From Minisyncoccota bacterium (GTDB taxonomy: Bacteria; Patescibacteriota; Minisyncoccia; Phycocordibacterales; XYD1-FULL-46-19), in NCBI GenBank assembly GCA_041665625.1, contig JBAYIK010000001.1, positions 2,091 through 66,090 on the forward strand: 64,000 bases of DNA, in the 5' to 3' direction. The notes under the pieces were generated by a model that saw nothing but the letters and a program-made list of their open reading frames with translations, did not search any database and was not told the origin of the DNA. Position numbers and translations under genes: made by a program. Shown piece after piece: positions 1 through 64,000 of this stretch. Within the stretch, counting starts at the first letter, position 1, and each line of letters begins with the position of its first letter.

Positions 1-845
1 CAGTTGGGACCACTGGTGGAGCATATTCAACAAGTTATGGTGTTCAGACAACTGGAACGACCACTACGGCGACCACCACTCCACAAGTTGTCGCTTCAAT
101 CTTAAGTAGTCTCAGTCCTAATTCACCTATGGCTGGCAATGTGGCGATTTCTGCCGATCAAACAACTGATGGTGTGGTTCTTGGTGTTTTCCGCTTAAAA
201 TCAATAGACCAAGCCTCTGCCTTGGAGAGTTTGAGATTCAGAATTAACAATAGTGTTGGTGTTGACCCTAGTGTTTTTAGCAACTTCTATTTATTTGATG
301 GGGTTAATCGATTTAATTATTCTCCATCAGAACGGATATATGAGGGGCTGGTAGATTTTTACTCTCTAAATATTCCTTTACCTAAAGATATTGATAAGGA
401 CCTAACTTTTATGGTGGATGTGAATCGGAGTCTTTCTTCTTTTTCTGCCTCAACGACAATTATAGCTAATTCTATCGAAGCTCGCGATGCTAACGATAAT
501 CTCGCGACTACTTCAAGTACGGTTGATGTAACTGGTAATAATCAAATGTTCACTCCCTGGGGGTTAACAATGACAATGAGATCCTTTGCCGAGAATGTTT
601 ACTCTTTTGATCTAACTAGCACTGAGAATGACCTGTTTATATCAAAAAGCTCTCCTTCTGGTGCTTTAGCCTGCTCTAATTCTCCTCAGGCCTATGACAC
701 CGACACGGCCTATCTTATCCCTGCTGGATCAGCTCGTCGTTTTTCTCTCTATTCAGCCGAACCATTAACTTCAATAACTATTAATTACGGGGCCAGTAGT
801 TCAGACCCAACAGCTTTATTATTAACTCAAGACTTAGCCCTTTAA
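1..845 (+). CDS. C-terminal part of a large surface protein. The ORF is open to the window start; the upstream frame reads ...TTTATTTPQVVAS... with no stop.
   Basis: Frame continuous from position 3. Thr-rich linker followed by a Ser/Thr/Asn-rich beta-type domain. Confidence 0.5.
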   Translation, partial: VGTTGGAYSTSYGVQTTGTTTTATTTPQVVASILSSLSPNSPMAGNVAISADQTTDGVVLGVFRLKSIDQASALESLRFRINNSVGVDPSVFSNFYLFDGVNRFNYSPSERIYEGLVDFYSLNIPLPKDIDKDLTFMVDVNRSLSSFSASTTIIANSIEARDANDNLATTSSTVDVTGNNQMFTPWGLTMTMRSFAENVYSFDLTSTENDLFISKSSPSGALACSNSPQAYDTDTAYLIPAGSARRFSLYSAEPLTSITINYGASSSDPTALLLTQDLAL

Positions 846-850
846 AAGAG

Positions 851-1354
851 ATGAAAACAAAACTAATAATAAGCTTAACTTTAATTTTGGCTGGGTTTGC
901 CAACTTAGTGATGGCTTCAGAAATAACAGGTATTTTATCAACTGGCTTAAATGGTAATGTCAACCAAACTCTAACGGGGACAGTTATTGTCCCCGTTATT
1001 CCGCCTGTTAGTTCTGGTGGGGGGTCAAGGGGTGGTGGAGGAGGTGGTTATGTCAAACCTCTAGTTATTAATGCCTCTACAACAACGGCTTCCACTACAC
1101 TTCAGTTACTTCCTCGTGTTCTTGGAGCTTCTACCTATCGCTTCGCCAGACTTTTAAGGCTGGGCTCAAGTGGTGATGACGTTAAAGAATTACAAGAGAG
1201 ACTTCGAACAGAAGGATTCTTTAAGTATCCCGTCTCGACTGGTTATTTTGGCACTCTGACAAAAACGGCTCTAATCGCCTATCAAAAGAAAAATAAGATG
1301 TCACGAACGGGGGTCTTAAGTTTAAGGGTAATGGATAAATTGAATTACAAATAG
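851..1354 (+). CDS. Secreted protein with a signal peptide, a Gly-rich linker and a C-terminal peptidoglycan-binding (PG_binding_1-like) domain.
   Basis: N-terminus MKTKLIISLTLILAGFANLVMA. Run GGGSRGGGGGG. C-terminal 'GSSGDDVKELQERLRTEGFF...GYFGTLTKTALIAYQKK' matches the PG-binding motif. Confidence 0.6.
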   Translation: MKTKLIISLTLILAGFANLVMASEITGILSTGLNGNVNQTLTGTVIVPVIPPVSSGGGSRGGGGGGYVKPLVINASTTTASTTLQLLPRVLGASTYRFARLLRLGSSGDDVKELQERLRTEGFFKYPVSTGYFGTLTKTALIAYQKKNKMSRTGVLSLRVMDKLNYK

Positions 1355-1366
1355 AAAAACAACTCA

Positions 1367-1609
1367 ATGAGTAAGCCGATTCGTGAATTAACCAATGCTG
1401 AGATTATTGACAATGAAGGACATTTTGATAATTGTCTTCTCTTAAATATCCCGCACACCAGATATAGTCTCTATTGTGTTAAGCAAGCAGAGGATGATTG
1501 GGCTGTCTTTATGCTTGACATGATGAGCACTGACAGAGAGCTCGTCAATGAGCATATGACAAATGAAGTGTTAGCTAAGACTATTAGTCACATTCTTGAT
1601 CAAAAATAG
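1367..1609 (+). CDS. Hypothetical small protein.
   Basis: ORF with a hairpin plus T-run terminator immediately downstream (1607-1650). Confidence 0.4.
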   Translation: MSKPIRELTNAEIIDNEGHFDNCLLLNIPHTRYSLYCVKQAEDDWAVFMLDMMSTDRELVNEHMTNEVLAKTISHILDQK

Positions 1610-1811
1610 CCAGTAGCCCTCTTATTAGGACCACTGGCTATTTTGTCTTCGTCGCTATTAAGCACGCAGGTATAGGGCCAAAGATTTGGCATTGGCAACT
1701 CTCGCAAACTCTTCAGGTGTTGCCACCCTTGGTTCCTTAGAGTTTGACCCAGCGATATCATTCGCATCTCTATACCCACGCACTGGATAGCGACGAATAA
1801 ATTCTTGCTCT

Positions 1812-2489
1812 TTATCTCAGCCCAACAAATGAGCTGATCTGTTCGCTGGCCTCTTGTCTGGTCATGGTCAGCAGAGAGTTTAAGGATTCTTCTCGCTCAT
1901 TCTCATCAGGCACATGATCATAAATGAGTTGTGTCAGGTAGCTTTTTTGTCGGTCACTAATCATAGGCACACCATCGGGCTTTTCCTCTTCGATTTGAAT
2001 CGGACCACCATAGCTTGCTCTATCGTCCAAGTCCATGGTGAAGTAGGCACTGATATTAGCCGAGCGGATGATGGCCGACAAAAAAGCCGACTTTTCCGCG
2101 AGCTTAATGGTCTTGTTCTCATCATTGTCATTACGAGACAACGAAGCACATCCACGACCTTCTGAGGCAACACTGCCATTAGGATGATAGATAACGCACT
2201 TGAAGGCGATCAGGTTCTTGGCATCGCTAAAAGAGGCCAAAGTGTCTCGATCAAGCTCAAAACGACTGGTGAAGCCATAGATTTGTGCAATACGCTCGCC
2301 ACCGCCCTTGCTGAGCACTTTCTTGCCATCAATGACGTTGTAGTCTTGACCTTCTTGGAGAATCGGCAAAACCTTGTCGATAAAATATCTCCTTTTTAAC
2401 AACATCAAGTTAACACCCTGCTTGAAGTAATCGAGAGTATTGAGGACTTCGCTAACTCTAATTGCCCCTGTTTTGTTAAGAGTTTCCAT
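1812..2489 (-). CDS. Hypothetical protein, possibly phage-derived. The C-terminus appears to continue in the +1 frame (1650-1811), so this may be a frameshifted gene or pseudogene.
   Basis: A 225-aa ORF. Downstream of its stop, a protein-like +1 frame reads EQEFIRRYPVRGYRDANDIAGSNSKEPRVATPEEFARVANAKSLALYLRA. Confidence 0.45.
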   Translation of the reverse strand: METLNKTGAIRVSEVLNTLDYFKQGVNLMLLKRRYFIDKVLPILQEGQDYNVIDGKKVLSKGGGERIAQIYGFTSRFELDRDTLASFSDAKNLIAFKCVIYHPNGSVASEGRGCASLSRNDNDENKTIKLAEKSAFLSAIIRSANISAYFTMDLDDRASYGGPIQIEEEKPDGVPMISDRQKSYLTQLIYDHVPDENEREESLNSLLTMTRQEASEQISSFVGLR

Positions 2490-2497
2490 AACGATTA

Positions 2498-2797
2498 TTA
2501 ATTAGTTTCTGCTAATGGCTGGACCTGGAGTCGATGAAAAAGAGCGATGCGCTTAGGGTATTTCTTAAGTACATGGCCGTCCTGATCTTTCTTTTCTACT
2601 AGGGTTAGGCTAGAGAGAGACTTTTCGCCCTTTTTGACCACGAAGCCTAACTTAATCCACTCACGAAAGGTTCTGGCGTCTTGGTAGGGATCAAAGGACT
2701 CGGCAACTTCTTTTGAGAAGCGTTGAGCGATCTGGGCCTTGACGTCCTCATAGGTGCGAAGTGACCCACGATAATTTGTCTTAGTTAAAGTGACCAT
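2498..2797 (-). CDS. Hypothetical protein co-oriented with the upstream gene.
   Basis: 99-aa ORF, 8 bp upstream of the 1812..2489 gene. Confidence 0.45.
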   Translation of the reverse strand: MVTLTKTNYRGSLRTYEDVKAQIAQRFSKEVAESFDPYQDARTFREWIKLGFVVKKGEKSLSSLTLVEKKDQDGHVLKKYPKRIALFHRLQVQPLAETN

Positions 2798-3109
2798 AAT
2801 AATTAATGATTAATGACTAAAGACCTCGCTGGACTAGAGCGAGGCGAAGGGTGAAGCAATTAGTCGACCAATAAAATTAATTTATCTAATTACTTCAAAA
2901 ATATAGTTGGTAGCTTGTTTATGTCTTAGGGGATATGGGGGGTTGTCTTTGGGTCCCTTCTTGGCCTATAGCTGGGACCACAGAGTAATGGTCTCATCCG
3001 CTCCTGGGACTACTATTGTTAATTCCTAATAAAAAGGCCTAATTTGACCACCCTTTTAGCCAGAAAAAAATTTTTGTAAAAATTTGCAAAAAGGTGTTAC
3101 CATTAACTG

Positions 3110-3847
3110 ATGGGGTGGTTAGATTTTTCCAAAAAGAAACAAATTGAACCAGAGGACAAATCTGTTCCCCTGGACGTTGAATGCCCTTATTGCCAAGTTC
3201 CTCTTGGTAAGTTCCCCTCCAGAAAAGGGGTTTGTCCTCACTGCCAGAAGACTTATTGGGTAAGAACAGATCCTTTTTCTCGAGAGAGACTCGTTTTGAC
3301 TGAAGATGGTGTTAGGAAAAATGAAGAGCAACAATTTCGTTATCAATTAATCTCTGAATTTAAAAGATCCTTGTTTAATGTCATTGGCGAGGACGAGTTT
3401 GAGAAATTGTATCAAGAAACAAAAGAGGCTTTTGTTAAAAAACGTGGCAAGGCTCCATTAGAGGGAGACCTTATGTGGAGTATCTCTAATAAAATGATTC
3501 TGTTATCAGCCAAATCTCGTGATTGGCGGGCAAAGACTGGAATGATATATTGGGCTCAGTCTCAATTCGTTTATGGCGAAGGGAAGGACTACGCTTATAT
3601 CAGAGAAAAAGATTTTGAGTTGGAACTAAAGTTCTTACGAGAAACGGGAACTACTGATATGGTTGAGATCCTTGCAACGCCTAACAGCTGTCCTGAGTGC
3701 CAACGTTTTGATGGCAAAAAATTTACCATTGAAGAGGCTCTGGACCAGAAGATCTTGCCACACAAAAAGTGCACGACTGAGCCTAATAAAGCGGGCGTGG
3801 GCTGGTGTCGTTGCCTCTATGTACCAAGTCTTGATCACTTGGGATAA
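3110..3847 (+). CDS. Hypothetical protein with N- and C-terminal zinc-ribbon motifs.
   Basis: CPYC...CPHC near the N-terminus and CPEC...C..C near the C-terminus. Preceded by promoter-like block C. Confidence 0.5.
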   Translation: MGWLDFSKKKQIEPEDKSVPLDVECPYCQVPLGKFPSRKGVCPHCQKTYWVRTDPFSRERLVLTEDGVRKNEEQQFRYQLISEFKRSLFNVIGEDEFEKLYQETKEAFVKKRGKAPLEGDLMWSISNKMILLSAKSRDWRAKTGMIYWAQSQFVYGEGKDYAYIREKDFELELKFLRETGTTDMVEILATPNSCPECQRFDGKKFTIEEALDQKILPHKKCTTEPNKAGVGWCRCLYVPSLDHLG

Positions 3848-3903
3848 AATTGGTGTTGATTACCATCCCGGTCATTTAAGGTTTTTTTGTTATAATAGGG
3901 CCT

Positions 3904-4212
3904 ATGGTGGGATATAATTTTGGGGATTTTATTGAAGAGGTTAAAGACCTTGATCTTCCTGAGATCAGAAGGATTGCTGACCAAAAATGCCAACAGCTTG
4001 AGAATCTTTCTTGGGGAATAAAAGGGGCGGTAGAAAGAAGGGCACAAGGGAGCGCTGCTCTTGTGGAGAAGGTGAAAGGGTTGCTTTTTTGGCTTAATAC
4101 CGGGATCAAGCCCGCAGGGTTAACTGATGATGAATTTATTCTGTTAGAGAAAGTTTGTATAAAACTTATCGAGAAAGGACAGATGTCACCGGAGGCCTTA
4201 GGGGCCTTTTAA
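3904..4212 (+). CDS. Hypothetical protein.
   Basis: 102-aa ORF. Confidence 0.4.
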   Translation: MVGYNFGDFIEEVKDLDLPEIRRIADQKCQQLENLSWGIKGAVERRAQGSAALVEKVKGLLFWLNTGIKPAGLTDDEFILLEKVCIKLIEKGQMSPEALGAF

Positions 4213-4216
4213 ACTT

Positions 4217-4245
4217 TTGTAAAAAATTGCCCAAAATGGTAAACT
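4217..4245 (+). promoter_or_regulatory. Sigma70-type promoter TTGTAA-N17-TAAACT (extended TGg). It is part of a 42-bp block (4215-4256) repeated almost identically at 6394-6435.
   Basis: 'ttttgtaaaaaattgcccaaaatggtaaactcttgtcaagtat' here versus 'ttttgtaaaaaattgccaaaggtggtaaactcttgtcaagtgt' at 6394. Confidence 0.55.
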
Positions 4246-4271
4246 CTTGTCAAGTATCAAGAAAAGATAAA

Positions 4272-4682
4272 GCCATGTCTGATTTTTCGGAGCCAACTCA
4301 ACGAACCTCTAAATTAAGGGACTTGCAACAAAGTATTGCTGGTTCGGTTTTCCCTTTGGGCGCGACAGCTTTAATTGGCAAGGCAGAATTAAACAAAAAA
4401 TTACTTAGTGAGTACATGAGCCTTTGTTTGGAAGACCCCAATGTGGCAAAAGTGGCGAACGAAGAAGAACTTTTGGAAACCTGCGATCTTCTTCAAATGT
4501 CTGGTGCCGGGCAATGGGTTAAAGGCAGTTATGTATCTCTTCAGGTATTGAGTGACCCGCAGTTATTAGACTATTTCTTAAAAGCGACAAGAGCGGGCAA
4601 GTCTCTGATTGGGGTAGTCTTTAATTTAACAGAATACTTTGAAAAAGGATTATCTTACATCCCTAAGGAGTGGTTCGATTAA
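4272..4682 (+). CDS. Hypothetical protein; start taken at MSDFSEP, downstream of the repeated promoter block.
   Basis: The listed ORF 4155..4682 overlaps the promoter block; the internal Met follows the promoter. Confidence 0.45.
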   Translation, partial: AMSDFSEPTQRTSKLRDLQQSIAGSVFPLGATALIGKAELNKKLLSEYMSLCLEDPNVAKVANEEELLETCDLLQMSGAGQWVKGSYVSLQVLSDPQLLDYFLKATRAGKSLIGVVFNLTEYFEKGLSYIPKEWFD

Positions 4683-4726
4683 TTATAATTATTCCCGACC
4701 GAAAGGTTTGATATCTACGATACTTT

Positions 4727-5443
4727 ATGGCTGGCAAAAAACAAAAACAAGTTAGTGATCCTAGCCTCGCCCATCCTCATGAGGCCGGGTCCGAAGTTTG
4801 GCTGACTCAACCGGCAGTCCATCCTATTTATGGGACCATAATGTTTCCGATTCTTGACCACACTGATTTTTACTTCAAGGCGGCAGGATCTTGTCTTCAA
4901 GACGCAAAAAGGTATCATAACGAGATTTTATCTAAACCACTAAATAAATCTAACTGTCGGCTTGTTACTGACAACCAACTCCTGGGCAATTTCTTTCTTA
5001 ACGCTCAAAATGTTGTTCTATTTTCTTATTTGGCCCTAGAGTACTTTGCTTTGTCTTGTGCGGGGTCGTTTGGTAAACAGCGTCAATGGAAAGATCGACG
5101 ATTAGACCAGAAGATAAAACATTTAATTTCCCAAGAACTTGGAATCCCTAGGCTTCCCCAAGATCTGTGTTCTGCTTTTGGTGACATTGAGAATCGAAGA
5201 CATGCCTTAAATCATCCCCGCCCCGAAAGTGTTGCGAATGCTGATCCTCGAGAATGGGACTCGGTACATCTTGCCTGGCTACTTATAGGTAATTACGAAA
5301 AAACCTACTCAGACTCACTAAAAATTTATGAATACTTATCTGTTCCATACAAAGAACAGATGATGAGAAAATCTGGGCCAGTCACCTTAACTGGTGTTAA
5401 GCGTGGTATAAGGTTCGAAAATCAAGCTAAAAAGAATTTTTAA
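4727..5443 (+). CDS. Hypothetical protein.
   Basis: 238-aa ORF. Confidence 0.45.
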   Translation: MAGKKQKQVSDPSLAHPHEAGSEVWLTQPAVHPIYGTIMFPILDHTDFYFKAAGSCLQDAKRYHNEILSKPLNKSNCRLVTDNQLLGNFFLNAQNVVLFSYLALEYFALSCAGSFGKQRQWKDRRLDQKIKHLISQELGIPRLPQDLCSAFGDIENRRHALNHPRPESVANADPREWDSVHLAWLLIGNYEKTYSDSLKIYEYLSVPYKEQMMRKSGPVTLTGVKRGIRFENQAKKNF

Positions 5444-5456
5444 AGCTTAAAATTTT

Positions 5457-5855
5457 ATGGATGACTTAACCACAAAAACTGACGAGGAGCTACTGGCAAT
5501 TATTCGTCGTTGTGAAAATTCTAACGTCCCAGGTATCTTATATCAAAGAGCTTCGCAAGAACTGTCTTTAAGAGACAGAGATAAAATAATTAATAGGCCT
5601 AATAATTCTGGCTTGTTTTTGCGGGTTGGCGGGGACATGTTATTTGACGGGACAATTCAGGGTCCACAAGATGGGCCAATAGATATTGCCGTGGCCGGTA
5701 ATTATAAAAGCAAAAGTGGCAAAATTATTCAAGGGGGAAATGATCAAGAACCAATAAAAAGATGGTGGGAGAACAATTGGTTTCAAATAATTGCCTTAAT
5801 CGGAGCGATTGTCACTATTGTTTCTTTTGTCATATGGGTCAAGGGGCTTATTTAA
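5457..5855 (+). CDS. Hypothetical protein with a C-terminal transmembrane helix.
   Basis: C-terminal hydrophobic segment FQIIALIGAIVTIVSFVIWV. Confidence 0.45.
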   Translation: MDDLTTKTDEELLAIIRRCENSNVPGILYQRASQELSLRDRDKIINRPNNSGLFLRVGGDMLFDGTIQGPQDGPIDIAVAGNYKSKSGKIIQGGNDQEPIKRWWENNWFQIIALIGAIVTIVSFVIWVKGLI

Positions 5856-5892
5856 AAGAAGAAGTTAAAAAATTAATAACAAAAAAATATCC

Positions 5893-6387
5893 ATGTCTGG
5901 AATAATCATCCTAATCTTGTTGTTTGTGATCGCCGTGGCCGTTGTTAGGTTAATCAGGAAAAACTTTGGGACAAGAAACGACCAGCTCGTCTCAGTTTAT
6001 GAGAAAAAACCATACCTCTTTGATACAAACTCAGAGTTTAACCTATATAAGGTTTTACTTGAGCTGTTCGGGGACCAATATTTTATCTTCCCGCAGGTTA
6101 ATTATGGCCACTTGATACGACCAAAGAAAATTAGCTGGGCGAAAGAAAGAAATCTGCGAAGCCGAATCGACCGCAAGTCAGCAGACTTTGTCCTTTGTGA
6201 CCGGGAGCAGATTGTCCCTCGTCTGGTTATTGAGCTAGATGGCAGTGCTCATGATTTAAAGAAGAAAAAAGAGAGAGACGAGTTTATTAATGAGATAACA
6301 GAATCGATTGGCCTTCCGTTACTTCGTCTTAAGGTAGGGGACGTCGATAAGGAATCCATTCGGGGAAAGATCTCTAAGAAGCTCTAG
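5893..6387 (+). CDS. DUF2726-family protein: N-terminal TM helix plus a restriction-endonuclease-like fold domain.
   Basis: N-terminal TM. Motifs 'FNLYKVLLELFGDQYFIFPQV', 'SADFVLCD', 'LVIELDGSAHD' and 'IGLPLLRL' are typical of PF10881. Confidence 0.65.
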   Translation: MSGIIILILLFVIAVAVVRLIRKNFGTRNDQLVSVYEKKPYLFDTNSEFNLYKVLLELFGDQYFIFPQVNYGHLIRPKKISWAKERNLRSRIDRKSADFVLCDREQIVPRLVIELDGSAHDLKKKKERDEFINEITESIGLPLLRLKVGDVDKESIRGKISKKL

Positions 6388-6395
6388 GCCATATT

Positions 6396-6424
6396 TTGTA
6401 AAAAATTGCCAAAGGTGGTAAACT
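6396..6424 (+). promoter_or_regulatory. Second copy of the TTGTAA-N17-TAAACT promoter block.
   Basis: Near-identical to 4215-4256 (about 40 of 42 nt). Confidence 0.55.
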
Positions 6425-6496
6425 CTTGTCAAGTGTAGAGTTATTTTGTCGTGATAGTCACACGACAACATTTTTAGAAATAATTGATTTATTATT

Positions 6497-7201
6497 ATGT
6501 CTAACGATACTCAAGTTGTTAAGGAGGGGGCTAAAAATATCGCCTTTGGTTTAGGGCTTAGTTGGGTCGTTTCCGTTCTTTTTATTATCAGCGGGATTTC
6601 TGCCCTTTTTTCTAGTTTTCTTGTGGGAATTCTCATTCTCCTAATTGGCTTGATTTTTTTTCCTCCAGCGAATAAATTTATTAAGACCAAATGGAATTTG
6701 TCACTAACCAGAGGAGTGAAAATTACGACGGTTATCATTCTTTTAATTTTGGTCGGTATCTCTTGGAATCCTGCGACGCAGGAGACAACGAGTTCTGAAC
6801 AAACTAAAACACAACCATCTGCAGCTGCCAACCATACCATTGTCACCGCTACCACGACATCTGTAGTCGCTTCACAAAAAGACACCAAGAATATCTTACC
6901 TTTATCAAACGAAACAGTTAGCCAAAAGAATGCGGCTAAAAAGGCAAAGTCTTATTTAAATTACACAGCGTTCTCTTACGGTGGACTGGTCGCTCAGTTG
7001 GAGTATGATCAATTTTCACACGCTGATGCTGTCTACGGCGCAGATAATTCTGGTGCTAACTGGAATGAGCAAGCCGCTAAAAAGGCTAAATCATACATGG
7101 GTTATTCCGCCTTCTCCCGCGGTGGTTTGATCACGCAGTTAGAGTTTGACAAATTCACACAATCACAGGCAGAGTATGGAGCCAATGCCGCTGGCCTATA
7201 G
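6497..7201 (+). CDS. Membrane-anchored protein with two tandem Ltp-like (host cell surface-exposed lipoprotein, PF07553-like) domains, i.e. superinfection-exclusion-like.
   Basis: Two TM helices. Tandem repeats 'AAKKAKSYLNYTAFSYGGLVAQLEYDQFSHADAVYGADNSG' and 'AAKKAKSYMGYSAFSRGGLITQLEFDKFTQSQAEYGANAAG'. Confidence 0.6.
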   Translation: MSNDTQVVKEGAKNIAFGLGLSWVVSVLFIISGISALFSSFLVGILILLIGLIFFPPANKFIKTKWNLSLTRGVKITTVIILLILVGISWNPATQETTSSEQTKTQPSAAANHTIVTATTTSVVASQKDTKNILPLSNETVSQKNAAKKAKSYLNYTAFSYGGLVAQLEYDQFSHADAVYGADNSGANWNEQAAKKAKSYMGYSAFSRGGLITQLEFDKFTQSQAEYGANAAGL

Positions 7202-7220
7202 CAGTACAAAATAAAACACT

Positions 7221-7700
7221 GTGGGAAGTTTTTCATCAATCATAAATAAATTTATGGGCAATAGTTATTGGAGAGACAATAAATTAATTCAAGCTATTAA
7301 GGAAGAAAAGGATGAACATTTAAATTATGAAATTGAGATGTTCCGCGAGACCTGTAAACAACTTAACTTCCCTCAGCAGCGATTTGAAATGAACCTGTTG
7401 CTAGAATCGCTATCGGCCCATACCAGAACATTGATAGAGTTTTTTTATGACGATAAAGATGAGAAATATCCGAACGATTTAGTGGCTCAAGATCTTTTAC
7501 CCAATACAATAAACTGGAAAACTGAAAGGCCACAGATAACAGAGTTGCTTAAAGAGGCAAGAAATAAAGCCGATAAACAAGTTGCCCATTTGAGCCTTTG
7601 GAGGATAAAGATTGAACGAGATAACAAAAAGGCCTGGAACTGGAATGATGTCAGTAAAGACATGGAAAAAGTAGTAAAGAAATTTGAAGATTTAAGATAA
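7221..7700 (+). CDS. Hypothetical protein.
   Basis: 159-aa ORF. Confidence 0.45.
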   Translation: MGSFSSIINKFMGNSYWRDNKLIQAIKEEKDEHLNYEIEMFRETCKQLNFPQQRFEMNLLLESLSAHTRTLIEFFYDDKDEKYPNDLVAQDLLPNTINWKTERPQITELLKEARNKADKQVAHLSLWRIKIERDNKKAWNWNDVSKDMEKVVKKFEDLR

Positions 7701-7731
7701 TCAGGCCTAGGACTTATGGTACAATTATTAG

Positions 7732-8322
7732 ATGGAGAGACCTTTAGTCGAAGAAAGTTACCATTTATCAACTTCAGCTCTAAAACACTCCCTAGCCCGC
7801 TGTGGGAGCTCAAACGGGGCCATAATTGATGATCAACTCATCTTAACTACCGAGCACAAACAACTCACGGTTAATTATTGGCTGGAGAACGAAGCTCGAA
7901 GTTTGGCCATTAATCTTTGCGTGCCAGGTAATGAGCCCCAAAGGGTCGAGCTGATTCCTTTTGAGCTATCTTTTGGGACCAGATACTTCTTTGAGTGCCC
8001 CATTTGTTTCCGCCAAGTGAGTAAACTCTATTTGCCACCAGATCAGCAAGACTTTAAGTGTCGTCTCTGCCACCGCTTAGTCTATGAGCTCACGACCATC
8101 AACAAGAACTCAACCTTTGGCCAACAGCTTTACCGCAACGCTTGCTTTCTTCGCTTTATGAATGCTCCAGACCGTGCCATTAGAGTCTTTTATGGTCCTA
8201 ATTACACCAAGAACTATCTTCGTCGGATGAGATTTTACCGTAAGCTGGGTCTTGAAGAGCCCGGGGTTGAAAAAGTTAAAGAGAATCTTGCTTTAATTAG
8301 GAGACAAGAGGTTCATCATTAA
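7732..8322 (+). CDS. Hypothetical protein with a CxxC...CxxC zinc ribbon.
   Basis: FECPICFRQV...KCRLCHRL. Confidence 0.45.
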   Translation: MERPLVEESYHLSTSALKHSLARCGSSNGAIIDDQLILTTEHKQLTVNYWLENEARSLAINLCVPGNEPQRVELIPFELSFGTRYFFECPICFRQVSKLYLPPDQQDFKCRLCHRLVYELTTINKNSTFGQQLYRNACFLRFMNAPDRAIRVFYGPNYTKNYLRRMRFYRKLGLEEPGVEKVKENLALIRRQEVHH

Positions 8323-8556
8323 TTTTAGATATTCTCAATCGATTTAGTTTTGCTACCTCTTTCATATTACGGAGATCTCCGTTTTAGGTTGGGAAGCCAC
8401 GGCCGGGCGTGAGCGGAAAAAATAAATTAAAGTGAATATTTTTTTGCCCTTGAAATTACCCAGAATCTATGTTTTAGTCTAAGAGGAACCTGCTATTTGT
8501 CAGCATGTTTCTGTTAATTAAGACTTCAATCAACACCCTTACAGGAGGCTCGATAA

Positions 8557-10347
8557 ATGTTCAAGACGTACGGAGAAGGCTCAAAAGGCCGGAAGGTTGA
8601 GGATTTGGAGCAATACGCTGAACTGCTCGCCTCCCTGGGAATGAAGATTCCTGGCGGGTTGGTGATTCTGAGTGGCGTGTTTCTTCAGGTTCTGGAGGCA
8701 CTGGGCCTTAACGAGGAGAGTTTCCCCTCGCACTTGGAAACGCAAACGGACTGTCCGGACTACCTGGCGGTGTTTAACCAGGAGATCTTGGACGACATGA
8801 CAATCGGCAGACCCTATGCCATCCGCTCTTCGGCTTTATCGGAGCGTGGCGGTACGGGTATCTACCACTCAACGTTCTTTGTTCCCCGTGGTGATCGCGA
8901 CCGTGATTTGCAATTGCTGTGGGAGAAAGAGCGTGACGTCTATGCCAGTGAACTCTCGGGGAATGCCCGAGCCTGGCGCGAGAAGAGCAAGGCACCGTTC
9001 GGAATGGCCATCTTTGTCCAACCCGTGTCCGGTTCCGAAGTTGATGGCTGTTGGCTTCCGTCCTTGTCTGGGGTTGCCTATACCTCATATCAAGGTCTGC
9101 CGACCGTTCGTCTGGTTGTCGGTCTTGGTACCCAAGCGGTCTCTGGTTGTGGCATTGTCGGCCACGAAAGTCCGGGCTTGGGCCAAGATGACTTCTTGCA
9201 CTTTCAGCGTGCCGTCTGGGATCTCGATGAGGCCGACATGATTGAACTCGGGACCGGGGATCTTGGTCAGATGAGAAGCCACTCGGAAATTATCCATGGC
9301 CAAATCGCCGAAGGCTACGAGGCTTTCTGTGGCTTGTTCGAGAAATTGTGGGAACTCAAGGATCACGGCGACTTCAGCTTGGAGTGGGCTCTGTCGGGGC
9401 CAGATTTGGACATCGTCCAGTGTGCGCCCTACGAGGACAAATTGCCTGGTGACATGTCCATCGACAAAAGCCGTTATTTCCTGTTCGTCAACGGGACCGA
9501 CGTCTTCAACTCTGGACGGAATGTCTGCCGAGCGGTGGTCTATGTCTACCATTGGTCGCCAATCGTGGCCAGTCGTCTTGAGAACCTCAACCGCCAACTG
9601 GCGGGGACCAACTATCTACTGATCGTTCCGCAGAAGGCGACCTCTCTATTGGCCAGCCTTGAGCGAGACGAGAAGACCCGGGAGGTTGGGAAACGGCTTG
9701 AATTCCGTCATTTCAGCAATGCCGGAGTCGTCATAGAGAAGCAACAACACCTGAGTGAGGACCAGAAAGAGGCCATGCGTCTCATGCGGATGAACACGGC
9801 GGACCATTCTGGCGGAGTGGGAGCCTCGCACTTCCAACAGCTCTGTTCGCGGAGTGACATTCTCTTTGTCGGAGCAACCTTTGATCCTTACTCGCTCTTC
9901 AATCTGCCCGGAGAAATGAGGTATGGCGATCCTGTAGACATCTCTGTCTGGTCGACTGAAGCAGTGGGCTTGGTTGATGGTGAGAAGAAGGAAGGCTATG
10001 TCTACCTGAGCAAAGAAGGCAAGTCGACTCGCTATCAGCCGGAACAGGTTCAAGAGTATTCAATGGCGATGAGGCAAGCGGCTCTCAATCTTGAAAGCTC
10101 AGGCCAAAAGAAACTGGTCAGCGCTCTCTACTCTGTCCACTACGCCATTGGTTCTGATGAGGGGCCGGTCCAGTTCGATCCGTTCAGTCTGGATGAAGAA
10201 ATTGTCGGAGAGCGTGGTCTCGACGGTCTCCGCCAGGATGTGCAAGTGGTGATTTCGGGCGTCGGCTCTGTCTCGAGATATGTCCCCGATATTTGGCGGA
10301 GCGAATTCCGTCAGTATCTGGAAGACTTGCGGGCCCATCTCAGTTAG
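8557..10347 (+). CDS. PEP-utilising-enzyme N-terminal (PPDK_N / ATP-grasp-like nucleotide-binding) domain protein. No phospho-His swivel domain is recognisable. GC-rich.
   Basis: 'YAIRSSALSERGGTGIYHSTFFV' matches the PPDK_N 'VRSSAtaED...SFAG' motif seen in authentic ppsA at 56141. GC about 58%; good RBS (aggagg). Confidence 0.55.
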   Translation: MFKTYGEGSKGRKVEDLEQYAELLASLGMKIPGGLVILSGVFLQVLEALGLNEESFPSHLETQTDCPDYLAVFNQEILDDMTIGRPYAIRSSALSERGGTGIYHSTFFVPRGDRDRDLQLLWEKERDVYASELSGNARAWREKSKAPFGMAIFVQPVSGSEVDGCWLPSLSGVAYTSYQGLPTVRLVVGLGTQAVSGCGIVGHESPGLGQDDFLHFQRAVWDLDEADMIELGTGDLGQMRSHSEIIHGQIAEGYEAFCGLFEKLWELKDHGDFSLEWALSGPDLDIVQCAPYEDKLPGDMSIDKSRYFLFVNGTDVFNSGRNVCRAVVYVYHWSPIVASRLENLNRQLAGTNYLLIVPQKATSLLASLERDEKTREVGKRLEFRHFSNAGVVIEKQQHLSEDQKEAMRLMRMNTADHSGGVGASHFQQLCSRSDILFVGATFDPYSLFNLPGEMRYGDPVDISVWSTEAVGLVDGEKKEGYVYLSKEGKSTRYQPEQVQEYSMAMRQAALNLESSGQKKLVSALYSVHYAIGSDEGPVQFDPFSLDEEIVGERGLDGLRQDVQVVISGVGSVSRYVPDIWRSEFRQYLEDLRAHLS

Positions 10348-10367
10348 CAGAAACAAGCTCGTGTGAA

Positions 10368-10407
10368 CATGCCCGTCAGACTTCGGTTTGGCGGGCATTA
10401 GTGTTTT
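10368..10407 (+). terminator. Rho-independent terminator.
   Basis: Stem ATGCCCG...CGGGCAT followed by TAGTGTTTT. Confidence 0.5.
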
Positions 10408-10777
10408 AATTATAAGATCAAATTTAGTGTTACCAGTTTATCGTCTTTATCGTCCTATCGTCGAGAGCAGACGATACTGACGGTAGAGACGATGTTTCGG
10501 GAGGATTAAGTGTTTGGTGGCTTGTCTTCCTTCAGATCGGGGATGATTACTGTGCTTACAAAAGTGCCATAATACCATTGCCACTTTTTAATATATTTTT
10601 CTAAGGTGTTCCAAGTAAATTCTTTCTTGTGCACAGGAGCAAGCAAGCGGCTTTGCTTACTTAGTATATTTGTGTTAGAACTAGCTCGGAAGCTTAGATG
10701 TTATTTGTCATGGAAAGTAGGAAAAAACAACTCAGAACAAAGACCTCATTGAGGCAAAAAGAGGAGAGACCTGTCTT

Positions 10778-12043
10778 ATGATGCCCCAAGCATTTCAGGA
10801 GCGACTCTTTCCCTGTTTGGAGGAAGTTGCTCGACACTACAAAACGCCTTTCCACGTCTATGATGAGGACGGAATCAGGCAAACCTGCCGAGAGATGAAA
10901 GGGTTACTCGGCCAAGTCTCGAAGTATCGCAATTTCTTTGCAGTCAAAGCTCTGCCCAACCCGGCAATCATGAAGATTGTTCTGGACGAAGGTTTCGGCT
11001 TTGATTGCTCGAGCGTTCCCGAATTGACGTTGGCCCGCAATGCCGGCGCCAAGCCGGACGAGATAATGTTCACCTCGAACAATACCTCATCACTTGAATA
11101 CAGTTGGGCCATGATGAATGGTGGCTGTATCCTCAATCTCGATGACTTGTCGTTCGTCCCCAAGGTCCCGAAGATGCCAGAGCTCATCTGCTTTCGGTAT
11201 AATCCTGGACCTCTGAGGGGCGGCAACGAGATTATCGGCGAGCCCGAAGAGGCCAAATACGGTGTGCGCGACGATCAGATTGTCGAGGCTTACCGCCAGG
11301 CCCGCGAACGTGGCGCTCGAAGGTTCGGCCTTCACACTATGATATGTTCCAACCAGCGTGACTACACATATATGTTGGTCACGGTTGGGATGATTCTGGG
11401 TGTGGCCAAGAGGTTGAAGGACGAGCTCGGTATCGAAGTCGAATTCGTGAACATTGGGGGAGGCTTCGGCATCCCCTACAAACCGACCGACGAGACCTTC
11501 AACCTGCAGGCTTTTGCCGAAGAGGCGAAGCTTGTCTTCGACGAGTTCGAGCAAGACAATGGCTGGCGTCCCGAACTATTCACTGAATGTGGCCGTTATG
11601 TTACGGGCCCGCACGGGGTGCTTGTCACTTCGGTGATCAACCGAATGGACAAGTATCTCCAGTTTGTGGGGGTAGACGCCTGTATGTCGGCGCTCATGCG
11701 TCCGGCGTTGTACGATGCCTATCACCACATCTACGTGCCTGGCCACGAAGATCGCCCTCTCGAGACCGTCAATGTCGTTGGCTCGCTTTGCGAGAACAAC
11801 GACCAGTTTGCCAAACAGCGGACCTTGCCGGTAACACGCGAGGGCGACTTGCTCGTCATCGCCAACACTGGTGCTCACGGTTTGGCCATGGGTTTCAACT
11901 ACAACGGACGCAAACGGACGAAGGAACTGTTGCGTCGGACAGATGAGACATTCGAACTTATTCGTCGCGAAGAAAGGGACGAAGACCTCTTCGCGACCTT
12001 AAGCTTCGGTTACAACAACACGTTCAAACCGACCCGAGCCTAG
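10778..12043 (+). CDS. PLP-dependent decarboxylase of the Orn/DAP/Arg decarboxylase family 2 (fold III), diaminopimelate- or carboxynorspermidine-decarboxylase-like.
   Basis: PLP-Lys motif 'FFAVKALPN', 'GGGFGIPY', and active-site 'GSLCENNDQF' (CES.D-type). GC-rich. Confidence 0.75.
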   Translation: MMPQAFQERLFPCLEEVARHYKTPFHVYDEDGIRQTCREMKGLLGQVSKYRNFFAVKALPNPAIMKIVLDEGFGFDCSSVPELTLARNAGAKPDEIMFTSNNTSSLEYSWAMMNGGCILNLDDLSFVPKVPKMPELICFRYNPGPLRGGNEIIGEPEEAKYGVRDDQIVEAYRQARERGARRFGLHTMICSNQRDYTYMLVTVGMILGVAKRLKDELGIEVEFVNIGGGFGIPYKPTDETFNLQAFAEEAKLVFDEFEQDNGWRPELFTECGRYVTGPHGVLVTSVINRMDKYLQFVGVDACMSALMRPALYDAYHHIYVPGHEDRPLETVNVVGSLCENNDQFAKQRTLPVTREGDLLVIANTGAHGLAMGFNYNGRKRTKELLRRTDETFELIRREERDEDLFATLSFGYNNTFKPTRA

Positions 12044-12071
12044 CTCGGAAGTTGTAAGAAAGGAAAAGGTT

Positions 12072-13271
12072 ATGCAATTCGAATCGTGGCTACCCAAAGG
12101 AGGAGCCAATCTCTTCCAGACCATTAAGAAAGTCTGCCAAGAGGCAGAGGCCGGTGGGCAGAAACTGTACCGTCTGTCCATCGGCCAGCCCCCTGGTCCG
12201 GCACTGGAGTCGGCACGTAATTATTGTGCCAATTCCGTTCTGATGACCGAAGACTGTTGGCACGAGTATCAGGACAACACGTTCCTGCCATACCCCGATT
12301 GGGCGATGCGTTTCTGCCAGGCCCACACGCCTCGCGTCAACTTGAAGGGTTATGGTGCCGAGCTCGACTACCTACCCATCCCGGGCATCAAGCCGATGCT
12401 GGGTCTGGTGATGTTGGCCTGTGGCGCCGAGCAGAAGCGTCAAGACCTTCATGTGATGAGCATGACCGCTCCGGGCTATCCTGTCCCCAGAGATTGGGCC
12501 GGCTATCTCGGCGTGACCCACGGATCCTTCAGTCTCAATCCGAAGAATGCCTTCCTTCCCGATCTGGAAGACGAGGAGAGTATCTTCCGGATTGACCTCG
12601 CGATGATGAACCTGCCCCACAATCCGTCGGGGCAGATCGCCACTTACGAATTTTGGCGGGAAGTTTGCGAATTCTGCTCCAAGAAGGGGATTCGTCTCGT
12701 CAATGATGGTGCTTACCTGGCACTGTCCCACGACAAGCGCAGCCGGGCCTTGGCCGAAGTGGCCGTGGATTTCCCGGGACTGGAGTGGATCGAACTCTTC
12801 TCGGCGTCCAAATCAATCGCGAACGGGACGGGCTGGCGCATTGGAGGCATGGTCGGCTCGCCCGATTTTGTCAACGACATCAAGAAGATAAAAGGGAACA
12901 CCGACTCCGGCTTCTTTGCCCCCGCGGCCGCCGGTGCCTTGTTTGCCCTTGAGAACGATCAGGCGGGTGTCGCTGGAGTTGGTCGCTTGTACGAAGAGCG
13001 GCTCAAACTTCTTGTCCCGATCTTGAAGGAACGGGGACTTCGTTTGGCGGTTGACCCCGGTGCCGGTTTCTTCTCCCTTTGGGAGTCGCCCAAGTACGCC
13101 TTCGGCCGGGAAATGAAGAATGCCGAAGACTTCAACCTCAGTCTGATTCGGGAAACCGGTATCGTCGGTGTGCATTTCGACCCGTATATCCGCTTTGCGG
13201 TGTGCGGGCCGATAGAGAACTGGATCGTCCCGATCACACAGGCCTTTGAGAAGGCCAACGTTTCCTACTGA
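12072..13271 (+). CDS. Class I/II PLP aminotransferase, LL-diaminopimelate aminotransferase (DapL)-like.
   Basis: 'NLPHNPSG' and 'SASKSIANGTGWRIGGMVG' (SxSKxxxxxGxRxG) hallmarks. GC-rich. Confidence 0.7.
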   Translation: MQFESWLPKGGANLFQTIKKVCQEAEAGGQKLYRLSIGQPPGPALESARNYCANSVLMTEDCWHEYQDNTFLPYPDWAMRFCQAHTPRVNLKGYGAELDYLPIPGIKPMLGLVMLACGAEQKRQDLHVMSMTAPGYPVPRDWAGYLGVTHGSFSLNPKNAFLPDLEDEESIFRIDLAMMNLPHNPSGQIATYEFWREVCEFCSKKGIRLVNDGAYLALSHDKRSRALAEVAVDFPGLEWIELFSASKSIANGTGWRIGGMVGSPDFVNDIKKIKGNTDSGFFAPAAAGALFALENDQAGVAGVGRLYEERLKLLVPILKERGLRLAVDPGAGFFSLWESPKYAFGREMKNAEDFNLSLIRETGIVGVHFDPYIRFAVCGPIENWIVPITQAFEKANVSY

Positions 13272-13309
13272 CCTTGAAATGAAGCGGTGAACCATCACCA
13301 TGACCGAAA

Positions 13310-13349
13310 CCCTGGAGCAGCGCTCCAGGGTTTTACTTTTTTATTTTTC
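13310..13349 (+). terminator. Strong rho-independent terminator closing the GC-rich operon.
   Basis: Perfect stem CCCTGGAGC-agc-GCTCCAGGG followed by TTTTACTTTTTTATTTTT. Confidence 0.8.
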
Positions 13350-13422
13350 AAAATATTTTAAAAGAGGGGTTGTCCACAGTTTTTCTTTCTCTTATTTTTT
13401 ATAAGGAATATAATAAGAAGCA

Positions 13423-15624
13423 ATGAGTGAAGATTTCTCAAAAGGACTTTTGTCCGATGACGCCGAACAAAAATTAAAAGATGCAATTGCCGCTGCCGGC
13501 TTGTCTCCTTCAGGGACACCTGGCGTTGTTGAAACTCCAAGCACTCCAGTTGTTGAGTCTATTAAACCTGAATCTGGTGAAGGTGGTGAAACACATGAGG
13601 ATCCGATGGGCGGAACTCGTTTTGATGAATTCAAAGATCCATTTTCTGAACTTGGACTTAAAGATGATGGTCCTTTAATGATGACTGAACCAGAGGCTCC
13701 AACTAAAGCCCCGGTTGAAGTTGTTCCATCTCCCGCTGGTCCAGAACAAGATATCCAGAATAAAAGAGCAAGAATCGATGAAATAAACAAAGCTGTCAAA
13801 AATGGCACGGCCAGTAGCTTTTATGGGTTCAGTCCTAATTGGGAAGAGATGGCTAACTTTGAAGTTACAAAGTTGGAGAATGAAATTCGTGAATTAGAAA
13901 AAGGAGAGACAGCTCCGACGGAAGCGCCTGTTGAGAAAACCCCAGAACCCTGGGTTGATATTTCCGAGCCTGAACCACCAACTCAATACGAAGACTTGCC
14001 AGATGCTTCGTCAAAAGCGCCAGAGGTTAATACCCCAGCAACTGAACCGTGGGTTGATATTTCTGAGCCTGAGCCACCTGTTCACTATGAAGACATTCCT
14101 GATACTCCACCAAAGGCTCCCGAAGTTGTTCAACCTGTGCCAGAGGGTCCCATTGATTATTCCAAACAAGCTCAGGCTGCTCGTGATCGCTTGAAAGCTG
14201 CTGGCTATCTTGACGCCGATACTGCTTGGAAAAATAAACCGATAGAGGGTATTAGTAAATTAGCTGAAACAGAAAAAAGGCTTAAAGAGACAAGAGAATT
14301 TCGAGAGCAGATTGCTAAGCTTGAAGAACAGTTGAGGCAAATGAGAGAGAGACTGGAGAGAGAAGAAATAACTCCAGAAACTCCAGTTGAAGTTCCTCCA
14401 GCACCTCCGGTAACACCAGAAGTTCCGCCAACTGAACGACCAATTGGCCCGTCTGCTGTGAATGCTGCCCTTGAAGAATATCGCTTAGAAAATTTGGCTG
14501 AACTCAATCGACTAAGAGCTAAAAGAGAAGGCCGAGAAGCGGCTTCCGGAGCAAGCCTTTGGGAGCGGGCTAAGGATAAAGGCCCTCGAGTTTATAGCTG
14601 GCTTAAAGAAAGAGCCAAAGGTTTAGCGACTTTTGGTTATTGGGAAGTACGTCAAGCGGAGAAAGTCAGAAAGGCGGGGACTGAAGTGGTTGATGTCATG
14701 GAAGCCGGTACCGGAGCAATCAGGCAAGAAGCTTTTACTGATGAAGACCGAGAATTAATCAAGAGGCGCTTGCGTGAGTCCGGCAACGATGTTGAGAATA
14801 TGTCTGATGAACAACTTCAGATTACTTACGACTGGCTTGAGGGGTCTATTGTGGGAGAAAAGAAAGAAGCCAATCAACAAATTGAAGACCGCTTAGTTGA
14901 AGAGTCCATTAAGAAAATTGAAGATCGCCTAAGAGGAAGAATGGGCACCGGTGGTTACCGTACTTTTGGTGGTGAGGCCGTCTTAGAGAATGGTTATCTA
15001 CCTGAAGCTAAAGCAGAAGAGATTAGAGCTAAATTGCGTGGTGCAATTGGCGCTTTAAGAACATCCCAAATTGATCGTGATATCATTAACTATGGCAAGT
15101 TGGTCCGTGGGAGCATTGATCCTAAATGGTATAAGCGTTATGTTGCTGGTGGTGTTGAGGCCGCCCTTGGTTTTGCCTTGGTTAATTGGGTGGTGATGCC
15201 CGCTGTTACTGGTTGGGCTAAAGCTAAATTTGCCGCTGGTGCTGTTAAAGAAGGGGTTAAACAAGTTGTTGCTAGTCCTGATAATATTCTTAGCCTCCCT
15301 ACTGATGTAGGTATTCCGCCAGATGCAGCGAGTGAGCTGGTGGGGATGACGCCTGGACCTGAAGAAGTGATGGCCCCGCTCAAAGATAATCTTTGGAGTA
15401 TGGGTAAGGGAATTTTGCAGCAACAAGGCATTGCCGATCCAACCAATGGCCAGATTATGGAGGTGACCAAGCAATTAGCTCTTGATAACCAGACTTCTGT
15501 TGCTAAGTGGGGCCTAAGTGCGAGCAAGTGGATTGACTCTATGATGCCTAGCGGTTTACCAATTCATATTGGTGGAGCTTTGCGTGTGGCTAGTGTTGCG
15601 GCTAGAGTGGCCGGTGTTATGTAA
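13423..15624 (+). CDS. Large Pro/Glu-rich repeat protein with a coiled-coil middle and a hydrophobic C-terminal region. Hypothetical structural or surface protein.
   Basis: Tandem 33-aa repeat 'EPWVDISEPEPPxxYEDxPD...KAPEV' (nt ~13941-14130). Heptad-rich region around 14250-14900. Confidence 0.55.
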   Translation: MSEDFSKGLLSDDAEQKLKDAIAAAGLSPSGTPGVVETPSTPVVESIKPESGEGGETHEDPMGGTRFDEFKDPFSELGLKDDGPLMMTEPEAPTKAPVEVVPSPAGPEQDIQNKRARIDEINKAVKNGTASSFYGFSPNWEEMANFEVTKLENEIRELEKGETAPTEAPVEKTPEPWVDISEPEPPTQYEDLPDASSKAPEVNTPATEPWVDISEPEPPVHYEDIPDTPPKAPEVVQPVPEGPIDYSKQAQAARDRLKAAGYLDADTAWKNKPIEGISKLAETEKRLKETREFREQIAKLEEQLRQMRERLEREEITPETPVEVPPAPPVTPEVPPTERPIGPSAVNAALEEYRLENLAELNRLRAKREGREAASGASLWERAKDKGPRVYSWLKERAKGLATFGYWEVRQAEKVRKAGTEVVDVMEAGTGAIRQEAFTDEDRELIKRRLRESGNDVENMSDEQLQITYDWLEGSIVGEKKEANQQIEDRLVEESIKKIEDRLRGRMGTGGYRTFGGEAVLENGYLPEAKAEEIRAKLRGAIGALRTSQIDRDIINYGKLVRGSIDPKWYKRYVAGGVEAALGFALVNWVVMPAVTGWAKAKFAAGAVKEGVKQVVASPDNILSLPTDVGIPPDAASELVGMTPGPEEVMAPLKDNLWSMGKGILQQQGIADPTNGQIMEVTKQLALDNQTSVAKWGLSASKWIDSMMPSGLPIHIGGALRVASVAARVAGVM

Positions 15625-15664
15625 ATTAAGTGTTCGATAAATTCAAAAAATAAAAAAATATATT

Positions 15665-16003
15665 ATGGATGATCAAGTTATAACTAAGGCCAAACATTTA
15701 GGCCAACTCTTAGCTAAGAGCCCTCTTGATATTGAACTTAAGATCACGATTTTAGAAAATTTGTCTAAGATGCCTGAGAAATATCTTGACGCTCTAATTG
15801 TTTCTCTTGAGAACGAGGCGAAGGGGATTGAGATTTTATTGAAGGAAGCTGATGTTTTTCTCAAGACTCAAGATGACGACTGGGCAAAAGTTGAGGCTGA
15901 CCAGACCGCTTTGGCTGACAAAATGACCGAAGAAATCATTGGTGAAGTTGTTAAAGAAGACCAAATAAACGCGGTTAAAGCCAATATTGTGAGTAGCCTC
16001 TAG
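15665..16003 (+). CDS. Small conserved hypothetical protein; paralog of 29469..29657.
   Basis: 'KAKHLGQLLAKSPLDIELKITILENLSKMPEKYLDALIVSLENEAKGIEILL' here versus 'KAQRLGQLLANSTTLDLDQKMRILGLLKGMTEGQIDSLIIYLDEGIGDLELIL' in the paralog. Confidence 0.6.
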   Translation: MDDQVITKAKHLGQLLAKSPLDIELKITILENLSKMPEKYLDALIVSLENEAKGIEILLKEADVFLKTQDDDWAKVEADQTALADKMTEEIIGEVVKEDQINAVKANIVSSL

Positions 16004-16035
16004 TTTTTTGACCATATTCCAATAAAGAACACCAC

Positions 16036-16065
16036 CTTGACAAATTGTCAAGTATGGTATATAAT
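16036..16065 (+). promoter_or_regulatory. Canonical sigma70 promoter (TTGACA-N17-TATAAT) whose -35 lies inside a perfect 17-bp palindrome CTTGACAAaTTGTCAAG.
   Basis: Palindrome at 16036-16052; -35 at 16037-16042; TGg-TATAAT at 16060-16065. Confidence 0.6.
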
Positions 16066-16151
16066 AGATGTAGATAGTACAAGCAGGCATTGTGGCCTGT
16101 TTTTGCTTAATATTTTTGTTGTTTTGACAGAGGAATAAAGGAAGGAAAGAA

Positions 16152-16433
16152 ATGAAGAAAAACGCTCTGATTACCGCCTTGGTGGTCTTGTTGCTCGTGG
16201 CTGGGATGATTATTCTCCAGCTCTGGCCCAAGACCTCTTCGGTGGAAAAGACGTCCGCCCCGGTGGTGACGAAAGTTGCCGCCCCTGCTCCCGAGCCGCC
16301 GGCACTTGTGCCTGCGTCTCTACCTGTCTCGACCCCGGCGCCTGTCGCGCCGATGTCGAAGGTTGACGAGAAGTTGTCAAAACTGCACTTCGGATTGTCT
16401 TCTGATGTGCAGCCGATAAATGTCGTAAAGTAA
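16152..16433 (+). CDS. Small TM / Pro-Ala-rich secreted protein, GC-rich.
   Basis: N-terminal TM 'ALITALVVLLLVAGMIIL' followed by a PAPEPPALVP-rich region. Confidence 0.5.
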   Translation: MKKNALITALVVLLLVAGMIILQLWPKTSSVEKTSAPVVTKVAAPAPEPPALVPASLPVSTPAPVAPMSKVDEKLSKLHFGLSSDVQPINVVK

Positions 16434-16435
16434 AC

Positions 16436-17509
16436 GTGAAGGAGAAGATCATGAAGAAGGCAACGTTGATTTGGGTTCTGGCGGCCATGATGTCCATCTC
16501 GGCCTGGGCTGGTGGGTATACCGACGCCGAGCGCGTCGCCGATGCGTTCGCTTCGGTGGATGTCAACCAGTATGAGGGGCAGTTCGGGTTTACCCGTTTG
16601 CTTCCCAACGGTACGTCCAGCGATGTCCGGGGAGACTTTTCCCTCGACGCCAACGGCAAGATACCTCGCCTCGTCATTGATGGGGTGTCGGTGGTCAACT
16701 GGGGCGACGAACCCCTTGGCGGCTTGCCCGTCAACAAACTCGGCAGTGCCACCAACTACTGGCTCAGGCTGGATGGTTGGGATGGCAAAGCCGGAAGGTT
16801 CGCCATCTACGGTTGGTTCAGTACCGTTCTGCTTGAGCCCAAAGACCGAATCACCGTTGAACTGAACCTTGCGTACGTCGAAGCGTTTGTGGCTTTCGAT
16901 GCCGCCGACTATGACTCTTCGCGTCTTGTGCTTCGCTACAGTAATGGAGAGTCCGGTTATGACACTTCGCGGGGAGGTTTCGTCCTATGGATTGACCCCG
17001 CCGCGAGCGATGTTTCGTATGACATTGTCGATACAGGCATTAGCCAAGTCGTTGCCAGTGGTACGCTCCAGTCGGGTGTTGCCGAGGACAATGTCATCAA
17101 CAAGTTTATGCCGGCCGGAGTGCGAGAATTGTTCCCGGTGGGCCAAGACTTTGTGTCCTTACATGACCAGTGGTTTGGCTCGTCCATTCTGCGGAACGAG
17201 GCGTGGGTCCCTGCTCAGATCTATATCGCTCGCGCCTACGGCAGTGCCCTGACCCTTGAACCGAGTGGTACGGCTGTTGGTCGAGTCGAAGTTTATGCAG
17301 TCGACGATGACCGCAACCGCACGCTCGTTTCCGAGTTGGACATCCCTGTCCCCGTCTCGGTTGGCAAGGGTGGTGGTGTCGAAACCCGTCCGATCCTCAA
17401 TGTTCCCGCCGGGTACGAGAACCTGGTCATTGAGTTGATCGGGGCCCCGGATAACTGGGGAAGCTTCGGCATCGTGGCCTACAAGGCCCAACAGGGTGGC
17501 CGCGGTTAA
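16436..17509 (+). CDS. Secreted hypothetical protein, GC-rich.
   Basis: Signal peptide MKKATLIWVLAAMMSISAWA. Translationally coupled to the previous gene. Confidence 0.55.
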   Translation: MKEKIMKKATLIWVLAAMMSISAWAGGYTDAERVADAFASVDVNQYEGQFGFTRLLPNGTSSDVRGDFSLDANGKIPRLVIDGVSVVNWGDEPLGGLPVNKLGSATNYWLRLDGWDGKAGRFAIYGWFSTVLLEPKDRITVELNLAYVEAFVAFDAADYDSSRLVLRYSNGESGYDTSRGGFVLWIDPAASDVSYDIVDTGISQVVASGTLQSGVAEDNVINKFMPAGVRELFPVGQDFVSLHDQWFGSSILRNEAWVPAQIYIARAYGSALTLEPSGTAVGRVEVYAVDDDRNRTLVSELDIPVPVSVGKGGGVETRPILNVPAGYENLVIELIGAPDNWGSFGIVAYKAQQGGRG

Positions 17510-17547
17510 TACCTGGCCCTTCCTTTCAACCTCTAACCTGTAACCCC

Positions 17548-17586
17548 CCGCCTGCTGAGCTTTGCTCGGCAGGCGGTTTCTTTTTG
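17548..17586 (+). terminator. Rho-independent terminator.
   Basis: Stem CCGCCTGC...GCAGGCGG followed by TTTCTTTTT. Confidence 0.7.
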
Positions 17587-17666
17587 GCTTTACTTAGAAA
17601 GTTTTTAATGTTAGTAATTAGCCAGGTTTGAACAAATATGGGTTTTAACAGAAGAGGAATTAGCTC

Positions 17667-18050
17667 ATGGGTAGGACAGTGGCGTTGCTTCGGACATCAG
17701 AAGGGATCGAAGAGCCGATTCGGATTGGCTTTAATGATCGAAAGTTGTCGGACTGTGATCGGCTAAAAATGGTTTTTGGACACCGGCTGGCTAGGGCTCT
17801 CTGGCTTTCTTTCGGCCGAGGGCAACGCGTTTTCGATCTTGAGAGTTGGTGCCTTAGACTGGCCGTTGAGATTGAAAAGTTGGGATATTTCCCTGAAGCC
17901 TCCGAATTGTACCAAATGGTTAAGATGAGGGCTGAGACCTTGCCTGGCCAAATAGTACTCGACTCTTTCGCGGAATCGAACGTTTTCTTTTCTCGCTTGG
18001 CTGAGGCCCTGCGAGACCCTTTGGCTCCGATCACTTACATTGAGGCTTAA
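17667..18050 (+). CDS. Hypothetical protein, GC-rich.
   Basis: 127-aa ORF followed by hairpin CCCACCG...CGGTGGG. Confidence 0.45.
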   Translation: MGRTVALLRTSEGIEEPIRIGFNDRKLSDCDRLKMVFGHRLARALWLSFGRGQRVFDLESWCLRLAVEIEKLGYFPEASELYQMVKMRAETLPGQIVLDSFAESNVFFSRLAEALRDPLAPITYIEA

Positions 18051-18139
18051 TTCACCCCACCGTTGGCCTTGGCTGGCGGTGGGATTTGCCTTTTTGGGCC
18101 TTTTCCTGTATAGTTAGACGGTCCTAAATACATATCATT

Positions 18140-18298
18140 ATGTCACAAGATTTTTTAATCAGATTAAGCTGTAAGACCTGCAAGAGAATTAACTACTGGT
18201 CCAGCAAAAATAAGAAAAAAGTTGAGCGCAAGATTGAGCTCAAGAAATATTGTAAGTGGTGCAAAAAGAACACTACTCACATTGAGACCAAGAAATAA
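18140..18298 (+). CDS. rpmG: 50S ribosomal protein L33.
   Basis: 53-aa 'MSQDFLIRLSCKTCKRINYWSSKNKKKVERKIELKKYCKWCKKNTTHIETKK' with the L33 C4 zinc motif and KNK/LELKKYC signature. Too short for the ORF track. Confidence 0.85.
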   Translation: MSQDFLIRLSCKTCKRINYWSSKNKKKVERKIELKKYCKWCKKNTTHIETKK

Positions 18299-18359
18299 TC
18301 GTCTTGGTCTTTTTGTTTTCTTCTTGGTTTTTATCTTGAGTATGGTTTATACTTAAAGC

Positions 18360-19688
18360 GTGCTAAAGCTCAGAAAAATTTATTTTCTGTTTGTTATTTT
18401 TTTCTTCGCCAGCCCTCTTGTTGGTTTGGCGGAGAGTGCCAGTTCGGCCAGTTTTAATTTGCTCGAAGGGGTTATTTCTCCGGCGGGTTATTCGGCTTCT
18501 AGTAATTTCAAACTTAACGGCCTCATTTCACAATTTAGTATTGGACCGAGTCAGGCGGCCAATTTTCTTTTGAAGAGTGGCCTTCTTTATTTTCCGATTA
18601 TCAGCACCCCGGTTATTACTAGTTCGGCGGGGGATGGCCAGGTTGCTTTATCTTGGACAGGGGCGACAGGTCTCTTGGGTTGGAGCGTTGGCGAGTACGT
18701 TGTTGGTTGGTCAGGAATTTCAGGTGGCCCGTATACTTTAATTAGCGCGGGGACCAATCTTAGTTATACAAAGACGGGCCTAAGTAATGGCACTCCATAT
18801 TATTTTATAATTAAAGTTAAAGATGCTCTCGGTAACTATGTGGCAACTTCCACCCAAGTTTCAGTAACACCAGTTGCTCCTGTCGTTATCCCCCCTGGTG
18901 GCGGAGGAGGCGGGGGTGGCGGAGGAGGCGGGGGCGGAGCTACTGGTGGCGCCCGAGCAATTTTCCGCGGGCGGGCCTTCCCCTCAAGCGATGTCTCTCT
19001 TTTCCGTGATGGACAAAATGTCGCAACGACTAAAGCTGGGCCTGACGCTAACTTCGAAATTTCTTTAGGTAACTTATCGGCCGGCCTTTATAATTTTGGA
19101 GTCAATTCTACTGACAATTTGGGCCGTCAATCCTTAATTCAGACTTTCCCGGTAACTTTGTCCGGCAGTGCGGAGGTGGTAATTAGCGGTATTTTTATTG
19201 CCCCCTCAATTTCGGTTGATAAGCAAGAAGTTAAACAGGGTGATAATATTGCCATCTTTGGGCAGAGTGTTCCCAATGCCAAAGTGACAATTGCCATTAA
19301 TTCCGAGCAACAAATTTTTGCTCAAGCCGGGACTGACAAGTCGGGGGCTTATTTATATAATCTTGATACCGCCCCTTTAGAATTGGGTGGCCACACCGCG
19401 AAGTCTAAGGCGGCTCTGGCGACCGAGATAAGTCCTTTTGGCCCAACAGCAGGCTTTAAGGTTGGGACAGAAAATGTGCTAGCTGACCTTAAGGCCAAGA
19501 AATGTCCGGCTAAGGGGGATCTCAATACCGACTGTAAGGTCAACCTAATAGACTTTTCTATTGCTGCTTATTGGTACAAGCGCCCACTCTCGGCGACTTT
19601 CCTGGCTCTCGAGAAGACAAAATTGAATGGCGATGGCAAACTTAATTTAACTGATTTTAGTATTATGGCGTACTACTGGTCTTCTTAA
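18360..19688 (+). CDS. Secreted multi-domain protein: FN3/Ig-like domains, a Gly14 linker and a C-terminal dockerin-like domain.
   Basis: Signal peptide. Dockerin repeats 'GDLNTDCKVNLIDFSIAAYWY' and 'LNGDGKLNLTDFSIMAYYW'. GTG start. Confidence 0.6.
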   Translation: MLKLRKIYFLFVIFFFASPLVGLAESASSASFNLLEGVISPAGYSASSNFKLNGLISQFSIGPSQAANFLLKSGLLYFPIISTPVITSSAGDGQVALSWTGATGLLGWSVGEYVVGWSGISGGPYTLISAGTNLSYTKTGLSNGTPYYFIIKVKDALGNYVATSTQVSVTPVAPVVIPPGGGGGGGGGGGGGGATGGARAIFRGRAFPSSDVSLFRDGQNVATTKAGPDANFEISLGNLSAGLYNFGVNSTDNLGRQSLIQTFPVTLSGSAEVVISGIFIAPSISVDKQEVKQGDNIAIFGQSVPNAKVTIAINSEQQIFAQAGTDKSGAYLYNLDTAPLELGGHTAKSKAALATEISPFGPTAGFKVGTENVLADLKAKKCPAKGDLNTDCKVNLIDFSIAAYWYKRPLSATFLALEKTKLNGDGKLNLTDFSIMAYYWSS

Positions 19689-19698
19689 ACTTAAAAAT

Positions 19699-20613
19699 AT
19701 GATGTTAAAAAATTTTTCTAAAACTTCAATCACAACAATATTTTTCTTAACTATTTTTAGTTTTGTTTTTTTTGCTCAGCCCGCTTTAGCGGTAGATATT
19801 TTTCTTTTTTCGGCCCAACAAGAGCTTCCTGGCGATGAACTCGTTGTTTCCCTTGGTTTAGACACTGGGGCCGATAGAATTAACACTGTGTCTGGCGAAT
19901 TGTCTTATGATCAAAATATTTTAGACCTTATCTCAACTTCTAACGCGAACTCGGTAATTCCTCTCTGGGTGGAGGCACCGGCGAGTAAAACCCCTGGCCT
20001 CGTCTCTTTCTCCGGTATCGTTCCTGGTGGTTTTGGTGGACAAGGAAAGATCATCTCTCTTGTTTTCAAATCTAAAATAGGGGATAAGGACATTACCAAG
20101 CTTGTTAAAGTTAAAAAAATAGAAATCTTGCGCAATGATGGTGCTGGCACCGTCGTTGCGGTAAAAATTATTACACCAAGTGTTAGTCTCACTAATTCTT
20201 TAGATATCTCATCGGTTGGCGACACTAACGCTCCAGAGCCTTTTAAGCCCATATTGAGTAGAAATGACCCGCTTCTTGGCAATCAATCTTATCTTATTTT
20301 TAATACAACCGATAAAGGCTCAGGGATAGATAAATATTTTGTTATTGAGAGCCCCGTTAAATTAAATTTTAAAAGCGGTGCCAATTTAGAACAGAATTTT
20401 ATTTGGGCTCCAGCCGAGAGTCCTTATCTCCTGCAAGATCAGACACTCTCTAGTCATATTTATGTTAAAGCGGTTGATCGCGCAGGAAATGATTTAGTTG
20501 TTGAGTTGTCCCAAGAAAAAGAATTTTATCAGACTTGGTGGTTCTGGCTATTGATAATTATCTTGATACTTTTTGTTGTCATCTGTGGAAAACTTTATCG
20601 AAAGAAGTATTAA
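19699..20613 (+). CDS. Cohesin-like domain protein with a signal peptide and a C-terminal TM anchor.
   Basis: 'VSGELSYDQNILDLISTS...GLVSFSGIV...KIISLVFKSK' cohesin-like beta-sandwich pattern. C-terminal 'WWFWLLIIILILFVVICG'. Confidence 0.5.
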   Translation: MMLKNFSKTSITTIFFLTIFSFVFFAQPALAVDIFLFSAQQELPGDELVVSLGLDTGADRINTVSGELSYDQNILDLISTSNANSVIPLWVEAPASKTPGLVSFSGIVPGGFGGQGKIISLVFKSKIGDKDITKLVKVKKIEILRNDGAGTVVAVKIITPSVSLTNSLDISSVGDTNAPEPFKPILSRNDPLLGNQSYLIFNTTDKGSGIDKYFVIESPVKLNFKSGANLEQNFIWAPAESPYLLQDQTLSSHIYVKAVDRAGNDLVVELSQEKEFYQTWWFWLLIIILILFVVICGKLYRKKY

Positions 20614-20654
20614 TTATTTGTAACTAGTTGTATAATTAAGAGGTAAATATATCT

Positions 20655-22127
20655 GTGAAATATATTAAACTTTTTCTTTTAATTTTAGTCCTCTGCCCGA
20701 TAATTACTCTCGCCGCTGATCTTAGAGTTAGTGTGAGCAAGAGTGAGGTTGTTGTCGGTGAATTAATCTCGGCCCGTATTCTTGTGAGCACTCCAGATCA
20801 AGCCGCCAACGCGCTCTCGGGAGTCCTTAGCTTTAACCCTAGCAAGCTACAAGTCGTCTCGTTGTCTAAGGCTGGTTCGGTTGTTAACCTTTGGGTCACT
20901 GAACCGGATTTTTCTAATGCCAAGGGGCAGGTCTCTTTTGAAGGGGCTATTTTGAACCCCGGCTTTACAGGGAGTTCTGGTTCAGTCCTCACTATTAATT
21001 TCAAAGCGAAGGAAACTGGTGTCGCTACCCTATCCTTTGCTAATGGTTCAGTCTTGGCCAATGATGGCTCGGGTACCAGTATTCTCAACAAGCTCGGTCA
21101 AGCAACTCTCTCTATCAAAGCGCTTGCTCCAAAAATCGAACCAGTTATCCCCGAAGAAGCCGTAGAGCCTCCTGTTCCTGCTTCAGTCGCTAAGGTCTCT
21201 ACCACTGTGCCCGGTGCTCCGGTTATCTCTTCGCCGACTCACTTCGATCAGACTAAATGGTATAGCAATCGTTTTCCTAAATTATCTTGGACCTTGCCTG
21301 ATGATGTGACAGATGTTAGTTTTTTGCTTAATGATGAGAAGACAAGCAATCCTGGGACTAAGAGTGATGGTCTTTTTAATGATTATACGGCCGACAATGA
21401 AGTTCCGGATGGCCTTTGGTATTTCCATCTTCGTTTCAAGAATAGTAAAGGTTGGGGTCCTGTTTCGCACTTTACCCTTAATATCGATGGGACGCCCCCT
21501 AACCGTCTAGAGGTAGAAGAAAAAACTTTAGATGACCTAAATTATAAAACGAGTTTTATTTTTGACGGCTCTGATGAACTCTCAGGTCTTTCTCAATATG
21601 AATTTATTGTTGACAACTTAAAACCAGAAATTATTTTGGCTGATAAAGCCCACCTCTATGAGACGCCCGCTCTTTCGTCAGGCAATCACACCTTAACTAT
21701 TCGGGCCGTTGACCAAGCGGGGAATAGTTTAGAGAAAAAAGTTAATTTTGATATCATTTCCCCTCTCACTAAGGCTTCATTTTATCGTTGGGGGAGTAAC
21801 TTAGTTATTATTTTGTCAGTTTTGGTTCCGCTTCTGGCACTTTTATTTGCCTTGCTTTATGTTCTATTGATCGCTTGGCGCAAGGTGGCCAAACTTAAGC
21901 GCAGTCTGCGTCAGGAGGTGGATGAAGTTGAGGACCATATACACGAAGCCTTCGACTTTATTCGTGAAGATCTGCGAGAGCAGGTTAAACTTATTGAGAA
22001 GACAAAGGGCAAGCGCAAGCTCACCTTGTTGGAGAATAAAATTATGCGAAAATTGCGTAATAATTTGGACGAAACTGAAAAATATATCAAGAAAGATATT
22101 GAGGAAATTGCCGAGAAGGTAAAATAA
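20655..22127 (+). CDS. Cohesin-like domain membrane protein: signal peptide, cohesin-like domain, a beta-rich region, a TM helix, and a charged cytoplasmic coiled-coil tail.
   Basis: 'LSGVLSFNPSKLQVVSLSKAGSVVNLWVTEP...GQVSFEGAIL...SVLTINFKAKETGVATLSFANGSVL'. TM 'LVIILSVLVPLLALLFALLYVLLIAW'. GTG start. Confidence 0.55.
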   Translation: MKYIKLFLLILVLCPIITLAADLRVSVSKSEVVVGELISARILVSTPDQAANALSGVLSFNPSKLQVVSLSKAGSVVNLWVTEPDFSNAKGQVSFEGAILNPGFTGSSGSVLTINFKAKETGVATLSFANGSVLANDGSGTSILNKLGQATLSIKALAPKIEPVIPEEAVEPPVPASVAKVSTTVPGAPVISSPTHFDQTKWYSNRFPKLSWTLPDDVTDVSFLLNDEKTSNPGTKSDGLFNDYTADNEVPDGLWYFHLRFKNSKGWGPVSHFTLNIDGTPPNRLEVEEKTLDDLNYKTSFIFDGSDELSGLSQYEFIVDNLKPEIILADKAHLYETPALSSGNHTLTIRAVDQAGNSLEKKVNFDIISPLTKASFYRWGSNLVIILSVLVPLLALLFALLYVLLIAWRKVAKLKRSLRQEVDEVEDHIHEAFDFIREDLREQVKLIEKTKGKRKLTLLENKIMRKLRNNLDETEKYIKKDIEEIAEKVK

Positions 22128-22211
22128 AAGTTCTTACTTAGTTATCCCCTAAGAAACTCTCTTTTTGCTTAATAAATAACATTAATATTTGCTATAATAT
22201 AAGCAAACTTT

Positions 22212-25200
22212 ATGTTTTTTTGTTGGCAAAATTTCTTTAGGAATCGGCGCTTTTTGGCTATAGTTTTTTTGCTATTTTTTTCTTTGCAATTTTTTGTTTT
22301 TTCCTCGGCTTCGGCCGCCACTGGTGTCCCTCAAATTATGAGTTATCAGGGGCGCTTGGCAAATTCGGCGGGGGACTTGGTTGGAGGGACTGGAGCGATT
22401 TATTCTTTCAAATTTTCTCTTTGGGATAACGCTACTGTCGGCTCTGGTTCTAGGGTTTGGCCAGCTACTTCTCCGACCGCTTTTACTTCAACAGTTCGCC
22501 AAGGACTTTTTAATGTGAATATTGGGGATACTGACAATGGATATCCGGATGCTCTTAACTACGATTTCAGTCAGAACAACAAAATTTATTTACAGATTGA
22601 AGTTTCTTCTGATGGTATTACTTACGAGACTCTGGGCCCTCGCCAACCCATTACCAGTGCGCCTTTTGCCCAAGTGGCTGGCTCTGTCTACGGTTCAGGT
22701 ATTTCCACTATGGGTGGTCTTGTTGTAAATGGCAACAGCACTACTACCAGTTTAGCGATTGCTGGTTTAGCTAACACCTATCTGGCTGTTAATGGCCTTG
22801 GCCAAGTCATTGCCACAACTTCCCCCGCCTTCTCTTTTTCTGAACTCGATCCCTACTACTCCGTTGCTTCTTCTTCTCTTTTGCATTATGGCACGACCTC
22901 TGACGCTCTAACCGAAGGTCTCGTTAACAAATTCTACACTCAGGCCAAAGTTTGGACTGATATTGTCGCTTCTTCCACCTTTCAAACTTTTTCTAATTAT
23001 TGGACGAAGACGGGGGATGATCTGAGTTATCTCACAGGGGATGTTTCTGTTGGGACGAGCTCTTCGGCCTCCACTTTCAATATCCAGGCCTTGGCTGGTG
23101 CTTCGGCACTTAATATTGCGTCTTCAACAGGGGCGTCAATGTTCACCGTTGCGAGTAATGGCAATGTCGGAATTGGTACGGAAAACCCAACCAATGCCCT
23201 GGTTGTTAATGGGACAGCCAGTGCCTCTCTCTTCCTTGGCCAAGTTCGGGGGACTCTATGGTTAAGTTCTGCCGCGGATATTGGATTTAACCGATTGTCA
23301 GCTGGGGTGGCAACAGTTAATGGTACGGCGGGCTCAAGCGCTTTACGTCCTCTTATCGCCTCTAACTTTTTTACAGGGACAACGACAACCTCCAGCCAGG
23401 TTGGCATACTTAACATCGCTACTACGACGGGGGACTCTTATCTGTTTGTTGGGAATACTGGTCTTGTTGGCCTCGGCACTACTACACCCGACTCTAACCT
23501 TAATGTTTTTGGCACCACTAACACCTTCTTGCGTGTCGCTTCCTCCACCAACCAAAACATTTTTGTTATTGATGGCTCTGGCGACTTGTCAGCCACGGGC
23601 AACTTGGCGATGACGGGGGCGGTCACTGGTTCTAATCTTAATGTTACAAATTGGAATACGGCCTATGGTTGGGGTGATTGGGCAACTGGTGTCTGGGCCT
23701 CTTCCACTCTCTCCACTCTATTCGCCAATGCCTCCACCGCTTTCTCTTGGGGCGACCACTCTCTTCTTGGTTATCTCACCAATGCTTTGTTTGATACACG
23801 TCTCGCCGCCACCACTTCACTCCCAAATCTCGCGACACTCGCTGGCCTCACCGATATTGGTTCCGCTTCCGCCACCACAACAATTGGCGGGAGTTCTCGT
23901 TTTATTGTTGGGGCCAATGGCAATGTGGGGATTGGGACAAGTACACCAAGCGAGGTGCTTAGCGTTGTGGGGAATTCAATTTTTGGGACGAGAAACAATA
24001 TTACTAATTTTGCCTCGAGTTTTGGCATAACGAGTTACTCCGCGATTATTGGCTCTGCTGACACCGACAAGCCGGGGCTTGTTTTGGGAGATTTTGACGG
24101 AACGAAAAATCGAAGGTCTGCTATTTATCTCGACAATTCTTATCCCGCAACTGTTTTTAGGTCTACATATAGTACCGGCGGTTCTCCTAATTGGGTTTTC
24201 TATAATGGTTCTGTTGGCATTGGCACCACCACCCCACTAGCCAAACTTGATATTGCCGGTACACTTGGCTCGACAGCGGACTTATTTAATGTCTCCTCGA
24301 CCACGGAGGCTAATGTTGTTTCTAGTTTGTTCAAAATTGCTTCGGATGGCAAAGTAACAGTTGGCGCCACCCTTAATCTTAGTGCTCTTTCTGACTCATA
24401 TCTCTCCGTCAATAGCCTTGGTCAGGTGATTGCGACTTCCACCCCACTTCTTTCTTTTGACGAAACTGATCCCTACTACACAGCCGCCTCTTCTACCCTC
24501 TTACGCTATGGAAACAGTTCCGATGTCTTAACTGAAGGTGTGATCAATAAGTTTTATACTCAGGCCAAAGTTTGGGATGATATTGTCGCTTCCACAACTT
24601 TCCAAGCCTTTGCCAATTATTGGACGAAGGTGGGGAACGATTTGAATTATTTAACAGGGAATGTTGCCGTTGGTACCACAACATTTGATGGAACGAACCC
24701 AGAAAAGTTTTTGGTTGATGCTGGTAATACTAGTTCGGTCAACGGCTTAGTTGTTCGGGGTAGTATCGATAATTATTTCCAGATGAATATAAAGAATAGC
24801 TCGGGCGGCACGAATGCTTCTACTGATATTGTGGCCACGGGTGATACTGGTAACGAAGGTACTGGTTTTATCGATATGGGTATTAATAGTTCGGGCTACA
24901 CGGGGGGTATCGTGGGCCTCGCTAATGACACTTATCTTTATGGTTCTTCGACGGGGAATATGCTTATTGGCAATGCTTCAGCTGGCAAGAATTTAATTTT
25001 CTTCACGAACGGTGCTAATGGCTATACTAACGAGAAGATGAGAATTAGCTCAAGTGGTTTTGTCGGCATTGGTAATTGGAGCCCGACACAAGCACTTGAA
25101 GTCGGATCAACCACGGCCGGGTTGAATGGAATCTTCAACGCGACTCTTGGGGCCGAGCTTACTCCTACTTTTGACGCCGGCAATTGGACAGGGACAAATG

Positions 25201-28200
25201 GTTGGTCAGCGACGGGTTCGACTTTAGAAAAAGTTACTAATGCGACAGCTGGTACCATTACTCCTTCAGGAGCAGGGGCCACCCCTGCCATTGGGACGAC
25301 TTATCAGATTACCATCACAACTTCAGCGAAGGGGGCCGCCGCTGTTACCTACACTTATGGTGGTGTTACCGGTACGACTATTGTCGTCGGAACTTTTACT
25401 GATTATATTACCGCTGTTACCGCGGGTAAGCTTATTATTACTGGGGCGATTTCCTCTACGGCCACCATTACTGGTGTTAGTATTAAAGCCTTGACCAATA
25501 ACACTGGTGATCTCACTGTTTTTGGTGATATTAAGCTTGGGAGTCGAATAACTAATCCTAACGGGACTCTTGGCTTGGAAATTTCGCCAACAGGGGCGGC
25601 TGTATTCGGGAGCACTGTGAACGCTGCTGGCCGTATAACAGGGGCTGGCCTCGCCGCCGGAGGCACCGTCACTGGTGTCACCTCATTGGCTCATAGTTTA
25701 GCTATTACGGGTACTGTCCCAACTCTATACGTCTCGACGGATGGTTATATCTTAACAGCGGCCGCTTCAACAGGTGTCACAAGCACACTTGTTCCACTTA
25801 GTATCTCTCCTCGTATTAGGCAAGTTGGTCAAGCTTGGGATATTGATAGTGCGGCGAATGTTCTCAATAATTATTGGTCCGAGGTTATCGCTTATCCTGG
25901 GACAACAACTGTTAATTCTAAACTCTCCTGGTTTTATAGCCAAGGAGCGATGGCCGCTGCGGCTGAATATCAAGCACCCGAGATTATGAACTATTATAAT
26001 GGCAGCCTTAATGTGCTTGGTTCAACTTATGGCGATGAGGTCTTAACTAATGGCGCTCTTGCAACCCCTGGTGCTGAGTGGTCTGTCTCGGCGACAGGGT
26101 TTACTCTTAATGGTAGTGCCGCTGTTTATGTCCACCATGCTTCGGGTGGCACTCTTACACAACCAAGCACTTCTTTTGATCCGCCAGTAAAAGCCAACAG
26201 GTGGTACAGATTTACTTGGACGTCATCAGCTCTTAATACAACGGCTCGTGCCTATATTGATCCAACAGGTATTTCGGCCGAAAGAGTATATTTACGCGGA
26301 ACAGTGGTAACAGCTGGTACTTATACGGTAACTTTCAAAACCAATTCCAACCCGGGCAACTTTATTATCACGGCTGATTCAAACTCTTCAGGTGATGGAT
26401 TCACTCTTGATGATTTGTCACTGGTCGAAGTTAATTCTGGGAATGTTGTGGCGAATGGTTTGTTTACTGGTGGAGGAACCGAAGGACTTAAGATTGATAA
26501 TAACGGTCTAGTCGGCATCGGCACGAGTACTCCTGATTCTGAATTAAATATTTTTGGCAACAATACGACTTTCCTGCGCGTTGCTTCCTCTACTAACCAA
26601 AACATTTTTGTCATCGACTCTAGTGGTAACGTTAGCTTGTCAGGTAATCTAACCCTCGGCAATCTCAACGGCCCCCTCCAAGCCATCAATGGCCTTGTCT
26701 CAGCGACCTCTTCGATTGGCTCTGGTTATCTCTCTGGTAACGTGATGCTAGAAGGTGAAAATATCTCTTTGTTAAATAACGATGCTAATTATCTTGCTTA
26801 CGGCACGTCATCTGACGCTCTTACCGAAGGCCTCGTCAATGAATTTTATACTCAGGCTAAAGTTTGGACAGATATTATTGCTTCTTCCACTTTCCAAACT
26901 TTTGCTAATTATTGGACAAAGACGGGGGATGATTTGGGGTATCTTGTTGGTAATGTGGGAATTGGAACTACCACCAATATGAGCAACAAGCTAACTATCG
27001 ACGGAGGAGATGGTTCTATCAGTGGATTAGAAATTCGTAATTTGGGGACAGCGACGAAGGGGATAGATCTCTCTAATTCTGGCCTCTCTGGGGCAACTGA
27101 CTACCCTATTTATATAGGAGCCTCTCAATATTGGACGGCCTCAAATGTTCTCAGGGCTTCGGTTGGATCTTTTTCAAGTGATCATTCAGCCTTAGACTAT
27201 CGTCCTTTTGGGACAAACTCGGATCTTGTCTATTGGCTTAAAAATGATGCAAATAAATTCTCTTTTGAAAATACGGCTGGCTTAGAAGTCGCGAGCATCT
27301 CCTCGGCTGGTGTTGCTTCGACGACTGGGCTGCAAGTTAATGGGAATAGTTTTTTGACTGGGACTTTGTCTATTGGGACAACTTCTGTCGACTCAACTTT
27401 TAGTTTGCAAGCTCTTGCTGGAGTCTCAGCTCTTAATATTGCTTCGTCTACTGGCGCCTCAATGCTCTATGTTTCCAATAGTGGCTATGTGGGAATTGGC
27501 AACAACGATCCTTCATATCCTCTTACTGTGACGGGGGACATTGTCGCTTTGGGAACTAATAATATAACCCTGAGTACTGTTAGCGGTTCCATTTATGCGG
27601 CTGGGGGATTGGTAAATAATGTTACAGCTAATAATTCTCGGGTGAGATCTCCTACTACTGGGGCCATAATTGATAGGAACGTTGCTGACTCTAATCCGGC
27701 CTTGACCGTCAACCAGGCCTGGAATGGTGCAGCAAGTACGGGGGATCTTCTAAGATTGCAATACGACAGCGTGAATAAGATTGTTGTCGACTATTCGGGG
27801 AATATGGGTATTGGGACAACTACTCCAACTTCTAAACTTGTGGTCTCTGGTGCTTCGACTTCTCCTCTCGCTTACTTTGCCGATGATAACAATAATAGCT
27901 TACAAATTACCAGCCAAACTTTGGGCCTAGCCCTTGAAGGACACACTACCGCTTTGGGGCCAGACATCTCGTTCGTCGGAGTTAAGGACTCTTTCGCAAT
28001 AATTAACAGCCCTTCTGCTAGTGTTTACGAAGCCCTAGGAGCTACTAATACCATCGGGATGTCCTTTTCTAATTCGGCTCTTAATGTCTCAGCTGACATT
28101 ACTTTTGAAGATGTTTTGGGACAACTTAAATTGCGTTCTGATTATATTGAACTTGATAGTGCTAATGGTGTCACCGTAACGGATCTTAATGTTAACGGCG

Positions 28201-29111
28201 CGGTCTATTCTAATAACGGGGTACTCACCAATGTTAATCCCTCATCTCGCACTTACAAGAATAATATCGTTGATACTAATCTCAATATTGATGCTTTATT
28301 AGGATTACAGATTAAATCTTTTAATTGGAATAAGTCTGGGCAAGCCGATTTTGGCCTCATCGCTGAAGAAGTTAAATCTGCTGTCCCTGAGCTTTATCTT
28401 GAGAGCAATGGGGTTAAGGGTTACCGGGCAGATCATTTACCTTTCTATTTATTGCAGATTGCCCAGAGGCAAGAAGCGGATCTTAATGAATTAAGGAGTA
28501 AGCTTGATTCTTTAACGGGCTCTAGTGTGCCGATTAGCTTAACTGAAGAAGGTCTTATTGATCCAGCGTTGTTTACTGTTTCTACTTCAAGCTTAAATAT
28601 TTCTACGACAACGGAAGAGCTTTCTACTTCTACTGCTTTCTCAATTCTCTCAGATCGTTTGCTTTCTGGATTGACGACAGTTAAGGATCTTGTCTCTGAA
28701 CGAATGGTCGCGATGGTTGGCCTCTTCGATTATGTTAAATCCAAACTCGTTGAGACTGATGTCCTCCGTGTTCAGAAGGGGATGGAGATTAAAGATTCTG
28801 CTACTGGCGAGATTTACTGCGTGCTAATTGTTAATGGTGAGTGGAAGAAGACAAAGGGCCAGTGTTCTGATACTTCTGCTATTCCCCCTCTTGTTCAACC
28901 CGATACTCCTGTTGCACCTCCTTTGATAATAGTAGAGACAGGGAGCAGTACCCCAAGCGTAGATACCAGCACTTCTACTTCCCTAGAGCTTATCTCTCCA
29001 CCTGAACCTGTCACCACTGTTGAACCCAATCTCGAACCTGCCCCTGTTCCTGAACCTAGCCCCGATCCTGCTGAGACCTTGAACGAGACGATACTTGCCC
29101 CTGAAGTTTAA
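22212..29111 (+). CDS. Giant (2299 aa) secreted fibre-like surface protein with tail-fibre-type G(I/V)GTxxP repeats, three internal ~75-aa repeats, and a C-terminal intramolecular-chaperone (peptidase S74 / endosialidase-chaperone-like) autoprocessing domain.
   Basis: Signal peptide ...FSSASA. Repeats 'NVGIGTENPTNALVVNG', 'LVGLGTTTPDSNLNVFG', 'NMGIGTTTPTSKLVVSG'. C-terminal 'NPSSRTYKNNIVDTNLNIDALLGLQIKSFNWNKSGQADFGLIAEEVKSAVPELY' matches the S74 'SDxRLKxNI...GfIAQEVeevxPElV' consensus. Pro-rich tail. Confidence 0.7.
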   Translation: MFFCWQNFFRNRRFLAIVFLLFFSLQFFVFSSASAATGVPQIMSYQGRLANSAGDLVGGTGAIYSFKFSLWDNATVGSGSRVWPATSPTAFTSTVRQGLFNVNIGDTDNGYPDALNYDFSQNNKIYLQIEVSSDGITYETLGPRQPITSAPFAQVAGSVYGSGISTMGGLVVNGNSTTTSLAIAGLANTYLAVNGLGQVIATTSPAFSFSELDPYYSVASSSLLHYGTTSDALTEGLVNKFYTQAKVWTDIVASSTFQTFSNYWTKTGDDLSYLTGDVSVGTSSSASTFNIQALAGASALNIASSTGASMFTVASNGNVGIGTENPTNALVVNGTASASLFLGQVRGTLWLSSAADIGFNRLSAGVATVNGTAGSSALRPLIASNFFTGTTTTSSQVGILNIATTTGDSYLFVGNTGLVGLGTTTPDSNLNVFGTTNTFLRVASSTNQNIFVIDGSGDLSATGNLAMTGAVTGSNLNVTNWNTAYGWGDWATGVWASSTLSTLFANASTAFSWGDHSLLGYLTNALFDTRLAATTSLPNLATLAGLTDIGSASATTTIGGSSRFIVGANGNVGIGTSTPSEVLSVVGNSIFGTRNNITNFASSFGITSYSAIIGSADTDKPGLVLGDFDGTKNRRSAIYLDNSYPATVFRSTYSTGGSPNWVFYNGSVGIGTTTPLAKLDIAGTLGSTADLFNVSSTTEANVVSSLFKIASDGKVTVGATLNLSALSDSYLSVNSLGQVIATSTPLLSFDETDPYYTAASSTLLRYGNSSDVLTEGVINKFYTQAKVWDDIVASTTFQAFANYWTKVGNDLNYLTGNVAVGTTTFDGTNPEKFLVDAGNTSSVNGLVVRGSIDNYFQMNIKNSSGGTNASTDIVATGDTGNEGTGFIDMGINSSGYTGGIVGLANDTYLYGSSTGNMLIGNASAGKNLIFFTNGANGYTNEKMRISSSGFVGIGNWSPTQALEVGSTTAGLNGIFNATLGAELTPTFDAGNWTGTNGWSATGSTLEKVTNATAGTITPSGAGATPAIGTTYQITITTSAKGAAAVTYTYGGVTGTTIVVGTFTDYITAVTAGKLIITGAISSTATITGVSIKALTNNTGDLTVFGDIKLGSRITNPNGTLGLEISPTGAAVFGSTVNAAGRITGAGLAAGGTVTGVTSLAHSLAITGTVPTLYVSTDGYILTAAASTGVTSTLVPLSISPRIRQVGQAWDIDSAANVLNNYWSEVIAYPGTTTVNSKLSWFYSQGAMAAAAEYQAPEIMNYYNGSLNVLGSTYGDEVLTNGALATPGAEWSVSATGFTLNGSAAVYVHHASGGTLTQPSTSFDPPVKANRWYRFTWTSSALNTTARAYIDPTGISAERVYLRGTVVTAGTYTVTFKTNSNPGNFIITADSNSSGDGFTLDDLSLVEVNSGNVVANGLFTGGGTEGLKIDNNGLVGIGTSTPDSELNIFGNNTTFLRVASSTNQNIFVIDSSGNVSLSGNLTLGNLNGPLQAINGLVSATSSIGSGYLSGNVMLEGENISLLNNDANYLAYGTSSDALTEGLVNEFYTQAKVWTDIIASSTFQTFANYWTKTGDDLGYLVGNVGIGTTTNMSNKLTIDGGDGSISGLEIRNLGTATKGIDLSNSGLSGATDYPIYIGASQYWTASNVLRASVGSFSSDHSALDYRPFGTNSDLVYWLKNDANKFSFENTAGLEVASISSAGVASTTGLQVNGNSFLTGTLSIGTTSVDSTFSLQALAGVSALNIASSTGASMLYVSNSGYVGIGNNDPSYPLTVTGDIVALGTNNITLSTVSGSIYAAGGLVNNVTANNSRVRSPTTGAIIDRNVADSNPALTVNQAWNGAASTGDLLRLQYDSVNKIVVDYSGNMGIGTTTPTSKLVVSGASTSPLAYFADDNNNSLQITSQTLGLALEGHTTALGPDISFVGVKDSFAIINSPSASVYEALGATNTIGMSFSNSALNVSADITFEDVLGQLKLRSDYIELDSANGVTVTDLNVNGAVYSNNGVLTNVNPSSRTYKNNIVDTNLNIDALLGLQIKSFNWNKSGQADFGLIAEEVKSAVPELYLESNGVKGYRADHLPFYLLQIAQRQEADLNELRSKLDSLTGSSVPISLTEEGLIDPALFTVSTSSLNISTTTEELSTSTAFSILSDRLLSGLTTVKDLVSERMVAMVGLFDYVKSKLVETDVLRVQKGMEIKDSATGEIYCVLIVNGEWKKTKGQCSDTSAIPPLVQPDTPVAPPLIIVETGSSTPSVDTSTSTSLELISPPEPVTTVEPNLEPAPVPEPSPDPAETLNETILAPEV

Positions 29112-29126
29112 AACATAAAAAACAAA

Positions 29127-29161
29127 CCACCGCTAGGTATTACCTAGCGGTGATTTGTTTT
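29127..29161 (+). terminator. Rho-independent terminator, possibly bidirectional with the tRNA-Trp gene.
   Basis: Stem CACCGCTAGGTA-tt-TACCTAGCGGTG followed by ATTTGTTTT. Confidence 0.8.
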
Positions 29162-29234
29162 GGCGGGCCCACGAGGACTCGAACCTCGATCGATGGTTTT
29201 GGAGACCATTGTTCTACCATTGAACTATAGGCCC
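29161..29234 (-). tRNA. tRNA-Trp (anticodon CCA), with encoded CCA end.
   Basis: Reverse complement GGGCCTATAGTTCAATGGTAGAACAATGGTCTCCAAAACCATCGATCGAGGTTCGAGTCCTCGTGGGCCCGCCA folds as a cloverleaf with anticodon loop CTCCAAA. Confidence 0.85.
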
Positions 29235-29343
29235 AGACAAAGAACATTCTAGCATATTTTAGATATTAATCCACGTTAAAAACTCCCTCTTTTAAAGCCT
29301 GTCAAGTTGCTTATTTCTTTTCTTCATCTATAATGAGTTTAAT

Positions 29344-29463
29344 ATGATAGAACAACCCAGAGAAAATAAAGGCGAATTTGTCCCTCAAGATTTTGTTGAT
29401 GGGGTAGTGAAGGCCTATAATGAAACGTTAGAATCATTGGCAGCTAATGCTGATGGCTCTTAG
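29344..29463 (+). CDS. Small ORF (39 aa) immediately upstream of the paralogous small gene; possible co-transcribed partner.
   Basis: ATG 6 nt after a TATAAT-type promoter. Stop 5 nt before the next ATG. Confidence 0.3.
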   Translation: MIEQPRENKGEFVPQDFVDGVVKAYNETLESLAANADGS

Positions 29464-29468
29464 TTATT

Positions 29469-29657
29469 ATGTCAGACGAATTAAAAGTTAAAGCTCAAAG
29501 ATTAGGTCAATTACTAGCCAACTCTACCACTCTCGATCTAGACCAGAAGATGAGAATTCTTGGTCTACTTAAAGGCATGACAGAGGGGCAAATTGATAGC
29601 CTAATTATTTATCTAGACGAGGGTATTGGCGATTTGGAGTTAATTCTTGCCATTTAA
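29469..29657 (+). CDS. Small conserved hypothetical protein; paralog of 15665..16003.
   Basis: See 15665. Its 3' end overlaps miaA convergently by about 53 nt. Confidence 0.55.
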   Translation: MSDELKVKAQRLGQLLANSTTLDLDQKMRILGLLKGMTEGQIDSLIIYLDEGIGDLELILAI

Positions 29658-30549
29658 TCCTTTTATCTTTTTTAAACCAAGTAATTTGGCGTTTGCTGTA
29701 TTTTACTATTTCTGAATAAAGTTTCTCTATCATTTCTTTTTTTGCTAGTTTCTTCTGTAAAAAAAGAGCAATATAACGATACTCTAAACCTAATTGCTCG
29801 AGACGTTTCCATGACACACCACTTTGGTGTATTTTTTTTACTTCGGCCACCATTCCACTTTTAACTCTCTCAATCAAGCGTTTGTAAATTTTTTTATTGA
29901 GCTCTTCTTGTTCGGTTTTGACACCAATAATTTCAAAGTCATAACCGGCATTATGAAGTCGTACTTCAAGTGAGTCCGAAGTCCGACTTCGTAATGCCGG
30001 GACTTTCCCTAGTTTCTTAGCAATCTCAATTGCCCGAATCAATCGCACCGGATTTTGGCCATCAATTGTCTTAGCTCGAGCGGGGTCTAATTTTTTTAGC
30101 ATAGTAAAAAGCTCGGCCGGAGTTTTCTTCGACAATTGCTCTCTTAATTTTTTATCTGGCTCAACTTCGGGCAGAATAAGATCATCAACCACCGCCTGAA
30201 TATAGAAGCCTGTGCCACCGACAATAATCGGGGTCTTGCCACGGGCAATAATTTCTGTGATTTTTTGATCAGCGAGTTTCTTGAAATCAGAGACAGTAAA
30301 GATTTTTTTGGGACTTACCACGTCAAGCAAATGGTGGGGGATACCAGTCATCTCTTTTTTTGTAACCTTACCACTACCAATATTAAGCCCCTTATAGACT
30401 TGCCTCGAATCAGCACTAATGGTCTCTCCGCCCACCTTCTTGGCGAGTTTTATACTGAAACCGGTCTTCCCACTAGCCGTTGGCCCTACAATCACATAGA
30501 TTTTGGGCTTAAGGTCGGAGTTTTTTACTGGATTGATTTTCTCTCTCAT
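29605..30549 (-). CDS. miaA: tRNA dimethylallyltransferase.
   Basis: P-loop 'VIVGPTASGKTGFSIKLAKK', 'ISADSRQVYKGLNIGSGK' and 'GIPHHLLDV'. Contains the in-frame palindromic element at 29945-30000. Confidence 0.9.
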   Translation of the reverse strand: MREKINPVKNSDLKPKIYVIVGPTASGKTGFSIKLAKKVGGETISADSRQVYKGLNIGSGKVTKKEMTGIPHHLLDVVSPKKIFTVSDFKKLADQKITEIIARGKTPIIVGGTGFYIQAVVDDLILPEVEPDKKLREQLSKKTPAELFTMLKKLDPARAKTIDGQNPVRLIRAIEIAKKLGKVPALRSRTSDSLEVRLHNAGYDFEIIGVKTEQEELNKKIYKRLIERVKSGMVAEVKKIHQSGVSWKRLEQLGLEYRYIALFLQKKLAKKEMIEKLYSEIVKYSKRQITWFKKDKRIKWQELTPNRQYPRLDK

Positions 30550-30585
30550 ATCGTTTAAAATAAACCTAGTTCACTAAATAAGCAA

Positions 30586-30667
30586 GCCGAAGTGGCGGAA
30601 TTGGTAGACGCGCACGACTCAAAATCGTGTATCGCAAGATGTGAGAGTTCGATTCTCTCCTTCGGCA
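30586..30667 (+). tRNA. tRNA-Leu (anticodon CAA) with a long variable arm.
   Basis: GCCGAAGTGGCGGAATTGGTAGACGCGCACGACTCAAAATCGTG...GAGAGTTCGATTCTCTCCTTCGGCA. Anticodon loop CTCAAAA. Confidence 0.85.
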
Positions 30668-30672
30668 CCTAT

Positions 30673-31650
30673 ATGTCAAATAACTACGAAGATAAAATTT
30701 TCTTAATTGAAGTTGAGAAGATCAAGCCGAATCCTTATCAACCAAGGCGTGAATTTAACGAGGAACGTTTGCGGGATTTGGCTGACTCGATTAAGCAATA
30801 TGGGGTTCTCCAGCCTCTCGTTGTCACCAGGAAGGAGGTTGGCCGTGACGATGGTAGTTTCTTTACTGAATATGAAATTATCGCTGGCGAGCGACGTTGG
30901 CGTGCTTCGAAGCTGGCGGGCTTACCTCAAGTCCCGGCTATCATCCGCACGGGGGAGCAGAGTGATAAGGAGAAACTAGAACTCGCGATTATTGAGAATC
31001 TCCAACGTGAGGATCTTAATTCGGTTGATCGAGCTCAAGCCTTTTTCCGTTTGGTGAGCGACTTCGGCCTTTCTCATGGCGAAGTCGGCAAACGTGTCGG
31101 CCGTAGTCGTGAATATGTCTCTAACACTATCCGCATTCTTAATTTGCCTCAAGAAATTCTTGACGCTTTAGTGGCGGGCCAGATTGCCGAGGGTCACACC
31201 AAGCCGCTCTTGATGCTCTCTGATCATCCCGAGGAGCAAATCACGATCTTTAAGGAGGTAATGATTAAGCGCTTAACCGTGCGTGACACGGAGGCTATCG
31301 CTCGGCGCATTGCTTATGACCGGGTGCGCAAGAAGGAACATTTTGTTATGCCAGAGATTATTGAGCTAGAGGATAAATTGTCTGAGAAGTATGGCAATCG
31401 TGTTAAGGTTGAGGCCAAAGGCGAGACGGGCGGGCGCATCTTAATTGATTTTACTTCACCCGAAGAATTGCGACGCATTCTCTCGATGCTTGAACACAAT
31501 GGTCCTGCCAGTGTTATTGATATTCCTCTCTCTGGTCTGGCTCCCGAAGAAGTTGGTCAAGAAATCAATATTGCTGAGACTAAGCCAGGACAAGCAGCTG
31601 AACTTGAAGAGCCTGAAGATCTCTACTTCATTAAGAATTTTTCTCTTTAG
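30673..31650 (+). CDS. parB: Chromosome partitioning protein ParB/Spo0J.
   Basis: 'PNPYQPRREFNEERLRDLADSIKQYGVLQPLVV', 'IIAGERRWRASKLAGL' and an HTH. The listed ORF start at 30592 overlaps tRNA-Leu, so the start is taken at MSNNYEDK. Confidence 0.9.
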   Translation: MSNNYEDKIFLIEVEKIKPNPYQPRREFNEERLRDLADSIKQYGVLQPLVVTRKEVGRDDGSFFTEYEIIAGERRWRASKLAGLPQVPAIIRTGEQSDKEKLELAIIENLQREDLNSVDRAQAFFRLVSDFGLSHGEVGKRVGRSREYVSNTIRILNLPQEILDALVAGQIAEGHTKPLLMLSDHPEEQITIFKEVMIKRLTVRDTEAIARRIAYDRVRKKEHFVMPEIIELEDKLSEKYGNRVKVEAKGETGGRILIDFTSPEELRRILSMLEHNGPASVIDIPLSGLAPEEVGQEINIAETKPGQAAELEEPEDLYFIKNFSL

Positions 31651-33098
31651 ATTTTGTGCGTTAAAAGATAGTTGCGGATATGCCTTTTTGCATCGTTGGT
31701 TTTGACGAAGTCGAGCCATTTTTTGGTTGGCTTATTATTTTTACCCGTAATTATTTCTATGACATTACCGTTCTTAAGTTTGGCATCAAGGGTAGACATC
31801 TTCTTATTAATTTTGACACCTGAAGCGTGATGACCAATATCGGAGTGGATAGAATAAGCGAAGTCGATAGGGGTGGCATCTTTAGGAAGTTCCACCACCT
31901 CACCCTTCGGAGTGAAGACGAAGATACGCTCGTGGACTAAGCGATCTTTAATAAAAGAAAGGAATTCGGTGTCATCCTTAAGATGTTTTTGCCATTCGAT
32001 AAGTTCTTCAACCCAGGCCATATCCTTGGTTATTTTGTCACCCGTTGTTCCATTTTTTTTATTTTTTTTGCCCTGCTCATCATAGGCCACGTGCGAAGCG
32101 ATACCGTATTCGGCCTCGTTTTGCATTTGCTCGGTTCTTATTTGAATTTCTAAAGCATTGCCATCTCCAGTAAAAATAGAGGTATGGATACTTTGATAAC
32201 CGTTTGGCTTAGGATTGGCGATATAGTCCTTGAGTCGGCCAGGGATGGGGCGCCAGAGATTATGAATGATCCCGAGAGTTTGGTAGCACTCGTCGACAGT
32301 TTTTACAATGACGCGAAGAGCGGAGATATCATAAATTTCGTCCATATCCATGTTCTTGCGTAGAAGTTTGGTGTAGAGACTATAGAGATACTTAATACGA
32401 TAGTCGATAATAAAATCTTTTAGTCCGCGAGCAGAGAGTTCTTTTTGGAGAGTGCGGTAAATTTTTTCTAAACGTTTGATTGTTTCTTTACCTTTAGTTT
32501 TTCTTAGGGCCACAACTTTTTGGTAATCTTCAGGAAAAGCGTAAGGGAAACTAGCGTCCTCAAGCATACCCTTAAGACGCCAAACGCCGAGGCGGTTGGC
32601 GAGCGGGGCATAAATCTCAAGAGTCTCCAGAGCAATTCTTTTTTGTTTTTCCGGAGCTAGGTGATTAAGTGTTCTCACATTATGGAGACGGTCGGCGAGG
32701 CGAATCATAATAATGCGGATGTCTTCAGCCATAGCAACGAAGAGCTTACGCAAACTCTCTGCATGACGATTGGTCCCGCGATATTTTAGAGTCCCTAATT
32801 TAGTGACTCCCTCCACCATGAAGGCAATTTGTTTACTAAATTCGCGTTCAATATCTTCTAGAGTTACTTCAGTGTCTTCAACTGTGTCATGAAGAAGCCC
32901 TGCCGCAATAGTTTCGGCATCAGCTTTGAACTCGGCCAGTATTAGAGCCGTATTAAAGGGGTGGATGATATAGGGCTCGCCTGATGCCCTCAATTGCCCC
33001 GTGTGAGCCTTATCGGCAAAGGCAAACGCCTTCAAAACCAGCGCCTTATCTTCGTCACTAGGGTCTCTCATTAAGGCAATAATCTCTTTGGGATTCAT
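31647..33098 (-). CDS. relA: RelA/SpoT-homolog (p)ppGpp synthetase/hydrolase, short form.
   Basis: HD domain 'HTGQLRASGEPYIIHPFNTALILAEFKADAETIAAGLLHDTVEDT'. Synthetase region 'ISALRVIVKTVDECYQTLGIIHNLWRPIPGRLKDYIANPKPNGYQSIHT'. Confidence 0.85.
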   Translation of the reverse strand: MNPKEIIALMRDPSDEDKALVLKAFAFADKAHTGQLRASGEPYIIHPFNTALILAEFKADAETIAAGLLHDTVEDTEVTLEDIEREFSKQIAFMVEGVTKLGTLKYRGTNRHAESLRKLFVAMAEDIRIIMIRLADRLHNVRTLNHLAPEKQKRIALETLEIYAPLANRLGVWRLKGMLEDASFPYAFPEDYQKVVALRKTKGKETIKRLEKIYRTLQKELSARGLKDFIIDYRIKYLYSLYTKLLRKNMDMDEIYDISALRVIVKTVDECYQTLGIIHNLWRPIPGRLKDYIANPKPNGYQSIHTSIFTGDGNALEIQIRTEQMQNEAEYGIASHVAYDEQGKKNKKNGTTGDKITKDMAWVEELIEWQKHLKDDTEFLSFIKDRLVHERIFVFTPKGEVVELPKDATPIDFAYSIHSDIGHHASGVKINKKMSTLDAKLKNGNVIEIITGKNNKPTKKWLDFVKTNDAKRHIRNYLLTHKI

Positions 33099-33125
33099 TG
33101 CCTCTAAAATAGCATAAAAGGGGAT

Positions 33126-35318
33126 TTATTTCATCCGGTGGGGATTATGATTGGGACAGGCTTTGTTAGAGCAACGTTCAGGGATAGTCTTGGTTCCTTC
33201 CATCATGAGCGATCCACACTCAGGGCAAATACGGCCGGTTGGTTTGGACTTAATGATATTCTTACATTTAGGGTAATTCGAACAGCCGTAGAAGACGCCA
33301 AAACGGCCCCTCTTTTCTACCATCGTCCCTGCCTTGCATATCGGGCATTCGACGCCGGTGTCGCCCTGTTTTTCTTGGCCTTCAATCACGGCATCTTTCT
33401 TAATGTATTTGCATTTAGGATACTTGGAGCAAGCGACAAAACGGCCAAACTTGCCATCACGCTCGATAAGATCACCGCCACAGTCTGGACACTGCTCACC
33501 AGTCAACTTTGGTCCCTCCAATTCTTTGCCTTCTATTGTTAGAGCACCATCACAATCAGGGAATTTAGAACAGCTAAAGAATTTTCCACTCTTAGCTAGT
33601 TTGATAATCATGTCCGAGCCACACTTAGGGCATTTCATATCTTTTGGAGCATCACCTAAGTTGGTTATCTTCTCGATTTTCTTTTTGCTGGCGATATCTT
33701 TAGTAAATGGACCATAGAAGTCTTTGAGAGTTTTAACATAGTCACGCTTACCAAGAGCGATATCATCTAACTCGTCTTCCATCTCGGCGGTGAAGGTGTC
33801 ACTAATATAATCAGCAAAATATTTACTTAAGAAATCGCTCACCACTTCGCCAGTATCAGTGGGCTTCAAGGCCTTGTTATCTTTAATCACATAATCACGA
33901 TCTTGGATCGTTTTAATAATAGCCGCATAAGTACTTGGGCGGCCAATACCACGTTTCTCCAACTCTTTGACCAAGCCCGCTTCGGTATAACGATGGGGAG
34001 GTTCAGTTTCTTTGCCTGTTGATTTAACTTCTAAGAGTTTAAGGTTGTCACCCTTTTCAAGTTTTGGTAAATCAATTTCTTCACCGCGTGCTTCGGGATC
34101 GGCCTTAAGCCAACCATCGAAGAGGACACGGGAACCAGAAGTTTCGAAGACGGGGATATTGTCGCCACCCGCCTCCGCCCCTGGCTTTGGCGTGGCAAAG
34201 GCCGTAATTTTTGTTCTCAAACTCTCTGAGTCAGTCATCTGGCTGGCGACGGTGCGTTGCCAGATAAGTTCATAAAGTTTTTTCTCCTGTGGACTAGTGC
34301 CAGCCGAGATAATTGTTGAGTGGGTAGGACGAATAGCTTCGTGCGCTTCTTGGGCATTCTTACTTTTAGTCTTGAATTGTTTAGGATCAGAATAATTATC
34401 GCCAAATCTTTTTTTGATGACGTTGGTAATTTCATCTACCGCTTGTTGACCAAGGGTGGTGCTGTCGGTACGCATGTAAGAGATATGCCCAGCTTCGTAG
34501 AGTTTCTGGGCGAGTCTCATGGTGATTGATGGGGCATAACCAAGACGAGAAGATGCTGCTTGCTGGAGTGTTGATGTAGTGAAAGGGGCGCGCGCCGAAC
34601 GCTTAGCTTTTGTTTCTTCAATATTCTCGACTTGCCAATCAGCTTTTTGTGAACGCTCGACAATGTCAGTAGCCTCTTTTTCTGTTTTGGGCTCAATTGA
34701 ACAGTGGAAGGGGATTTGGTTTTTCTTTTTATCTTCAAATAGAGCATCGATAACCCAATAAGCCTCAGGGACGAAGGCCCGGATTTCTTTTTCTTTCTCA
34801 ACAATTAGACGTAGGGCGGGGGACTGTACACGACCGGCGGATAAACCATAACGTACTTTCTGCCAAATAAGAGCGGAGAGATCATAACCAAAGAGACGAT
34901 CTAAGACGCGTCTTGCTTCTTGAGCGACGCGTAAATTGGTATCAATCTCTCGCGGGTGCTTCATCGCTTCTTGCACGGCTTCCTTGGTGATTTCGTGGAA
35001 GGCGATGCGCTTGGGTTTCTTAAGTTTGAGTGTTTGTTGTAAGTGCCAAGCAATAGCTTCCCCTTCGCGGTCGGGGTCAGTCGCCAGTAAAACTTCGTCA
35101 GCCTTTTTGGTCAACTTAATTAACTCAGCGATGACGTGTTCCTTACCCTTACTAATTTCATAGTGAGGAACAAAGCCTTTGGCAATATCGATAGCGTTCT
35201 TATTTGATTTTGGGAGATCACGAATATGCCCGACACTGGCGCGTACTGTGTAGGCATTATCTAAATACTTGGCAATAGTTTTGGCTTTTGCCGGTGACTC
35301 TACTATTAGAAGCTTCAT
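33126..35318 (-). CDS. topA: DNA topoisomerase I with C-terminal zinc-ribbon repeats.
   Basis: Toprim N-terminus 'MKLLIVESPAKAKTIAKYLDNAYTVRASVGHIRDLP'. Start chosen at the internal Met of ORF 33126..35399. Multiple C4 fingers at the C-terminus. Confidence 0.9.
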   Translation of the reverse strand: MKLLIVESPAKAKTIAKYLDNAYTVRASVGHIRDLPKSNKNAIDIAKGFVPHYEISKGKEHVIAELIKLTKKADEVLLATDPDREGEAIAWHLQQTLKLKKPKRIAFHEITKEAVQEAMKHPREIDTNLRVAQEARRVLDRLFGYDLSALIWQKVRYGLSAGRVQSPALRLIVEKEKEIRAFVPEAYWVIDALFEDKKKNQIPFHCSIEPKTEKEATDIVERSQKADWQVENIEETKAKRSARAPFTTSTLQQAASSRLGYAPSITMRLAQKLYEAGHISYMRTDSTTLGQQAVDEITNVIKKRFGDNYSDPKQFKTKSKNAQEAHEAIRPTHSTIISAGTSPQEKKLYELIWQRTVASQMTDSESLRTKITAFATPKPGAEAGGDNIPVFETSGSRVLFDGWLKADPEARGEEIDLPKLEKGDNLKLLEVKSTGKETEPPHRYTEAGLVKELEKRGIGRPSTYAAIIKTIQDRDYVIKDNKALKPTDTGEVVSDFLSKYFADYISDTFTAEMEDELDDIALGKRDYVKTLKDFYGPFTKDIASKKKIEKITNLGDAPKDMKCPKCGSDMIIKLAKSGKFFSCSKFPDCDGALTIEGKELEGPKLTGEQCPDCGGDLIERDGKFGRFVACSKYPKCKYIKKDAVIEGQEKQGDTGVECPICKAGTMVEKRGRFGVFYGCSNYPKCKNIIKSKPTGRICPECGSLMMEGTKTIPERCSNKACPNHNPHRMK

Positions 35319-35411
35319 GTTTATATTATTTTCTTTGTTTAGGTTAAACTTTTCCCAAACAGTGTAGCAAGTATTATCTCTTTTGTAACCTCTTGTCAAA
35401 TGGGGGTAAAT

Positions 35412-36287
35412 TTATGCCAATCTAATTTCTCCCATCGTTTCTTTGATTATTCCTTTAATTTCCATTGTCGAGAGGACGATATTGGCTTCGGCCGTAGTGA
35501 GTTCGGCGACCTCGATTAATTCATCACGGGGAAAGGAATCGGTTTCTAAGATATCAACAATTTTTTGTTCGACAGGGGAGAGATTGAGGAAGAGACGGCC
35601 TTGTTTTTCTTTCTCTTTCTCCTCGAGATTAAATCCGAGGGCCTGAAGCAAGTCCTCACTCTTGTTAATAGGCATGGCTCCTTGCCGGATTAAACCATTC
35701 GCTCCGCGTGAAGAAGGCGAGAAAATAGAGCCCGGCACCACTAAGACGTCTCTGTTATATTCCATTGCGAGACGGGCGGTGATTAGAGTTCCTGATCTTT
35801 CCCCTGCTTCTATAATAAGAGTGGCATGAGAGAGTCCCGCCATAATGCGGTTGCGGCGGGGGAAGGTGTGGAGGCCAGCGGGGCATTCGGGTTCTAGTTC
35901 GGACAATAAAGCTCCACCTCGCTCTATTATCTCATCTGCGAGCCGGTGATTGGTGAAGGGATGGAGAACCTGGCGATCAGTACCAGAACCAGGGACAGCA
36001 ATGGTCAATAAATTATTCTTAAGCGCACTCTGGTGGGCGATAGTGTCGATACCAAGAGCGAGGCCCGAGACGATGACAATCGGGTAGCCGATGAGACCAG
36101 CAATTAATTCTTCACAAGCTTCTTTGCCATAGCGCGAATATTTGCGCGAGCCGACAACGGCTAAGAATTTGTACTCATTATCCTTAGGCAACTCCCCTTC
36201 TAGATATAAAAATTCTGGCGGATCGTTAATTTCTTTAAGTAGAGCGGGGAATTGGTCAAAGTTTAATTTTTTAAATTTAGATTTCAT
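35412..36287 (-). CDS. dprA: DNA processing protein A (DprA/Smf).
   Basis: 'FLAVVGSRKYSRYGKEACEELIAGLIGYPIVIVSGLALGIDTIAHQSAL'. Start placed at internal Met MKSKFKK, because the longer ORF would overlap serS divergently. Confidence 0.8.
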   Translation of the reverse strand: MKSKFKKLNFDQFPALLKEINDPPEFLYLEGELPKDNEYKFLAVVGSRKYSRYGKEACEELIAGLIGYPIVIVSGLALGIDTIAHQSALKNNLLTIAVPGSGTDRQVLHPFTNHRLADEIIERGGALLSELEPECPAGLHTFPRRNRIMAGLSHATLIIEAGERSGTLITARLAMEYNRDVLVVPGSIFSPSSRGANGLIRQGAMPINKSEDLLQALGFNLEEKEKEKQGRLFLNLSPVEQKIVDILETDSFPRDELIEVAELTTAEANIVLSTMEIKGIIKETMGEIRLA

Positions 36288-36348
36288 ATCCACTTTGTCA
36301 TGGAGGCTGAACTTTATTTTATCAATAAATCTGTTATAATCAAAAAAT

Positions 36349-37611
36349 ATGTTAGATATCAAATTCATTCGGGAGAACAAAGATCTTATTGCTGAAGCCG
36401 CGCGCAAAAAGCGTCTCGATTTTAAAGTTGACGAGTTGCTTAAAATTGACGAGGAGCGCGTTAAGGTTGTCTCTTTTGTTGATGAACTCCGTCGCCAGCA
36501 GAATGAAGCTAGTGAAGGAATTTCTCAAGCAGAGGGAGAGATTAAGCTTAAGCTGATTGAGACAATCTCAAGTGTTAAAGGTGAATTACAGAAGAAAGAA
36601 GAAGAACTTAAAGAGATAATGAAGGCTTGGCAGGCCCAAATGCTTCTCGTCCCTAATATCCCTGACATCAGTGTTCCTGAAGGAAATGATGATTCTGATA
36701 ATCAAGAAGTCAAAGTTTGGGGGGAAAGACGCAAGTTTGATTTTGCGGCCAAAGATCATGTTGAACTAATGCTTAATCTCAAACTTGCCGATTTTGACCG
36801 GGGGACTAAGGTGGCTGGCTTCCGTGGTTATTTTTTGAAGAACGAAGGGGCTGAGCTCTCTATGGCTCTCTGGCACTACGCTATGAGCGTGGTGCGAGAA
36901 GATGGTTATACTCCGTTAATGGCGCCGATCATTGATCGGCCAGAGATGTTTATGGGCACTGGATATTTGCCTCAAGGCGAAGAAGATTTATATAAGATTC
37001 AGGATGGTGAATATTTGGCTGGTACGGCTGAAGTCCCGACTATGGGTTATTATTTTGACGAAGTAATTCCGCGCGAGCATCTGCCAATTAAATTTGTTGC
37101 CTTTTCTCCATGTTATCGTCGCGAGGCGGGTAGCCATGGTAAGGATACTAAGGGGCTTATCCGTGTTCACGAATTTTATAAGGTAGAGCAAGTGGTTTTG
37201 TGTGAAGCCAGTCATGAAGAAAGCGTGAAGTACCATGAGCAGATTCTGGCTAATGCGGAGAAAATTATGCAGGGCTTGGAGATCCCTTATCATGTTGTCG
37301 TCAATTGCACTGGCGACTTAGGTCAAGGTCAGGTCAAGAAATATGACATTGAGGCTTGGGTGCCATCAGAGAACAAATATCGTGAGACCCATTCCATTTC
37401 CTATTTCCATGATTTCCAAACTCGTCGTTCTAATATTAAGTATAAGGATGCCGAGGGCAAGATGCGCCTCGTTCACTCTTTGAACGGTACCGCTCTCGCT
37501 TCACCTCGTATCCTTGTCGCCTTGCTTGAGAATTATCAGCAAGCCGATGGCTCGATTTTGATTCCTAAAGTTTTGCAGCCTTATCTTGGTGGACGCACGG
37601 TCATTAGTTAA
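36349..37611 (+). CDS. serS: Seryl-tRNA synthetase.
   Basis: N-terminal coiled-coil 'MLDIKFIRENKDLIAEAARKK', class II core motifs, and the C-terminal 'ASPRILVALLENYQQADGSILIP'. Confidence 0.9.
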   Translation: MLDIKFIRENKDLIAEAARKKRLDFKVDELLKIDEERVKVVSFVDELRRQQNEASEGISQAEGEIKLKLIETISSVKGELQKKEEELKEIMKAWQAQMLLVPNIPDISVPEGNDDSDNQEVKVWGERRKFDFAAKDHVELMLNLKLADFDRGTKVAGFRGYFLKNEGAELSMALWHYAMSVVREDGYTPLMAPIIDRPEMFMGTGYLPQGEEDLYKIQDGEYLAGTAEVPTMGYYFDEVIPREHLPIKFVAFSPCYRREAGSHGKDTKGLIRVHEFYKVEQVVLCEASHEESVKYHEQILANAEKIMQGLEIPYHVVVNCTGDLGQGQVKKYDIEAWVPSENKYRETHSISYFHDFQTRRSNIKYKDAEGKMRLVHSLNGTALASPRILVALLENYQQADGSILIPKVLQPYLGGRTVIS

Positions 37612-37639
37612 TCCTTGTTTTCAATAGCTCAAAAATAAA

Positions 37640-38500
37640 ATGGCCTTATCCAAAGCAGAAATTTTGCAGGCTAGCCGAGAACGTGACCGGCATAAGCGGC
37701 AAGGGGCTATTTTTGTGGGTGTCGGCCTAATTATATTGATTGTCGGTCTTTTTTTGCTTCTTCTTAATCTCTCTTTTTTACGGGTTAATACTGTCAAAAT
37801 TCTTGGTCAGACAAGTGCTGACCCTGAGACGGTTAAAGCTTTTGTCGACAATCAATTGGCCGGACGTCACCTCTATCTAGTCCCCAAGAATAGCGTTTTC
37901 TTTGTTTCTAAAGGAATTCTAACTAAAGATATCTCTCGCCAATTTCCCGGTTTGGCAAAAGTTGCGATTACCTGGCCGGACCTTAACACCCTAGCCGTTC
38001 TAATTGTCGATCGCGAGTCTAAAGTACTTTGGTGTGTGGATGGTGAAAAAAACAAGAATTGTTACTATCTCTCGCCCGAAGGTCTAGCTTATCAAGAGGC
38101 TCCAAGCTTTTCTGATTCGTTATTCATTGAGCTACACAGCAAACAGCCCTTAAAAAAACTTGGTGATAAAGTTATTGAACAGAAGACGCTTCTCCGTACG
38201 ACCGCTTTCTTAAACTTTATGAAAAGTTCAATGCCTCTCTGGCCCAAGGCTAATCTCTCTCTGTCTTTTGCCGAAGTTTATGCCCAAAATGATTTTATTG
38301 CCTTTTTGTCTGATCAGACTAATCCACTTTGGCAAGCTCAAGTTCTCTTTAATATCGATCGGGGAGCCAATAATCTTATTACTGATTTCCACTCCGTGCT
38401 AAAAAACGAAAAATTCCAATCTGACTGGCAAGCGGGTGGAGGCCGTCTCGATTATCTCGACCTTCGTTTCCCCGGGAAAGTTTTTTACAGGTTTCGCTGA
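37640..38500 (+). CDS. ftsQ: Cell-division protein FtsQ/DivIB-like (single TM helix plus POTRA-like domain).
   Basis: N-terminal TM 'AIFVGVGLIILIVGLFLLLL'. 'VNTVKILGQT...LAKVAITWPDLNTLAVLIVDRESKVLWC' resembles POTRA. Confidence 0.5.
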   Translation: MALSKAEILQASRERDRHKRQGAIFVGVGLIILIVGLFLLLLNLSFLRVNTVKILGQTSADPETVKAFVDNQLAGRHLYLVPKNSVFFVSKGILTKDISRQFPGLAKVAITWPDLNTLAVLIVDRESKVLWCVDGEKNKNCYYLSPEGLAYQEAPSFSDSLFIELHSKQPLKKLGDKVIEQKTLLRTTAFLNFMKSSMPLWPKANLSLSFAEVYAQNDFIAFLSDQTNPLWQAQVLFNIDRGANNLITDFHSVLKNEKFQSDWQAGGGRLDYLDLRFPGKVFYRFR

Positions 38501-38560
38501 TTGCTATTTTATACACACCCCAAGCGGTGAAAATGTAAGAATTTATAGTATACTTTAGGT

Positions 38561-38956
38561 ATGCGCTTTCTAGCGATTATTGTTAACTATCTTATCTGGC
38601 ATTATACGCGGGCGGTTTTAGAGTTCAGCCATATTTATAAAAATATTTTGTCTTTTCTTATTAACTTCTTTTCTATTCCCGTCCTTGTTCGTTCTTATTT
38701 TGCCCCCTGGCGTCGGATGGGCGAAGATTATACTAAAGATATCTTCCACGATTTTGAGGACGTGGTGGCGGTTTTTGTTGTTAATTTCATCATGAGAATC
38801 GTTGGTGTTGTTATGCGCACCGTTATCATTATTGCGGGTCTTTTGTTTGTGATTATCGTGGCCTTGTTTTACCCCGTCCTGCTTATTGTCTGGCTATTAC
38901 TCCCCTTAATTTTGGTTGTTTTAGCAATGCTCGGCATAGGTCTGTTAGTGAAGTAG
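38561..38956 (+). CDS. Hypothetical integral membrane protein.
   Basis: Three to four hydrophobic helices. Confidence 0.45.
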   Translation: MRFLAIIVNYLIWHYTRAVLEFSHIYKNILSFLINFFSIPVLVRSYFAPWRRMGEDYTKDIFHDFEDVVAVFVVNFIMRIVGVVMRTVIIIAGLLFVIIVALFYPVLLIVWLLLPLILVVLAMLGIGLLVK

Positions 38957-38965
38957 GTTGTGGAT

Positions 38966-39077
38966 CCCGTTAGAGACCGCGATCGCTAAGAATTTAAATA
39001 TAATATGAGGACAAAATTATCAAGTAAAATAAGAAAAACAGAGAGTGGTCTATTGATCGCGATCTGTCTCTAACGGG
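38966..39077 (+). repeat. Long imperfect inverted repeat (arms CCCGTTAGAGACCGCGATCG / CGATCGCGaTCTgTCTCTAACGGG) enclosing ~70 nt and ending directly at the ATG of the Clp-like gene.
   Basis: 38966-38986 pairs with 39053-39077; the GTCTCTAACGGG 12-mer is perfect. Confidence 0.5.
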
Positions 39078-41528
39078 ATGGACATTAAACAATTATTAAG
39101 AAGTAGCCCCCTTTACCCCGTCTTAATCGTCGAGTCGATTTTTTCTTCTCGGTGGCGTAGCCGTCTTATTAATGGGAGTGCCGTTTTATTGTTGGCTTTA
39201 TTTGCCTTAGCAACCTTTTTTTCCTTCGCTAATCCTAAGATGGCCTTAATTGCTCCTAGGGTTTGGGGTTTAGTTTGTTTGGCCTTAACTTTTTATCTGA
39301 TTGCTAAGATGACCGAATGGCACTTCAATTCTTCTTATTATTTTGACAATGTGGCTCTTAATCTTTATCACCCTGGAGACCTTTTTACTTTTACAGTTGG
39401 GCGAGTCCTTCTCGCTACTCCTGGGAATGATGTCTTGGCCGGTTTTATGATTTCTTCTGTTGGCCGTCGCATTATGCATCGTTGTGGTATCTCGGACCGG
39501 GACATTGATAAGTTCTTAGAGTTAAGACCGGCTGGCCAATTCTATAAACTTCCCATTAACTCGGACCAGGTTTTGAAATTGCGTGAGTTGGGGACATTTT
39601 TGTTCCAAAATGATACTAGTTTTTCACAATTTTTGGCCGACCACAGTATCAATGAGACTAAGTTGATTGGAGCTCTCAATTGGGTTGTTCATGAGATTGA
39701 ATTCGGTGAGTATGATAAACGTTGGTGGAGCGAGACAAATTTAGCGAGATTGCCCGGTATCGCTAAGGATTGGGGTTTTGGCAATACCAGTACCCTTGAT
39801 CAATACAGCTGGGATCTTCTTTATGGATTAGAGTTTTCTTCTAACTTGTATGAATTTTCCTCGCGAGAAAATGAAATTAATCAGTTAGAAAATATTTTAT
39901 CCAAAGAAAGAGAAGCCAATGTATTTATTGTGGCTGATACGGCCAATGAACGGATGGACACCGTTTGGCACCTGGTTCGACGTATCAAAGATGGTACGGC
40001 CCCTCCAGCTTTTGAACATAAGCGACCAGTTCTCTTTAATTCAGCCGTTTTTCTATCTCGCTTTAAAGATAAGTCAGAATTAGAGACAGAACTACTAAAG
40101 ATCTTTAGGGAAGTGCGGGCGGCTGGCAACGTTATTTTTATTATCGACAACTTTTCCGCTTTGATGCACGGGTTTGAAGCTTTGCAATCAAGTTTGCTCG
40201 AATTACTCTATACCTTCTTAAATTCCAACGAGGTTCAAGTTATTGGCTTGGCAAGTAACGATGATTTTCATCGTGATCTAGAAAGTAACGCCAGCCTGAT
40301 AGCCTTGTTTGATAGAATTTTTATCAGACCTCTCCCAACAGAAAATATTATACGTAATCTTGAGCAGACAGTTTGGGCTATTGAGAGTCGCCATCGCCTA
40401 TTCTTTACTTACCCAGCTCTTTTAGCCATTGTGATGGGCGCCGACAAATATTTTGCAGTCAGTGACTCAGGGGATAAGGCCGTTGATTTATTGACGGAGA
40501 TTATTCCTTGGGCAAAGCAAAAAGGGTATAAGGTTATTGGCGAGAGAGAAGTTGAAGAACTTTTACAAGGCAAAACCGGTGTTCCAGTGGGCAAGATTAA
40601 TGAAGCTGAGAAGGAAAGCCTTTTGTCCCTTGAGAAAAACCTCGCTAAACGAGTCGTTGGTCAAAGTGAAGCAATCACTCAAGTTAGTAATGCTTTGCGT
40701 CGGGCTCGTTCAGGGATTCGTAATGAGAAGAAACCTATTGGCTCCTTCTTGTTCTTGGGTCCAACCGGTGTGGGGAAGACAGAGACAGCTAAAGCCTTAG
40801 CCGAAACAATGTTTGGTGGAGAGAGAATGCTTTTACGCCTTGATATGGCTGAGTTCCAGACAGTCGAAGGCTCGGATAACTTAATTGGTTCAGCTGGTGA
40901 TGGGCAGCCGGGTATCCTGGCTAATTTGGTGCGGGAACATCCCTACGGTGTTTTACTTCTGGATGAATTTGAGAAAGCTAATTCCGATGTCCACAATTTG
41001 TTTCTCACTATATTTGATGAAGGATATTTTTCTGATAAGAGCGGACGACAAATAAGTTTACGAAACATGATTATTATTGCTACCTCCAACGCGCGGGCCG
41101 ATACTATCTGGCAAACAGTTAAAGCCGGGAAGAAGCCAGACGCCGATACTCTTATTAACGATCTTGTGACCAGGGCCATCTTTAAGCCGGAGTTATTAAA
41201 CCGTTTTGATGCTGTGGTTATTTATCATCCACTAACCGAGGACGAACTTAAACAAATTTCTCGGCTAATGCTCGGCCGCTTATCCCTCCGGCTGGCTGAT
41301 CAAGGAGTGAGCTTAATGATCAGTGACTATCTTGTTGGGGTAGTCGCAAAGCTTGGGGCTAATGAGGTCTTTGGAGCTCGGCCAATGCAACGTTTTATCC
41401 AGGACCACATAGAACAACAAATTGCGGATGGTTTGATTAAAGGTAGTGTGAAGAGTGGCGTTGCTATTAGTTTTGAACCAAAAGAAGGAACAGAAGACCC
41501 AGAGTTAATTGTTAAAAACTCTAAATGA
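39078..41528 (+). CDS. Membrane-anchored ClpA/ClpB-family AAA+ protein: two N-terminal TM helices, Clp_N-like repeats, a degenerate D1 lacking a Walker A, and an intact AAA-2 (D2).
   Basis: D2 'VVGQSEAITQVSNALRRARSGIRNEKKPIGSFLFLGPTGVGKTETAKALAE...LLLDEFEKANSDVHNLFLTIFDEG' and 'ARPMQRFIQ' sensor-2. The D1-equivalent region has 'VADTANERMDT' instead of GxxGxGKT. Confidence 0.7.
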   Translation: MDIKQLLRSSPLYPVLIVESIFSSRWRSRLINGSAVLLLALFALATFFSFANPKMALIAPRVWGLVCLALTFYLIAKMTEWHFNSSYYFDNVALNLYHPGDLFTFTVGRVLLATPGNDVLAGFMISSVGRRIMHRCGISDRDIDKFLELRPAGQFYKLPINSDQVLKLRELGTFLFQNDTSFSQFLADHSINETKLIGALNWVVHEIEFGEYDKRWWSETNLARLPGIAKDWGFGNTSTLDQYSWDLLYGLEFSSNLYEFSSRENEINQLENILSKEREANVFIVADTANERMDTVWHLVRRIKDGTAPPAFEHKRPVLFNSAVFLSRFKDKSELETELLKIFREVRAAGNVIFIIDNFSALMHGFEALQSSLLELLYTFLNSNEVQVIGLASNDDFHRDLESNASLIALFDRIFIRPLPTENIIRNLEQTVWAIESRHRLFFTYPALLAIVMGADKYFAVSDSGDKAVDLLTEIIPWAKQKGYKVIGEREVEELLQGKTGVPVGKINEAEKESLLSLEKNLAKRVVGQSEAITQVSNALRRARSGIRNEKKPIGSFLFLGPTGVGKTETAKALAETMFGGERMLLRLDMAEFQTVEGSDNLIGSAGDGQPGILANLVREHPYGVLLLDEFEKANSDVHNLFLTIFDEGYFSDKSGRQISLRNMIIIATSNARADTIWQTVKAGKKPDADTLINDLVTRAIFKPELLNRFDAVVIYHPLTEDELKQISRLMLGRLSLRLADQGVSLMISDYLVGVVAKLGANEVFGARPMQRFIQDHIEQQIADGLIKGSVKSGVAISFEPKEGTEDPELIVKNSK

Positions 41529-42559
41529 TTAAGAACTTTTTAATTAGAAACCACCATGTGCGCTGGGGGATTATTGGCCTTATTTTTTTGGCCATCGTTT
41601 TTATTTTCTGTTTTGCTACTTGGGCCATGGCGGAGATTACTTACTATACTCTCTGGCGGGGACACTCGGTTGTTTATAGATCGGCTGATCTTGTTCCAGA
41701 TCGAGACCTTGGCCAGACGATTTCTTCTTACCTTCTCAATAAGCCAGCTGATAATTTACCCCTGTCAGCCGGAGCTTACTTGGTGAGCGATCTTAATTCA
41801 AAAGAAATTATTGTGGGAAGAAATGAAAACCAAGTTTCTCCTATTGCTTCAGTGACTAAATTGGTAACGGCAATTATTGCCGAAGATTTAATAAAGCCCG
41901 ATCAACAAATTGTTGTAACAAAAGAGGCTTGGCAAACCTACGGAGATACTGGCCAGCTTGTTGTCGGAGAAAAAATGCCTCTTAAGATGATGCTTTACCC
42001 TTTGCTTCTCACCTCGAGCAATGATGCGGCTGAAGCCATTGCCATTTCTTATGGTCGAGAAAAGTTTCTCGCCAAGATGAATGAGTTTGTTAAAAAAATT
42101 GGGATGGATCACACGAATTTTTCTGACCCCAGCGGTTTATCGCCCGATAATCTCTCGACACCAGCAGATTTGTCGAAGTTGGCTGTATATTTATATCAAA
42201 AAAAGCCTAAACTCCTAGCTATTACCAGGGAAACGTCTTATCGCTATGGGCGTCATACCTGGTCTAATTACAACAATGTTGCTCTGATGAAATATTATAT
42301 TGGTGGAAAGAATGGCTATACGACAGAGGCAAATCGAACCCTTGTCTCCCTCTTCGAAGTACCGATCAGTAGTTCTTCATCGGCAAATTCTAAAGTGGTA
42401 GAGAAGAAGAAACGTCTTCTGGCCGTTGTCTTGCTTCAAAGTGACGACAAAAAAAAGGATGCTAAGAGCTTAATAAACTATTTGGCTAGTTATGCCTCCT
42501 ATAACGGAGGGAAGAATGGTTTTGTTCAAACCTCACCTTTGGAAATAAAAAGTTTATGA
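41525..42559 (+). CDS. D-alanyl-D-alanine carboxypeptidase (peptidase S11, PBP5-like).
   Basis: 'SVTK' (SxxK), 'SSND' (SxN) and 'KNG' (KTG-like) motifs. N-terminal TM. ATGA overlap with the upstream gene. Confidence 0.75.
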   Translation: MIKNFLIRNHHVRWGIIGLIFLAIVFIFCFATWAMAEITYYTLWRGHSVVYRSADLVPDRDLGQTISSYLLNKPADNLPLSAGAYLVSDLNSKEIIVGRNENQVSPIASVTKLVTAIIAEDLIKPDQQIVVTKEAWQTYGDTGQLVVGEKMPLKMMLYPLLLTSSNDAAEAIAISYGREKFLAKMNEFVKKIGMDHTNFSDPSGLSPDNLSTPADLSKLAVYLYQKKPKLLAITRETSYRYGRHTWSNYNNVALMKYYIGGKNGYTTEANRTLVSLFEVPISSSSSANSKVVEKKKRLLAVVLLQSDDKKKDAKSLINYLASYASYNGGKNGFVQTSPLEIKSL

Positions 42560-43578
42560 TTAAGCGCTTAGTCGCGATTTTAATATTAATTTTTCTTATT
42601 AGTGTCATTACCATTTATTTTGCTCGCCAAATTAATTGGCAGGATCTAGGGACAGTAGAATATTCTCTTGGTGCGGTATCAATCCCCGATTTTTTACCTC
42701 CTCCCCAAATTACTCTTCTGGCCGTTGGCGATATCATGCTTGATCGAGGGGTTGAACTTTCTGTCGATAATCATGGAGCCGGTGATTTTAATTTCGTTTT
42801 TGATAAGATAAAGGGTCTAAAGAGTGGGGCAGACATAATGCTTGGCAATCTTGAGGGGCCCGTCGCTTGGGGTGGAGCTGATGGTGGGGGAATTTATTCC
42901 TTCCACACCTCACCTTTGATTTTACCGGTTTTAAAAAATTTAGGTTTTGATGTGCTGAGTGTCGCCAATAATCATGCCGCGGATTGGGGGCGGACGGCTT
43001 TTACTGAGACGCTTGATAATCTAAGCAAAAATAACTTACTCTTTGTTGGGGGAGCAAAAAATTATGCTTCAGCAACAGAGCCAGTAATTATCGAAAAAAA
43101 TGGTTTGAAAGTCGGTTTTCTGGGCTTCTCTGATGTTGGCCCGACGGCCCTTCGAGCGACGAGTAGCCAGGCTGGCATATTATTAGCCAGTGATCCTGAT
43201 TTTGTTGGCATTATCAATCGAGCGAGCAAGAAAGTTGATGTTCTGGTCATTACTATCCACTGGGGTGATGAATACAAAGTTAATCATAATCTTCGCCAAG
43301 AGAACCTCGCTCGGGAGGCTGTCCTGGCTGGGGCCAAGGTGATTATTGGCCATCATCCACACGTCATCCAGGACACAGAAAAGTCCAAAGAGGCCTATAT
43401 CGCTTATAGTTTGGGGAATTTTGTCTTTGATCAATATTTCTCTTTAGAAACGATGGAGGGGCTTGCTTTAAAGTTAGAAATAAATAAAGATGGAGTGTCT
43501 CGGGTGGAAAAGAAACCGATTAAAATAAATAAGTGGTTCCAGCCAAGTTGGATGGCGAGCTCAACCGAGTCTTTTTAA
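42556..43578 (+). CDS. CapA / PGA-biosynthesis-family metallophosphatase-like protein.
   Basis: 'LLAVGDIMLDRG', 'GNLEGPV', 'SVANNHAADWG' and 'HWGDEY...GHHPHV'. Confidence 0.7.
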   Translation: MIKRLVAILILIFLISVITIYFARQINWQDLGTVEYSLGAVSIPDFLPPPQITLLAVGDIMLDRGVELSVDNHGAGDFNFVFDKIKGLKSGADIMLGNLEGPVAWGGADGGGIYSFHTSPLILPVLKNLGFDVLSVANNHAADWGRTAFTETLDNLSKNNLLFVGGAKNYASATEPVIIEKNGLKVGFLGFSDVGPTALRATSSQAGILLASDPDFVGIINRASKKVDVLVITIHWGDEYKVNHNLRQENLAREAVLAGAKVIIGHHPHVIQDTEKSKEAYIAYSLGNFVFDQYFSLETMEGLALKLEINKDGVSRVEKKPIKINKWFQPSWMASSTESF

Positions 43579-43586
43579 AATAAAAA

Positions 43587-44579
43587 ATGTCTAATTTTTG
43601 GGAAAAATTAAATAAACCCTTTTTCTGTTTGGCGCCGATGTATGACGTGACCGACGCCACTTTTCGTCAGATGTTTGTTAAGTATGGTCGGCCCGATGTT
43701 TTATTTACAGAATTTGTCTCAGCTGATGGCCTCGCGAGCGAACAAGGTCGCGAGAAGCTAAAACGTGAACTTTATTTTGATAAAAACGAACACCCAATTG
43801 TCGCCCAAATTTTCGGTTCTAAATCAGAGACAATTAAAGTTGCGGTAAAACTGATTAAAGAGCTTGGTTTTGATGGTGTCGATATTAATATGGGTTGCCC
43901 CGATCGGGCCGTGGAGAAACAAGGAGCCGGTTCAGCCTTAATGAAAAATCCTAAGCGGGCTCAAGAAATAATTCTAGCCGCCAAAGAAGTTGCCGGGGAT
44001 ATGCCCGTGTCAGTCAAAACTCGTATTGGTTATAACAAAATAGATACCGAGAATTGGGCGCGAATAATTCTTGAAACGAAACCTTCAGCTGTTACTTTTC
44101 ATCTAAGAACAAGAAAAGAAATGTCTAAAGAAGATGCCCGTTGGGAAGAAGCGGAGATACTGGGGCGTCTTGGTAAAGAATATAATATTCCGATTATTTG
44201 TAATGGAGATGTTAATAGCGTTGAAGAGGGAATTGAATTAGCGGAGAAATATAAGATAGATGGCATAATGATTGGCCGTGGCGCTTTTGGCAAACCGTGG
44301 ATGTTTGCTGATGAAGCTGTGCGAAGTCGCATTTCGGGCTCACTTGAAAAACGACTTCTCACCGCCGTTGAACACGCCCGCCTTTTCGAAGACCTCTACC
44401 TTCCCGGCCCCACTAATGACAGACTTTTTCATGGTCACACCAAGAATTTCTCGGTCATGCGCAAGCACTTCAAGGCTTATGTCACCGGCTTCAAGGGGGC
44501 TCTCGCCCTTCGCGCCAAATTAATGGAGACCCAGAATGCTGACGAGGTGGAAAAAATAATTAAAGATTTTCTCGCTTGA
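43587..44579 (+). CDS. dus: tRNA-dihydrouridine synthase.
   Basis: 'FCLAPMYDVTDATFRQM', 'VAQIFGS' and 'GVDINMGCP'. Confidence 0.85.
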   Translation: MSNFWEKLNKPFFCLAPMYDVTDATFRQMFVKYGRPDVLFTEFVSADGLASEQGREKLKRELYFDKNEHPIVAQIFGSKSETIKVAVKLIKELGFDGVDINMGCPDRAVEKQGAGSALMKNPKRAQEIILAAKEVAGDMPVSVKTRIGYNKIDTENWARIILETKPSAVTFHLRTRKEMSKEDARWEEAEILGRLGKEYNIPIICNGDVNSVEEGIELAEKYKIDGIMIGRGAFGKPWMFADEAVRSRISGSLEKRLLTAVEHARLFEDLYLPGPTNDRLFHGHTKNFSVMRKHFKAYVTGFKGALALRAKLMETQNADEVEKIIKDFLA

Positions 44580-44765
44580 TTTTTGATGGGTTCAAGGCAT
44601 AATAATATTTAGATCGATCAAGTCGTTTAACCTGGAGGTTTGCTATGTCTAGTATTGAGAACGGTTTTTTCCTCATCACTTTCGTTCGCCAATTGCAGCG
44701 ATTGTGGCTGCTCATTTAGCAGCTCTTCTTCTCCGCTTGAAGAAGTGGAGACCCCCAAAATATGG

Positions 44766-44800
44766 CCGGCACCGTCCCTTGAGGGCTGTGCCGGTTTTGC
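44766..44800 (+). terminator. Hairpin plus T-run; it shares the 15-mer GGCTGTGCCGGTTTT with the element at 53337.
   Basis: CCGGCAC...GTGCCGG followed by TTTTGCATTG. Confidence 0.45.
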
Positions 44801-44861
44801 ATTGCTCTTAAAAAGAGTGTTAGCTATAATAATATTATTAATAGCTGGTTATAAATTATTT

Positions 44862-45239
44862 ATGAATTATTATCTAGCGGTTTTCAAAAAGTATGCGGTG
44901 TTTAGTGGTCGAGCCAGAAGGGCTGAGTATTGGTATTTTACTCTATTTTCTTTTATCGTCTCTATTCTGCTCAGTATTGTGGGTATGATTATTGGGGATA
45001 GCTCAAACATTATCGGGATAGTTTATCTTTTAGTGTTAATAATCCCTAGTCTTGCTGTCGCGGTTAGAAGACTCCACGACATCGGAAAAAGCGGGTGGTG
45101 GTGTCTTATCGGCTTGATCCCAATAATTGGGACAATTTGGATTATTGTATTGCTGGTTAGAGATAGCCAACCTGGGGATAACGTGTACGGACCTAACCCT
45201 AAAGCTGTGGCTGTGGTTACCCCCGCTGCCTCGGTTTAA
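44862..45239 (+). CDS. DUF805-family inner-membrane protein.
   Basis: 'YAVFSGRARRAEYWYFTLF' and 'VRRLHDIGKSGWW'. The upstream part of the listed ORF is non-protein-like, so the start is placed at MNYYLAVF. Confidence 0.65.
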   Translation: MNYYLAVFKKYAVFSGRARRAEYWYFTLFSFIVSILLSIVGMIIGDSSNIIGIVYLLVLIIPSLAVAVRRLHDIGKSGWWCLIGLIPIIGTIWIIVLLVRDSQPGDNVYGPNPKAVAVVTPAASV

Positions 45240-45266
45240 TGATCATTTAAAGCCAGAAAACAAAAA

Positions 45267-45296
45267 GCCGCTTGAGATAAGCGGCCTTTTGTTTTC
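45267..45296 (+). terminator. Rho-independent terminator.
   Basis: GCCGCTT-gagata-AAGCGGC followed by CTTTTGTTTTC. Confidence 0.7.
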
Positions 45297-45323
45297 TGGC
45301 GGGCTCCTTGCTATAATCTTCTT

Positions 45324-46352
45324 ATGTCTGAATTAGCCCTCTATCGCAAATATCGCCCCAGCAAATTTAGTGAAGTAATCGGTCAGGATCAGGTGACCAG
45401 TGTTTTAGCCGAATCAATTAAGCACGATAACCTTGTCCACGCTTATCTATTCTCGGGTCCGCGCGGTACTGGTAAAACGAGTGTGGCGCGTATCTTCGCC
45501 AAGGCCCTTGGCACTAGTGACAATGACCTCATTGAGATTGATGGTGCTTCTAATCGTGGTATTGATGAGATCCGGGCTCTGCGTGACGCGGTGCGTACTT
45601 TGCCCTTCGAATCGCGCTATAAGGTCTATATTATTGATGAGGTGCATATGCTTACTAAAGATGCCTTCAACGCGCTTCTCAAGACCTTAGAAGAGCCACC
45701 AGCGCATGTTATCTTTATCTTGGCGACCACCGAACAACATAAAGTGATAGAAACTATTGTCTCTCGCTGCCAGTCTTATGTTTTTAAAAAACCAACCATT
45801 GAGATTCTTAAGAAAGTGGCTAAAGATATTGCTAAAGAAGAAGGTTTTACTGTCTCTGACGATGTGGCTGACTTGTTGGCCTTCATGGGGGACGGTTCCT
45901 TCCGTGATACAATTGGCATTTTGCAAAAAATTATTGGCTCCTCAGCTGATAAAAAAATTGCCCTAGAAGAAGTTGAGAGAATTACTGGCGCACCAGCCAT
46001 GAGGTTGGTTTATGATTTTATCTTAGCCTTAGCTGACGGTAATTTAGATCAAACTTTGTCATTAATTGATAAAGGGGTAGAAAGCTCAATTGATTTCAAA
46101 ATTTTCTTGAAATTGGTGATGCGCGAAATCCGTCTCGCTTTGCTTCTTGTGATGGCCCCATCGCTAGAGAACAAAATCATGAACGAGGCAGGGGAGAAAG
46201 AAACTGATTTTTTCAATACTTTGAAGACTAAGCCTCAAGGTAAAAATCTCGCTCCCGCTCTGCGCGAATTTCTTGATACCTACTTACAACTCTCTGGTTC
46301 TTATCTTCCCCAAGTTCCCCTCGAACTGGCCGTGATTAAGATTTTACAATAA
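45324..46352 (+). CDS. dnaX: DNA polymerase III gamma/tau subunit (short form).
   Basis: 'YRKYRPSKFSEVIGQ', 'GPRGTGKTSVARIFAKAL' and 'IIDEVHMLTKDAFNALLKTLEEPP'. Confidence 0.85.
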   Translation: MSELALYRKYRPSKFSEVIGQDQVTSVLAESIKHDNLVHAYLFSGPRGTGKTSVARIFAKALGTSDNDLIEIDGASNRGIDEIRALRDAVRTLPFESRYKVYIIDEVHMLTKDAFNALLKTLEEPPAHVIFILATTEQHKVIETIVSRCQSYVFKKPTIEILKKVAKDIAKEEGFTVSDDVADLLAFMGDGSFRDTIGILQKIIGSSADKKIALEEVERITGAPAMRLVYDFILALADGNLDQTLSLIDKGVESSIDFKIFLKLVMREIRLALLLVMAPSLENKIMNEAGEKETDFFNTLKTKPQGKNLAPALREFLDTYLQLSGSYLPQVPLELAVIKILQ

Positions 46353-46363
46353 ATATTAAGTAT

Positions 46364-48025
46364 ATGGATAAGGATGGATTAAGACTGATGGCCCTGTCTG
46401 CTCCCCATTGGGTTAAAAAGGGAACAGCTGAGAGTAACAGTTTGAACTCTTGGAGCCCTTTTTCTTTGCAAAATGCGGTTAGGCTGGCTGCTGGGAGGGC
46501 TCTGTCAGGTGAAGGATATTTAGGCCAATCTAACTGGTCCTCGAAGGAAGGTTTGAGAGACACTGTTTTTATGATGGAATATTGGGAGGAAGAGAAGAAA
46601 AAATTGGAACAAAAACTTCGTGAGTCTCGTCCCCATGTTTTGTTTATTGGAGCAATGACCCTAGCTTTCCCCGGAGCTATCCAAGTGGCGAGGCTGGCTA
46701 AAGAAATTCTAGGAGAAGAAGTTCTAATCGTTCTTGGGGGAAAACATTCCAACGAAACTTTTTTTGAGGAGCGCAAGTCGCAATCAGAGCCTCAAACGAG
46801 CGAGGTAAAAGCCCTAAAGAACACAAAAGGATCCCCCCTCAGTCTTATAGAGAGCGGTAAAATCGACAATATTTTTGATCTGGTCTGTTCCGGCTCATCG
46901 GAGGAACTTATCGCCACTATCGCTGAAAGAGTTGGAGAATTAGTGGCCCAAGGACTTAATCCAAGAGAAGTTCGTTCTGAGATCGAGAGTTTGGTAAAAG
47001 TTATTCCGGGTGACTGGAGGGCTGGCTGGGTAGAAAGTGGGGGGATCAAACAATTTCAAAGTAATAAAATTCCAATTAACTTTAACGAAATGCCGATCCC
47101 AGCAGAACTCTTTGGCATCAATGGTAAGTTTGAAGTCTATGGCAGAGATTTAACCGCGCACGCTTTTAGTGATACTTCCCCGGGCTGTGTCTTTGATTGC
47201 TTTTTTTGTAGCGAGAGGAATACTCTTAATGGCCCTCTGCATGATCGAGAACACTCTGCCGATAGGTTGTTTAGACAATTGAAGGCAATTAAGGATGTTG
47301 CCAATAAAGAAAATTCGACTGATTCTGTCTCGGTTTTTGTTGAGGACTCAACCCTTTTAAATATTGGTAAAAATCCCACCCAACTTTATCGTCTTGCCGA
47401 TTTGATGAGAGCTGAAAGTTTTAAGATTAGTTTTGGTGGTCAATTTACTATTGATCAAATTCTAGATCCAGAAATCCAGGAAGCAATTTTAGTTCTTAAA
47501 GAGTTTGGCTTGTCCTACGTTTTTCTGGGGATAGAAACCGGCGACAACGAAATTGCTAAACAAATGTCCAAGAATCTTGAAAAAGATTCTGGCTGGACCG
47601 ATAAAAATGAGCAGGCCATGTTTTTCCTGCAGGAGGCTGGGATTAATTGTGGAGCGGCTGTTCTTTTGGGCCTTGGGGAAAATCAGGAAACCCGAGTCGA
47701 ACAATTGGATAGGATTAAAGATTGGCAACGAAGATTTGGACAGCCTGTAGTTGTTAGTTTGAACCTTGCCACTATCCATCCATCTCGAGACGAAGGTCTT
47801 GACGAAGAATTTATTGAATGGGGGACACCTGCCGACTCTCCATACCTAGAGATGTTTCAAAAAATATTTGGAGAAGCTTCTACCCGCTATGCTATAGACA
47901 AAGAACATTTGCCAAGTCTTTCTGAATTAGCTGAAATAAAAGAAAAATATCGAGAACTAGAATTACACCAGGAAAATCGTTCTGAACCTATTTCAATTTT
48001 AGAAAATAAAACAAAATTTAATTAA
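46364..48025 (+). CDS. B12-binding-domain radical SAM protein.
   Basis: N-terminal Rossmann-like 'VLFIGAMTLAFPGAIQVARLAKEILGEEVLIVLGGKH'. CX3CX2C cluster 'CVFDCFFC'. Confidence 0.65.
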   Translation: MDKDGLRLMALSAPHWVKKGTAESNSLNSWSPFSLQNAVRLAAGRALSGEGYLGQSNWSSKEGLRDTVFMMEYWEEEKKKLEQKLRESRPHVLFIGAMTLAFPGAIQVARLAKEILGEEVLIVLGGKHSNETFFEERKSQSEPQTSEVKALKNTKGSPLSLIESGKIDNIFDLVCSGSSEELIATIAERVGELVAQGLNPREVRSEIESLVKVIPGDWRAGWVESGGIKQFQSNKIPINFNEMPIPAELFGINGKFEVYGRDLTAHAFSDTSPGCVFDCFFCSERNTLNGPLHDREHSADRLFRQLKAIKDVANKENSTDSVSVFVEDSTLLNIGKNPTQLYRLADLMRAESFKISFGGQFTIDQILDPEIQEAILVLKEFGLSYVFLGIETGDNEIAKQMSKNLEKDSGWTDKNEQAMFFLQEAGINCGAAVLLGLGENQETRVEQLDRIKDWQRRFGQPVVVSLNLATIHPSRDEGLDEEFIEWGTPADSPYLEMFQKIFGEASTRYAIDKEHLPSLSELAEIKEKYRELELHQENRSEPISILENKTKFN

Positions 48026-48029
48026 AATC

Positions 48030-48296
48030 ATGACCGCAATTAAAATAATTACCGTTATCCTTTCCCTTGTTGTTACTGGCCTGGGGCTAACGTCGCAAGT
48101 TAGAAAGAACCATAAAAGGAAGACAATGGAGGGTCTGTCTTTCTTTTACTTTTCAATTCTCGCCGTCTCCTACACCTTCTGGAGTATATACGGTTTCTCT
48201 CAAAAAGATCTTGTCTTAATTATTCCTATGACCTTAGGGGCAATTATGTCCTGGGTGGTTGTTGCTCAGTTTGGTTTATATAAAAAAGGTAAGTAG
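48030..48296 (+). CDS. Small 3-TM PQ-loop / SemiSWEET-like membrane protein.
   Basis: 88 aa; the pattern 'LTSQVRKN....S..YF....S.TFWSIYGFSQKDLVLIIPMTLGAIMSWVVV' aligns with bacterial SemiSWEETs, with SQV in place of PQV. Confidence 0.45.
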   Translation: MTAIKIITVILSLVVTGLGLTSQVRKNHKRKTMEGLSFFYFSILAVSYTFWSIYGFSQKDLVLIIPMTLGAIMSWVVVAQFGLYKKGK

Positions 48297-48299
48297 ATA

Positions 48300-48780
48300 A
48301 AAGATAACTTGCTGTAATTAAAATTTTGGGGTAAAGTTTGTTCAGACTGGTCTTAGGGTTTGAACAATGGGCGAAAGGAGACTTCCCATGTGGTTTCGAT
48401 TCGTTCCCAAGAGGAGAGCCTCGACGATGACTCTTCTCTTTATTCGATTCTGGGACTTGCCTCCCGGGATGAAGTTTTTCTTAAACGAGCGTGGTTTGGG
48501 CGGCTGCTACACAAAAGCCGAGAACCCGAATCGCCGAAGGAACGCCCAGCACTTTCGTAGGGGCTGTGTCTGGAGGACCCGGCAGGTCAAATCATATGCT
48601 GGGGTTTATGTTGACAAGGCCGAGTGGGATCGGCATGCCAACGGCCTCGTAGCGGAGATTGAGAGGCGCTTTGCTTCAGCGCCATGAATTCGTCTCGGGG
48701 TGAGAAAACGGGTAAGGGTCACCGGTGCGCTTCGTCGCGCCGGTGGCTATTTTGTTTATTATTGCGAAAAGTCGGAAAAT
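48300..48780 (+). ncRNA. GC-rich, apparently non-coding and highly self-complementary region. Candidate structured RNA of unknown class.
   Basis: ORFs here (48360..48560, 48367..48687) translate to Arg/Trp-rich low-complexity peptides. Multiple hairpins; ends in CACCGGTGCGC...GCGCCGGTG plus T-run (48712-48760). Confidence 0.3.
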
Positions 48781-48800
48781 TGTGTTTAATATAAAGACAT

Positions 48801-48871
48801 TGCGGGATCGTCTAAAGGTAGGACATGAGCCTTTGAAGCTCAGTATCTTGGTTCGATTCCAAGTCCCGCAG
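48801..48871 (+). tRNA. tRNA-Gln (anticodon TTG).
   Basis: TGCGGGATCGTCTAAAGGTAGGACATGAGCCTTTGAAGCTCAGTATCTTGGTTCGATTCCAAGTCCCGCAG. Anticodon loop CTTTGAA. Confidence 0.8.
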
Positions 48872-48919
48872 CAAAAAAGACTTCTTTTGACTTATTTTTC
48901 AATATGGTAAAATAGAAAG

Positions 48920-49171
48920 ATGAGAGAAAGCATTTCAAATTTTGATGATCAGATGGACTTGCCTTTTGACCGAGAGGAGGCTGCCCCGCCTGTTTTACCT
49001 GAGCCTGTTTTATCCGAGTCAATTCCTTTGGATTATTATTGCCCTCAGTGCGATATTGGAGCCGATTGTGGACGAAGCGATTGTCCTCAGAGCCTCGCTC
49101 GGAGAGAGAGGCTAGAAGAAGAGAAAAGGTTTATTTCCAAAAAAAGAACGAAGAGAAAGAAGGCCGCTTAA
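48920..49171 (+). CDS. Small Cys4 zinc-ribbon protein with a basic tail, upstream of the ECF sigma factor.
   Basis: 'YYCPQCDIGADCGRSDCPQS'. Confidence 0.45.
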   Translation: MRESISNFDDQMDLPFDREEAAPPVLPEPVLSESIPLDYYCPQCDIGADCGRSDCPQSLARRERLEEEKRFISKKRTKRKKAA

Positions 49172-49221
49172 GGAGGTTAGTTTTGTCTGCCTTGTCACAG
49201 AGAGCCTCTTAGAACGTTATT

Positions 49222-49782
49222 ATGGCTAGAGAGTACACTATAGACGAATTAAAAGAGCTTATTGTTAAGGCTAAGGCCGGAGATAAGGAGCCTTTTGCCG
49301 TTATTTATGAACAATTTTATACACCCATCTTCCGTTATCTATATGGGCGGACGGGGGACAAGAATTTGGCCGAAGATTTAACCCAAGACGTCTTTCTTAA
49401 GGGTTACCGGTCTCTTAACAATTATATGGTCAGTGCTAGTTCCCCTCTTGCTTATTTCTATACCATCGCACGCAATTGTTTGATCGACCACTGGCGTAAG
49501 ATCGCTCCTGAGAGGCTGTCCGAAAATTATCTTGAGGTCCTCCCTGATCCAGAGGCTTCGACCGATAGACTGGCTCTAGCAAGAGAAGCCGAGAAGATAT
49601 TGGAGATTGGGTTGAGTGCTCTCACTGTGGTTCAAAGAGAAGTTCTCACTCTTAAGTATCTTAATGAATTATCGACAAGAGAGATTGCGGAGATTTTAGA
49701 TAAAAAAGAAGAGGCGATTAGACAAATTATAGTTCGAGCCCTAAGGGCGATGAGCCAAAAATTAGAAAAATATGGAAATTGA
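49222..49782 (+). CDS. ECF-type RNA polymerase sigma-70 family factor.
   Basis: Region 2 'FAVIYEQFYTPIFRYLYGRTGDKNLAEDLTQDVFLKGYRSL'. Region 4 'VLTLKYLNELSTREIAEIL'. Confidence 0.85.
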   Translation: MAREYTIDELKELIVKAKAGDKEPFAVIYEQFYTPIFRYLYGRTGDKNLAEDLTQDVFLKGYRSLNNYMVSASSPLAYFYTIARNCLIDHWRKIAPERLSENYLEVLPDPEASTDRLALAREAEKILEIGLSALTVVQREVLTLKYLNELSTREIAEILDKKEEAIRQIIVRALRAMSQKLEKYGN

Positions 49783-50269
49783 AGAAGAAAAAAATAAAGG
49801 AATCATAAAATTGTTCCAAGAACAGTCTCTTTCGGCTAAGCCGAGCGAGACTAGTTTGGAACGCGTATTAAGGGAGTTGCCTGTCACAGAAGAGTCTCCT
49901 GTGCGTTATAATAATCAAGAGGTCAATATTATTAGCCCATTTTATTATTATATGAGTAACACCATGAAAGTTCTGGTCTCCGTTGTCGTTATTGCTTTAT
50001 TGGCGGGGGGAGCAGCCTATTTCAAACTGGCGGCTCCAAGTGATGACAGTGCCACTGTTGCCACCGAAGGTAGCAGTTTTAGCCAGGTGGAGTCTTCAAA
50101 TTTTGAGGACAGCGCTACTGGCGATATCGATAGTTTACTAGCTTCTTTTGAAGAAGAACAATCTGAAGAGGCCACTCTCTTAGCCGTTGGCGATGTCGAT
50201 GCCACCACTTTGGCTAATGAGAGCACATTAGTAGGTGAGATTAATCAAACATATCAAGATGAAATATAA
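49772..50269 (+). CDS. Putative anti-sigma factor: single TM helix plus an acidic extracytoplasmic tail.
   Basis: Overlaps the sigma gene stop by 11 nt. TM 'VLVSVVVIALLAGGAAYF'. Confidence 0.55.
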   Translation: MEIEEEKNKGIIKLFQEQSLSAKPSETSLERVLRELPVTEESPVRYNNQEVNIISPFYYYMSNTMKVLVSVVVIALLAGGAAYFKLAAPSDDSATVATEGSSFSQVESSNFEDSATGDIDSLLASFEEEQSEEATLLAVGDVDATTLANESTLVGEINQTYQDEI

Positions 50270-51017
50270 AAATAGTGTCAAAATTCTTTCTGTCGCATTA
50301 CTTCTCGGTCTGATTTTCCCTGCTGTTTCTTTAGCGACAACTACGCCTAAGGGTGAAAAAATTAAGACAGTTGGTGCTAACATCTGCACAAACTTAGTGA
50401 CAAAGCTAGAAAACCAGAATAAAAAATTAGCCGATCAGCTTAGTAAATTCCAGATGAGAAAGGACGAGCAATCACAGAAAATTAGTGAGAACCGTCTCAA
50501 TGCTGATGAACGACGTCTCGGGGTGAGAGCTAAGGTGGACGAGAACCGTGATAATCGCTTTTCTAAGTTAGAAGCCCGAGCTAGCACGACCGAGCAGAAA
50601 GCGGCGATCGCTACTTTCCGGGCAACCTTAGCTTCGACGACAGAAGCCCGTCGGGTCGCTGTTGACGCGGCTGTTAAGGCTTACCGAGCTAGTGTTGATC
50701 AAACTTTAGGAACAAGGAAGACCGCTGTTCAGGCGGCCCAGACAACACTTAGGGCGTCTATCGATTCTATCTTGGTTAAGGCCAAGGCTGATTGTTCCGC
50801 CAATGTCTCGAATCAGACTATTCGCAAGACTGTTAACGATGGAATCAAGGCCGCTCGACAAAAATTTGCCGAAACTGTCAAAACCTTAGATAAGAAAGCT
50901 GATGTTCTTAAGACTGCAACTGAGGCTCGTAAGACAGCTGTTGATAAAGCTGAGAAGGACTTCAAAACTGCTTATGACAAGGCGCTGGCCGATCTCAAAG
51001 CAGCTTTCCAAAAGTAA
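50259..51017 (+). CDS. Secreted Ala/Lys-rich coiled-coil protein.
   Basis: Signal peptide 'MKYKNSVKILSVALLLGLIFPAVSLA' followed by repetitive KAxxxAV heptads. Confidence 0.55.
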   Translation: MKYKNSVKILSVALLLGLIFPAVSLATTTPKGEKIKTVGANICTNLVTKLENQNKKLADQLSKFQMRKDEQSQKISENRLNADERRLGVRAKVDENRDNRFSKLEARASTTEQKAAIATFRATLASTTEARRVAVDAAVKAYRASVDQTLGTRKTAVQAAQTTLRASIDSILVKAKADCSANVSNQTIRKTVNDGIKAARQKFAETVKTLDKKADVLKTATEARKTAVDKAEKDFKTAYDKALADLKAAFQK

Positions 51018-51030
51018 TCACGTTTATTCG

Positions 51031-51078
51031 CAAAAAACAAAAAAAAGAACCCGGGATAAACCTCGGGTTCTTTTTTTG
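51031..51078. terminator. Bidirectional terminator between convergent genes.
   Basis: AAAAAAAA-GAACCCG-ggataaacct-CGGGTTC-TTTTTTT. Confidence 0.75.
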
Positions 51079-51088
51079 TGAGAGAAGG

Positions 51089-51235
51089 CTAGACAGCTTC
51101 CTCTTCGTCGGCAACCTCAGCGTCGGCATCGGTGCTAGCGTTGACCTTGGTCTGCTCGCAGCAGCCGTCGCCACAAACATTACATTTGCAGCCACAGTCT
51201 TCGGCACAAACGCACTTCTTTTCTTCGTCGTCCAT
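51089..51235 (-). CDS. Metallothionein-like Cys-rich small protein (48 aa, 9 Cys).
   Basis: MDDEEKKCVCAEDCGCKCNVCGDGCCEQTKVNASTDADAEVADEEEAV. Under 60 aa, so absent from the ORF track. Followed by the bidirectional terminator. Confidence 0.55.
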   Translation of the reverse strand: MDDEEKKCVCAEDCGCKCNVCGDGCCEQTKVNASTDADAEVADEEEAV

Positions 51236-51407
51236 TTTATTAAAATTATTGGGAACTTATAATCCGTAAATTATAGACTAATGGCGAATCAATAGCAACG
51301 TAATTTGCTAAATACCCCCGCCAGGCCTCAAGAGAGCCCGAGGCCTGGCGGGAGAGAAGATGTTGTGGTATACTCAATAACACGATCTCCGAAAGGAGAA
51401 ATTTTTT

Positions 51408-53213
51408 ATGGAAATACGAAATATCGCTATTATTGCTCACGTTGACCACGGCAAGACCAAATTGACCGACGCCCTTTTGCGTCAGACAGGAATGGTCGCC
51501 GAGGGCTTTAGTATGGACTCTAATGCCCTGGAGCAAGAGCGCGGCATCACTATTTACTCTAAGAATGCCTCACTTTTCTATAAAGATACCAAAATCAACA
51601 TTGTTGATACCCCAGGGCATGCCGACTTCGGTTCAGAGGTTGAGCGTGTTTTGCGTTCTATCGATGATGTGGTCCTTGTTGTGGACGCTCAAGAGGGTCC
51701 AATGCCCCAGACTCGCTTTGTTCTCAAGAAATCTCTTGAACTCGGCCTTAAACCAATTGTGGTTATTAACAAAATTGATAAACCTGCTTCTGATCCTCAC
51801 CGCGCCGAAGAGGAAGTCCTTGAACTCTTCATGGACTTAGGTGCTAGTGATGAACAACTTAATTTTACTGCTGTTTATGCCATTGGGCGTGATGGTATCG
51901 CGAAATTGAAGTTGGAGGATGAGAGTAAGGATATTACCCCTTTGCTCGATACAGTTCTCTCCAAGATTCCCCCAGCTGAGACTAATATTAATATCCCTTT
52001 CCGGGCACAACCCTTTAACTTGGCCTATGATAATTACCTTGGACGTTTGGCCATTTGTCGTGTCTATGAAGGTAAGGTAAAAACTGGTGAGACTGTTTTA
52101 ATAAAAAAATTAGATACTCCCGACTACACGGGCAAGATTACCAAGATCTTCACCTTCCGTGGTCTTGAACGAGAAGAAGTAACCGAAGCCATGGCCGGAG
52201 ACATTGTTATCATTGCGGGTATTCCCAACATTTATATCGGTGAGACCATTTGTCTTGACCCGGCGAGCGAGCCGCTTCCGGCTATCTCTGTCGACGAACC
52301 AACCATTGCTCTTAATTTCATGGTTAACGATTCACCTTTTGGTGGTCGTGAAGGGAAATATGTCACCAGTCGACAAATTCGTGATCGTCTAGAGCGAGAA
52401 CTTGAAGTTAACGTTGGCCTCAAGGTTGATTTTTCTGGCGGCGATAAGTTTAAGGTTTTTGGCCGAGGTGAATTACATATTTCTATTTTACTTGAGAATA
52501 TGCGTCGTGAGAATTATGAGATGTCAGTCTCTCAACCTCAGGTCATTATCAAAGAAATTCACGGTGTTAAAGTTGAACCGTTCGAAGAAGTCACCATCGA
52601 TGTTCCCTCTGAGCACCAAGGTGCGGTTATTGAACGTTTGGGTAATCGTGGCGCTGTCATGATGAATCTCAAGCCGACCGGTCATGGCAATACCGTCCGT
52701 CTTACTTTCGAAGGACCAACAAGAGGTCTCCTCGGTTATCGCAACCAATTTATCGTCGATACTAGGGGTGAAGGGATCATGTCTTCTCGGGTTGTTGGCT
52801 TTAGGACTTATGCGGGGGAGATTAAAAAAACCCAGTATGGCTCAATGATCTCAATGATCACTGGTAAGGTCTTAGCCTATGCTCTCGACAACTTGCAAAC
52901 CCGGGGGACTCTTTATATTTCCCCTGGTGATGAAGTTTATGAAGGACAAGTGATTGGTAATACCTCTAAAGGTGAGGAAATGCCCGTTAATCCGATTAAG
53001 GGGAAACAACTTACTAATATGCGGGCGGCTGGTACTGACGATAAGGTTATGTTGGCTCCACCTTTTATTCTTACTATTGAACGTGGGCTTGAAGTTATGG
53101 CGGAGGATGAATATCTTGAGGTTACGCCCAAGTCTGTTCGCTTACGCAAATCGATTTTGACCGAGACCGAACGTTCTCGCAATAAGCGCACAACTTTCAA
53201 ACCTGGGGTCTAA
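51408..53213 (+). CDS. typA: Translational GTPase TypA/BipA.
   Basis: '[22 protein letters not shown]' and '[14 protein letters not shown]'; EF-G-like domain order. Confidence 0.9.
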
Positions 53214-53357
53214 AAAAATCACTAGAAGCTTATAAAAATGTCTGGCCGAAATCGTAGATTGAGGAGATCCGAGGACTTTTTAGAAGCTTGCTGGTGATTT
53301 TTTCTCCTCGTGTATCCCGGCCAGACATTTTCAAAAGGCTGTGCCGGTTTTCGCTTG
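53213..53357 (+). repeat. Nested inverted repeats immediately after typA, followed by a GGCTGTGCCGGTTTT hairpin motif.
   Basis: AAAAAATCAC at 53213 pairs with GTGATTTTTT at 53295 (10 bp). AAAATGTCTGGCCG at 53235 pairs with CGGCCAGACATTTT at 53318 (14 bp). Inner stem GAGGAGA/TCTCCTC. Confidence 0.5.
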
Positions 53358-53707
53358 CCAAGTTTTCCACTTTTTGTCATTGCCACTTTTTTAGTTGGTG
53401 GTACTATTTAATTAGATTGCACATGCGTGCGGTCCGACGAAATGTTGGTTGGGCCAAGACGCTCAACCCGGCAGCAAACTGGAGGATCCAGGCTCTATGA
53501 AGACGGCAATGACGGCGAAGTTTGACGGCATGACATTCGTGGGCGGCATCGAGCAGACGTTCAGCAGCGCGGCGTGCGTGGTGAGCTGAACAACGCGAAG
53601 AAGGGGAGGCACGTCCGCTAGATGGGACGTTGCCTTGCTACTAAAGAAGACCCCCGATGAGGCAGTGTGCCGTCGGGGGTTTCGATTTTTTATATTTAAT
53701 TTTCTAA

Positions 53708-54403
53708 TTATTTTTCTGAAACTGTCACACTCTTGATAACAACATTCTCAATTGGTTTGTCACCGGGAGCAGTTTTGACTTTGCCGATAGCATCAACTAC
53801 ATCTTGCCCCTTAATTACTTTTCCAAAGATGGTGTAAGCGTTAGGGAGGGGATTATTTTCTAACATGATGAAGAATTGTGAACCGTTAGTGTTGGGACCG
53901 GCGTTAGCCATGGCGACTACTCCTTTCTGATAGCCAGCTTTGTAAGAGGCGGTCTCTGGATTAAGTTCATCGGCAAATTGATAGCCGGGGCCACCAGAAC
54001 CACAAGCTCCACCCTTGGTACAATTTGGATCTCCTCCTTGGATCATAAAGCCCGAGATCACACGGTGGAAAATGAGGCCATCATAATATTTTTCCTTAGC
54101 CAGCTTAACGAAGTTAGCGACGGTATTAGGAGCATCATTATTATAAGTTTCAAACTGGATTTCTCCCATTGATGTTTCTAGAGTAACGATATTTGTCATT
54201 TTTTTATTATTAAGGTTATTAATTGGGGCTCCCGCTTGGATAACACTGGCTTGCTGTTGACTTGTTGAGGCAAGATTGCCGATGATTGTTGAGGTCGCAG
54301 TTAAACTTTCTGTTGTGTCTCGGTCAGCCTTATAGAGCCAAGCGCCAGCAAGTATCACTAAGACGACCAGAACGAGAGCGATGAGATAATAATTTTTTTC
54401 CAT
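53708..54403 (-). CDS. ppiB: Cyclophilin-type peptidyl-prolyl cis-trans isomerase with an N-terminal membrane anchor or signal.
   Basis: 'FHRVISGFMIQGGDP' and 'GTLAMANAG-like VVAMANAGPNTNGSQFFI'. Confidence 0.85.
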   Translation of the reverse strand: MEKNYYLIALVLVVLVILAGAWLYKADRDTTESLTATSTIIGNLASTSQQQASVIQAGAPINNLNNKKMTNIVTLETSMGEIQFETYNNDAPNTVANFVKLAKEKYYDGLIFHRVISGFMIQGGDPNCTKGGACGSGGPGYQFADELNPETASYKAGYQKGVVAMANAGPNTNGSQFFIMLENNPLPNAYTIFGKVIKGQDVVDAIGKVKTAPGDKPIENVVIKSVTVSEK

Positions 54404-54476
54404 TAAATTTGCGAGTTAAGCTTATAATTTTTACTAAACTAGATTAGATTATAGCAAATTTTTATAGTTCTCAATA

Positions 54477-54507
54477 ATTGACAATTATTACTTAAATAAG
54501 TATAAAT
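54477..54507 (+). promoter_or_regulatory. Sigma70 promoter TTGACA-N17-TATAAA.
   Basis: 'ttgacaattattacttaaataagtataaat'. Confidence 0.5.
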
Positions 54508-54569
54508 GTGGGTGGAATCTTTGTCTGTCAAACCAAAACGAGCTCGAGAGAGCGAGAAGGAGACTTTGT

Positions 54570-55200
54570 CATGTTTCTTGGTACTCACTGGGTTGTCTGG
54601 ATTCTTATTCTGGCCTGCTGCCTTGTCAGCGCACGCCTCGCTGGGTTGACTTCCCAAAAATTGGATCAGTGGAAGATTCGGAAAGATCGACTCCGGCGAA
54701 TGGCTGACATGCCGGCTCTCTTCCTCTCTGGGGCCACTGTTTCGCGTGGCGAAGCGGTGAATTTTCACCGTTGGCTTGAGCAGGGGCTTAAGCTTCCGAA
54801 GGCTTGGGGAATCATCGACCGGGAGAAGTTCTCAGCCTGGCTTTTGGATTCGGGGAACCGAGCCAAGGTTACCTGTACCATTGAGGCCCTCAGGCGAGGG
54901 AAACTCGGGATGTTCACCCCCACGTTTGATGGTCTTGGTCGGGCCGTCGTTAGCCGGGTTTCTGAACTTGGCTTTACACTGGAAGACTTTGACCTGACTG
55001 TTACGGGTGTTGAGGATATGGTGAAGTCGGCCAAGGTCGCCTGGGCCAAAGAGGAAGCCAGGAAAATTGGCTGCTCACTGTCAAACCTCAGGATTCAAAA
55101 GCAGTCCCTGAAGGAGACGGTTGAGGGTTGGGGCTTTCCCCTCGCATGCGAAGAGCTTGGACTCCGTGACATTGTGAACAGTGATTTCTGGGATTTGTAA
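54570..55200 (+). CDS. Hypothetical membrane-anchored protein, GC-rich.
   Basis: AGGAG RBS before MFLGTHWVVWILILACCLV. Followed by a strong GC hairpin terminator. Confidence 0.5.
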
Positions 55201-55221
55201 GCCCCCTGTCATTTCTTGCCC

Positions 55222-55258
55222 CCCCCGGCGCGCGAACGCGCCGGGGGATTGTTTTTTC
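55222..55258 (+). terminator. Rho-independent terminator.
   Basis: CCCCGGCGCG-cgaa-CGCGCCGGGG followed by ATTGTTTTTTC. Confidence 0.8.
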
Positions 55259-55294
55259 TATAATTAATTATGGTTTTGTGGTAAGTTAGGGAAA

Positions 55295-56074
55295 ATGAAA
55301 AAAGATTTTAAAAAAGAAATTGAATGGATTAAGAAAGATAAGTATCCAGATGAGCCTAGCGAAGTCCGACTTCGGGCTCACCTGAAGTCGGACTTCGCTA
55401 GGCTGGGAAAAGGCGAACCAATTGATTATATCATTGGGTGGAAGGAATTTTTGGGTTGTAAAATTGATTTGAGTGAGAAGCCGTTAATTCCAAGGGAAGA
55501 AACGGAATTTTGGGTGGGGGAGGCAATTAAAGAAATTCCCAAGGACTCTCCTTTGGGGCCCTCTCAAGGAAAGTCCTTTGGAATTAGGGCTCTCGATATT
55601 TTTGCTGGCTCTGGTTGCATTGGCCTAGCTGTTTTGAATCATTGTCCTGAGCTGAAGATGACCTTTGCTGATAAAGAAGAAAAATGTATAAAGCAGATTA
55701 AGAAAAATTTGAAACTCAATAAACTTAGAGGGAAAGTCATTCAATCAGATCTTTTTAAAGGGCTCGGTAAATTCGACATCATTTTTGCTAATCCTCCTTA
55801 TATCCCAACCAAGAAATCTAAAGTGCAAAAGTCTGTTAAAAACTGGGAACCCAAGGAGGCTCTTTGGGCGGGGGCAGACGGCCTCTTGATTATTAAGAAA
55901 TTTTTTAAAGAAGCAAAAGGTCACCTGAATCCTAATGGTAAAATTTACCTAGAATTTGGCTATGGCCAGAAAAAAGCCATCGAAGATCTTTTAAAACAAA
56001 AGGGGTATAAGTCTTGGGAATTTAAAAAAGACCAATTTGGCCGCTTCCGAGTGGCTAAAATTATCGGTGGATAA
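55295..56074 (+). CDS. prmC: Release-factor glutamine N5-methyltransferase (HemK/PrmC).
   Basis: 'GEPIDYIIGWKEFLGCKIDL', 'LDIFAGSGCIGLAV' and 'IFANPPYIP' (NPPY). Contains the in-frame palindromic element at 55354-55403. Confidence 0.85.
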   Translation: MKKDFKKEIEWIKKDKYPDEPSEVRLRAHLKSDFARLGKGEPIDYIIGWKEFLGCKIDLSEKPLIPREETEFWVGEAIKEIPKDSPLGPSQGKSFGIRALDIFAGSGCIGLAVLNHCPELKMTFADKEEKCIKQIKKNLKLNKLRGKVIQSDLFKGLGKFDIIFANPPYIPTKKSKVQKSVKNWEPKEALWAGADGLLIIKKFFKEAKGHLNPNGKIYLEFGYGQKKAIEDLLKQKGYKSWEFKKDQFGRFRVAKIIGG

Positions 56075-56140
56075 GGGTTTTTGTTGCCAAAGGAGGAAAG
56101 TGATACAATAAAGCCATATAAGTTTGATTAAAAATAATAT

Positions 56141-58573
56141 ATGGAAAAAGTAGAAAAGAACAAAGCGTTTATCCTTTGGTTCAATGAATTAGCAATTAGT
56201 GATATCCCACTTGTTGGCGGTAAGAATGCCGCTCTTGGTGAAATGTTTAATAATCTTGTACCTCTTGGTGTTAATATCCCTAATGGTTTTGCTATTACCG
56301 CTTATGCTTACGCTTATTTCCTCGAGAAGACTGGACTTAAACAAAGAATTAAAGAGGTTCTAACTGATCTCAACACTCATAATATTAAAGATTTGCAGAA
56401 ACGTGGGGCAATGGTTCGCGAAATGATTATTAAAGAAGAGTTGCCTGATGAGCTTAAGTCCGAGATTGTTGAGGCCTATCATAAGCTCTCTGGGACCTAT
56501 CATCTTAAGGCTGTCGATGTGGCTGTGCGTTCTTCGGCTACGGCTGAAGACCTTCCCGGTGCTTCTTTTGCTGGTCAGCAGGAAACCTTTTTGAATATCA
56601 ATAGTGATAAAGAGCTAATGCTCGCCGTGCGCAAGTGTATGGCTTCGCTCTTTACTAACCGCGCTATTTCTTACCGTGTTGATAAAGGCTTCTCGATGTT
56701 TGATGTCTTGCTTTCGGTTGGTATTCAGAAAATGGTTCGTAGTGATATTGGTAGCTCCGGTGTGATGTTCTCTATTGATACGGAGACTGGTTTTGATAAA
56801 GTCGTTGTCATCAATGGCGCTTATGGCTTAGGTGAATTTATTGTCTTAGGTCGTGTCACCCCCGATGAATTCTATGTCTTCAAACCATCGCTTGAGCGTG
56901 GTTATAACGCTATTCTCTCGAAGACTCTTGGTAAGAAAGATGTTAAATTGATTTACGACAAGAGAGGGACTAAGAAAGTTAATGTGCCTAAAGCTGATGT
57001 TAATAAATTCTGCCTCAAGGACGACGAAGTGGCCAAGCTTGCTATCTGGGGTGTGACGATTGAGAAATATTTCTCTAAGAAGCGAGGCAAATACCAACCT
57101 ATGGATATGGAGTGGGCCCGTGACGGTAAGACTGGCGAATTATTCATTGTTCAGGCCCGTCCTGAGACTATCCACGCTGATCAGAACAAGGATGTTTATG
57201 AGGAATATGTTATTAAAGAGAAAGGTGTCGAATTAATTAAGGGTACTGCTGTTGGTGCCAAAATTGCTTCTGGCCGCGTTCGTATCATTCGTGATGCCAA
57301 GCAGATGAGCACCTTTAAAGAAGGTGAAATTTTGGTTACTGAGATTACCGATCCTGACTGGGAACCGATCATGAAGATTGCTTCGGCTATTATCACCGAG
57401 AAAGGTGGGAGAACTAGTCATGCTGCCATTGTCTCACGAGAGCTCGGTGTTCCTTGTATCGTTGGTACTGGCAACGCGACCAAGAAATTAAAAAATGGTC
57501 AGCTTGTCACCGTTGATTGCTCGTCTGGTAAAGAAGGTGTTGTTTACGATGGCAAAATTTTGTTCGAGAAAAAGGAGCACCACTTAGATCACTTGCCAAA
57601 GACGAGGACTAAAGTCATGTTGAATATTGGTTCACCTGAAGAAGCTTTCCGTAATTTCTATCTTCCGGTCTCGGGTGTCGGCTTGGGACGCTTGGAATTC
57701 ATCATTAGCTCTTATATTAAAGTTCACCCCAACGCTCTGCTTGATTATAAAACTCTAAAGACGAGTAAAGATCCTCGCGCTAAGAAAGCCGTTAAAGCGA
57801 TTGACGAATTAACAGTAGAGTACGCCAACAAAGCTGATTACTATGTTGGTGAGCTGGCTGAAGGTATTGCTACTATTGCCTCGACCTTCTATCCTGGTGA
57901 AGTTATCTTACGTTTTTCTGATTTCAAAACTAACGAATACAGCACTCTAATTGGAGGAGACATGTATGAGCCAGTTGAAGAAAACCCAATGATTGGTTGG
58001 CGTGGTGCTTCTCGTTACTATGATCCTAAATTCCGTCGCGCCTTTGCCCTTGAATGTCGTGCTATGTATAAAGTGCGCACCGAGATGGGGCTCTCTAATA
58101 TTGTGCCAATGATTCCTTTTTGCCGTACCGTTGAAGAAGCCAAACAAGTAATTGCGATTATGGAAGAAGCGGGCTTGGACCGCAAGGCTGACCCATCGCT
58201 TAAGGTCTATGTGATGTGTGAGATTCCTTCGAACGTGGTGGAGGCCAATGAATTCTTAGATGTCTTCGACGGTATGTCGATTGGTTCTAACGATCTTGCT
58301 CAACTCACTCTTGGTCTTGACCGTGACTCGAACCTTATCAACCATATTGCTAACGAGAACCACCCAGCTGTAAAGAAAATGATTGAAGTGGCTATCAAGG
58401 CGTGTCGTGACCGTAATAAATATATTGGTATTTGTGGCCAAGCCCCGTCTGATTATCCAGAATTTGCCGATTTCTTAGTGAAGGCCGGTATTGGGAGCAT
58501 CTCCCTCTCGCCAGATTCCGTTATCAAAACCCTGTCTATCATTGAAGCCGCGGAGAAAAAATATCCTCAATAA
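56141..58573 (+). CDS. ppsA: Phosphoenolpyruvate synthase (pyruvate, water dikinase).
   Basis: 'AVRSSATAEDLPGASFAGQQETFLN', phospho-His 'GGRTSHAAIVSRELGVPCIVG', and a C-terminal PEP-utilising TIM barrel. Confidence 0.9.
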   Translation: MEKVEKNKAFILWFNELAISDIPLVGGKNAALGEMFNNLVPLGVNIPNGFAITAYAYAYFLEKTGLKQRIKEVLTDLNTHNIKDLQKRGAMVREMIIKEELPDELKSEIVEAYHKLSGTYHLKAVDVAVRSSATAEDLPGASFAGQQETFLNINSDKELMLAVRKCMASLFTNRAISYRVDKGFSMFDVLLSVGIQKMVRSDIGSSGVMFSIDTETGFDKVVVINGAYGLGEFIVLGRVTPDEFYVFKPSLERGYNAILSKTLGKKDVKLIYDKRGTKKVNVPKADVNKFCLKDDEVAKLAIWGVTIEKYFSKKRGKYQPMDMEWARDGKTGELFIVQARPETIHADQNKDVYEEYVIKEKGVELIKGTAVGAKIASGRVRIIRDAKQMSTFKEGEILVTEITDPDWEPIMKIASAIITEKGGRTSHAAIVSRELGVPCIVGTGNATKKLKNGQLVTVDCSSGKEGVVYDGKILFEKKEHHLDHLPKTRTKVMLNIGSPEEAFRNFYLPVSGVGLGRLEFIISSYIKVHPNALLDYKTLKTSKDPRAKKAVKAIDELTVEYANKADYYVGELAEGIATIASTFYPGEVILRFSDFKTNEYSTLIGGDMYEPVEENPMIGWRGASRYYDPKFRRAFALECRAMYKVRTEMGLSNIVPMIPFCRTVEEAKQVIAIMEEAGLDRKADPSLKVYVMCEIPSNVVEANEFLDVFDGMSIGSNDLAQLTLGLDRDSNLINHIANENHPAVKKMIEVAIKACRDRNKYIGICGQAPSDYPEFADFLVKAGIGSISLSPDSVIKTLSIIEAAEKKYPQ

Positions 58574-58579
58574 AATAGT

Positions 58580-59587
58580 ATGGCAAAAATACAATTTTTT
58601 GAATTAGAAGATTGGGAGAAGGAGCACATCAAAAAAGAATCTCTGTCTGGTGAAGTCGAGATTGTTGATGGTGTTTTAGACGAAGCCAAGATTCCTTTTG
58701 ACACCAGTGCCGAGGTCATCTCAATTTTTGTTAACTCGGTGATCAATGAAGGGGTCCTCTCTCGTTTACCTAAACTCAAGTTGATTACTACGCGTTCAAC
58801 CGGCTTCGATCATATCGATATCGCTGCTTGTAAGTCTCACGGCGTGGCGGTGGCGACAGTTCCTTCTTATGGTGAAGATACTGTGGCCGAATACACTTTT
58901 GCTTTAATGCTTAATCTGTCGCGCAAGGTGGGTGAGAGCAGTGAACGTATTAAAGAGACTGGGAGCTTCAGTTTAGATGGGCTACGAGGTTTTGATCTCA
59001 AGGGTAAGACCTTGGGTGTCGTTGGTACCGGTAAAATTGGCAAGAACGTGATTGAAATTGCGACTGGTTTCAACATGAATATTATCGCTTACGATAAATT
59101 CCCTGATGGGGCTTACGCGACGAAGATGAATTATAAATATTTGCCATTTGAGGAGGTCTTGGCACAAGCAGATATTGTTACTCTTCATGTTCCTTATATG
59201 CCAGAAAACCACCACTTAATTAATGCGGACGTTCTTTCTAAAATGAAGAAGGGTGCTTATCTCATCAACACGGCTCGTGGGGCGCTCGTTGAGACTGAAG
59301 CCTTACTAAAGAGCCTCAAGGAGGGTCACTTAGCTGGCGCCGGACTCGATGTCTTGGAAGAAGAAGGTGTGATCAAAGACGAACTTAATTTCTTGGTTGG
59401 AGGGCATCCCGGTGAGCACGACCTTAAAGTTATTTTGGCTGGTCATGCACTTATTGATATGCCTAACGTTATTATCACTCCCCACAACGCTTTCAATACT
59501 TGGGAGGCTCTTCAGCGCATCTTAAATACAACCCTTGATAACATTAAGGGATATATTGCTGGCCAGCCAATAAATTTGATCAAGTAA
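58580..59587 (+). CDS. D-isomer-specific 2-hydroxyacid dehydrogenase (D-lactate / phosphoglycerate dehydrogenase family).
   Basis: NAD motif 'LGVVGTGKIGKNV'. Catalytic 'NTARGALV...HNAFNT'. Confidence 0.8.
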   Translation: MAKIQFFELEDWEKEHIKKESLSGEVEIVDGVLDEAKIPFDTSAEVISIFVNSVINEGVLSRLPKLKLITTRSTGFDHIDIAACKSHGVAVATVPSYGEDTVAEYTFALMLNLSRKVGESSERIKETGSFSLDGLRGFDLKGKTLGVVGTGKIGKNVIEIATGFNMNIIAYDKFPDGAYATKMNYKYLPFEEVLAQADIVTLHVPYMPENHHLINADVLSKMKKGAYLINTARGALVETEALLKSLKEGHLAGAGLDVLEEEGVIKDELNFLVGGHPGEHDLKVILAGHALIDMPNVIITPHNAFNTWEALQRILNTTLDNIKGYIAGQPINLIK

Positions 59588-59660
59588 CCCCTTGGCATTA
59601 TTTCTCTAAAGGTATAAAGTTTATCTAGACAACAGCCTTTTGAAAGGCAGGAGGTGATTT

Positions 59661-59816
59661 ATGGATTCCCTCGCGTTTCTGCTGGCTCTTTTGTGGAATT
59701 GGGTGACCTCAGGCTTCCATCGAATCGTTGAGGCCTTGTCGCCTTCCGTCCCCCCTGAAACCTCTGATGAGAAGAGAAGGGGTGAAATCACGGATTCCTT
59801 TAGATGGGAACCGTAA
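59661..59816 (+). CDS. GC-rich small ORF (51 aa). Low confidence.
   Basis: RBS GGAGGTG; N-terminal hydrophobic 'LAFLLALLWNWV'. Confidence 0.25.
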   Translation: MDSLAFLLALLWNWVTSGFHRIVEALSPSVPPETSDEKRRGEITDSFRWEP

Positions 59817-59879
59817 CTCGTCTTGAACCAGGTTGGGCAGAAAGTCTTGCCTCGGTCGAAGGCGGGTTTTCTGTTTCGG

Positions 59880-59920
59880 AATAAAAAAGCATGCCCCGGA
59901 CCTGTGGAAGGTCCGGGGCA
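59880..59920 (-). terminator. Terminator for the minus-strand SixA-like gene.
   Basis: GCCCCGGACC-tgtggaa-GGTCCGGGGC, with a T-run on the minus strand (plus-strand 'aataaaaaagc'). Confidence 0.7.
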
Positions 59921-59938
59921 GTGTTCGTCTCGTTGCTC

Positions 59939-60421
59939 TCAGATTGGGGGTCTGAGAATTTTGGTCTGCTGACCATTGGCCATCACTATCGCTTGACCTG
60001 GCTCAAGGTCTAGATCTTGGATATCCTCGACCGTGGAGAAAGCCGTCATTCGCCAGAAGTAAGTGGCAATACTCTTGGCGAATGGCTTGTGGGTGACAAG
60101 AATGAGTATCACCGCCCCTTCTTTTTCCTTGGCGTCGAGAATCTCCTTGACCCTCCCATAGTTGAAATGACGCGTGACATCTTGGTTGAGGACGTCGGAC
60201 GTCTCCAGTTTGGCGTGGAGAACTTCCTCCAAGATCTGGGCCGTCTCCACAGCCCGATTGGCCGTGGAGCTGACAATGGTCACGGGGTATTCTCCCACGA
60301 CTTCCTTGAGCTCCTCGGCCAGAGCCCAAGCCTGCTCTCGGCCGTATTCACTCAAGCGATCGGTCTTCAACTCTGGATCTCCGTCATAGGCACAATGCCT
60401 TGCGGCGACAATGTCTTTCAT
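59939..60421 (-). CDS. Histidine-phosphatase-superfamily protein (SixA / phosphohistidine-phosphatase-like), GC-rich.
   Basis: Catalytic 'ARHCAYD' RHG-type motif; about 160 aa. Confidence 0.65.
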   Translation of the reverse strand: MKDIVAARHCAYDGDPELKTDRLSEYGREQAWALAEELKEVVGEYPVTIVSSTANRAVETAQILEEVLHAKLETSDVLNQDVTRHFNYGRVKEILDAKEKEGAVILILVTHKPFAKSIATYFWRMTAFSTVEDIQDLDLEPGQAIVMANGQQTKILRPPI

Positions 60422-60518
60422 AATATCGTCTCCTTTTTGCCAAAGGGCAAAGGTTTCTTTCTGGCTTCATTTATACACGAATATTGTCTTGTGTCTAGCT
60501 TATTGCTAAGATACCCTT

Positions 60519-61682
60519 GTGAAAGAATTTGGCTTTAAAATTGAGAAGAAGATTCCTGGGCGCTTAGGGCGGGCTGGGGTTATTACGACGCCACACGGGG
60601 AGATTAAAACCCCAGCTTTTGTGACGGTGGGAACTAAGGCGACGGTTAAGGCTTTGACTCCTGAGATGGTGAATTCGCTTGGCGCCCAAGTCGTGCTCGC
60701 TAATACTTATCATTTATATCTTCAACCCGGTGATGATCTGGTCGCCAAGGCTGGTGGCCTCCACAAATTTATGAATTGGCAGGGACCAATGATGACCGAC
60801 TCCGGCGGCTTCCAAGTTTTCTCGCTTGGTGCGGCTTTTGGTGAAGGGGGAGTATCTAAATTTGCTAAAGAAGGTGTACAGAAGATTGAAGAACTAGCTA
60901 AAGAAGATGACGTTACTGTGAAGTTAGCCAAGATAGATGAAGATGGTGTCACTTTCAAATCGCACATTGATGGTTCCCTTCATCGCTTCACTCCGGAGCG
61001 TTCGATGCAGATTCAACATAACTTAGGCGCGGATATTATCTTCGCTTTTGATGAATGCACTTCGCCGTCGGCTGATTATGATTATCAGAAGCAGGCAATG
61101 GAACGAACTCATCGTTGGGCAAAAAGAAGTCTCGATGAACACAAAAAAATAAAAGCAGGCGAGCAAGCTTTATTTGGTATTGTTCAAGGCGGCCGGCATC
61201 AAGATTTGCGTGAAGAGTCAGCCAGGGTTATTGGTGGCATGGACTTCGATGGCTTTGGCATTGGTGGCTCATTTGATAAAGAAGATATGGGGACCGCTGT
61301 TGGTTGGGTCTCGGCAATACTTCCCGAAAACAAACCTCGTCACTTGCTTGGCATTGGTGAACCGGAAGATATTTTGGAGGGGATTAAGAATGGGGCCGAC
61401 ACTTTTGATTGTGTTACTCCCACTCGTATGGCTAGAAACGGTACTTTGATGGTGAAGGGAGGTAGACTTAATATCTTGAATGCCCAATATCGCGAAGATT
61501 TCACTCCGATTGAAGAGGGTTGCGGTTGTTATACTTGCCAACATTATACTCGTGCTTATCTTGCCCACCTCTTCCGCGCTAAAGAAATGTTGGCCGGAAC
61601 TTTAGCCTCGGTTCACAATCTCTACTTCTTAATCCATTTGACAGAACAGATCAGACAAGATATTTTAGAGGGCAGAATGTAG
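60519..61682 (+). CDS. tgt: Queuine tRNA-ribosyltransferase.
   Basis: 'MTDSGGFQVFSLG' and the zinc site 'CGCYTCQHY'. GTG start. Confidence 0.9.
   Translation: MKEFGFKIEKKIPGRLGRAGVITTPHGEIKTPAFVTVGTKATVKALTPEMVNSLGAQVVLANTYHLYLQPGDDLVAKAGGLHKFMNWQGPMMTDSGGFQVFSLGAAFGEGGVSKFAKEGVQKIEELAKEDDVTVKLAKIDEDGVTFKSHIDGSLHRFTPERSMQIQHNLGADIIFAFDECTSPSADYDYQKQAMERTHRWAKRSLDEHKKIKAGEQALFGIVQGGRHQDLREESARVIGGMDFDGFGIGGSFDKEDMGTAVGWVSAILPENKPRHLLGIGEPEDILEGIKNGADTFDCVTPTRMARNGTLMVKGGRLNILNAQYREDFTPIEEGCGCYTCQHYTRAYLAHLFRAKEMLAGTLASVHNLYFLIHLTEQIRQDILEGRM
61638..61682 (+). repeat. Direct repeat copy 1 (the 3' end of tgt); a diverged copy sits at 62063-62107.
   Basis: TTTGACAGAACAgatcagacaagATATTtTAGAGGGCAGAATGTA versus TTTGACAGAACAaattaggaatgacATATTAGAGGGCAGAATGTA. 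Confidence 0.7.
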
Positions 61683-61729
61683 CTTGTGATTAAACTCCTC
61701 GCTTTTGCGAGAAACCGGAGGACAAGGCT

Positions 61730-62002
61730 GTGAACGTAAAAGGATATCTGTTTGAGAAGTGGCCAACGTTGGTCATGGTCGTGGTTATCATCGCTGTCGG
61801 TGTTTTGTTTTACACCACACGGGAGACCAACCCGGCTTTCTTTATCCACGAGACAACCTTCAACCGCGAATTGGCGGCCGGTCAACTCCACCGAGACGGT
61901 TCGTATACTTTCTTCCATGCGAATCGTTCTCGTGACGGTCGGCTGATCGTTACGAGCGAGATTGCCAGCTTCCCGGCCGCCGAGGCGGCCAAGCTTCACT
62001 AA
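61730..62002 (+). CDS. GC-rich small membrane protein (90 aa) between the direct repeats.
   Basis: TM 'WPTLVMVVVIIAVGVLFY'. Followed by terminator 62020-62065. Confidence 0.45.
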   Translation: MNVKGYLFEKWPTLVMVVVIIAVGVLFYTTRETNPAFFIHETTFNRELAAGQLHRDGSYTFFHANRSRDGRLIVTSEIASFPAAEAAKLH

Positions 62003-62019
62003 GGCCTTCGTGCCTTCTT

Positions 62020-62065
62020 CGCCCCGTCGCTCGCTGTAAGGTGAGCCACGGGGCGGTTTTTGTTT
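62020..62065 (+). terminator. Rho-independent terminator.
   Basis: CGCCCCG...CGGGGCG followed by GTTTTTGTTT. Confidence 0.7.
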
Positions 62066-62107
62066 GACAGAACAAATTAGGAATGACATATTAGAGGGCA
62101 GAATGTA
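62063..62107 (+). repeat. Direct repeat copy 2 (a duplicated tgt 3'-end segment).
   Basis: See 61638. Confidence 0.7.
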
Positions 62108-62141
62108 ACCGACACTCCTAACGGAGGAAAGGAATATCCTT

Positions 62142-62507
62142 ATGGGAGACATGTTCGTTCCCTTCGGGAAGCGCAAGAAGAAAGCTGGAACCTCGAAGCG
62201 GGGGAAGGCTGTCGCGTCCAAGAAGAAACCCGTTGCCAAGAAGAAAGTGGCAGCACCCAAGAAACCCAAGAAGAAGGCCGTCCCCAAGCGGATGAAGGCC
62301 CCGGCACCGAGGAAGCTCGATCCGGTCTCGCTGGTCCCCACCTTCTGCGGAGAAGAGGTCAACCTGTCTGATCCCACAAGGATCTTCGACCTCCATGAGA
62401 TCCTCTTCAAGCAGGGGATCCTCTCGGCCGAAGAGTACAAGATCCTTGTCGCCGCGTTGCGGGACAAAATCAACTTGGTTCTCAAGAACGAAAGGCTGGG
62501 GGTTTGA
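62142..62507 (+). CDS. Lys/Ala/Pro-rich histone-H1-like basic protein with a C-terminal SHOCT-like domain, GC-rich.
   Basis: 'KKKAGTSKRGKAVASKKKPVAKKKVAAPKKPKKKAVPKR'. C-terminal 'LHEILFKQGILSAEEYKILVAAL'. Terminator at 62533-62571. Confidence 0.55.
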   Translation: MGDMFVPFGKRKKKAGTSKRGKAVASKKKPVAKKKVAAPKKPKKKAVPKRMKAPAPRKLDPVSLVPTFCGEEVNLSDPTRIFDLHEILFKQGILSAEEYKILVAALRDKINLVLKNERLGV

Positions 62508-62602
62508 AATTCCCCGGCCACCAATGACACTCGCGGCGTTCTCCAGAAGGAGAGCGCCGCAGTTTTGTTTTAAGTGAAATTTGTGATAACATATATAAAC
62601 TT

Positions 62603-64000
62603 ATGTCAAGCAAGATTTTTAAATTACAATCTAAATTTGAGCCGGCGGGGGACCAACCTAAAGCAATTAAGGAACTGGTGGCGGGGCTCGCGAAAGGGCT
62701 GAAGCATCAGACCCTCTTGGGTGTGACGGGCTCAGGCAAGACCTTTACCATGGCCAATATCATTGAGGCTTATAATAAGCCGACCTTGGTGATTGCTCAC
62801 AACAAGACCTTGGCCGCACAATTGGCCCAAGAATATCGTGATTTCTTTCCTGACCATGCCGTCCATTATTTTGTCTCTTACTATGATTATTACCAACCAG
62901 AGGCTTATATTGCGCACTCTGACACTTACATTGAGAAGGACGCCAGCATCAATGAAGAGATTGAGCGTCTCCGTCATGCCTCCACTGAGGCCTTACTTAC
63001 TCGCAAGGATGTAATTATTGTCGCCTCTGTCTCTTGTATTTATGGACTTGGCTCGCCAGAGGAATATGCCAAGAGCTTTTTGCGTTTGCTCGTTGGTGAT
63101 AAGTACACCCGTCAAGAGATTATCGAGAAATTAATTAGTGTTTATTTTGAGCGCACCAATGCCGACCTTACGCCTGGTACTTTCCGGGCTATTGGTAATT
63201 CGGTGGAGATAATGTTGCCTGGCAGTCGCGAGATTGTGAATTTAAAAATGAACGGAGATATTATTGAAGAAATTCTCATTGTTGACTCCATTTCTCGTCG
63301 CATTATTAGTACACCAAACGAAACTTATCTTTATCCAGCCAAACATTTTATTACTACCGAGGATGACAGAAATAGGGCTATCAAATCTATTAAAGCCGAG
63401 CTCGATGAGAGGCTTAAAGAATTAGAGAAAGAAGGCAAACCTCTTGAGGTCGAACGTCTTAAACGTCGCACCAATTATGATCTCGCCATGATTAAAGAGG
63501 TTGGTTATTGCAATGGGATTGAGAATTATTCGCGCCATCTCACTGGCCGAGCCAAGGGGGAGGCCCCGGCAACTCTCTTAGATTATTTTCCTCACAATGA
63601 AGATGGTTCAGCTGACTTTTTAACTATTATTGATGAGTCACACGTGGCGGTGCCCCAGATTCGTGGGATGTTTGCTGGCGATGAGAGTCGCAAGAAGAAT
63701 CTTGTTGAATACGGTTTCCGCTTACCCTCAGCCCTCGACAATCGCCCCCTACGCTTCCCGGAGTTCGAAGAACGAGTCAATCAAGTCGTTTATACTAGTG
63801 CTACACCAGCGGACTATGAATTAGAAAAAAGTGGCAAGGAAGGAATAATTGAACAAATTATCCGTCCGACCGGTCTTATTGACCCAGAAATTGAGATTCG
63901 CCCCATCATTTCGGGTAAAACTTATGAAGGACAGGTGAAGGATTTTATTAAAGAATCTCAGAAAGAAATAAGGAATGGTCACCGTGTCATTGCCACTACT
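62603..64000 (+). CDS. uvrB: Excinuclease ABC subunit B (N-terminal ~465 aa; continues beyond the window).
   Basis: 'FKLQSKFEPAGDQPKAIKELVAGL', 'LLGVTGSGKTFTMANII' and 'VSYYDYYQPEAY'. No stop before the window end. Confidence 0.9.
   Translation, partial: MSSKIFKLQSKFEPAGDQPKAIKELVAGLAKGLKHQTLLGVTGSGKTFTMANIIEAYNKPTLVIAHNKTLAAQLAQEYRDFFPDHAVHYFVSYYDYYQPEAYIAHSDTYIEKDASINEEIERLRHASTEALLTRKDVIIVASVSCIYGLGSPEEYAKSFLRLLVGDKYTRQEIIEKLISVYFERTNADLTPGTFRAIGNSVEIMLPGSREIVNLKMNGDIIEEILIVDSISRRIISTPNETYLYPAKHFITTEDDRNRAIKSIKAELDERLKELEKEGKPLEVERLKRRTNYDLAMIKEVGYCNGIENYSRHLTGRAKGEAPATLLDYFPHNEDGSADFLTIIDESHVAVPQIRGMFAGDESRKKNLVEYGFRLPSALDNRPLRFPEFEERVNQVVYTSATPADYELEKSGKEGIIEQIIRPTGLIDPEIEIRPIISGKTYEGQVKDFIKESQKEIRNGHRVIATT

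What the first reader, a model, noticed from the sequence alone, without database searches (positions are those of the whole stretch)
54500..60480. Additional single-gene GC-rich patches at 54500-55260 and 59600-60480, each closed by a GC hairpin terminator
The patches are a membrane protein at 54570-55200 (terminator CCCCGGCGCG/CGCGCCGGGG), and a SixA-like histidine phosphatase (minus strand) plus a 51-aa sORF at 59661-60421 sharing a bidirectional GC hairpin. Together with the islands at 8.3-13.3 kb, 16.0-18.1 kb, 48.3-48.8 kb, 53.4-53.7 kb and 61.7-62.6 kb, this gives at least seven compositionally foreign insertions in 64 kb. That is a striking rate of gene gain for a reduced genome. If the donor is the episymbiont's host lineage, these genes record host-to-symbiont transfer.
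Basis: partly seen in the sequence, partly recalled or inferred. Interest (0 to 1): 0.55.

Follow-up and report, generated by a model that had tools for sequence, protein, structure and literature searches.

The report
GC-rich accessory gene cassettes
Two short GC-rich stretches in a Paceibacterota (CPR) genome are real, self-contained accessory genes: one is old and shared with sister species and one is a recent 0.6-kb insertion at the start of the tgt gene, and their closest relatives lie in other CPR bacteria, not in any identifiable host.

Summary
The patch genes have third-codon-position GC (GC3) of 0.58-0.64, against 0.405±0.046 for 43 background genes. The two main hairpins are strong terminators. 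Three independent assemblies are 100% identical to the window across patch 2, and one also across patch 1, so chimerism is excluded.

Patch 1 encodes a 209-aa membrane-anchored helical protein. It sits in the same PPIase|PrmC slot in two other species (63% and 45% identity). Its promoter, ribosome-binding site and terminator are conserved there, and the orthologs are equally GC-rich. It therefore predates the split of three species.

Patch 2 has two parts of different age. The 51-aa sORF cassette is shared with the sister species. The histidine-phosphatase cassette is a 628-bp insertion found only here. It enters five bases into tgt and supplies a new GTG start. The phosphatase keeps its catalytic residues, and its nearest relatives (≤40% identity) are ~150-aa proteins, one cluster from Candidatus Daviesbacteria.

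No homologs were found in host-candidate lineages, phages or viral contigs. The GC-richness shows no sign of decaying. Nearby, duplicated tgt 3' ends flank further cassettes, which suggests recombination with DNA from related lineages. This is ordinary accessory-gene turnover, with two unexplained features: the stable GC-richness and the tgt hotspot.

The parts
54478..54506 (+). Sigma-70-like promoter of the 209-aa gene: TTGACA, 17 nt, TATAAA.
   Evidence: Read from the sequence. The -35 hexamer and most of the -10 are conserved in the L004 and L006 orthologous loci.
54571..55200 (+). Patch 1 CDS, 209 aa. N-terminal hydrophobic helix plus an all-helical soluble part. Orphan family restricted to this clade. 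GC 0.54, GC3 0.60.
   Evidence: AAGGAGA lies 7 nt upstream. No Pfam or NCBIfam match. Orthologs P0003 (63%) and P0004 (45%) sit in the same PPIase|PrmC slot. dN/dS is 0.20. There are 78 invariant columns. AF2 model pLDDT 83, all-alpha, with no fold match in PDB or BFVD.
55222..55257 (+). Intrinsic terminator of the 209-aa gene: 11 G-C pairs plus a T-run.
   Evidence: dG -27.5, z -4.4. Conserved in L004 and L006, where the sequence differs but the arms still pair.
59592..59654 (+). Promoter-like site (TTGGCA, 17 nt, TAAAGT) and GGAGG ribosome-binding site of the sORF.
   Evidence: The region is nearly identical in L004.
59661..59816 (+). 51-aa sORF with a hydrophobic N-terminus, GC3 0.58. Ortholog of a 65-aa ORF in L004.
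   Evidence: BLASTP E = 2e-5 to L004:15212-15409. dN/dS 0.34. The L004 copy has GC3 0.65. Absent from L008, L092, L094 and L095, where 2HADH and tgt abut.
59846..59876 (+). The sORF's own terminator: 7-pair stem plus a T-run.
   Evidence: dG -15.6, z -2.5. Conserved in L004 directly upstream of tgt.
59896..60523 (.). 628-bp insertion specific to this species: terminator, phosphatase gene and promoter region. It entered after 'ATGCC' of the ancestral tgt start.
   Evidence: Alignments of both junctions to L004. Present in three independent assemblies.
59892..59920 (-). Intrinsic terminator of the phosphatase gene: 12 pairs, T-run on the minus strand only.
   Evidence: dG -26, z -6.1.
59939..60421 (-). 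160-aa histidine-phosphatase-superfamily (branch 1) protein of SixA-like size. GC3 0.64.
   Evidence: PF00300 36.2 bits against a cutoff of 21.7. R8, H9, R56 and H111 are invariant in a 25-sequence alignment. AGGAG lies 8 nt upstream of the ATG.
60519..61682 (+). tgt (queuine tRNA-ribosyltransferase). Its first two codons (GTG AAA) were rebuilt by the insertion; L004 has ATG CCA.
   Evidence: PF01702.
61637..62107 (+). Context outside the finding. Two 45-nt copies of the tgt 3' end (61637-61681 and 62063-62107, 84% identical) bracket the GC-rich 90-aa gene and precede the 121-aa gene.
   Evidence: By my reading of the sequences, 6 of the 7 differing codons are synonymous. Each copy holds a TTGACA-17-TATTTT/CATATT promoter-like site.

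Best explanation
Both patches are autonomous accessory-gene cassettes. Each has its own sigma-70-like promoter, ribosome-binding site, one small ORF and its own intrinsic terminator (strong for the two larger genes), and each lies in an intergenic slot between conserved housekeeping genes of a Candidatus Paceibacterota (CPR) genome. They arrived at different times.

(1) The 209-aa membrane-anchored helical protein was fixed before three species of the clade diverged and has been kept by purifying selection.

(2) The 51-aa sORF cassette was gained in the common ancestor of this species and its sister.

(3) The histidine-phosphatase cassette is a recent 628-bp insertion found only in this species. 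It landed five bases into tgt and supplies tgt with a new in-frame GTG start, and presumably a promoter.

The phosphatase is probably an active enzyme of the histidine-phosphatase superfamily. It would work through a phospho-His9 intermediate, with R8, R56 and H111 in the active site. Its substrate is unknown.

The most likely source of these cassettes is other Patescibacteria, not a host (inferred). The likely route is uptake of DNA followed by recombination anchored in conserved genes, that is, homology-facilitated illegitimate recombination or single-crossover integration (inferred). The duplicated tgt ends 1-2 kb downstream are the evidence for this route.

The high GC content is a stable property of this class of cassette in this clade and does not mark recent arrival. 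Its cause is unresolved.
For: Organism. NCBI names the proteins 'Candidatus Paceibacterota bacterium'.

Age of patch 1. Orthologs lie in the identical PPIase|gene|PrmC slot in L004 (215-kb contig) and L006. Promoter, UTR, ribosome-binding site and terminator are conserved. dN/dS is 0.20, while flanking genes show dS of 0.8-1.8. More distant relatives hold an unrelated normal-GC gene (L094, L095) or have no room for a gene (L091) in that slot.

Patch 2. The sORF is shared with L004 only. The phosphatase is missing from L004, and both junctions are mapped to the base.

Enzyme. Pfam PF00300 scores above its cutoff, and the catalytic R8/H9/R56/H111 are invariant.

Relatives. All are at or below 40% identity and about 150 aa long. 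One cluster is from Candidatus Daviesbacteria. Three homolog-bearing contigs carry the gene at their own native GC of 0.33, 0.41 and 0.50.

GC stability. Orthologs have GC3 of 0.59-0.62 against flanks of 0.37-0.44 in all three species. Codons whose amino acid has changed still have GC3 of 0.55-0.77 in five GC-rich genes, against 0.28-0.57 in flanking genes.

Recombination route. The 45-nt tgt 3' end is repeated with mostly synonymous differences. L004 carries a 1.59-kb insertion with a 123-nt tgt 3' duplication and a third, more divergent tgt end.

Literature. 83% of inferred transfers into Patescibacteria come from other Patescibacteria (PMC12455944). The com DNA-uptake genes are conserved across CPR, and natural transformation has been demonstrated in Saccharibacteria (PMC10633639).
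Against: No donor has been identified for any cassette. The intra-CPR origin of the phosphatase rests on distant relatives (≤40% identity), and only one cluster carries a taxonomic name.

Patches 1 and 2 themselves show no flanking duplication, integrase or tRNA gene, so the recombination route is extrapolated from the neighbouring tgt 3' region.

Only two other species of the clade could be examined, and one of them on a 2.4-kb contig.

Why the cassettes are GC-rich is not explained. A polarised test of synonymous changes gave 9 GC-to-AT against 7 AT-to-GC. It is underpowered, and by my own estimate it is biased by parsimony artefacts with so distant an outgroup.

The function of the 209-aa protein is unknown. 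Its model rests on 3 sequences.
Confidence: 0.6

Rival explanations
1. Host-to-episymbiont transfer. The GC-rich genes were taken recently from the genome of the organism this CPR bacterium lives on and still carry the host's composition.
For: The composition is atypical. CPR bacteria are often episymbionts and carry DNA-uptake genes (PMC10633639). Some transfers from non-CPR phyla into Patescibacteria are reported (PMC12455944).
Against: The 209-aa family has no member outside this clade among 5.8 billion clusters. The phosphatase has no relative above 40% identity among 1.84 billion representatives, and its named relatives are CPR. Four of the five shared GC-rich genes predate the species split (the 209-aa gene predates two splits), yet they remain GC-rich. 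The host is unknown, so there is no composition to match.
Confidence: 0.07
2. At least for the 209-aa gene and the sORF, these are not foreign DNA. They would be lineage-born or long-resident genes whose high GC is actively maintained, for example by selection on the mRNA or protein, GC-biased gene conversion at recombination-prone slots, or repeated exchange with a GC-rich allele pool.
For: GC3 is about 0.6 in three species, although flank dS is 0.8-1.8. Variable codons are as GC-rich as conserved ones. The family is confined to the clade. The low-GC tgt 3' ends that travel with GC-rich cassettes imply that the cassettes were GC-rich inside low-GC donors too.
Against: More distant relatives carry a different gene, or have no room for one, in the PPIase|PrmC slot, so the gene did arrive at some point. 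The boundaries are sharp and adjacent housekeeping genes show no GC rise. No mechanism was tested. The phosphatase is demonstrably an insertion.
Confidence: 0.2
3. The patches are remnants or cargo of a GC-rich mobile element (phage, plasmid or integrative element) that infects this lineage.
For: The units are single-gene and self-contained, turn over quickly, share a common GC level, and duplicate a gene end at tgt in the way an att site would.
Against: tblastn against 50,697 phage records found nothing. IMG/VR scans for the 209-aa family, the phosphatase and the 45-nt repeat found nothing. PHROG matches are only marginal (E ≥ 0.002). No integrase, transposase or other mobile-element domain was found in the 30 window proteins scanned, nor in the precomputed annotations of the other genes in 50-64 kb. 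There are no terminal repeats at the patch 1 or patch 2 junctions.
Confidence: 0.1
4. The patches are an assembly or binning chimera.
For: Sharp compositional boundaries in a metagenome-assembled genome.
Against: Three assemblies made by different pipelines are 100% identical across the patch 2 junctions, and one of them also across patch 1. The patch 1 junctions, including regulatory sequence, are reproduced in two other species.
Confidence: 0.01

Closest known systems
[quoted passage not shown]
   Same: Atypical composition, presence/absence differences between related genomes, accessory or hypothetical gene content, and a likely intra-CPR source.
   Different: The units here are tiny (0.3-0.9 kb, one gene each) with their own promoter and terminator. 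Several are old and syntenic in sister species, yet they have not drifted to the host genome's GC.
SixA phosphohistidine phosphatase (TIGR00249; PDB 2rfl) and the histidine-phosphatase superfamily branch 1 (PF00300)
   Same: Size of about 150-160 aa. An RH motif with the catalytic His near the N-terminus (RHC here, where the family has RHG), a second Arg and a second His. The profile match to 2rfl spans profile positions 13-136.
   Different: The TIGR00249 score is 29.8 bits against a cutoff of 74.5. The best PDB matches are PGAM5-like and PhoE-like proteins over the N-terminal half only. No HPt or PTS-Ntr partner gene is nearby.
C-terminal displacement and orphan-gene arrays formed by homology-facilitated illegitimate recombination (Vibrio cholerae T6SS effector-immunity arrays, PMC5361080; Rhs loci)
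   Same: A conserved anchor gene (here tgt), successive incoming modules that carry their own version of the anchor's 3' end, and older modules and 3'-end remnants pushed downstream.
   Different: The anchor is a housekeeping tRNA-modification gene, not a toxin. The modules are unrelated small ORFs. The repeated 45 nt also reads as a promoter. This was seen next to the finding, not at patches 1 and 2 themselves.
Integron gene-cassette arrays
   Same: A serial array of single-gene units at one site, separated by a recurring short sequence.
   Different: No IntI integrase and no attC-type imperfect palindromes. The cassettes have their own promoters and terminators. The recurring sequence is a copy of the 3' end of a coding gene.

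Membership tests
Histidine phosphatase superfamily, branch 1 (PF00300) | Profile match above Pfam's gathering score | tested here: met
   36.2 bits against a cutoff of 21.7, E = 6e-9.
Histidine phosphatase superfamily, branch 1 (PF00300) | Catalytic RHG-type motif (Arg plus the phospho-accepting His), a second Arg and a second His | tested here: met
   R8, H9 (in RHC), R56 and H111 are invariant in a 25-sequence alignment.
SixA (TIGR00249 equivalog) | Score at or above NCBIfam's curated cutoff | tested here: not met
   29.8 bits against 74.5. It is SixA-like in size only.
SixA (TIGR00249 equivalog) | Acts on a phospho-His carrier (ArcB HPt domain or NPr) | not testable with these tools
   No such partner gene is near. 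A biochemical assay would be needed.
Horizontally acquired islet | Composition departs from the resident genome | tested here: met
   GC3 z = +3.7 to +5.1.
Horizontally acquired islet | Absent from the same site in close relatives | tested here: met
   Met for the phosphatase (absent in L004, L008, L092, L094, L095), for the sORF (absent beyond L004), and for the 209-aa gene only beyond the three-species clade.
Horizontally acquired islet | Mobility hallmarks: integrase, tRNA target or flanking direct repeats | tested here: not met
   None at patches 1 or 2. Direct repeats occur only at the neighbouring tgt 3' end.
Host-to-episymbiont transfer | Closest homologs lie in the host lineage, not in the symbiont's own phylum | tested here: not met
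   The 209-aa family occurs only in this clade. The phosphatase's named relatives are CPR, and all relatives are at or below 40% identity.
Host-to-episymbiont transfer | Composition matches the host genome | not testable with these tools
   The host is unknown.
Rho-independent terminator | G+C-rich stem-loop directly followed by a U-run, downstream of a stop codon | tested here: met
   55222-55257(+) and 59920-59882(-), with z of -4.4 and -6.1 against shuffles.
Integron cassette | IntI integrase, attI/attC sites and promoterless cassettes | tested here: not met
   No integrase in the proteins scanned. The cassettes carry promoters. The repeats are tgt 3' ends.

The most novel reading that the evidence does not exclude
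This Paceibacterota clade may maintain a distinct class of small, self-expressed, GC-rich (GC3 about 0.6-0.8) gene cassettes. They would keep their composition indefinitely inside a genome with GC3 of about 0.4 and would be shuffled between related genomes by recombination anchored in the ends of conserved genes. On this reading the 3' end of tgt acts as an integrase-free accretion site. Each incoming cassette would bring its own copy of the last 45 nt of tgt, which doubles as a promoter. Composition would then mark a mobile gene pool with its own base-composition equilibrium, not foreign ancestry.
Probability: 0.2. Interest if true: 0.65.

Novelty: new member of a known kind. Interest (0 to 1): 0.4.

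Why it matters
The result corrects a tempting inference. In this CPR genome, a GC-rich patch does not mean a recent gift from the host. Several patches are old residents shared with sister species, and the one datable insertion has CPR-type relatives. This matters for attempts to infer the hosts of uncultivated episymbionts from compositional islands.

It also gives a base-resolved example of how a reduced genome gains a gene without mobile-element machinery: the insertion lands in the first codons of tgt and the start codon is rebuilt. Finally, it flags a tgt-linked hotspot and an unexplained, stable compositional dichotomy. Both could be tested with a genus-level pangenome.

Tried and rejected
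- Chimerism is rejected. Three assemblies are 100% identical to the window.
- Phage or viral origin found no support: tblastn against phage records, IMG/VR scans, BFVD fold search, and only marginal PHROG hits.
- A metagenome scan with the 209-aa alignment found no relatives.
- The GTDB scan with PEP synthase did not return the window's own species. The best hit was 75% identical, and synteny there extends only to the 2HADH|tgt side.
- Naming the organisms behind the phosphatase's nearest hits mostly failed, because the clusters carry no names. The exception is Daviesbacteria.
- The polarised synonymous-substitution test for amelioration gave 9 against 7 events. By my own estimate, parallel changes on the long outgroup branch could generate all the AT-to-GC calls, so I do not rely on it.
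- A search for flanking repeats or inverted repeats at patches 1 and 2 found none.
- Rfam found no RNA family in any patch.
- Codon adaptation to high expression is considered unlikely. GC1+2, the 5' UTR and the terminators are also GC-rich. No ribosomal-protein genes were available for a direct test.


Full report
**1. The observation**

The window is 44.6% GC. Forty-three ordinary genes have GC3 (GC at third codon positions) of 0.405 ± 0.046, with a maximum of 0.51. Twelve genes stand apart at 0.646 ± 0.063 (Mann-Whitney p = 8e-8).

The two patches in this finding belong to the GC-rich set:
- 54571-55200(+): GC 0.54, GC3 0.60, z = +4.2.
- 59661-59816(+): GC3 0.58.
- 59939-60421(-): GC 0.54, GC3 0.64, z = +5.1.

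In 200-nt windows the rise is sharp, at about 54,540-55,250 and 59,650-60,425. GC at codon positions 1 and 2, the 5' UTR and the terminators are also elevated, so this is more than a codon-choice effect.

The hairpins at 55222-55247(+) and 59920-59892(-) have 11-12 mostly G-C pairs followed by T-runs. They fold at -27.5 and -26 kcal/mol (z = -4.4 and -6.1; 0 of 200 shuffles as stable).

One correction is needed. The second hairpin has a T-run on the minus strand only. The sORF has its own weaker terminator at 59846-59866, so the two genes do not share a bidirectional terminator.

**2. Not an artefact**

The phosphatase protein is encoded on contigs from ENA ERZ27249449 (293 kb), JGI 3300037810 and Logan SRR6484324. 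These contigs are 100% identical to the window over 14.1, 8.7 and 6.2 kb. All three cover patch 2, and the ENA contig also covers patch 1. NCBI names the organism Candidatus Paceibacterota bacterium.

**3. Patch 1 is an old resident**

The 209-aa protein has an AAGGAGA ribosome-binding site 7 nt upstream and a TTGACA-17-TATAAA promoter at 54478-54506. It matches no Pfam or NCBIfam family. Among 5.8 billion protein clusters it has only two relatives, at 63% and 45% identity.

Both relatives lie in exactly the same slot, between the PPIase gene and the PrmC-like methyltransferase gene. One is on a 215-kb contig (L004) and one on a 2.4-kb contig (L006) from other samples. They are GC-rich there too, with GC3 of 0.62 and 0.59 against flanks of 0.37-0.44.

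Promoter, UTR, ribosome-binding site and terminator are conserved across the three species. The terminator sequence differs between them, yet its arms still pair.

Between the window and L004, housekeeping genes are 77-99% identical in protein, but their synonymous sites are near saturation (dS 0.8-1.8). The 209-aa gene has dN/dS of 0.20 and 78 invariant alignment columns. It is therefore a real protein under purifying selection that predates the split of three species.

More distant relatives that keep PPIase…PrmC synteny differ at this slot. L094 and L095 carry an unrelated, normal-GC gene of about 240 aa, and in L091 the gap between the two genes leaves no room for a gene. So the gene did enter the slot once, in the clade's ancestor.

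An AF2 model (pLDDT 83, from only 3 sequences) is all-helical with a long N-terminal hydrophobic helix. It has no match in PDB or BFVD. 'Membrane protein' is a fair description, but the function is unknown.

**4. Patch 2 is two events**

The sORF, with its promoter, ribosome-binding site and terminator, is shared with L004 as a 65-aa ortholog (E = 2e-5, dN/dS 0.34, GC3 0.65). It is absent from L008, L092, L094 and L095, where 2HADH and tgt are directly adjacent.

The phosphatase cassette is absent from L004. Alignment of both junctions shows a 628-bp insertion at 59896-60523. It enters after 'ATGCC' of the ancestral tgt start; L004 reads ATG CCA GAA TTC. It ends in '…CTTGTGAA', so tgt now begins GTG AAA GAA TTT. 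I found no target duplication or terminal repeats.

**5. The phosphatase**

The protein matches PF00300 above the cutoff. R8, H9, R56 and H111 are invariant in an alignment with 24 relatives. This is the catalytic set of the histidine-phosphatase superfamily by established knowledge of that family, so an active enzyme working through a phospho-His intermediate is likely.

It is SixA-like in size, but it scores 29.8 bits against TIGR00249's cutoff of 74.5. Its best matches among solved structures are PGAM5-like and PhoE-like proteins, with SixA further down the list. It should not be filed as SixA.

An exhaustive HMMER search of 1.84 billion cluster representatives found 161 relatives. All are at or below 40% identity and most are 145-160 aa long. 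One cluster holds Candidatus Daviesbacteria (CPR) proteins. Three homolog-bearing contigs have small, densely packed genes, and there the gene has the local, native GC (0.33, 0.41 and 0.50).

**6. The donor question**

No homolog was found in phage records or viral contigs. Nothing points to a host lineage. The published survey of groundwater Patescibacteria finds that 83% of inferred transfers are intra-phylum (PMC12455944).

**7. GC-richness is not a clock here**

Five GC-rich genes shared with L004 remain GC-rich in both species. Codons whose amino acid has changed since the split still have GC3 of 0.55-0.77, against 0.28-0.57 in the flanking genes. A polarised count of synonymous changes gave 9 GC-to-AT against 7 AT-to-GC. 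It is underpowered and prone to parsimony bias, so I leave the cause open.

**8. How cassettes get in (context outside the coordinates)**

The last 45 nt of tgt (61637-61681) recur at 62063-62107, bracketing the GC-rich 90-aa gene and preceding the 121-aa gene. By my reading of the sequences, the two copies differ at 7 codons, 6 of them synonymously. The second copy therefore evolved as a tgt coding end in another, closely related and low-GC genome.

L004 has, besides its own more divergent tgt end, three copies of the 45-nt repeat at cassette boundaries. It also carries a 1.59-kb insertion (a low-GC 477-aa ORF) with a 123-nt tgt 3' duplication. Each repeat also reads as a TTGACA-17-TATTTT/CATATT promoter.

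This pattern resembles C-terminal displacement arrays attributed to homology-facilitated illegitimate recombination (PMC5361080). It is also plausible in a phylum with conserved com genes and demonstrated natural transformation (PMC10633639). Extending this route to patches 1 and 2 is an inference.

**9. Rate of turnover**

GC3-high outlier ORFs occur at 7 per 64 kb here and 3 per 20 kb in L004. Across all 93 loci analysed the rate is 32 per 1731 kb, and this clade contributes 12 of those 32. Cassette density is therefore unusual, but much of it is shared ancestry and not recent gain.

**10. Verdict**

The patches are a real feature, correctly assembled, and best described as accessory-gene cassettes of mixed age with a probable intra-CPR source. 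Host-to-symbiont transfer is unsupported. Interest is moderate. The base-resolved insertion into the tgt start, the tgt 3' cassette array and the stable GC dichotomy are the parts worth following up.

Noticed in passing
window 61637-62107; L004 16580-19600: The last 45 nt of tgt are repeated at cassette boundaries: 2 copies in the window, and 3 copies plus a divergent tgt end in L004. The copies differ mostly by synonymous codon changes, and each contains a TTGACA-17-TATTTT/CATATT promoter-like site. This looks like serial accretion of single-gene cassettes at the tgt 3' end.
   Followed up: partly
L004 16580-18290: A 1.59-kb insertion carries a low-GC (0.33) 477-aa ORF with no Pfam match. It is flanked by a 123-nt duplication of the tgt 3' end. 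The displaced downstream fragment is the true ortholog of the window's tgt end.
   Followed up: partly
window 53380-53690: Another GC-rich mini-cassette, absent from L004. It has a promoter-like site (53380-53407), a GGAGGA ribosome-binding site, a 30-aa ORF at 53497-53589 (MKTAMTAKFDGMTFVGGIEQTFSSAACVVS, with a Gly-Gly followed by a Ser/Cys-rich tail) and a terminator around 53641-53690. No gene is called there in the public annotation, and there is no Rfam match.
   Followed up: partly
window 55353-55404: A 24-nt inverted repeat, 96% complementary with a 4-nt loop, lies inside the PrmC-like gene. It coincides with a 12-aa length difference from the L004 ortholog. It is the only copy in the window. 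It may be a small palindromic insertion tolerated in frame.
   Followed up: partly
window 8557-13271: The largest GC-rich island (GC3 0.63-0.70) encodes three enzymes in a row: a 596-aa protein with a PPDK_N-like ATP-binding domain, an Orn/DAP/Arg-type PLP decarboxylase and a class I/II aminotransferase. This looks like an acquired small-molecule pathway. No homolog was found in any fetched locus.
   Followed up: no
window 16152-18050: A GC-rich island of three ORFs (93, 357 and 127 aa) with no Pfam match. The 93-aa protein has a weak IcmG/DotF-like match (E = 1e-4, far below the cutoff).
   Followed up: no
L094 2347-3159; L095 3043-3840: In more distant relatives the PPIase|PrmC slot holds a conserved, normal-GC gene of about 240 aa (MAKLIFDIETxGE…). 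To my eye it resembles an RNase H-fold exonuclease, which I did not test. The slot is therefore a recurrent site of gene replacement.
   Followed up: no
window 46364-48687: A B12-binding radical-SAM protein (553 aa, normal GC) is present here but absent from the same position in L004. It lies just upstream of the GC-rich 106-aa gene, whose L004 ortholog is 48% identical.
   Followed up: no
window 18360-29111: A run of large probable surface proteins: Big_6/Big_13 Ig-like domains, a cohesin domain and a 2299-aa ORF. These are typical of CPR cell-surface or attachment repertoires and have normal GC.
   Followed up: no
L089 4134-6453: In a contig of about 50% GC with small, densely packed genes, a homolog of the phosphatase (35% identity) lies directly downstream of a frameshifted BipA gene, at native GC. 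This shows that genomes with a composition matching the patches do carry this family.
   Followed up: partly

Follow-up and report, generated by a model that had tools for sequence, protein, structure and literature searches.

A candidate REPIN-like family of in-frame REP doublets within protein-coding genes of Paceibacteria

Introduction

Short palindromic repeats take several forms in bacterial genomes, and the closest described systems differ in where their copies reside. The BIMEs of Escherichia coli lie outside genes, frequently in clusters, and are bound by gyrase, IHF and Pol I. REPIN/RAYT (TnpA-REP) systems have reportedly been the subject of work by Bertels and Rainey, by Nunvar and by Ton-Hoang. 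REPINs are almost exclusively extragenic and measure ~100 bp, and the REP-RAYT arrangement against which we compare our data is the one described for them (bioRxiv 10.1101/2021.07.10.451892). A small number of species do have REPs and REP dimers inside genes, among them the GTAG/CGTC REPs of Opitutus terrae, R. conorii and Thioalkalivibrio, and Rickettsia palindromic elements (RPEs) lie in frame within Rickettsia genes (PMC3733652). In the literature that we searched, no RAYT or REPIN paper mentioned Patescibacteria.

Here, we examine a hairpin located inside a prmC gene. Our analysis indicates that it is probably one member of a family of miniature, non-autonomous REP doublets (REPIN-like) that reside in Paceibacteria (Patescibacteria/CPR) and would be mobilized by a RAYT-like enzyme.

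Results

A perfect hairpin in prmC and two sister copies

The window, by which we mean the whole 64-kb stretch of DNA that was analyzed, comes from a metagenome contig of 293 kb. The initial annotation had recorded an in-frame palindromic element inside prmC as the second copy of one seen in miaA. Both exist: a perfect inverted repeat spans 55354-55403 in prmC, and the miaA copy has its core at 29955-29990. The features at prmC are as follows.

55295-56074, forward strand: host gene prmC, release-factor glutamine methyltransferase, 259 aa (PrmC equivalog TIGR03534)
55354-55403, forward strand: full hairpin in prmC, a perfect 20-bp inverted repeat with a 10-nt loop, 50 nt
55361-55396, forward strand: conserved 36-nt core, comprising the 13-mer GAAGTCCGACTTC, the loop and the 13-mer GAAGTCGGACTTC
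55354-55360, forward strand: copy-specific 5' basal stem GCCTAGC, pairing with 55397-55403 (GCTAGGC) and unconserved among copies

The 5' arm, GCCTAGCGAAGTCCGACTTC (55354-55373), and the 3' arm, GAAGTCGGACTTCGCTAGGC (55384-55403), enclose the 10-nt loop GGGCTCACCT (55374-55383). The 50-bp extent given originally stands, but the 15-bp repeat and 6-bp outer arms into which the hairpin had been divided are one uninterrupted 20-bp stem. Those outer arms (CCTAGC/GCTAGG) do pair as proposed, yet they lie outside the conserved unit and consist of copy-specific flanking codons. Each 13-nt arm core (GAAGTC-N-GACTTC) is palindromic by itself. The conserved core coincides exactly with codons 23-34 and encodes EVRLRAHLKSDF, which places it, as had been noted, in the N-terminal region upstream of the GEPIDYIIG motif (residues 40-48). 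The host ORF exceeds the TIGR03534 equivalog cut-off (207 bits versus 199).

A repeat search ranked this hairpin first among the inverted repeats of the window (24-nt arms, 96% complementary). Folded as single-stranded DNA, it reaches -30.1 kcal/mol (z = -10.5 against 200 shuffles), and by our calculation chance would produce an uninterrupted 20-bp inverted repeat closed by a short loop ~1e-6 times per 64 kb. With two or fewer mismatches allowed, the 13-mer occurs 10 times in the window versus 1.5 expected, a count reached by 0 of 100 shuffles. An independent assembly (Logan SRR6484324; L002) contains the identical prmC sequence with the element, and this agreement between two assemblies argues against an assembly artefact.

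The window holds two further copies.

29605-30549, reverse strand: host gene miaA, IPP transferase (Pfam IPPT, E=8e-66)
29945-30000, reverse strand: miaA sister copy, core 29955-29990 plus a copy-specific 9-bp basal stem
43587-44579, forward strand: host gene for tRNA-dihydrouridine synthase, dus (Pfam Dus, E=1.5e-57)
44319-44362, forward strand: third copy, in dus, arm subtype C, core 44323-44358

On the coding strand, the miaA core reads GAAGTCGGACTTC GGACTCACTT GAAGTACGACTTC, encodes RSRTSDSLEVRL and is bounded by the basal stem arms CCGGCATTA/TAATGCCGG. The dus copy (GTGC GAAGTCGCATTTC GGGCTCACTT GAAAAACGACTTC TCAC, encoding RSRISGSLEKRL) is degenerate; absent from the initial annotation, it was found by a mismatch-tolerant scan. 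All three copies have the same loop orientation relative to the coding strand, and the reading frame of the prmC copy differs from that of the miaA and dus copies. At the gathering score, Rfam returned only three tRNAs from the window, with no match at any of the three copies, which rules out a known RNA family.

A dispersed family in Paceibacterota

The 36-nt core can be written as the 13-nt palindrome GAAGTC-N-GACTTC, the loop GGGCTCACYT and the inverted 13-mer. A degenerate pattern scan of genome contigs (species representatives) retrieved 25 loci, all from Candidatus Vogelbacteria/Paceibacterota MAGs. Metagenome contigs yielded 50 loci and viral contigs zero, the latter ruling out a phage origin. 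Duplicate removal left 62 distinct copies, all in Vogelbacteria/Paceibacterota contigs. Counted over the contigs of a single assembly, exact pattern matches numbered 11 in the Vogelbacteria MAG CAIPHT01 and nine in JBAZMZ01. Both scans fixed the loop, and loop conservation among the retrieved copies is therefore no evidence of constraint.

Four arm subtypes were distinguished: A (GAAGTCGGACTTC/GAAGTACGACTTC), B (GAAGTCCAACTTC/GAAGTTGGACTTC), C (GAAGTCGCATTTC/GAAAAACGACTTC) and D (GAAGTCCGACTTC/GAAGTCGGACTTC). Because the arms were also seen around other loops, GCGTAGCC and AGTTACACA, the REP-like arms appear to be the constant part and the spacer the variable one. Neither a GTAG nor a CGTC tag adjoins the hairpin, whose consensus flanks are GTGC ... 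TCAC; GTAG was found only within the loop variant GCGTAGCC. Arm-swapped variants also exist among the copies. Worked through by hand, inversion of the whole element, of the loop or of the inner stem reproduces none of them, and they are likewise unexplained by template switching as we modeled it.

These data bear on whether the element could be an artefact (a chimera or adapter), a chance palindrome or a peptide module selected at the amino acid level, for which only its palindromic appearance speaks. The element is identical in two independent assemblies, and its 62 copies are spread over many samples and MAGs, which rules out an adapter or assembly artefact. No shuffle matched the observed counts. 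The nucleotide sequence is conserved even though its four frames give four different peptides, and one DNA sequence read in four frames rules out a protein-level motif. Taken as a whole, this set of explanations has a negligible probability.

Copies occupy the stop-free frames of housekeeping genes

Of the 62 copies, 51 (82%) fall within ORFs that span 100 aa or more, and the other 11 are not in long ORFs. Sorted by frame, the genic copies are distributed as S2 19, A2 19, S0 6 and A0 7, with zero in frame 1 (P ~1e-9). Frame 1 contains TGA in both orientations, which leaves the element stop-free in four of six frames. Orientation is unbiased, with 25 genic copies sense and 26 antisense. That none of the 51 uses a TGA-bearing frame suggests that ribosomes read the element, and we infer that genic copies are translated as 12-residue inserts. 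The same absence rules out a spliced mini-intron or other untranslated insert.

The host genes encode LeuRS, Pol I, EF-G, LepA, RNase R, UvrC, CysRS, ComEC, enolase, cysteine desulfurase, Dus, MiaA and PrmC, a set of unrelated housekeeping functions lacking a common theme. Targeting of tRNA or translation genes, as miaA, dus and prmC might suggest, is ruled out by this family-wide diversity.

An mRNA-level role can be imagined for such a hairpin, which might pause ribosomes between domains or protect against RNase and be selected for doing so. Its high stability (-30 kcal/mol as DNA) would suit that role, as would the three hosts in the window, all enzymes that modify tRNA or a translation factor, and the position of the dus copy directly after a GKPW[LM]F motif and ahead of a conserved LEH segment. 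However, sense and antisense copies are equally frequent, the loop is flipped among orthologs, and on the mRNA strand G-U pairs are not in excess of A-C (28 versus 32). The lack of bias in both orientation and G-U pairing rules out an mRNA-strand-specific structure. The copies beyond long ORFs, the range of host functions across the family and the absence of an Rfam match also weigh against a regulatory hairpin, and we regard this explanation as highly improbable.

The prmC insertion site in relatives

Among the 120 PrmC homologs listed, seven have a recognizable copy, five at the same site as in the window and two near residue 90. The cleanest case is the prmC of JBAZMZ (L024), where the core occupies the same site in antisense (EVQLQVSPKLDF) and is followed by the intact native AQARQFKKDLERL; by alignment, this gene appears to have received a clean 12-codon insertion. 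The closest of the listed homologs (P0002/L078) is 73% identical, syntenic and devoid of the element. In the window prmC, ~10 native codons directly after the element are missing, and the element-encoded KSDF-A-RL occupies the place of KKDLERL in relatives. Other lineages have decayed copies at this site (L079 and L080), and L081 has the GCGTAGCC loop variant. An AlphaFold2 model of the window PrmC (mean pLDDT, 91.5) shows residues 23-38 as a confident helix, and the insert is thus predicted to be built into the N-terminal helical region rather than to form a floppy loop.

Empty sites revealed the insertion boundaries only in part, the orthologs being 45-75% identical and the gaps 4-24 aa long. 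The loci retrieved included no pair of near-identical genomes that differed in the presence of the element. In some comparisons the gaps reach 16-24 aa, such that the paired flanks look inserted and not converted from native codons. At these boundaries, the direct-repeat signal expected of a target-site duplication matched the null at every n from 2 to 8; of the small number of 4-mer matches, most were self-complementary tetramers to which the inverted flanks give rise. The absence of a direct target-site duplication rules out a MITE.

Flanking codons pair with each other

The position adjoining the core is usually mismatched (C/T). Beyond it, flank positions 2-8 form Watson-Crick pairs in 54-77% of copies versus a null of ~27%, and pairing falls to background from position 9. 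All four pair types are present at positions 5-8. The flank covariation score was 0.336 versus 0.114, a value reached by none of 500 shuffles, and slid controls were 29-45% paired. Orthologous copies display eight compensatory double changes, one of them synonymous (CCG/GCC to CCA/GCT in miaA), which argues that pairing was maintained after insertion. In prmC, dus and miaA, same-site copies occur in opposite orientation in different lineages, meaning that the loop has flipped. Because the arms are palindromic, such a flip alters only the three loop-encoded residues.

Flank pairing could instead reflect target choice, with the element inserting at the center of short palindromes that already formed hairpins in single-stranded DNA and with no evolution of pairing afterward. 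Some mobile elements do target hairpins, and the pairing observed here starts after one mismatched position and ends sharply after ~8 bp. Stems of 9-11 bp, as in the miaA copy, L013 and L050, would nonetheless be very rare as existing sites in the coding DNA of a genome of ~1 Mb. Element-free relatives have no palindrome at the prmC site. Orthologous copies moreover differ in flank sequence and register yet stay paired, with the compensatory changes described above. Target choice as the full account is very unlikely.

A mutational process acting on the palindrome may account for these observations. Template-switch mutagenesis has reportedly been studied by Ripley and by Lovett. The signatures that Monttinen and Loytynoja list for it are an extended stem, multiple compensatory changes made at once and a fully inverted loop, and hairpin-templated correction can mimic compensatory evolution without selection (PMC8794818). 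Template switching at the hairpin would explain the stem extension, the loop flips and the conservation of the core.

The arm repeat flanks a RAYT-like gene

By following up single 13-mers in JBAZMZ, we identified an ORF on L023 (667-1419) that contains HUH (NHFHLIV) and Tyr (YIHFNP) motifs. Its matches to Y1_Tnp (E=2e-4, 21.9 bits; cut-off, 23) and REP_Tyr_transpos (E=2e-10, 40.6 bits; cut-off, 80) are below the respective cut-offs. The sole PDB match was E. coli TnpA-REP (4ER8, E=0.043), with the HUH and Tyr motifs aligned. This RAYT-like protein of ~225 aa belongs to a family distributed widely across Patescibacteria (1176 proteins at E < 1e-10), and PF01797 is precomputed on nearly all of the relatives listed.

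In related genomes, the 13-mer arms are the repeat that flanks the RAYT-like transposase gene, occurring on both sides of it in L023, L082, L083 and L084. On L084 (contig Ga0376277_0000094, 553 kb), the gene lies between inverted CGAAGTTGGACTTCG / CGAAGTCCAACTTCG, which are exact subtype-B arms; this contig also includes a prmC in which the element occupies the site seen in the window. Paralogous RAYT-like genes have different flanking palindromes. The order rpsI - RAYT-like - grpE recurs in four related genomes; none of the three genes was found within the 64-kb window or the 20-kb L001.

Core conservation and possible host selection

Orthologous copies are 94-100% identical over the core, versus 63-76% over their host genes. 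The search patterns fix 22 of the 36 core positions, and conservation was recomputed on the 14 free ones: 92 of 98 comparisons were identical versus 67% expected (P ~3e-10), a figure that covers only copies intact enough for the search patterns to detect. The comparison points to a core kept beyond what a neutral relic would retain, whether by selection, conversion or repeated re-insertion.

Selection by the host would mean that the hairpins or paired palindromes serve the cell, either by binding a nucleoid factor or a dimeric DNA-binding protein or as structural punctuation of the DNA, roles like those proposed for E. coli BIMEs with their binding of gyrase and IHF, and that the RAYT has been domesticated as a partner of the cell instead of acting as the transposase of a parasite. 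The conserved core fits such a role, as do the compensatory changes that keep the basal stem even at synonymous sites, the single 13-mers that also occur in intergenic, promoter-like regions and the fixed syntenic site of the RAYT-like gene. Opposed to it are the decay of same-site prmC copies and the scarcity of copies among the listed PrmC homologs, as well as the unrelated hosts and arbitrary insertion sites. The conservation measure, furthermore, is conditioned on both copies being detectable, and the compensatory pattern can be imitated by hairpin-templated correction. We consider host selection of this kind unlikely. Related to it is the proposal that intragenic hairpins and the RAYT are maintained as functional DNA structures within essential CPR genes; a core that is ~94-97% conserved where the host gene is ~67% identical, preservation of the stem by compensation (synonymous sites included) and the fixed RAYT site make it fit, although we judge it rather unlikely. 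If true, coding and structural-DNA information would overlap, kept in place by a domesticated HUH enzyme.

Discussion

Proposed origin and fate of the copies

The reading that we favor is a RAYT-mobilized REP doublet, and the element is apparently selfish and mobile. A RAYT-like HUH/Y1 transposase, presumably single-copy, would recognize the REP hairpin in single-stranded DNA and copy the doublet to new sites, an activity extrapolated from the biochemistry of E. coli TnpA-REP and IS200/IS605. The candidate substrate is a single-stranded GAAGTCSGACTTC hairpin, possibly with a AAATAAGGG tail beside it. A 36-nt unit that is stop-free in four frames would add only 12 residues in tolerant parts of a protein, and copies landing in the two TGA-containing frames would be purged. 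With little intergenic space available, surviving copies would mostly reside in housekeeping genes, where they would be transcribed and presumably translated. Once the palindrome is in place, intrastrand template switching or hairpin-templated correction may act on it at the DNA level, extending the stem by ~7 bp into the flanking codons, making compensatory changes and flipping the loop.

Several consequences would follow. REP/RAYT-type systems would extend to Patescibacteria, and where a genome has hardly any intergenic DNA, repeats of this type could reside mainly inside essential genes. The exact 12-codon, stop-free units would be a convergent parallel to the RPEs of Rickettsia, here with a candidate transposase. 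Orthologous copies offer a natural experiment on how a palindrome reshapes the adjoining coding sequence through stem extension, synonymous compensation and loop flips. In practical terms, CPR marker proteins that contain such inserts look more divergent and richer in indels than they otherwise would when aligned. Element copies probably also break short-read assemblies, given that many RAYT-bearing contigs are only 1-2 kb long.

Comparison with known systems

The family most closely resembles REPINs and their RAYTs. Like REPINs, each unit consists of two palindromic REPs of ~13-14 bp inverted around a spacer, here 13 + 10 + 13 nt folding into one hairpin, with conserved REPs, a variable spacer (GCGTAGCC, AGTTACACA) and no target-site duplication. 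As in REP/RAYT systems, genomes hold numerous near-identical copies, which fall into several subfamilies. The REP also flanks a candidate Y1/HUH transposase gene (in inverted orientation in L084), whose position is syntenic and fixed, as for a vertically inherited RAYT, and whose paralogs have palindromes of their own. There are also differences. Our units measure 36 nt, are 82% intragenic and in frame, and have a basal stem composed of copy-specific flanking codons. They lack the tag that defines the GTAG and CGTC REP superfamilies (PMC3733652), and the RAYT-like protein falls short of the curated cut-offs for the family. The host clade, Patescibacteria, also differs from that of known REP/RAYT systems.

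In location, the closest parallels are the RPEs (Ogata et al. 2000) and intragenic REPs, which are likewise in-frame palindromic repeats in proteins that remain functional, often those of replication, repair or translation. RPEs are interpreted as selfish DNA that permissive segments of a protein can accommodate, a description that suits the present copies, whose host genes are intact and whose PrmC model is confident through the insert. Intragenic REP dimers also add a block of residues, which is 20-30 aa long in their case and exactly 12 aa here. RPE-1 spans 100-150 bp, whereas our unit is 36 nt, or 44-50 nt with the stem. The clade differs as well, all matches here being from Paceibacterota/Vogelbacteria, and the sequence probably does too. 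Intragenic copies are the minority in Opitutus, R. conorii and Thioalkalivibrio but the majority here. RPEs are without an identified cognate transposase, in contrast to the candidate described above.

Two further comparisons are informative. In the BIMEs of E. coli, inverted REP variants (Y and Z) alternate and are joined by short conserved linkers, and their combinations of variant and linker are comparable to the arm-swapped forms and loop variants of this family. Template-switch (quasipalindrome) mutagenesis predicts signatures that are all present at these loci (PMC8794818). It is, however, a mutational process and not an element family; it accounts for the flanks and loop flips but not for the origin and spread of the core, and it does not obviously yield the arm-swapped forms. 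The kind of element is thus known, and what is new here is its clade, its size, its predominance within genes and its covarying basal stem.

Variants of the REP-like element

The arms of the REP-like doublet also enclose further loops, GCGTAGCC(A) and AGTTACACA, and the fixed-loop census of 62 distinct copies, in which the loop was held constant, is therefore too low for the family. Peptides encoded by these loop-variant copies include KSDLATQSTTS and KSDLVTQSTTSS. In one antisense-oriented copy (L053, 563-620), a second, GC-rich palindrome (TGCCCGTCCGGCAGGCAGGCC) has been inserted between the loop and the second arm, a nested insertion. The loop variants lie in the following loci (L numbers) of related genomes or metagenomes.

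L028, 1707
L023, 6566
L081, 1561-1593
L032 and L056, from alignments

Other copies are arm-swapped. The 5' 13-mer stands in the 3' position and vice versa, with no change in the orientation of the loop or in the GTGC..TCAC flanks. One gene in L014 holds two subtype-B copies 21 nt from each other, one normal and one swapped. Inversion of the whole element and inversion of the loop were both considered as the origin of these variants, and neither yields the observed arrangement. The loci are as follows.

L019, 3492 versus 3886
L014, 7365-7457
dus orthologs, window 44323, L030, L073, L036, and L037

The prmC locus and other window features

Other short in-frame inserts, ACPEQGRR / ACPERSRRG and SRGQSLRGRPKDCPREAQL, recur among PrmC homologs (P0004, P0023, P0009, and P0018 in the PrmC alignment; prmC of L024). 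They resemble translation products of additional families of GC-rich palindromic repeats present in those genomes.

Upstream of prmC in the window are two features.

54508-55200, ORF of 230 amino acids
55222-55257, terminator-like site, a GC-only hairpin of 11 bp with a T-run after it (CCCCCGGCGCG-CGAA-CGCGCCGGGGG ATTGTTTTTT)

The terminator-like site separates prmC from the ORF, for which no Pfam match is on record. An unannotated ORF of 224-230 amino acids occupies the same interval between a peptidyl-prolyl isomerase gene and prmC in the relatives L001, L002, and L078, and a similar-sized unannotated ORF lies upstream of prmC in L079.

Elsewhere in the window, four features were recorded.

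22212-29111, repetitive Gly/Ser/Thr-rich ORF of 2299 amino acids, with a hydrophobic segment at its N-terminal end
29119-29161, 21-bp inverted repeat
29164-29234, minus strand, tRNA
30592-31650, listed ORF

The last of these begins within a tRNA gene (30586-30667), so its real start must be further downstream; judged by eye, the remainder looks ParB-like.

Single REPs and palindromes at RAYT-like genes

Single REPs carry conserved tails, TTATCCMC-N14-ATCGAAGTYSRACTTCGAT and REP-AAATAAGGGTTTTT, and occur on either side of the candidate transposase (RAYT) gene as well as dispersed at intergenic, promoter-like positions. Within the UvrC gene of L028, a tailed single-REP element of ~70 nt is in frame at the site that holds the 36-nt doublet in L005. 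Paralogous RAYT-like genes have other palindromes on their flanks (GGGGAAGCTTAGCTTCCCC; GTGCAACACCGAGTGTTGCAC), which suggests several independent REP–RAYT pairs in these genomes.

Tailed single REPs, L023, 589-628, 1371-1410, and 1441-1465
Tailed single REPs, L082, 1876-1975 and 2712-2757
Tailed single REPs, L020, 162; L024, 7625; L056, 1981; L065, 10860; L028, in-frame
Palindromes flanking paralogous RAYT-like genes, L034, 8080-8110 and 8820-8850; L007, about 560-600

Follow-up and report, generated by a model that had tools for sequence, protein, structure and literature searches.

Variable one-gene units between tgt and uvrB in an uncultivated Vogelbacteria-like CPR bacterium, with junction repeats resembling the tgt 3′ end

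The CPR bacteria (Patescibacteria) have tiny genomes with few recognisable mobile elements and very many orphan small proteins, and to our knowledge the ways in which they gain and shuffle accessory genes are poorly understood. In integrons, the tyrosine recombinase IntI is encoded beside an array of cassettes (CALINs being arrays without IntI); the attC site at the 3′ end of a cassette is an imperfect palindrome with R'' (RYYYAAC) and R' (GTTRRRY) cores, and the cassettes are generally promoterless and expressed from Pc. Phage morons are autonomous promoter-gene-terminator units of atypical composition in (pro)phage genomes, located between genes that are adjacent in relatives. The minimal mobile elements (MMEs) of Neisseria, as outlined in PMC3082526 (citing Saunders & Snyder 2002 and Snyder et al.), carry different whole-gene cassettes per genome between two conserved genes, and are described as entering by homologous recombination once DNA has been taken up, without a dedicated mobility function. 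Hypervariable islands of small ORFs between purF and radC in Clostridia CAG-217 encode no recombinase, and recombination with related DNA has been proposed for them (Forsberg et al. 2021, PMC8545432); they have genes in common with known prophages, and one conserved gene, acrIIA22, is their anchor (PMC8545432).

Here we describe a locus in an uncultivated Vogelbacteria-like CPR bacterium, for which a 64-kb stretch of DNA (hereafter the window) was analysed and compared with relatives, whose flanks were inspected for up to 8 kb on each side. The tgt-uvrB interval of 922 bp holds a two-unit cassette array (Table 1), within a gene order (ppsA, 2-hydroxyacid dehydrogenase, tgt, uvrB) that tblastn synteny and gene calls recovered in L001-L009 and L173. 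The uvrB ATG lies at 62603 and the gene extends past the window end; the promoter-like box preceding it is kept in L001, L003, L005 and L008. The tgt-uvrB arrangement was 100% identical across three separate assemblies (JGI, ENA and Logan) and is therefore not an assembly artefact.

Table 1. Features of the tgt-uvrB interval and of the variable slot upstream of tgt; positions are those of the window. Promoters, hairpins and terminators are predictions.
Feature	Position	Strand	Evidence or remarks
Second variable slot, 2-hydroxyacid dehydrogenase gene to tgt	59588..60518		Content varies among relatives
orf51	59661-59816	+	Conserved terminator 59846-59876
SixA-like histidine phosphatase gene, GC-rich	59939-60421	-	Terminator 59892-59920 (-)
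tgt (queuine tRNA-ribosyltransferase, 387 aa)	60519..61682	+	Pfam TGT PF01702, E=3e-143; synteny
Repeat copy 1 (P1), within tgt 3′ end	61637..61681	+	Repeat search and promoter scan
Leader 1: small hairpin CTCGC-TTTT-GCGAG, RBS GGAGG before the orf90 GTG start	61683..61729	+	Sequence; L173
orf90, small predicted membrane protein, GC3 0.65	61730..62002	+	Homologues, dN/dS, AF2
Terminator type A, after orf90	62019..62066 (hairpin 62019-62056 plus U-tract)	+	Fold -29.9 kcal/mol, z=-5.0
Repeat copy 2 (P2 junction module), tgt-end mimic LTEQIRNDILEGRM and stop	62063..62107	+	Repeat search, promoter scan, relatives
Leader 2, CCGACACTCCTAACGGAGGAAAGGAATATCCTT, with an RBS that a small hairpin (CTCC-TAAC-GGAG) overlaps	62108..62141	+	Alignment
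orf121, uvrB-proximal cassette, GC3 0.78	62142..62507	+	Homologues, dN/dS, AF2
Terminator type B, GCGGCGTTCTCC-AGAA-GGAGAGCGCCGC plus U-tract, after orf121	62533..62570 (hairpin 62533-62560)	+	Fold -28.2 kcal/mol, z=-6.6
uvrB promoter-like box TTTGTGATAACAT and uvrB 5′ part	62580..64000	+	tblastn synteny, sequence; UvrB Pfam domains in L173/L179

An earlier note on this DNA, made from the sequence alone, had claimed that the tgt terminus is repeated downstream with an identical 17-mer. A repeat search bore this out, with two 45-nt copies matching at 38/45 bases (84% identity), spaced by 426 nt and having in common the identical 17-mer TTAGAGGGCAGAATGTA and a 12-mer, TTTGACAGAACA. No other long repeat pair was found in 53000-64000, and by a binomial estimate fewer than 1e-6 matches of this quality (38/45) are expected by chance anywhere in the 64 kb. 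Copy 1 constitutes the final 15 codons of tgt and translates as LTEQIRQDILEGRM followed by the stop; read in the tgt frame, copy 2 gives LTEQIRNDILEGRM and likewise a stop, and 7 of the 8 differences between the copies (stop codon counted) fall at third codon positions (P=0.0026).

The two copies were also the best two sigma-70-like promoters that a consensus scan of 59400-62800 returned, each scoring 10/12 with a 17-nt spacer. The predicted P1 promoter comprises a -35 TTGACA (61638-61643), the spacer and a -10 TATTTT (61661-61666), and the predicted P2 promoter a -35 TTGACA (62064-62069) and an extended -10, i.e. TG followed by CATATT (62087-62092). A promoter is predicted at the equivalent tgt-end position in most relatives, including the cassette-free L004, L107 and L006. 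Because the repeat is a predicted promoter that is present even in cassette-free relatives, a conserved regulatory function probably explains part of the repeat similarity.

Each unit continues with a leader, a small gene and a hairpin terminator, all array promoters and terminators being consensus and fold predictions. Leader 1 also precedes the orf90 homologue of L173, and leader 2 is kept in the L173 PD and the L002 a/c/d leaders by alignment; neither leader hairpin is significant by its fold alone (z=-1.1 for leader 1). The type A terminator has a 16-bp stem with one mismatch and a GNRA loop (GUAA), is followed by GGUUUUUGUUU and directly abuts repeat copy 2. It recurs near-identically after unrelated ORFs (two copies in L173, three in L002), in an nhmmer search exclusively within tgt-uvrB arrays, and neither P2 nor terminator-A modules were found outside such arrays in 1.83 Mb of sequence. 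Type B also follows the 120-aa and orf121-like ORFs of L173 and a 53-aa SHOCT ORF of L002.

Between the repeats lies orf90, matching the expectation of a GC-rich membrane ORF with its own hairpin terminator (z=-5.0). Its AlphaFold model (pLDDT 71) has an N-terminal TM helix (residues 3-33) and a four-stranded sheet, its C-terminal FPAAEAAKLH is conserved, and its homologues are P0002 (88%) and P0003 (47%). It gave no Pfam or PADLOC match, a best Foldseek hit of E=0.37 and a marginal PHROG match of 15 residues to a family of unknown function (phrog_35751, E=0.006). For orf121, AF2 predicted a disordered Lys/Pro/Ala-rich N-terminal half and two C-terminal helices with a SHOCT-like motif, GILSAEEYKILVAAL. 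Its position is conserved in L173 (67% identity) and, as a 79-aa ORF, in L002 (38%); among 1.84 billion representatives we found a single other 50%-identity cluster. The earlier description of this protein as H1-like with a SHOCT domain held for the K/P/A-rich half and the two C-terminal helices, but there was no Pfam match at E<=0.1, neither SHOCT (PF09851) nor Linker_histone being found, so that the H1 resemblance appears compositional only. The SHOCT link is indirect: a 53-aa cassette protein of L002 matches PF09851 (27.1 bits vs a cut-off of 27) and connects to orf121 solely via weak BLAST chains.

Both genes are GC-rich, as had been noted (GC3 in Table 1; 0.38-0.44 in the neighbouring housekeeping genes), and both are, judging from dN/dS against the L173 orthologues (0.09 for orf90 and 0.22 for orf121), under purifying selection. 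Since they diverge from these orthologues about as housekeeping genes do (dS about 1), the comparison indicates that orf90 and orf121 are old residents common to the window and L173 and not recent insertions. A simple foreign origin does not, on this evidence, explain the high GC3 of cassettes resident since the window-L173 split.

The syntenic comparison supported the proposed insertion hotspot at tgt, cassettes being present in some relatives and absent from others. More than 20 loci keep tgt and uvrB next to or close to each other, separated by 0-5 differing ORFs. The gap measures -18 to +62 bp in L004, L083, L006, L009, L007, L107, L017 and L095 (Paceibacteria), and 247-3363 bp, with 1-5 different small genes, in at least 13 other relatives. 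The array of L173, the closest relative (about 83% identical in DNA), runs tgt (with what we call a type-2 end), a 477-aa ORF, a 38-codon type-1 pseudo-end, an orf90-like ORF, P2, a 77-aa ORF, a degenerate promoter, a 120-aa ORF, P2, an orf121-like ORF and uvrB. It thus keeps the block of type-1 end, leader and orf90 seen in the window, and its homologues of orf90 and orf121 follow each other as in the window, apart from two additional cassettes that lie between them. The 477-aa ORF is an orphan with no family match. The L002 array has five units and four tgt-end copies. Presence/absence polymorphism was not seen at strain level: this organism's three assemblies are identical, and the nearest relative is only about 83% identical; a comparison of species-level relatives cannot distinguish gain from loss of single cassettes, nor date either.

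Repeats that duplicate the tgt 3′ end, with the gene restored by a copy, were found in the window and in L173, L002, L003 and L038. In L173, a 1.5-kb insertion gives tgt a foreign (type-2) 3′ end and displaces a native end of 38 codons, which differs from the real tgt end of the window at 13 positions, with 12 synonymous and 0 non-synonymous codons (P=1.7e-5). Native ends are also displaced in L002 (26 codons) and, as shorter segments, in L003 and L038; in L173, L002 and L038 the working 3′ end is foreign and the native one lies downstream as a partial direct repeat, tgt itself being intact. Where a genome has both a real and a displaced end (L173, L002, L003), the two differ by 30-35%, mostly at synonymous sites, and encode different tails; in L003, 12/15 differences are at position 3 (P=3e-4). 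Because this divergence shows coding constraint, the displaced ends are heterologous and not tandem duplicates made in place. A replacement tgt 3′ end, as the earlier note had envisaged for the window, was therefore inserted in these four relatives (L173, L002, L003 and L038), but the window's own tgt end (copy 1) appears to be native. The duplicated length of tgt varies (window, about 45 nt; L003, 51; L038, 54; L002, 78; L173, about 120), which disfavours one fixed att core. In L173 the junction cuts into the 477-aa ORF at its 3′ end, and no terminator separates the two.

Copy 2 of the window is, to judge by its conservation, part of a non-coding junction module (P2). This module recurs two to three times per array in L173 and L002, its copies there (at 8344 and 9235, and at 4839 and 6032, respectively) showing 1-5 differences per 45 nt with no codon-position bias. 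Between the window and L173, P2 is 96-98% identical, while synonymous sites are near saturation (dS about 1).

Variation on the other side of tgt, also suspected from the sequence, was evident in the intergenic content, which comprises a 65-aa ORF in L173, a 165-aa ORF in L002, a 157-aa ORF in L085 and merely 14-46 bp in L004, L007 and L008. The SixA-like protein of the window matches His_Phos_1 (PF00300; E=6.2e-9; 36.2 bits vs a cut-off of 21.7) over residues 22-78 only, and a repeat search found no flanking repeats in this second slot. The GC-rich orf230 (54508-55200), put forward as a comparable cassette, lacks flanking repeats and is also conserved in L173, so that it is not a comparable recent insertion.

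A Pfam search of the large ORFs of the 64-kb window, and of the ORFs within the L173, L002 and window arrays, found no tyrosine or serine recombinase, and reading through a list of translated frames next to tgt in L085 revealed none either. The site-specific integration that the earlier note had drawn from the repeats found no support in these regions or in the variable length of the duplicated tgt segment. Seven proteins compared with PHROG gave marginal matches only (E=0.003-0.006), namely orf90 and the SixA-like protein, both to families of unknown function, and orf230, whose weak match (E=0.0029, residues 96-168) is to a family annotated as integrase (phrog_25190); orf230 has no recombinase domain by Pfam. 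A DprA is encoded at 35412-36407 in the window.

On balance, we consider it probable that the locus is a lineage-specific, hypervariable array of promoter-repeat cassettes that turns over by homology-anchored recombination, with no cassette-encoded integrase. A unit consists of a predicted sigma-70-type promoter (a copy of the last about 15 tgt codons), a short leader with an RBS, one small gene of high GC3 and a strong predicted terminator. Ancestrally, tgt abutted or overlapped uvrB, and the promoter buried in the tgt 3′ end probably then served uvrB; genes landing between the two would use this buried promoter, each further unit has a tgt-end/promoter module (P2) of its own, and the two terminator types are common to unrelated ORFs. 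Units may be inserted, deleted or replaced, some insertions bringing a foreign tgt 3′ end and pushing the native end downstream. We infer that recombination is anchored in the repeated modules and in tgt itself, candidate routes being homologous recombination (unequal or of the Campbell type) or homology-facilitated illegitimate recombination, with incoming DNA from related lineages most likely arriving via transformation. A point against this explanation is that the homologous segments, with 45-120 nt and an identity of 70-85%, are short for recombination by a RecA-dependent route.

The same junctions could be read as att sites, the 45-nt module being recognised by a chromosomal tyrosine or serine recombinase encoded elsewhere (integron-like or Xer-dependent), with cassettes excising as circles (ORF, terminator and P2) and re-inserting at the tgt end or at any P2. 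This would suit co-oriented tandem single-gene units that occupy a single fixed place in the chromosome and have one repeat per junction, native ends pushed aside by replacement 3′ ends as happens with islands in tRNA and tmRNA genes, a P2 far more conserved than neutral sites, and type-2-end insertions that were apparently independent in L173 and L002. A 10-bp array-specific palindrome (GACGRYCGTC) and TTTAC-AATC-GTAAA, found between units in L002, L038 and L088, point the same way, but the window array lacks the palindromes found in L002. By inspection, moreover, P2 has no inverted-repeat core like that of tyrosine-recombinase sites and is not dif-like, and the terminator hairpins are devoid of attC R''/R' cores. 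With the left boundaries of the duplicated tgt varying by event (about 45 to 120 nt), one junction truncating an ORF (L173) and neither an integrase nor a resolvase domain turning up in the 64-kb window, the three arrays searched or, by eye, the L085 frames by tgt, we regard an att site as unlikely. A related and equally doubtful idea is that the tgt-end module belongs to a gene-capture system in Paceibacteria that is integrase-less or relies on a distantly encoded recombinase, and acts both as the recombination site where lineages would gain, lose and exchange single-gene units and as the promoter for each gene so captured; such a module would be a functional analogue of integron attI/attC plus Pc, made from host-gene sequence.

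Two further histories appear less probable still. A small gene downstream of tgt, with its tgt-end promoter and terminator, may have been duplicated in tandem several times, the copies then diverging fast, with neither horizontal input nor mobility. Duplication from the tgt 3′ end past the terminator would indeed yield the order tgt, gene, terminator, tgt-end fragment, gene, terminator, in keeping with the U-tract that abuts the repeat in the window, with leaders and terminators common to several units and with the vertical inheritance of orf90 and orf121 between the window and L173. A weak SHOCT-like motif recurs at the C-terminus of many cassette proteins, and for this reason in-place duplication and divergence contributes some share even under the explanation that we favour. 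However, orf90 and the 477-, 267-, 97- and 126-aa ORFs are unrelated to that set, GC3 is heterogeneous (0.28 for the 477-aa ORF, 0.5-0.78 for small ORFs, about 0.42 for the host), and a tandem duplicate would start identical, its dead copy decaying at all codon positions, unlike the largely synonymous divergence of real and displaced ends; we find a purely local origin hard to credit. Most improbable in our view is a decayed integrative element or prophage in the tgt 3′ end, flanked by attL and attR, from which deletions removed the integrase and most cargo and left morons. Direct repeats duplicating a gene 3′ end are its classical scar, the units are moron-like (promoter, gene, terminator, atypical GC), and a similar history has been proposed for recombinase-less hypervariable islands (Forsberg et al., PMC8545432). 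Yet in about 25 related loci tgt is nowhere accompanied by a large element, an integrase or a phage gene, the PHROG matches are marginal, IMG/VR gave no matches for the junction motifs, orf90 or orf121, and the repeat occurs at every unit junction and not just at two ends.

Whatever the route, the tgt-uvrB locus offers a concrete, searchable fixed hotspot at which apparently self-expressing one-gene units accumulate between two housekeeping genes, the junction sequence being recycled from the end of the upstream gene and carrying a predicted promoter along. The foreign tgt ends show entry of DNA from other lineages. If turnover by homology-anchored recombination, as we favour, runs on short promoter or terminator homologies and transformation, it would amount to a recombinase-free flux of accessory genes that standard mobile-element finders miss. 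The locus also supplies candidate CPR promoters, leaders and terminators.

Among described systems, MMEs are similar in their conserved flanks (here tgt and uvrB), in differing whole-gene cassettes and in the lack of any mobility gene found in or beside the site, and the DprA of this organism makes uptake and recombination plausible; the array junctions also fall within homologous modules. The tgt-uvrB arrays differ in being tandem (up to five units), in junction repeats from the 3′ end of the left flanking gene that double as predicted promoters, and in events that duplicate and replace the tgt 3′ end, as double-crossover MME exchange would not; our comparison is also across species-level relatives and not strains. 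With integrons and CALINs they have in common a fixed site, tandem co-oriented and mostly single-gene cassettes, small orphan proteins, a junction repeat and variable content. Unlike in integrons, no IntI was found among the large ORFs of the 64-kb window or in the three arrays searched (window, L173, L002); promoter and terminator are predicted for every cassette separately, with no shared Pc, the junction repeat mimics a host gene 3′ end, and the hairpins (a GNRA or AGAA loop plus U-tract) show on inspection no A-rich 5′ partner and no R''/R' pair. The type-2 ends of L173, L002 and L038, which leave tgt intact, recall islands and prophages that target the 3′ ends of tRNA, tmRNA and protein genes, from which the arrays differ in having no integrase found in them, inserts of 0.14-1.7 kb, no constant crossover core, a junction that truncates a cargo ORF (L173) and, in the window, an apparently native tgt end. 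Unit anatomy, atypical GC3 and a place between genes that adjoin in relatives are moron-like, but the setting is a non-prophage region of a CPR chromosome, among housekeeping genes; phage genes are absent from its surroundings, and the searches gave no viral homologues. The locus resembles the CAG-217 islands in that conserved genes enclose a short, hypervariable run of small ORFs, with no integrase, transposase or recombinase that accounts for turnover; unlike them, it shows no phage link, and its anchor is a repeat of the flanking gene end that bears a predicted promoter. By analogy, then, the tgt-uvrB locus may be read as a variant of minimal-mobile-element or integron-like islets.

The genome contigs closest to its Tgt place the source of the window in the Paceibacteria (CPR), as a Candidatus Vogelbacteria-like organism. 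In the window (44.6% GC), tgt and uvrB are separated by 922 bp containing two small genes, orf90 and orf121 (see the table), with GC3 values of 0.65 and 0.78, respectively, against ~0.42 in neighbouring genes. The observation of the earlier note that a GC-rich cassette lies here between duplicated tgt termini was confirmed: copy 1 of the repeat is the 3′ end of tgt, copy 2 is identical to it at 38 of 45 bases, and the two form the sole long repeat pair within 53–64 kb. Copy 2 is in the same frame as the tgt end (LTEQIRNDILEGRM followed by a stop), and seven of the eight differences fall at third codon positions (P = 0.0026). The two copies are also the two top sigma-70-like promoter matches in a scan of 59400–62800 (10/12 each; TTGACA, a 17-nt spacer, then TATTTT or TG-n-CATATT), the predicted promoter of the first unit sitting inside the tgt 3′ end. 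Both small genes carry a strong hairpin and U-tract at their 3′ end (−29.9 and −28.2 kcal/mol, z = −5.0 and −6.6 for orf90 and orf121), and copy 2 directly adjoins the terminator of orf90; the leader hairpins were below significance as RNA structures (z = −0.4 and −1.1), and no known RNA family was found by Rfam at E ≤ 0.1 in window 53–64 kb or in the related loci L002 and L173. Since promoter-like repeat, leader, ORF and terminator occur twice, the anatomy is that of two autonomous units. In the window, the repeat is best read as a module that can be reused as promoter and as junction within a cassette array, i.e. a row of such units between tgt and uvrB. An assembly artefact was ruled out, the arrangement being 100% identical across three assemblies.

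Coordinates of features in the window (positions without a handle) and in related loci (L handles), with the order of the array in L173
Feature	Position	Strand	Description
GC-rich blocks	8531-13340; 16141-18120		GC 0.55, GC3 0.63-0.70
Cohesin and Ig-domain proteins	18360-22127		
2299-aa ORF	22212-29111	+	downstream of the cohesin and Ig-domain proteins
DprA (DNA processing protein A)	35412-36407	-	adjoins topA
I3/I4 element	53215-53345		intergenic, after typA
I3/I4 element, L082	186-235; 7647-7667; 10126-10146		
I3/I4 element, L001	4619-4672		
I3/I4 element, L173	11069-11122		
I3/I4 element, L002	3228-3248		
I3/I4 element, L004	6692-6712		
I3/I4 element, L038	174-199		
GC-rich stretch	53400-53700		GC 0.56, between typA and a cyclophilin gene
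46-aa ORF	53449-53589		in the GC-rich stretch
Hairpin and T-run	~53640-53690		in the GC-rich stretch
orf230 promoter (predicted)	54478-54506		TTGACA-N17-TATAAA, consensus
orf230	54508-55200		
orf230 terminator	~55218-55250		GC hairpin
prmC-like ORF	55295-56074		
Inverted repeat	55353-55404		in the prmC-like ORF
Inverted repeat, L173	5803-5839		within tgt
Inverted repeat, L088	2085-2121		within tgt
SixA-like gene	59939-60421	-	
SixA-like gene, L082	6442-6909	-	
tgt	60519-61682		Pfam TGT, E=3e-143
Repeat copy 1	61637-61681		final 15 codons of tgt
orf90	61730-62002	+	
Repeat copy 2	62063-62107		
orf121	62142-62507	+	
uvrB	start 62603		
GACGRYCGTC, L002	4787; 5201; 6004; 6524		
GACGRYCGTC, L038	893		
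GACGRYCGTC, L088	3459		
Region with miaA and an orf90 homologue, L178	1-927		homologue directly downstream of miaA
L173 array 1			tgt, differing tail (type 2, ending in LTNQIREKILKGEEF and a stop)
L173 array 2			477-aa orphan ORF, GC3 0.28
L173 array 3			38-codon tgt 3′ fragment, window type
L173 array 4			window-like leader and orf90-like ORF
L173 array 5			terminator A, P2, 77-aa ORF
L173 array 6			terminator A, degenerate promoter, 120-aa ORF
L173 array 7			terminator B, P2, orf121-like ORF
L173 array 8			terminator B, uvrB

The gene order ppsA, 2-hydroxyacid dehydrogenase, tgt, uvrB is kept throughout the clade. Comparison with syntenic loci, suggested earlier as a check, showed cassette content to be polymorphic and the tgt–uvrB gap to range from −18 to 3363 bp. 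The two genes adjoin or overlap (−18 to +62 bp) in L004, L083, L006, L009, L007, L107, L017 and L095, and are 247–3363 bp apart in the window, L001, L002, L003, L005, L008, L010, L020, L082, L088, L099, L108, L128 and L173, the wide gaps carrying one to five small plus-strand ORFs that vary by genome. Adjacency is likely ancestral because it is the widespread state among relatives. A promoter-like site occupies the same tgt codons in most relatives, including the cassette-free L004, L107 and L006 (8–9/12), where its position suggests that it could only serve uvrB. Tgt in this clade stops early, just past ...QIRxDIL, and its tails are short and vary greatly (EGRM, EGGTGRRW, DGKEF, KGEEF, DGKI and others; tgt 3′ ends at window 61600–61682, L009, L010, L014, L039 and others), and Tgt of more distant Paceibacteria has ~15 extra C-terminal residues (FxEFKxxFLxxY). 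In L004 and L107, tails of type 2 (...GQDF or ...GEEF before the stop), which differ from the window-like type 1, go together with an overlap of 18 nt between tgt and the start of uvrB.

The window's copy 2 is a member of a family, P2, with the consensus TTTGACAGAACAAAyTAGGArTGACATATTAGArGGCAGAATGTAACCrAC plus leader, present in two copies in L173 and two to three in L002. These copies differ by 1–5 nt in 45 with no third-position bias, and with dS ~1 the synonymous sites that separate the window from L173 approach saturation; P2 is therefore either conserved as a non-coding element or kept uniform by gene conversion. Unrelated ORFs in the window, L173 and L002 share two terminator families, A and B, of which type A keeps a GNRA loop and shows compensatory changes in its inner stem. 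Chance or a genome-wide intergenic repeat was ruled out, as leader and terminator motifs and nhmmer profiles match only tgt–uvrB arrays; the P2 and terminator A profiles gave no match outside these arrays in the 1.83 Mb examined. A perfect 10-bp palindrome, GACGRYCGTC, was found only between array units of three genomes (16 sources: the 64-kb window, where there is none, and 15 related loci), ~12–40 nt upstream of the next −35; it may serve as an operator or as a site for a recombinase. In L002 it is accompanied by a motif, AACAAAATTTACAATCGTAAAAAATGTTA, after each terminator. Derivation of this motif from the uvrB 5′ end is unproven, with alignments mostly no better than shuffles (p 0.05–0.7); local alignment of the L088 copy gave p = 0.017.

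The nearest relative found, L173 (Tgt 89% and dehydrogenase 93% identity, DNA ~83%), has homologues of orf90 (88% identity) and orf121 (67%) in its array. Its displaced 38-codon fragment translates to exactly the window Tgt C-terminus, and each of its 13 nucleotide differences from the window tgt end lies in a codon that still specifies the same residue (P = 1.7e-5). The fragment therefore stopped coding only recently, and the type-2 end comes from elsewhere. As no terminator separates this fragment from the 477-aa orphan ORF, which runs into it, the junction between them looks illegitimate. The crossover point inside L173 tgt could not be located from an identity step, identity being ~83% all along. 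The first ORFs of the L173 and L002 arrays (477 and 267 aa) gave no family matches and are not homologous, on which the idea of a common mobility gene was rejected. L002 contains five units, four tgt-end copies and a displaced 26-codon end with one nonsense codon. L003 is laid out like the window (tgt, unit, displaced end INFTKQIRNDILEGRS with its stop, unit, uvrB), and third positions account for 12 of the 15 differences that separate its real end from its displaced one (P = 3e-4). In L038 a type-2 end is followed after 140 bp by a displaced end of L082 type. The duplicated length of tgt varies by event (~45, 51, 54, 78 and 120 nt).

The dN/dS values of orf90 and orf121 (0.09 and 0.22) mark both as real genes. 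Their divergence from the L173 orthologues is about that of housekeeping genes, and they are therefore old residents rather than recent insertions. Pfam and PADLOC suggested no function for either, PADLOC gave no match to defence-system proteins, and the single PHROG match of orf90 (E = 0.006) is to a family of unknown function and thus uninformative. The orf90 product is modelled as a transmembrane helix with a small sheet, and that of orf121 as a disordered Lys-rich half with two C-terminal helices; as confidence in the AF2 models is modest and the best matches of Foldseek to the PDB had E = 0.37 and 4.6, function from structure was set aside, as was a PC4-like assignment of orf90 (weak matches, below significance). 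The orf121 family has one other representative cluster among 1.84 billion. A weak SHOCT-like motif, reaching the Pfam threshold in one case, is common to many cassette proteins across the clade; other cassette proteins are unrelated to this set. A homologue of orf90 (47% identity) lies directly downstream of miaA on an unrelated low-GC contig, L178, of another organism, with a putative promoter (TTGACA-N17-TAACAT) within the last miaA codons; as in the window, a tRNA-modification gene would thus hold a promoter in its 3′ end, at a different locus.

On its other side, towards the dehydrogenase gene, tgt is indeed bordered by a variable slot: it holds orf51 and a SixA-like gene in the window and a 65-aa, 165-aa and 157-aa ORF in L173, L002 and L085, respectively, and in L004, L007 and L008 it contains almost nothing. 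Immediately upstream of tgt is a conserved terminator, and a repeat search found no repeats flanking the slot. The SixA-like genes of the window (GC-rich, GC3 0.64) and L082 (AT-rich) have the same slot, orientation and 5′ leader hairpin (CCTTTTGCCAAAGGGCAA) and share 28% protein identity; a distant xenologue could have replaced the allele while the conserved regulatory flanks stayed in place, or the two genes could have diverged to an extreme degree. The GC-rich gene orf230 (GC3 0.59; distant homologue in L082), proposed as a comparable insertion, is conserved in L173 (~82% DNA identity), and that proposal does not hold. Two GC-rich blocks, encoding a PPDK_N-like 596-aa protein, an Orn/DAP decarboxylase, a class I/II aminotransferase and a 357-aa protein, are probably horizontally acquired metabolic genes with a composition like that of the small cassettes. 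The GC-rich stretch after typA, without an Rfam match, may be a further one-gene unit or a small RNA, and the 2299-aa ORF probably encodes a giant surface protein.

The prmC-like ORF contains a near-perfect 24-nt inverted repeat (AGCCTAGCGAAGTCCGACTTCGGG / CCTGAAGTCGGACTTCGCTAGGCT), related copies of which occur within tgt of L173 and L088 and which is also listed for L107, L086, L008 and L006. It looks like a small palindromic mobile element inserting in frame into coding genes, as the Rickettsia palindromic elements do, and may account for Tgt lengths in the clade that range from 387 to 442 aa. Another dispersed palindromic element (inverted repeats I3/I4) has copies within tgt in L001, L002, L004, L038 and L082 and within uvrB in L173, corresponding to odd peptide inserts in the Tgt and UvrB proteins.

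The earlier note had interpreted the duplication as site-specific integration into the tgt end; this is partly supported, with a real hotspot and real replacement 3′ ends but no evidence for a dedicated integrase. Pfam found no recombinase domain in the large ORFs of the window or in the ORFs of the window, L173 and L002 arrays, and none stood out by eye among translated frames beside tgt in L085. PHROG gave marginal matches only, among them orf230 to the integrase-annotated phrog_25190 (E = 0.0029, residues 96–168; no Pfam recombinase domain). A phage origin is without support: orf90 and orf121 have no viral relatives, the terminator 19-mer had no matches in IMG/VR, and none of the 11 matches of the degenerate leader 17-mer showed flanking similarity. 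A site-specific recombinase acting in trans is a less likely possibility, 64 kb of this genome having been covered, and the array-specific GACGRYCGTC palindromes of L002, L038 and L088 would fit it. Junction positions vary, one junction truncates an ORF and repeats occur at every unit junction, which points away from a single fixed-core integrase and towards recombination at short homologies. Such recombination would be anchored in tgt itself, in the tgt end and P2, and in the terminators. One candidate route, unequal crossing-over or deletion between copies of P2, would explain the two extra units of L173 relative to the window; others would be Campbell-type insertion of circularised fragments and homology-facilitated illegitimate recombination of incoming DNA, as defined in PMC3240628. 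The window also encodes DprA, which fits a capacity for natural transformation.

We found no tgt-linked cassette array in CPR described in the literature. Short-homology turnover of the array would fit the definition of minimal mobile elements (PMC3082526), and the array resembles the hypervariable islands without a recombinase of Forsberg et al. (PMC8545432). To both, it adds a promoter-bearing repeat of a flanking gene's end at each junction.
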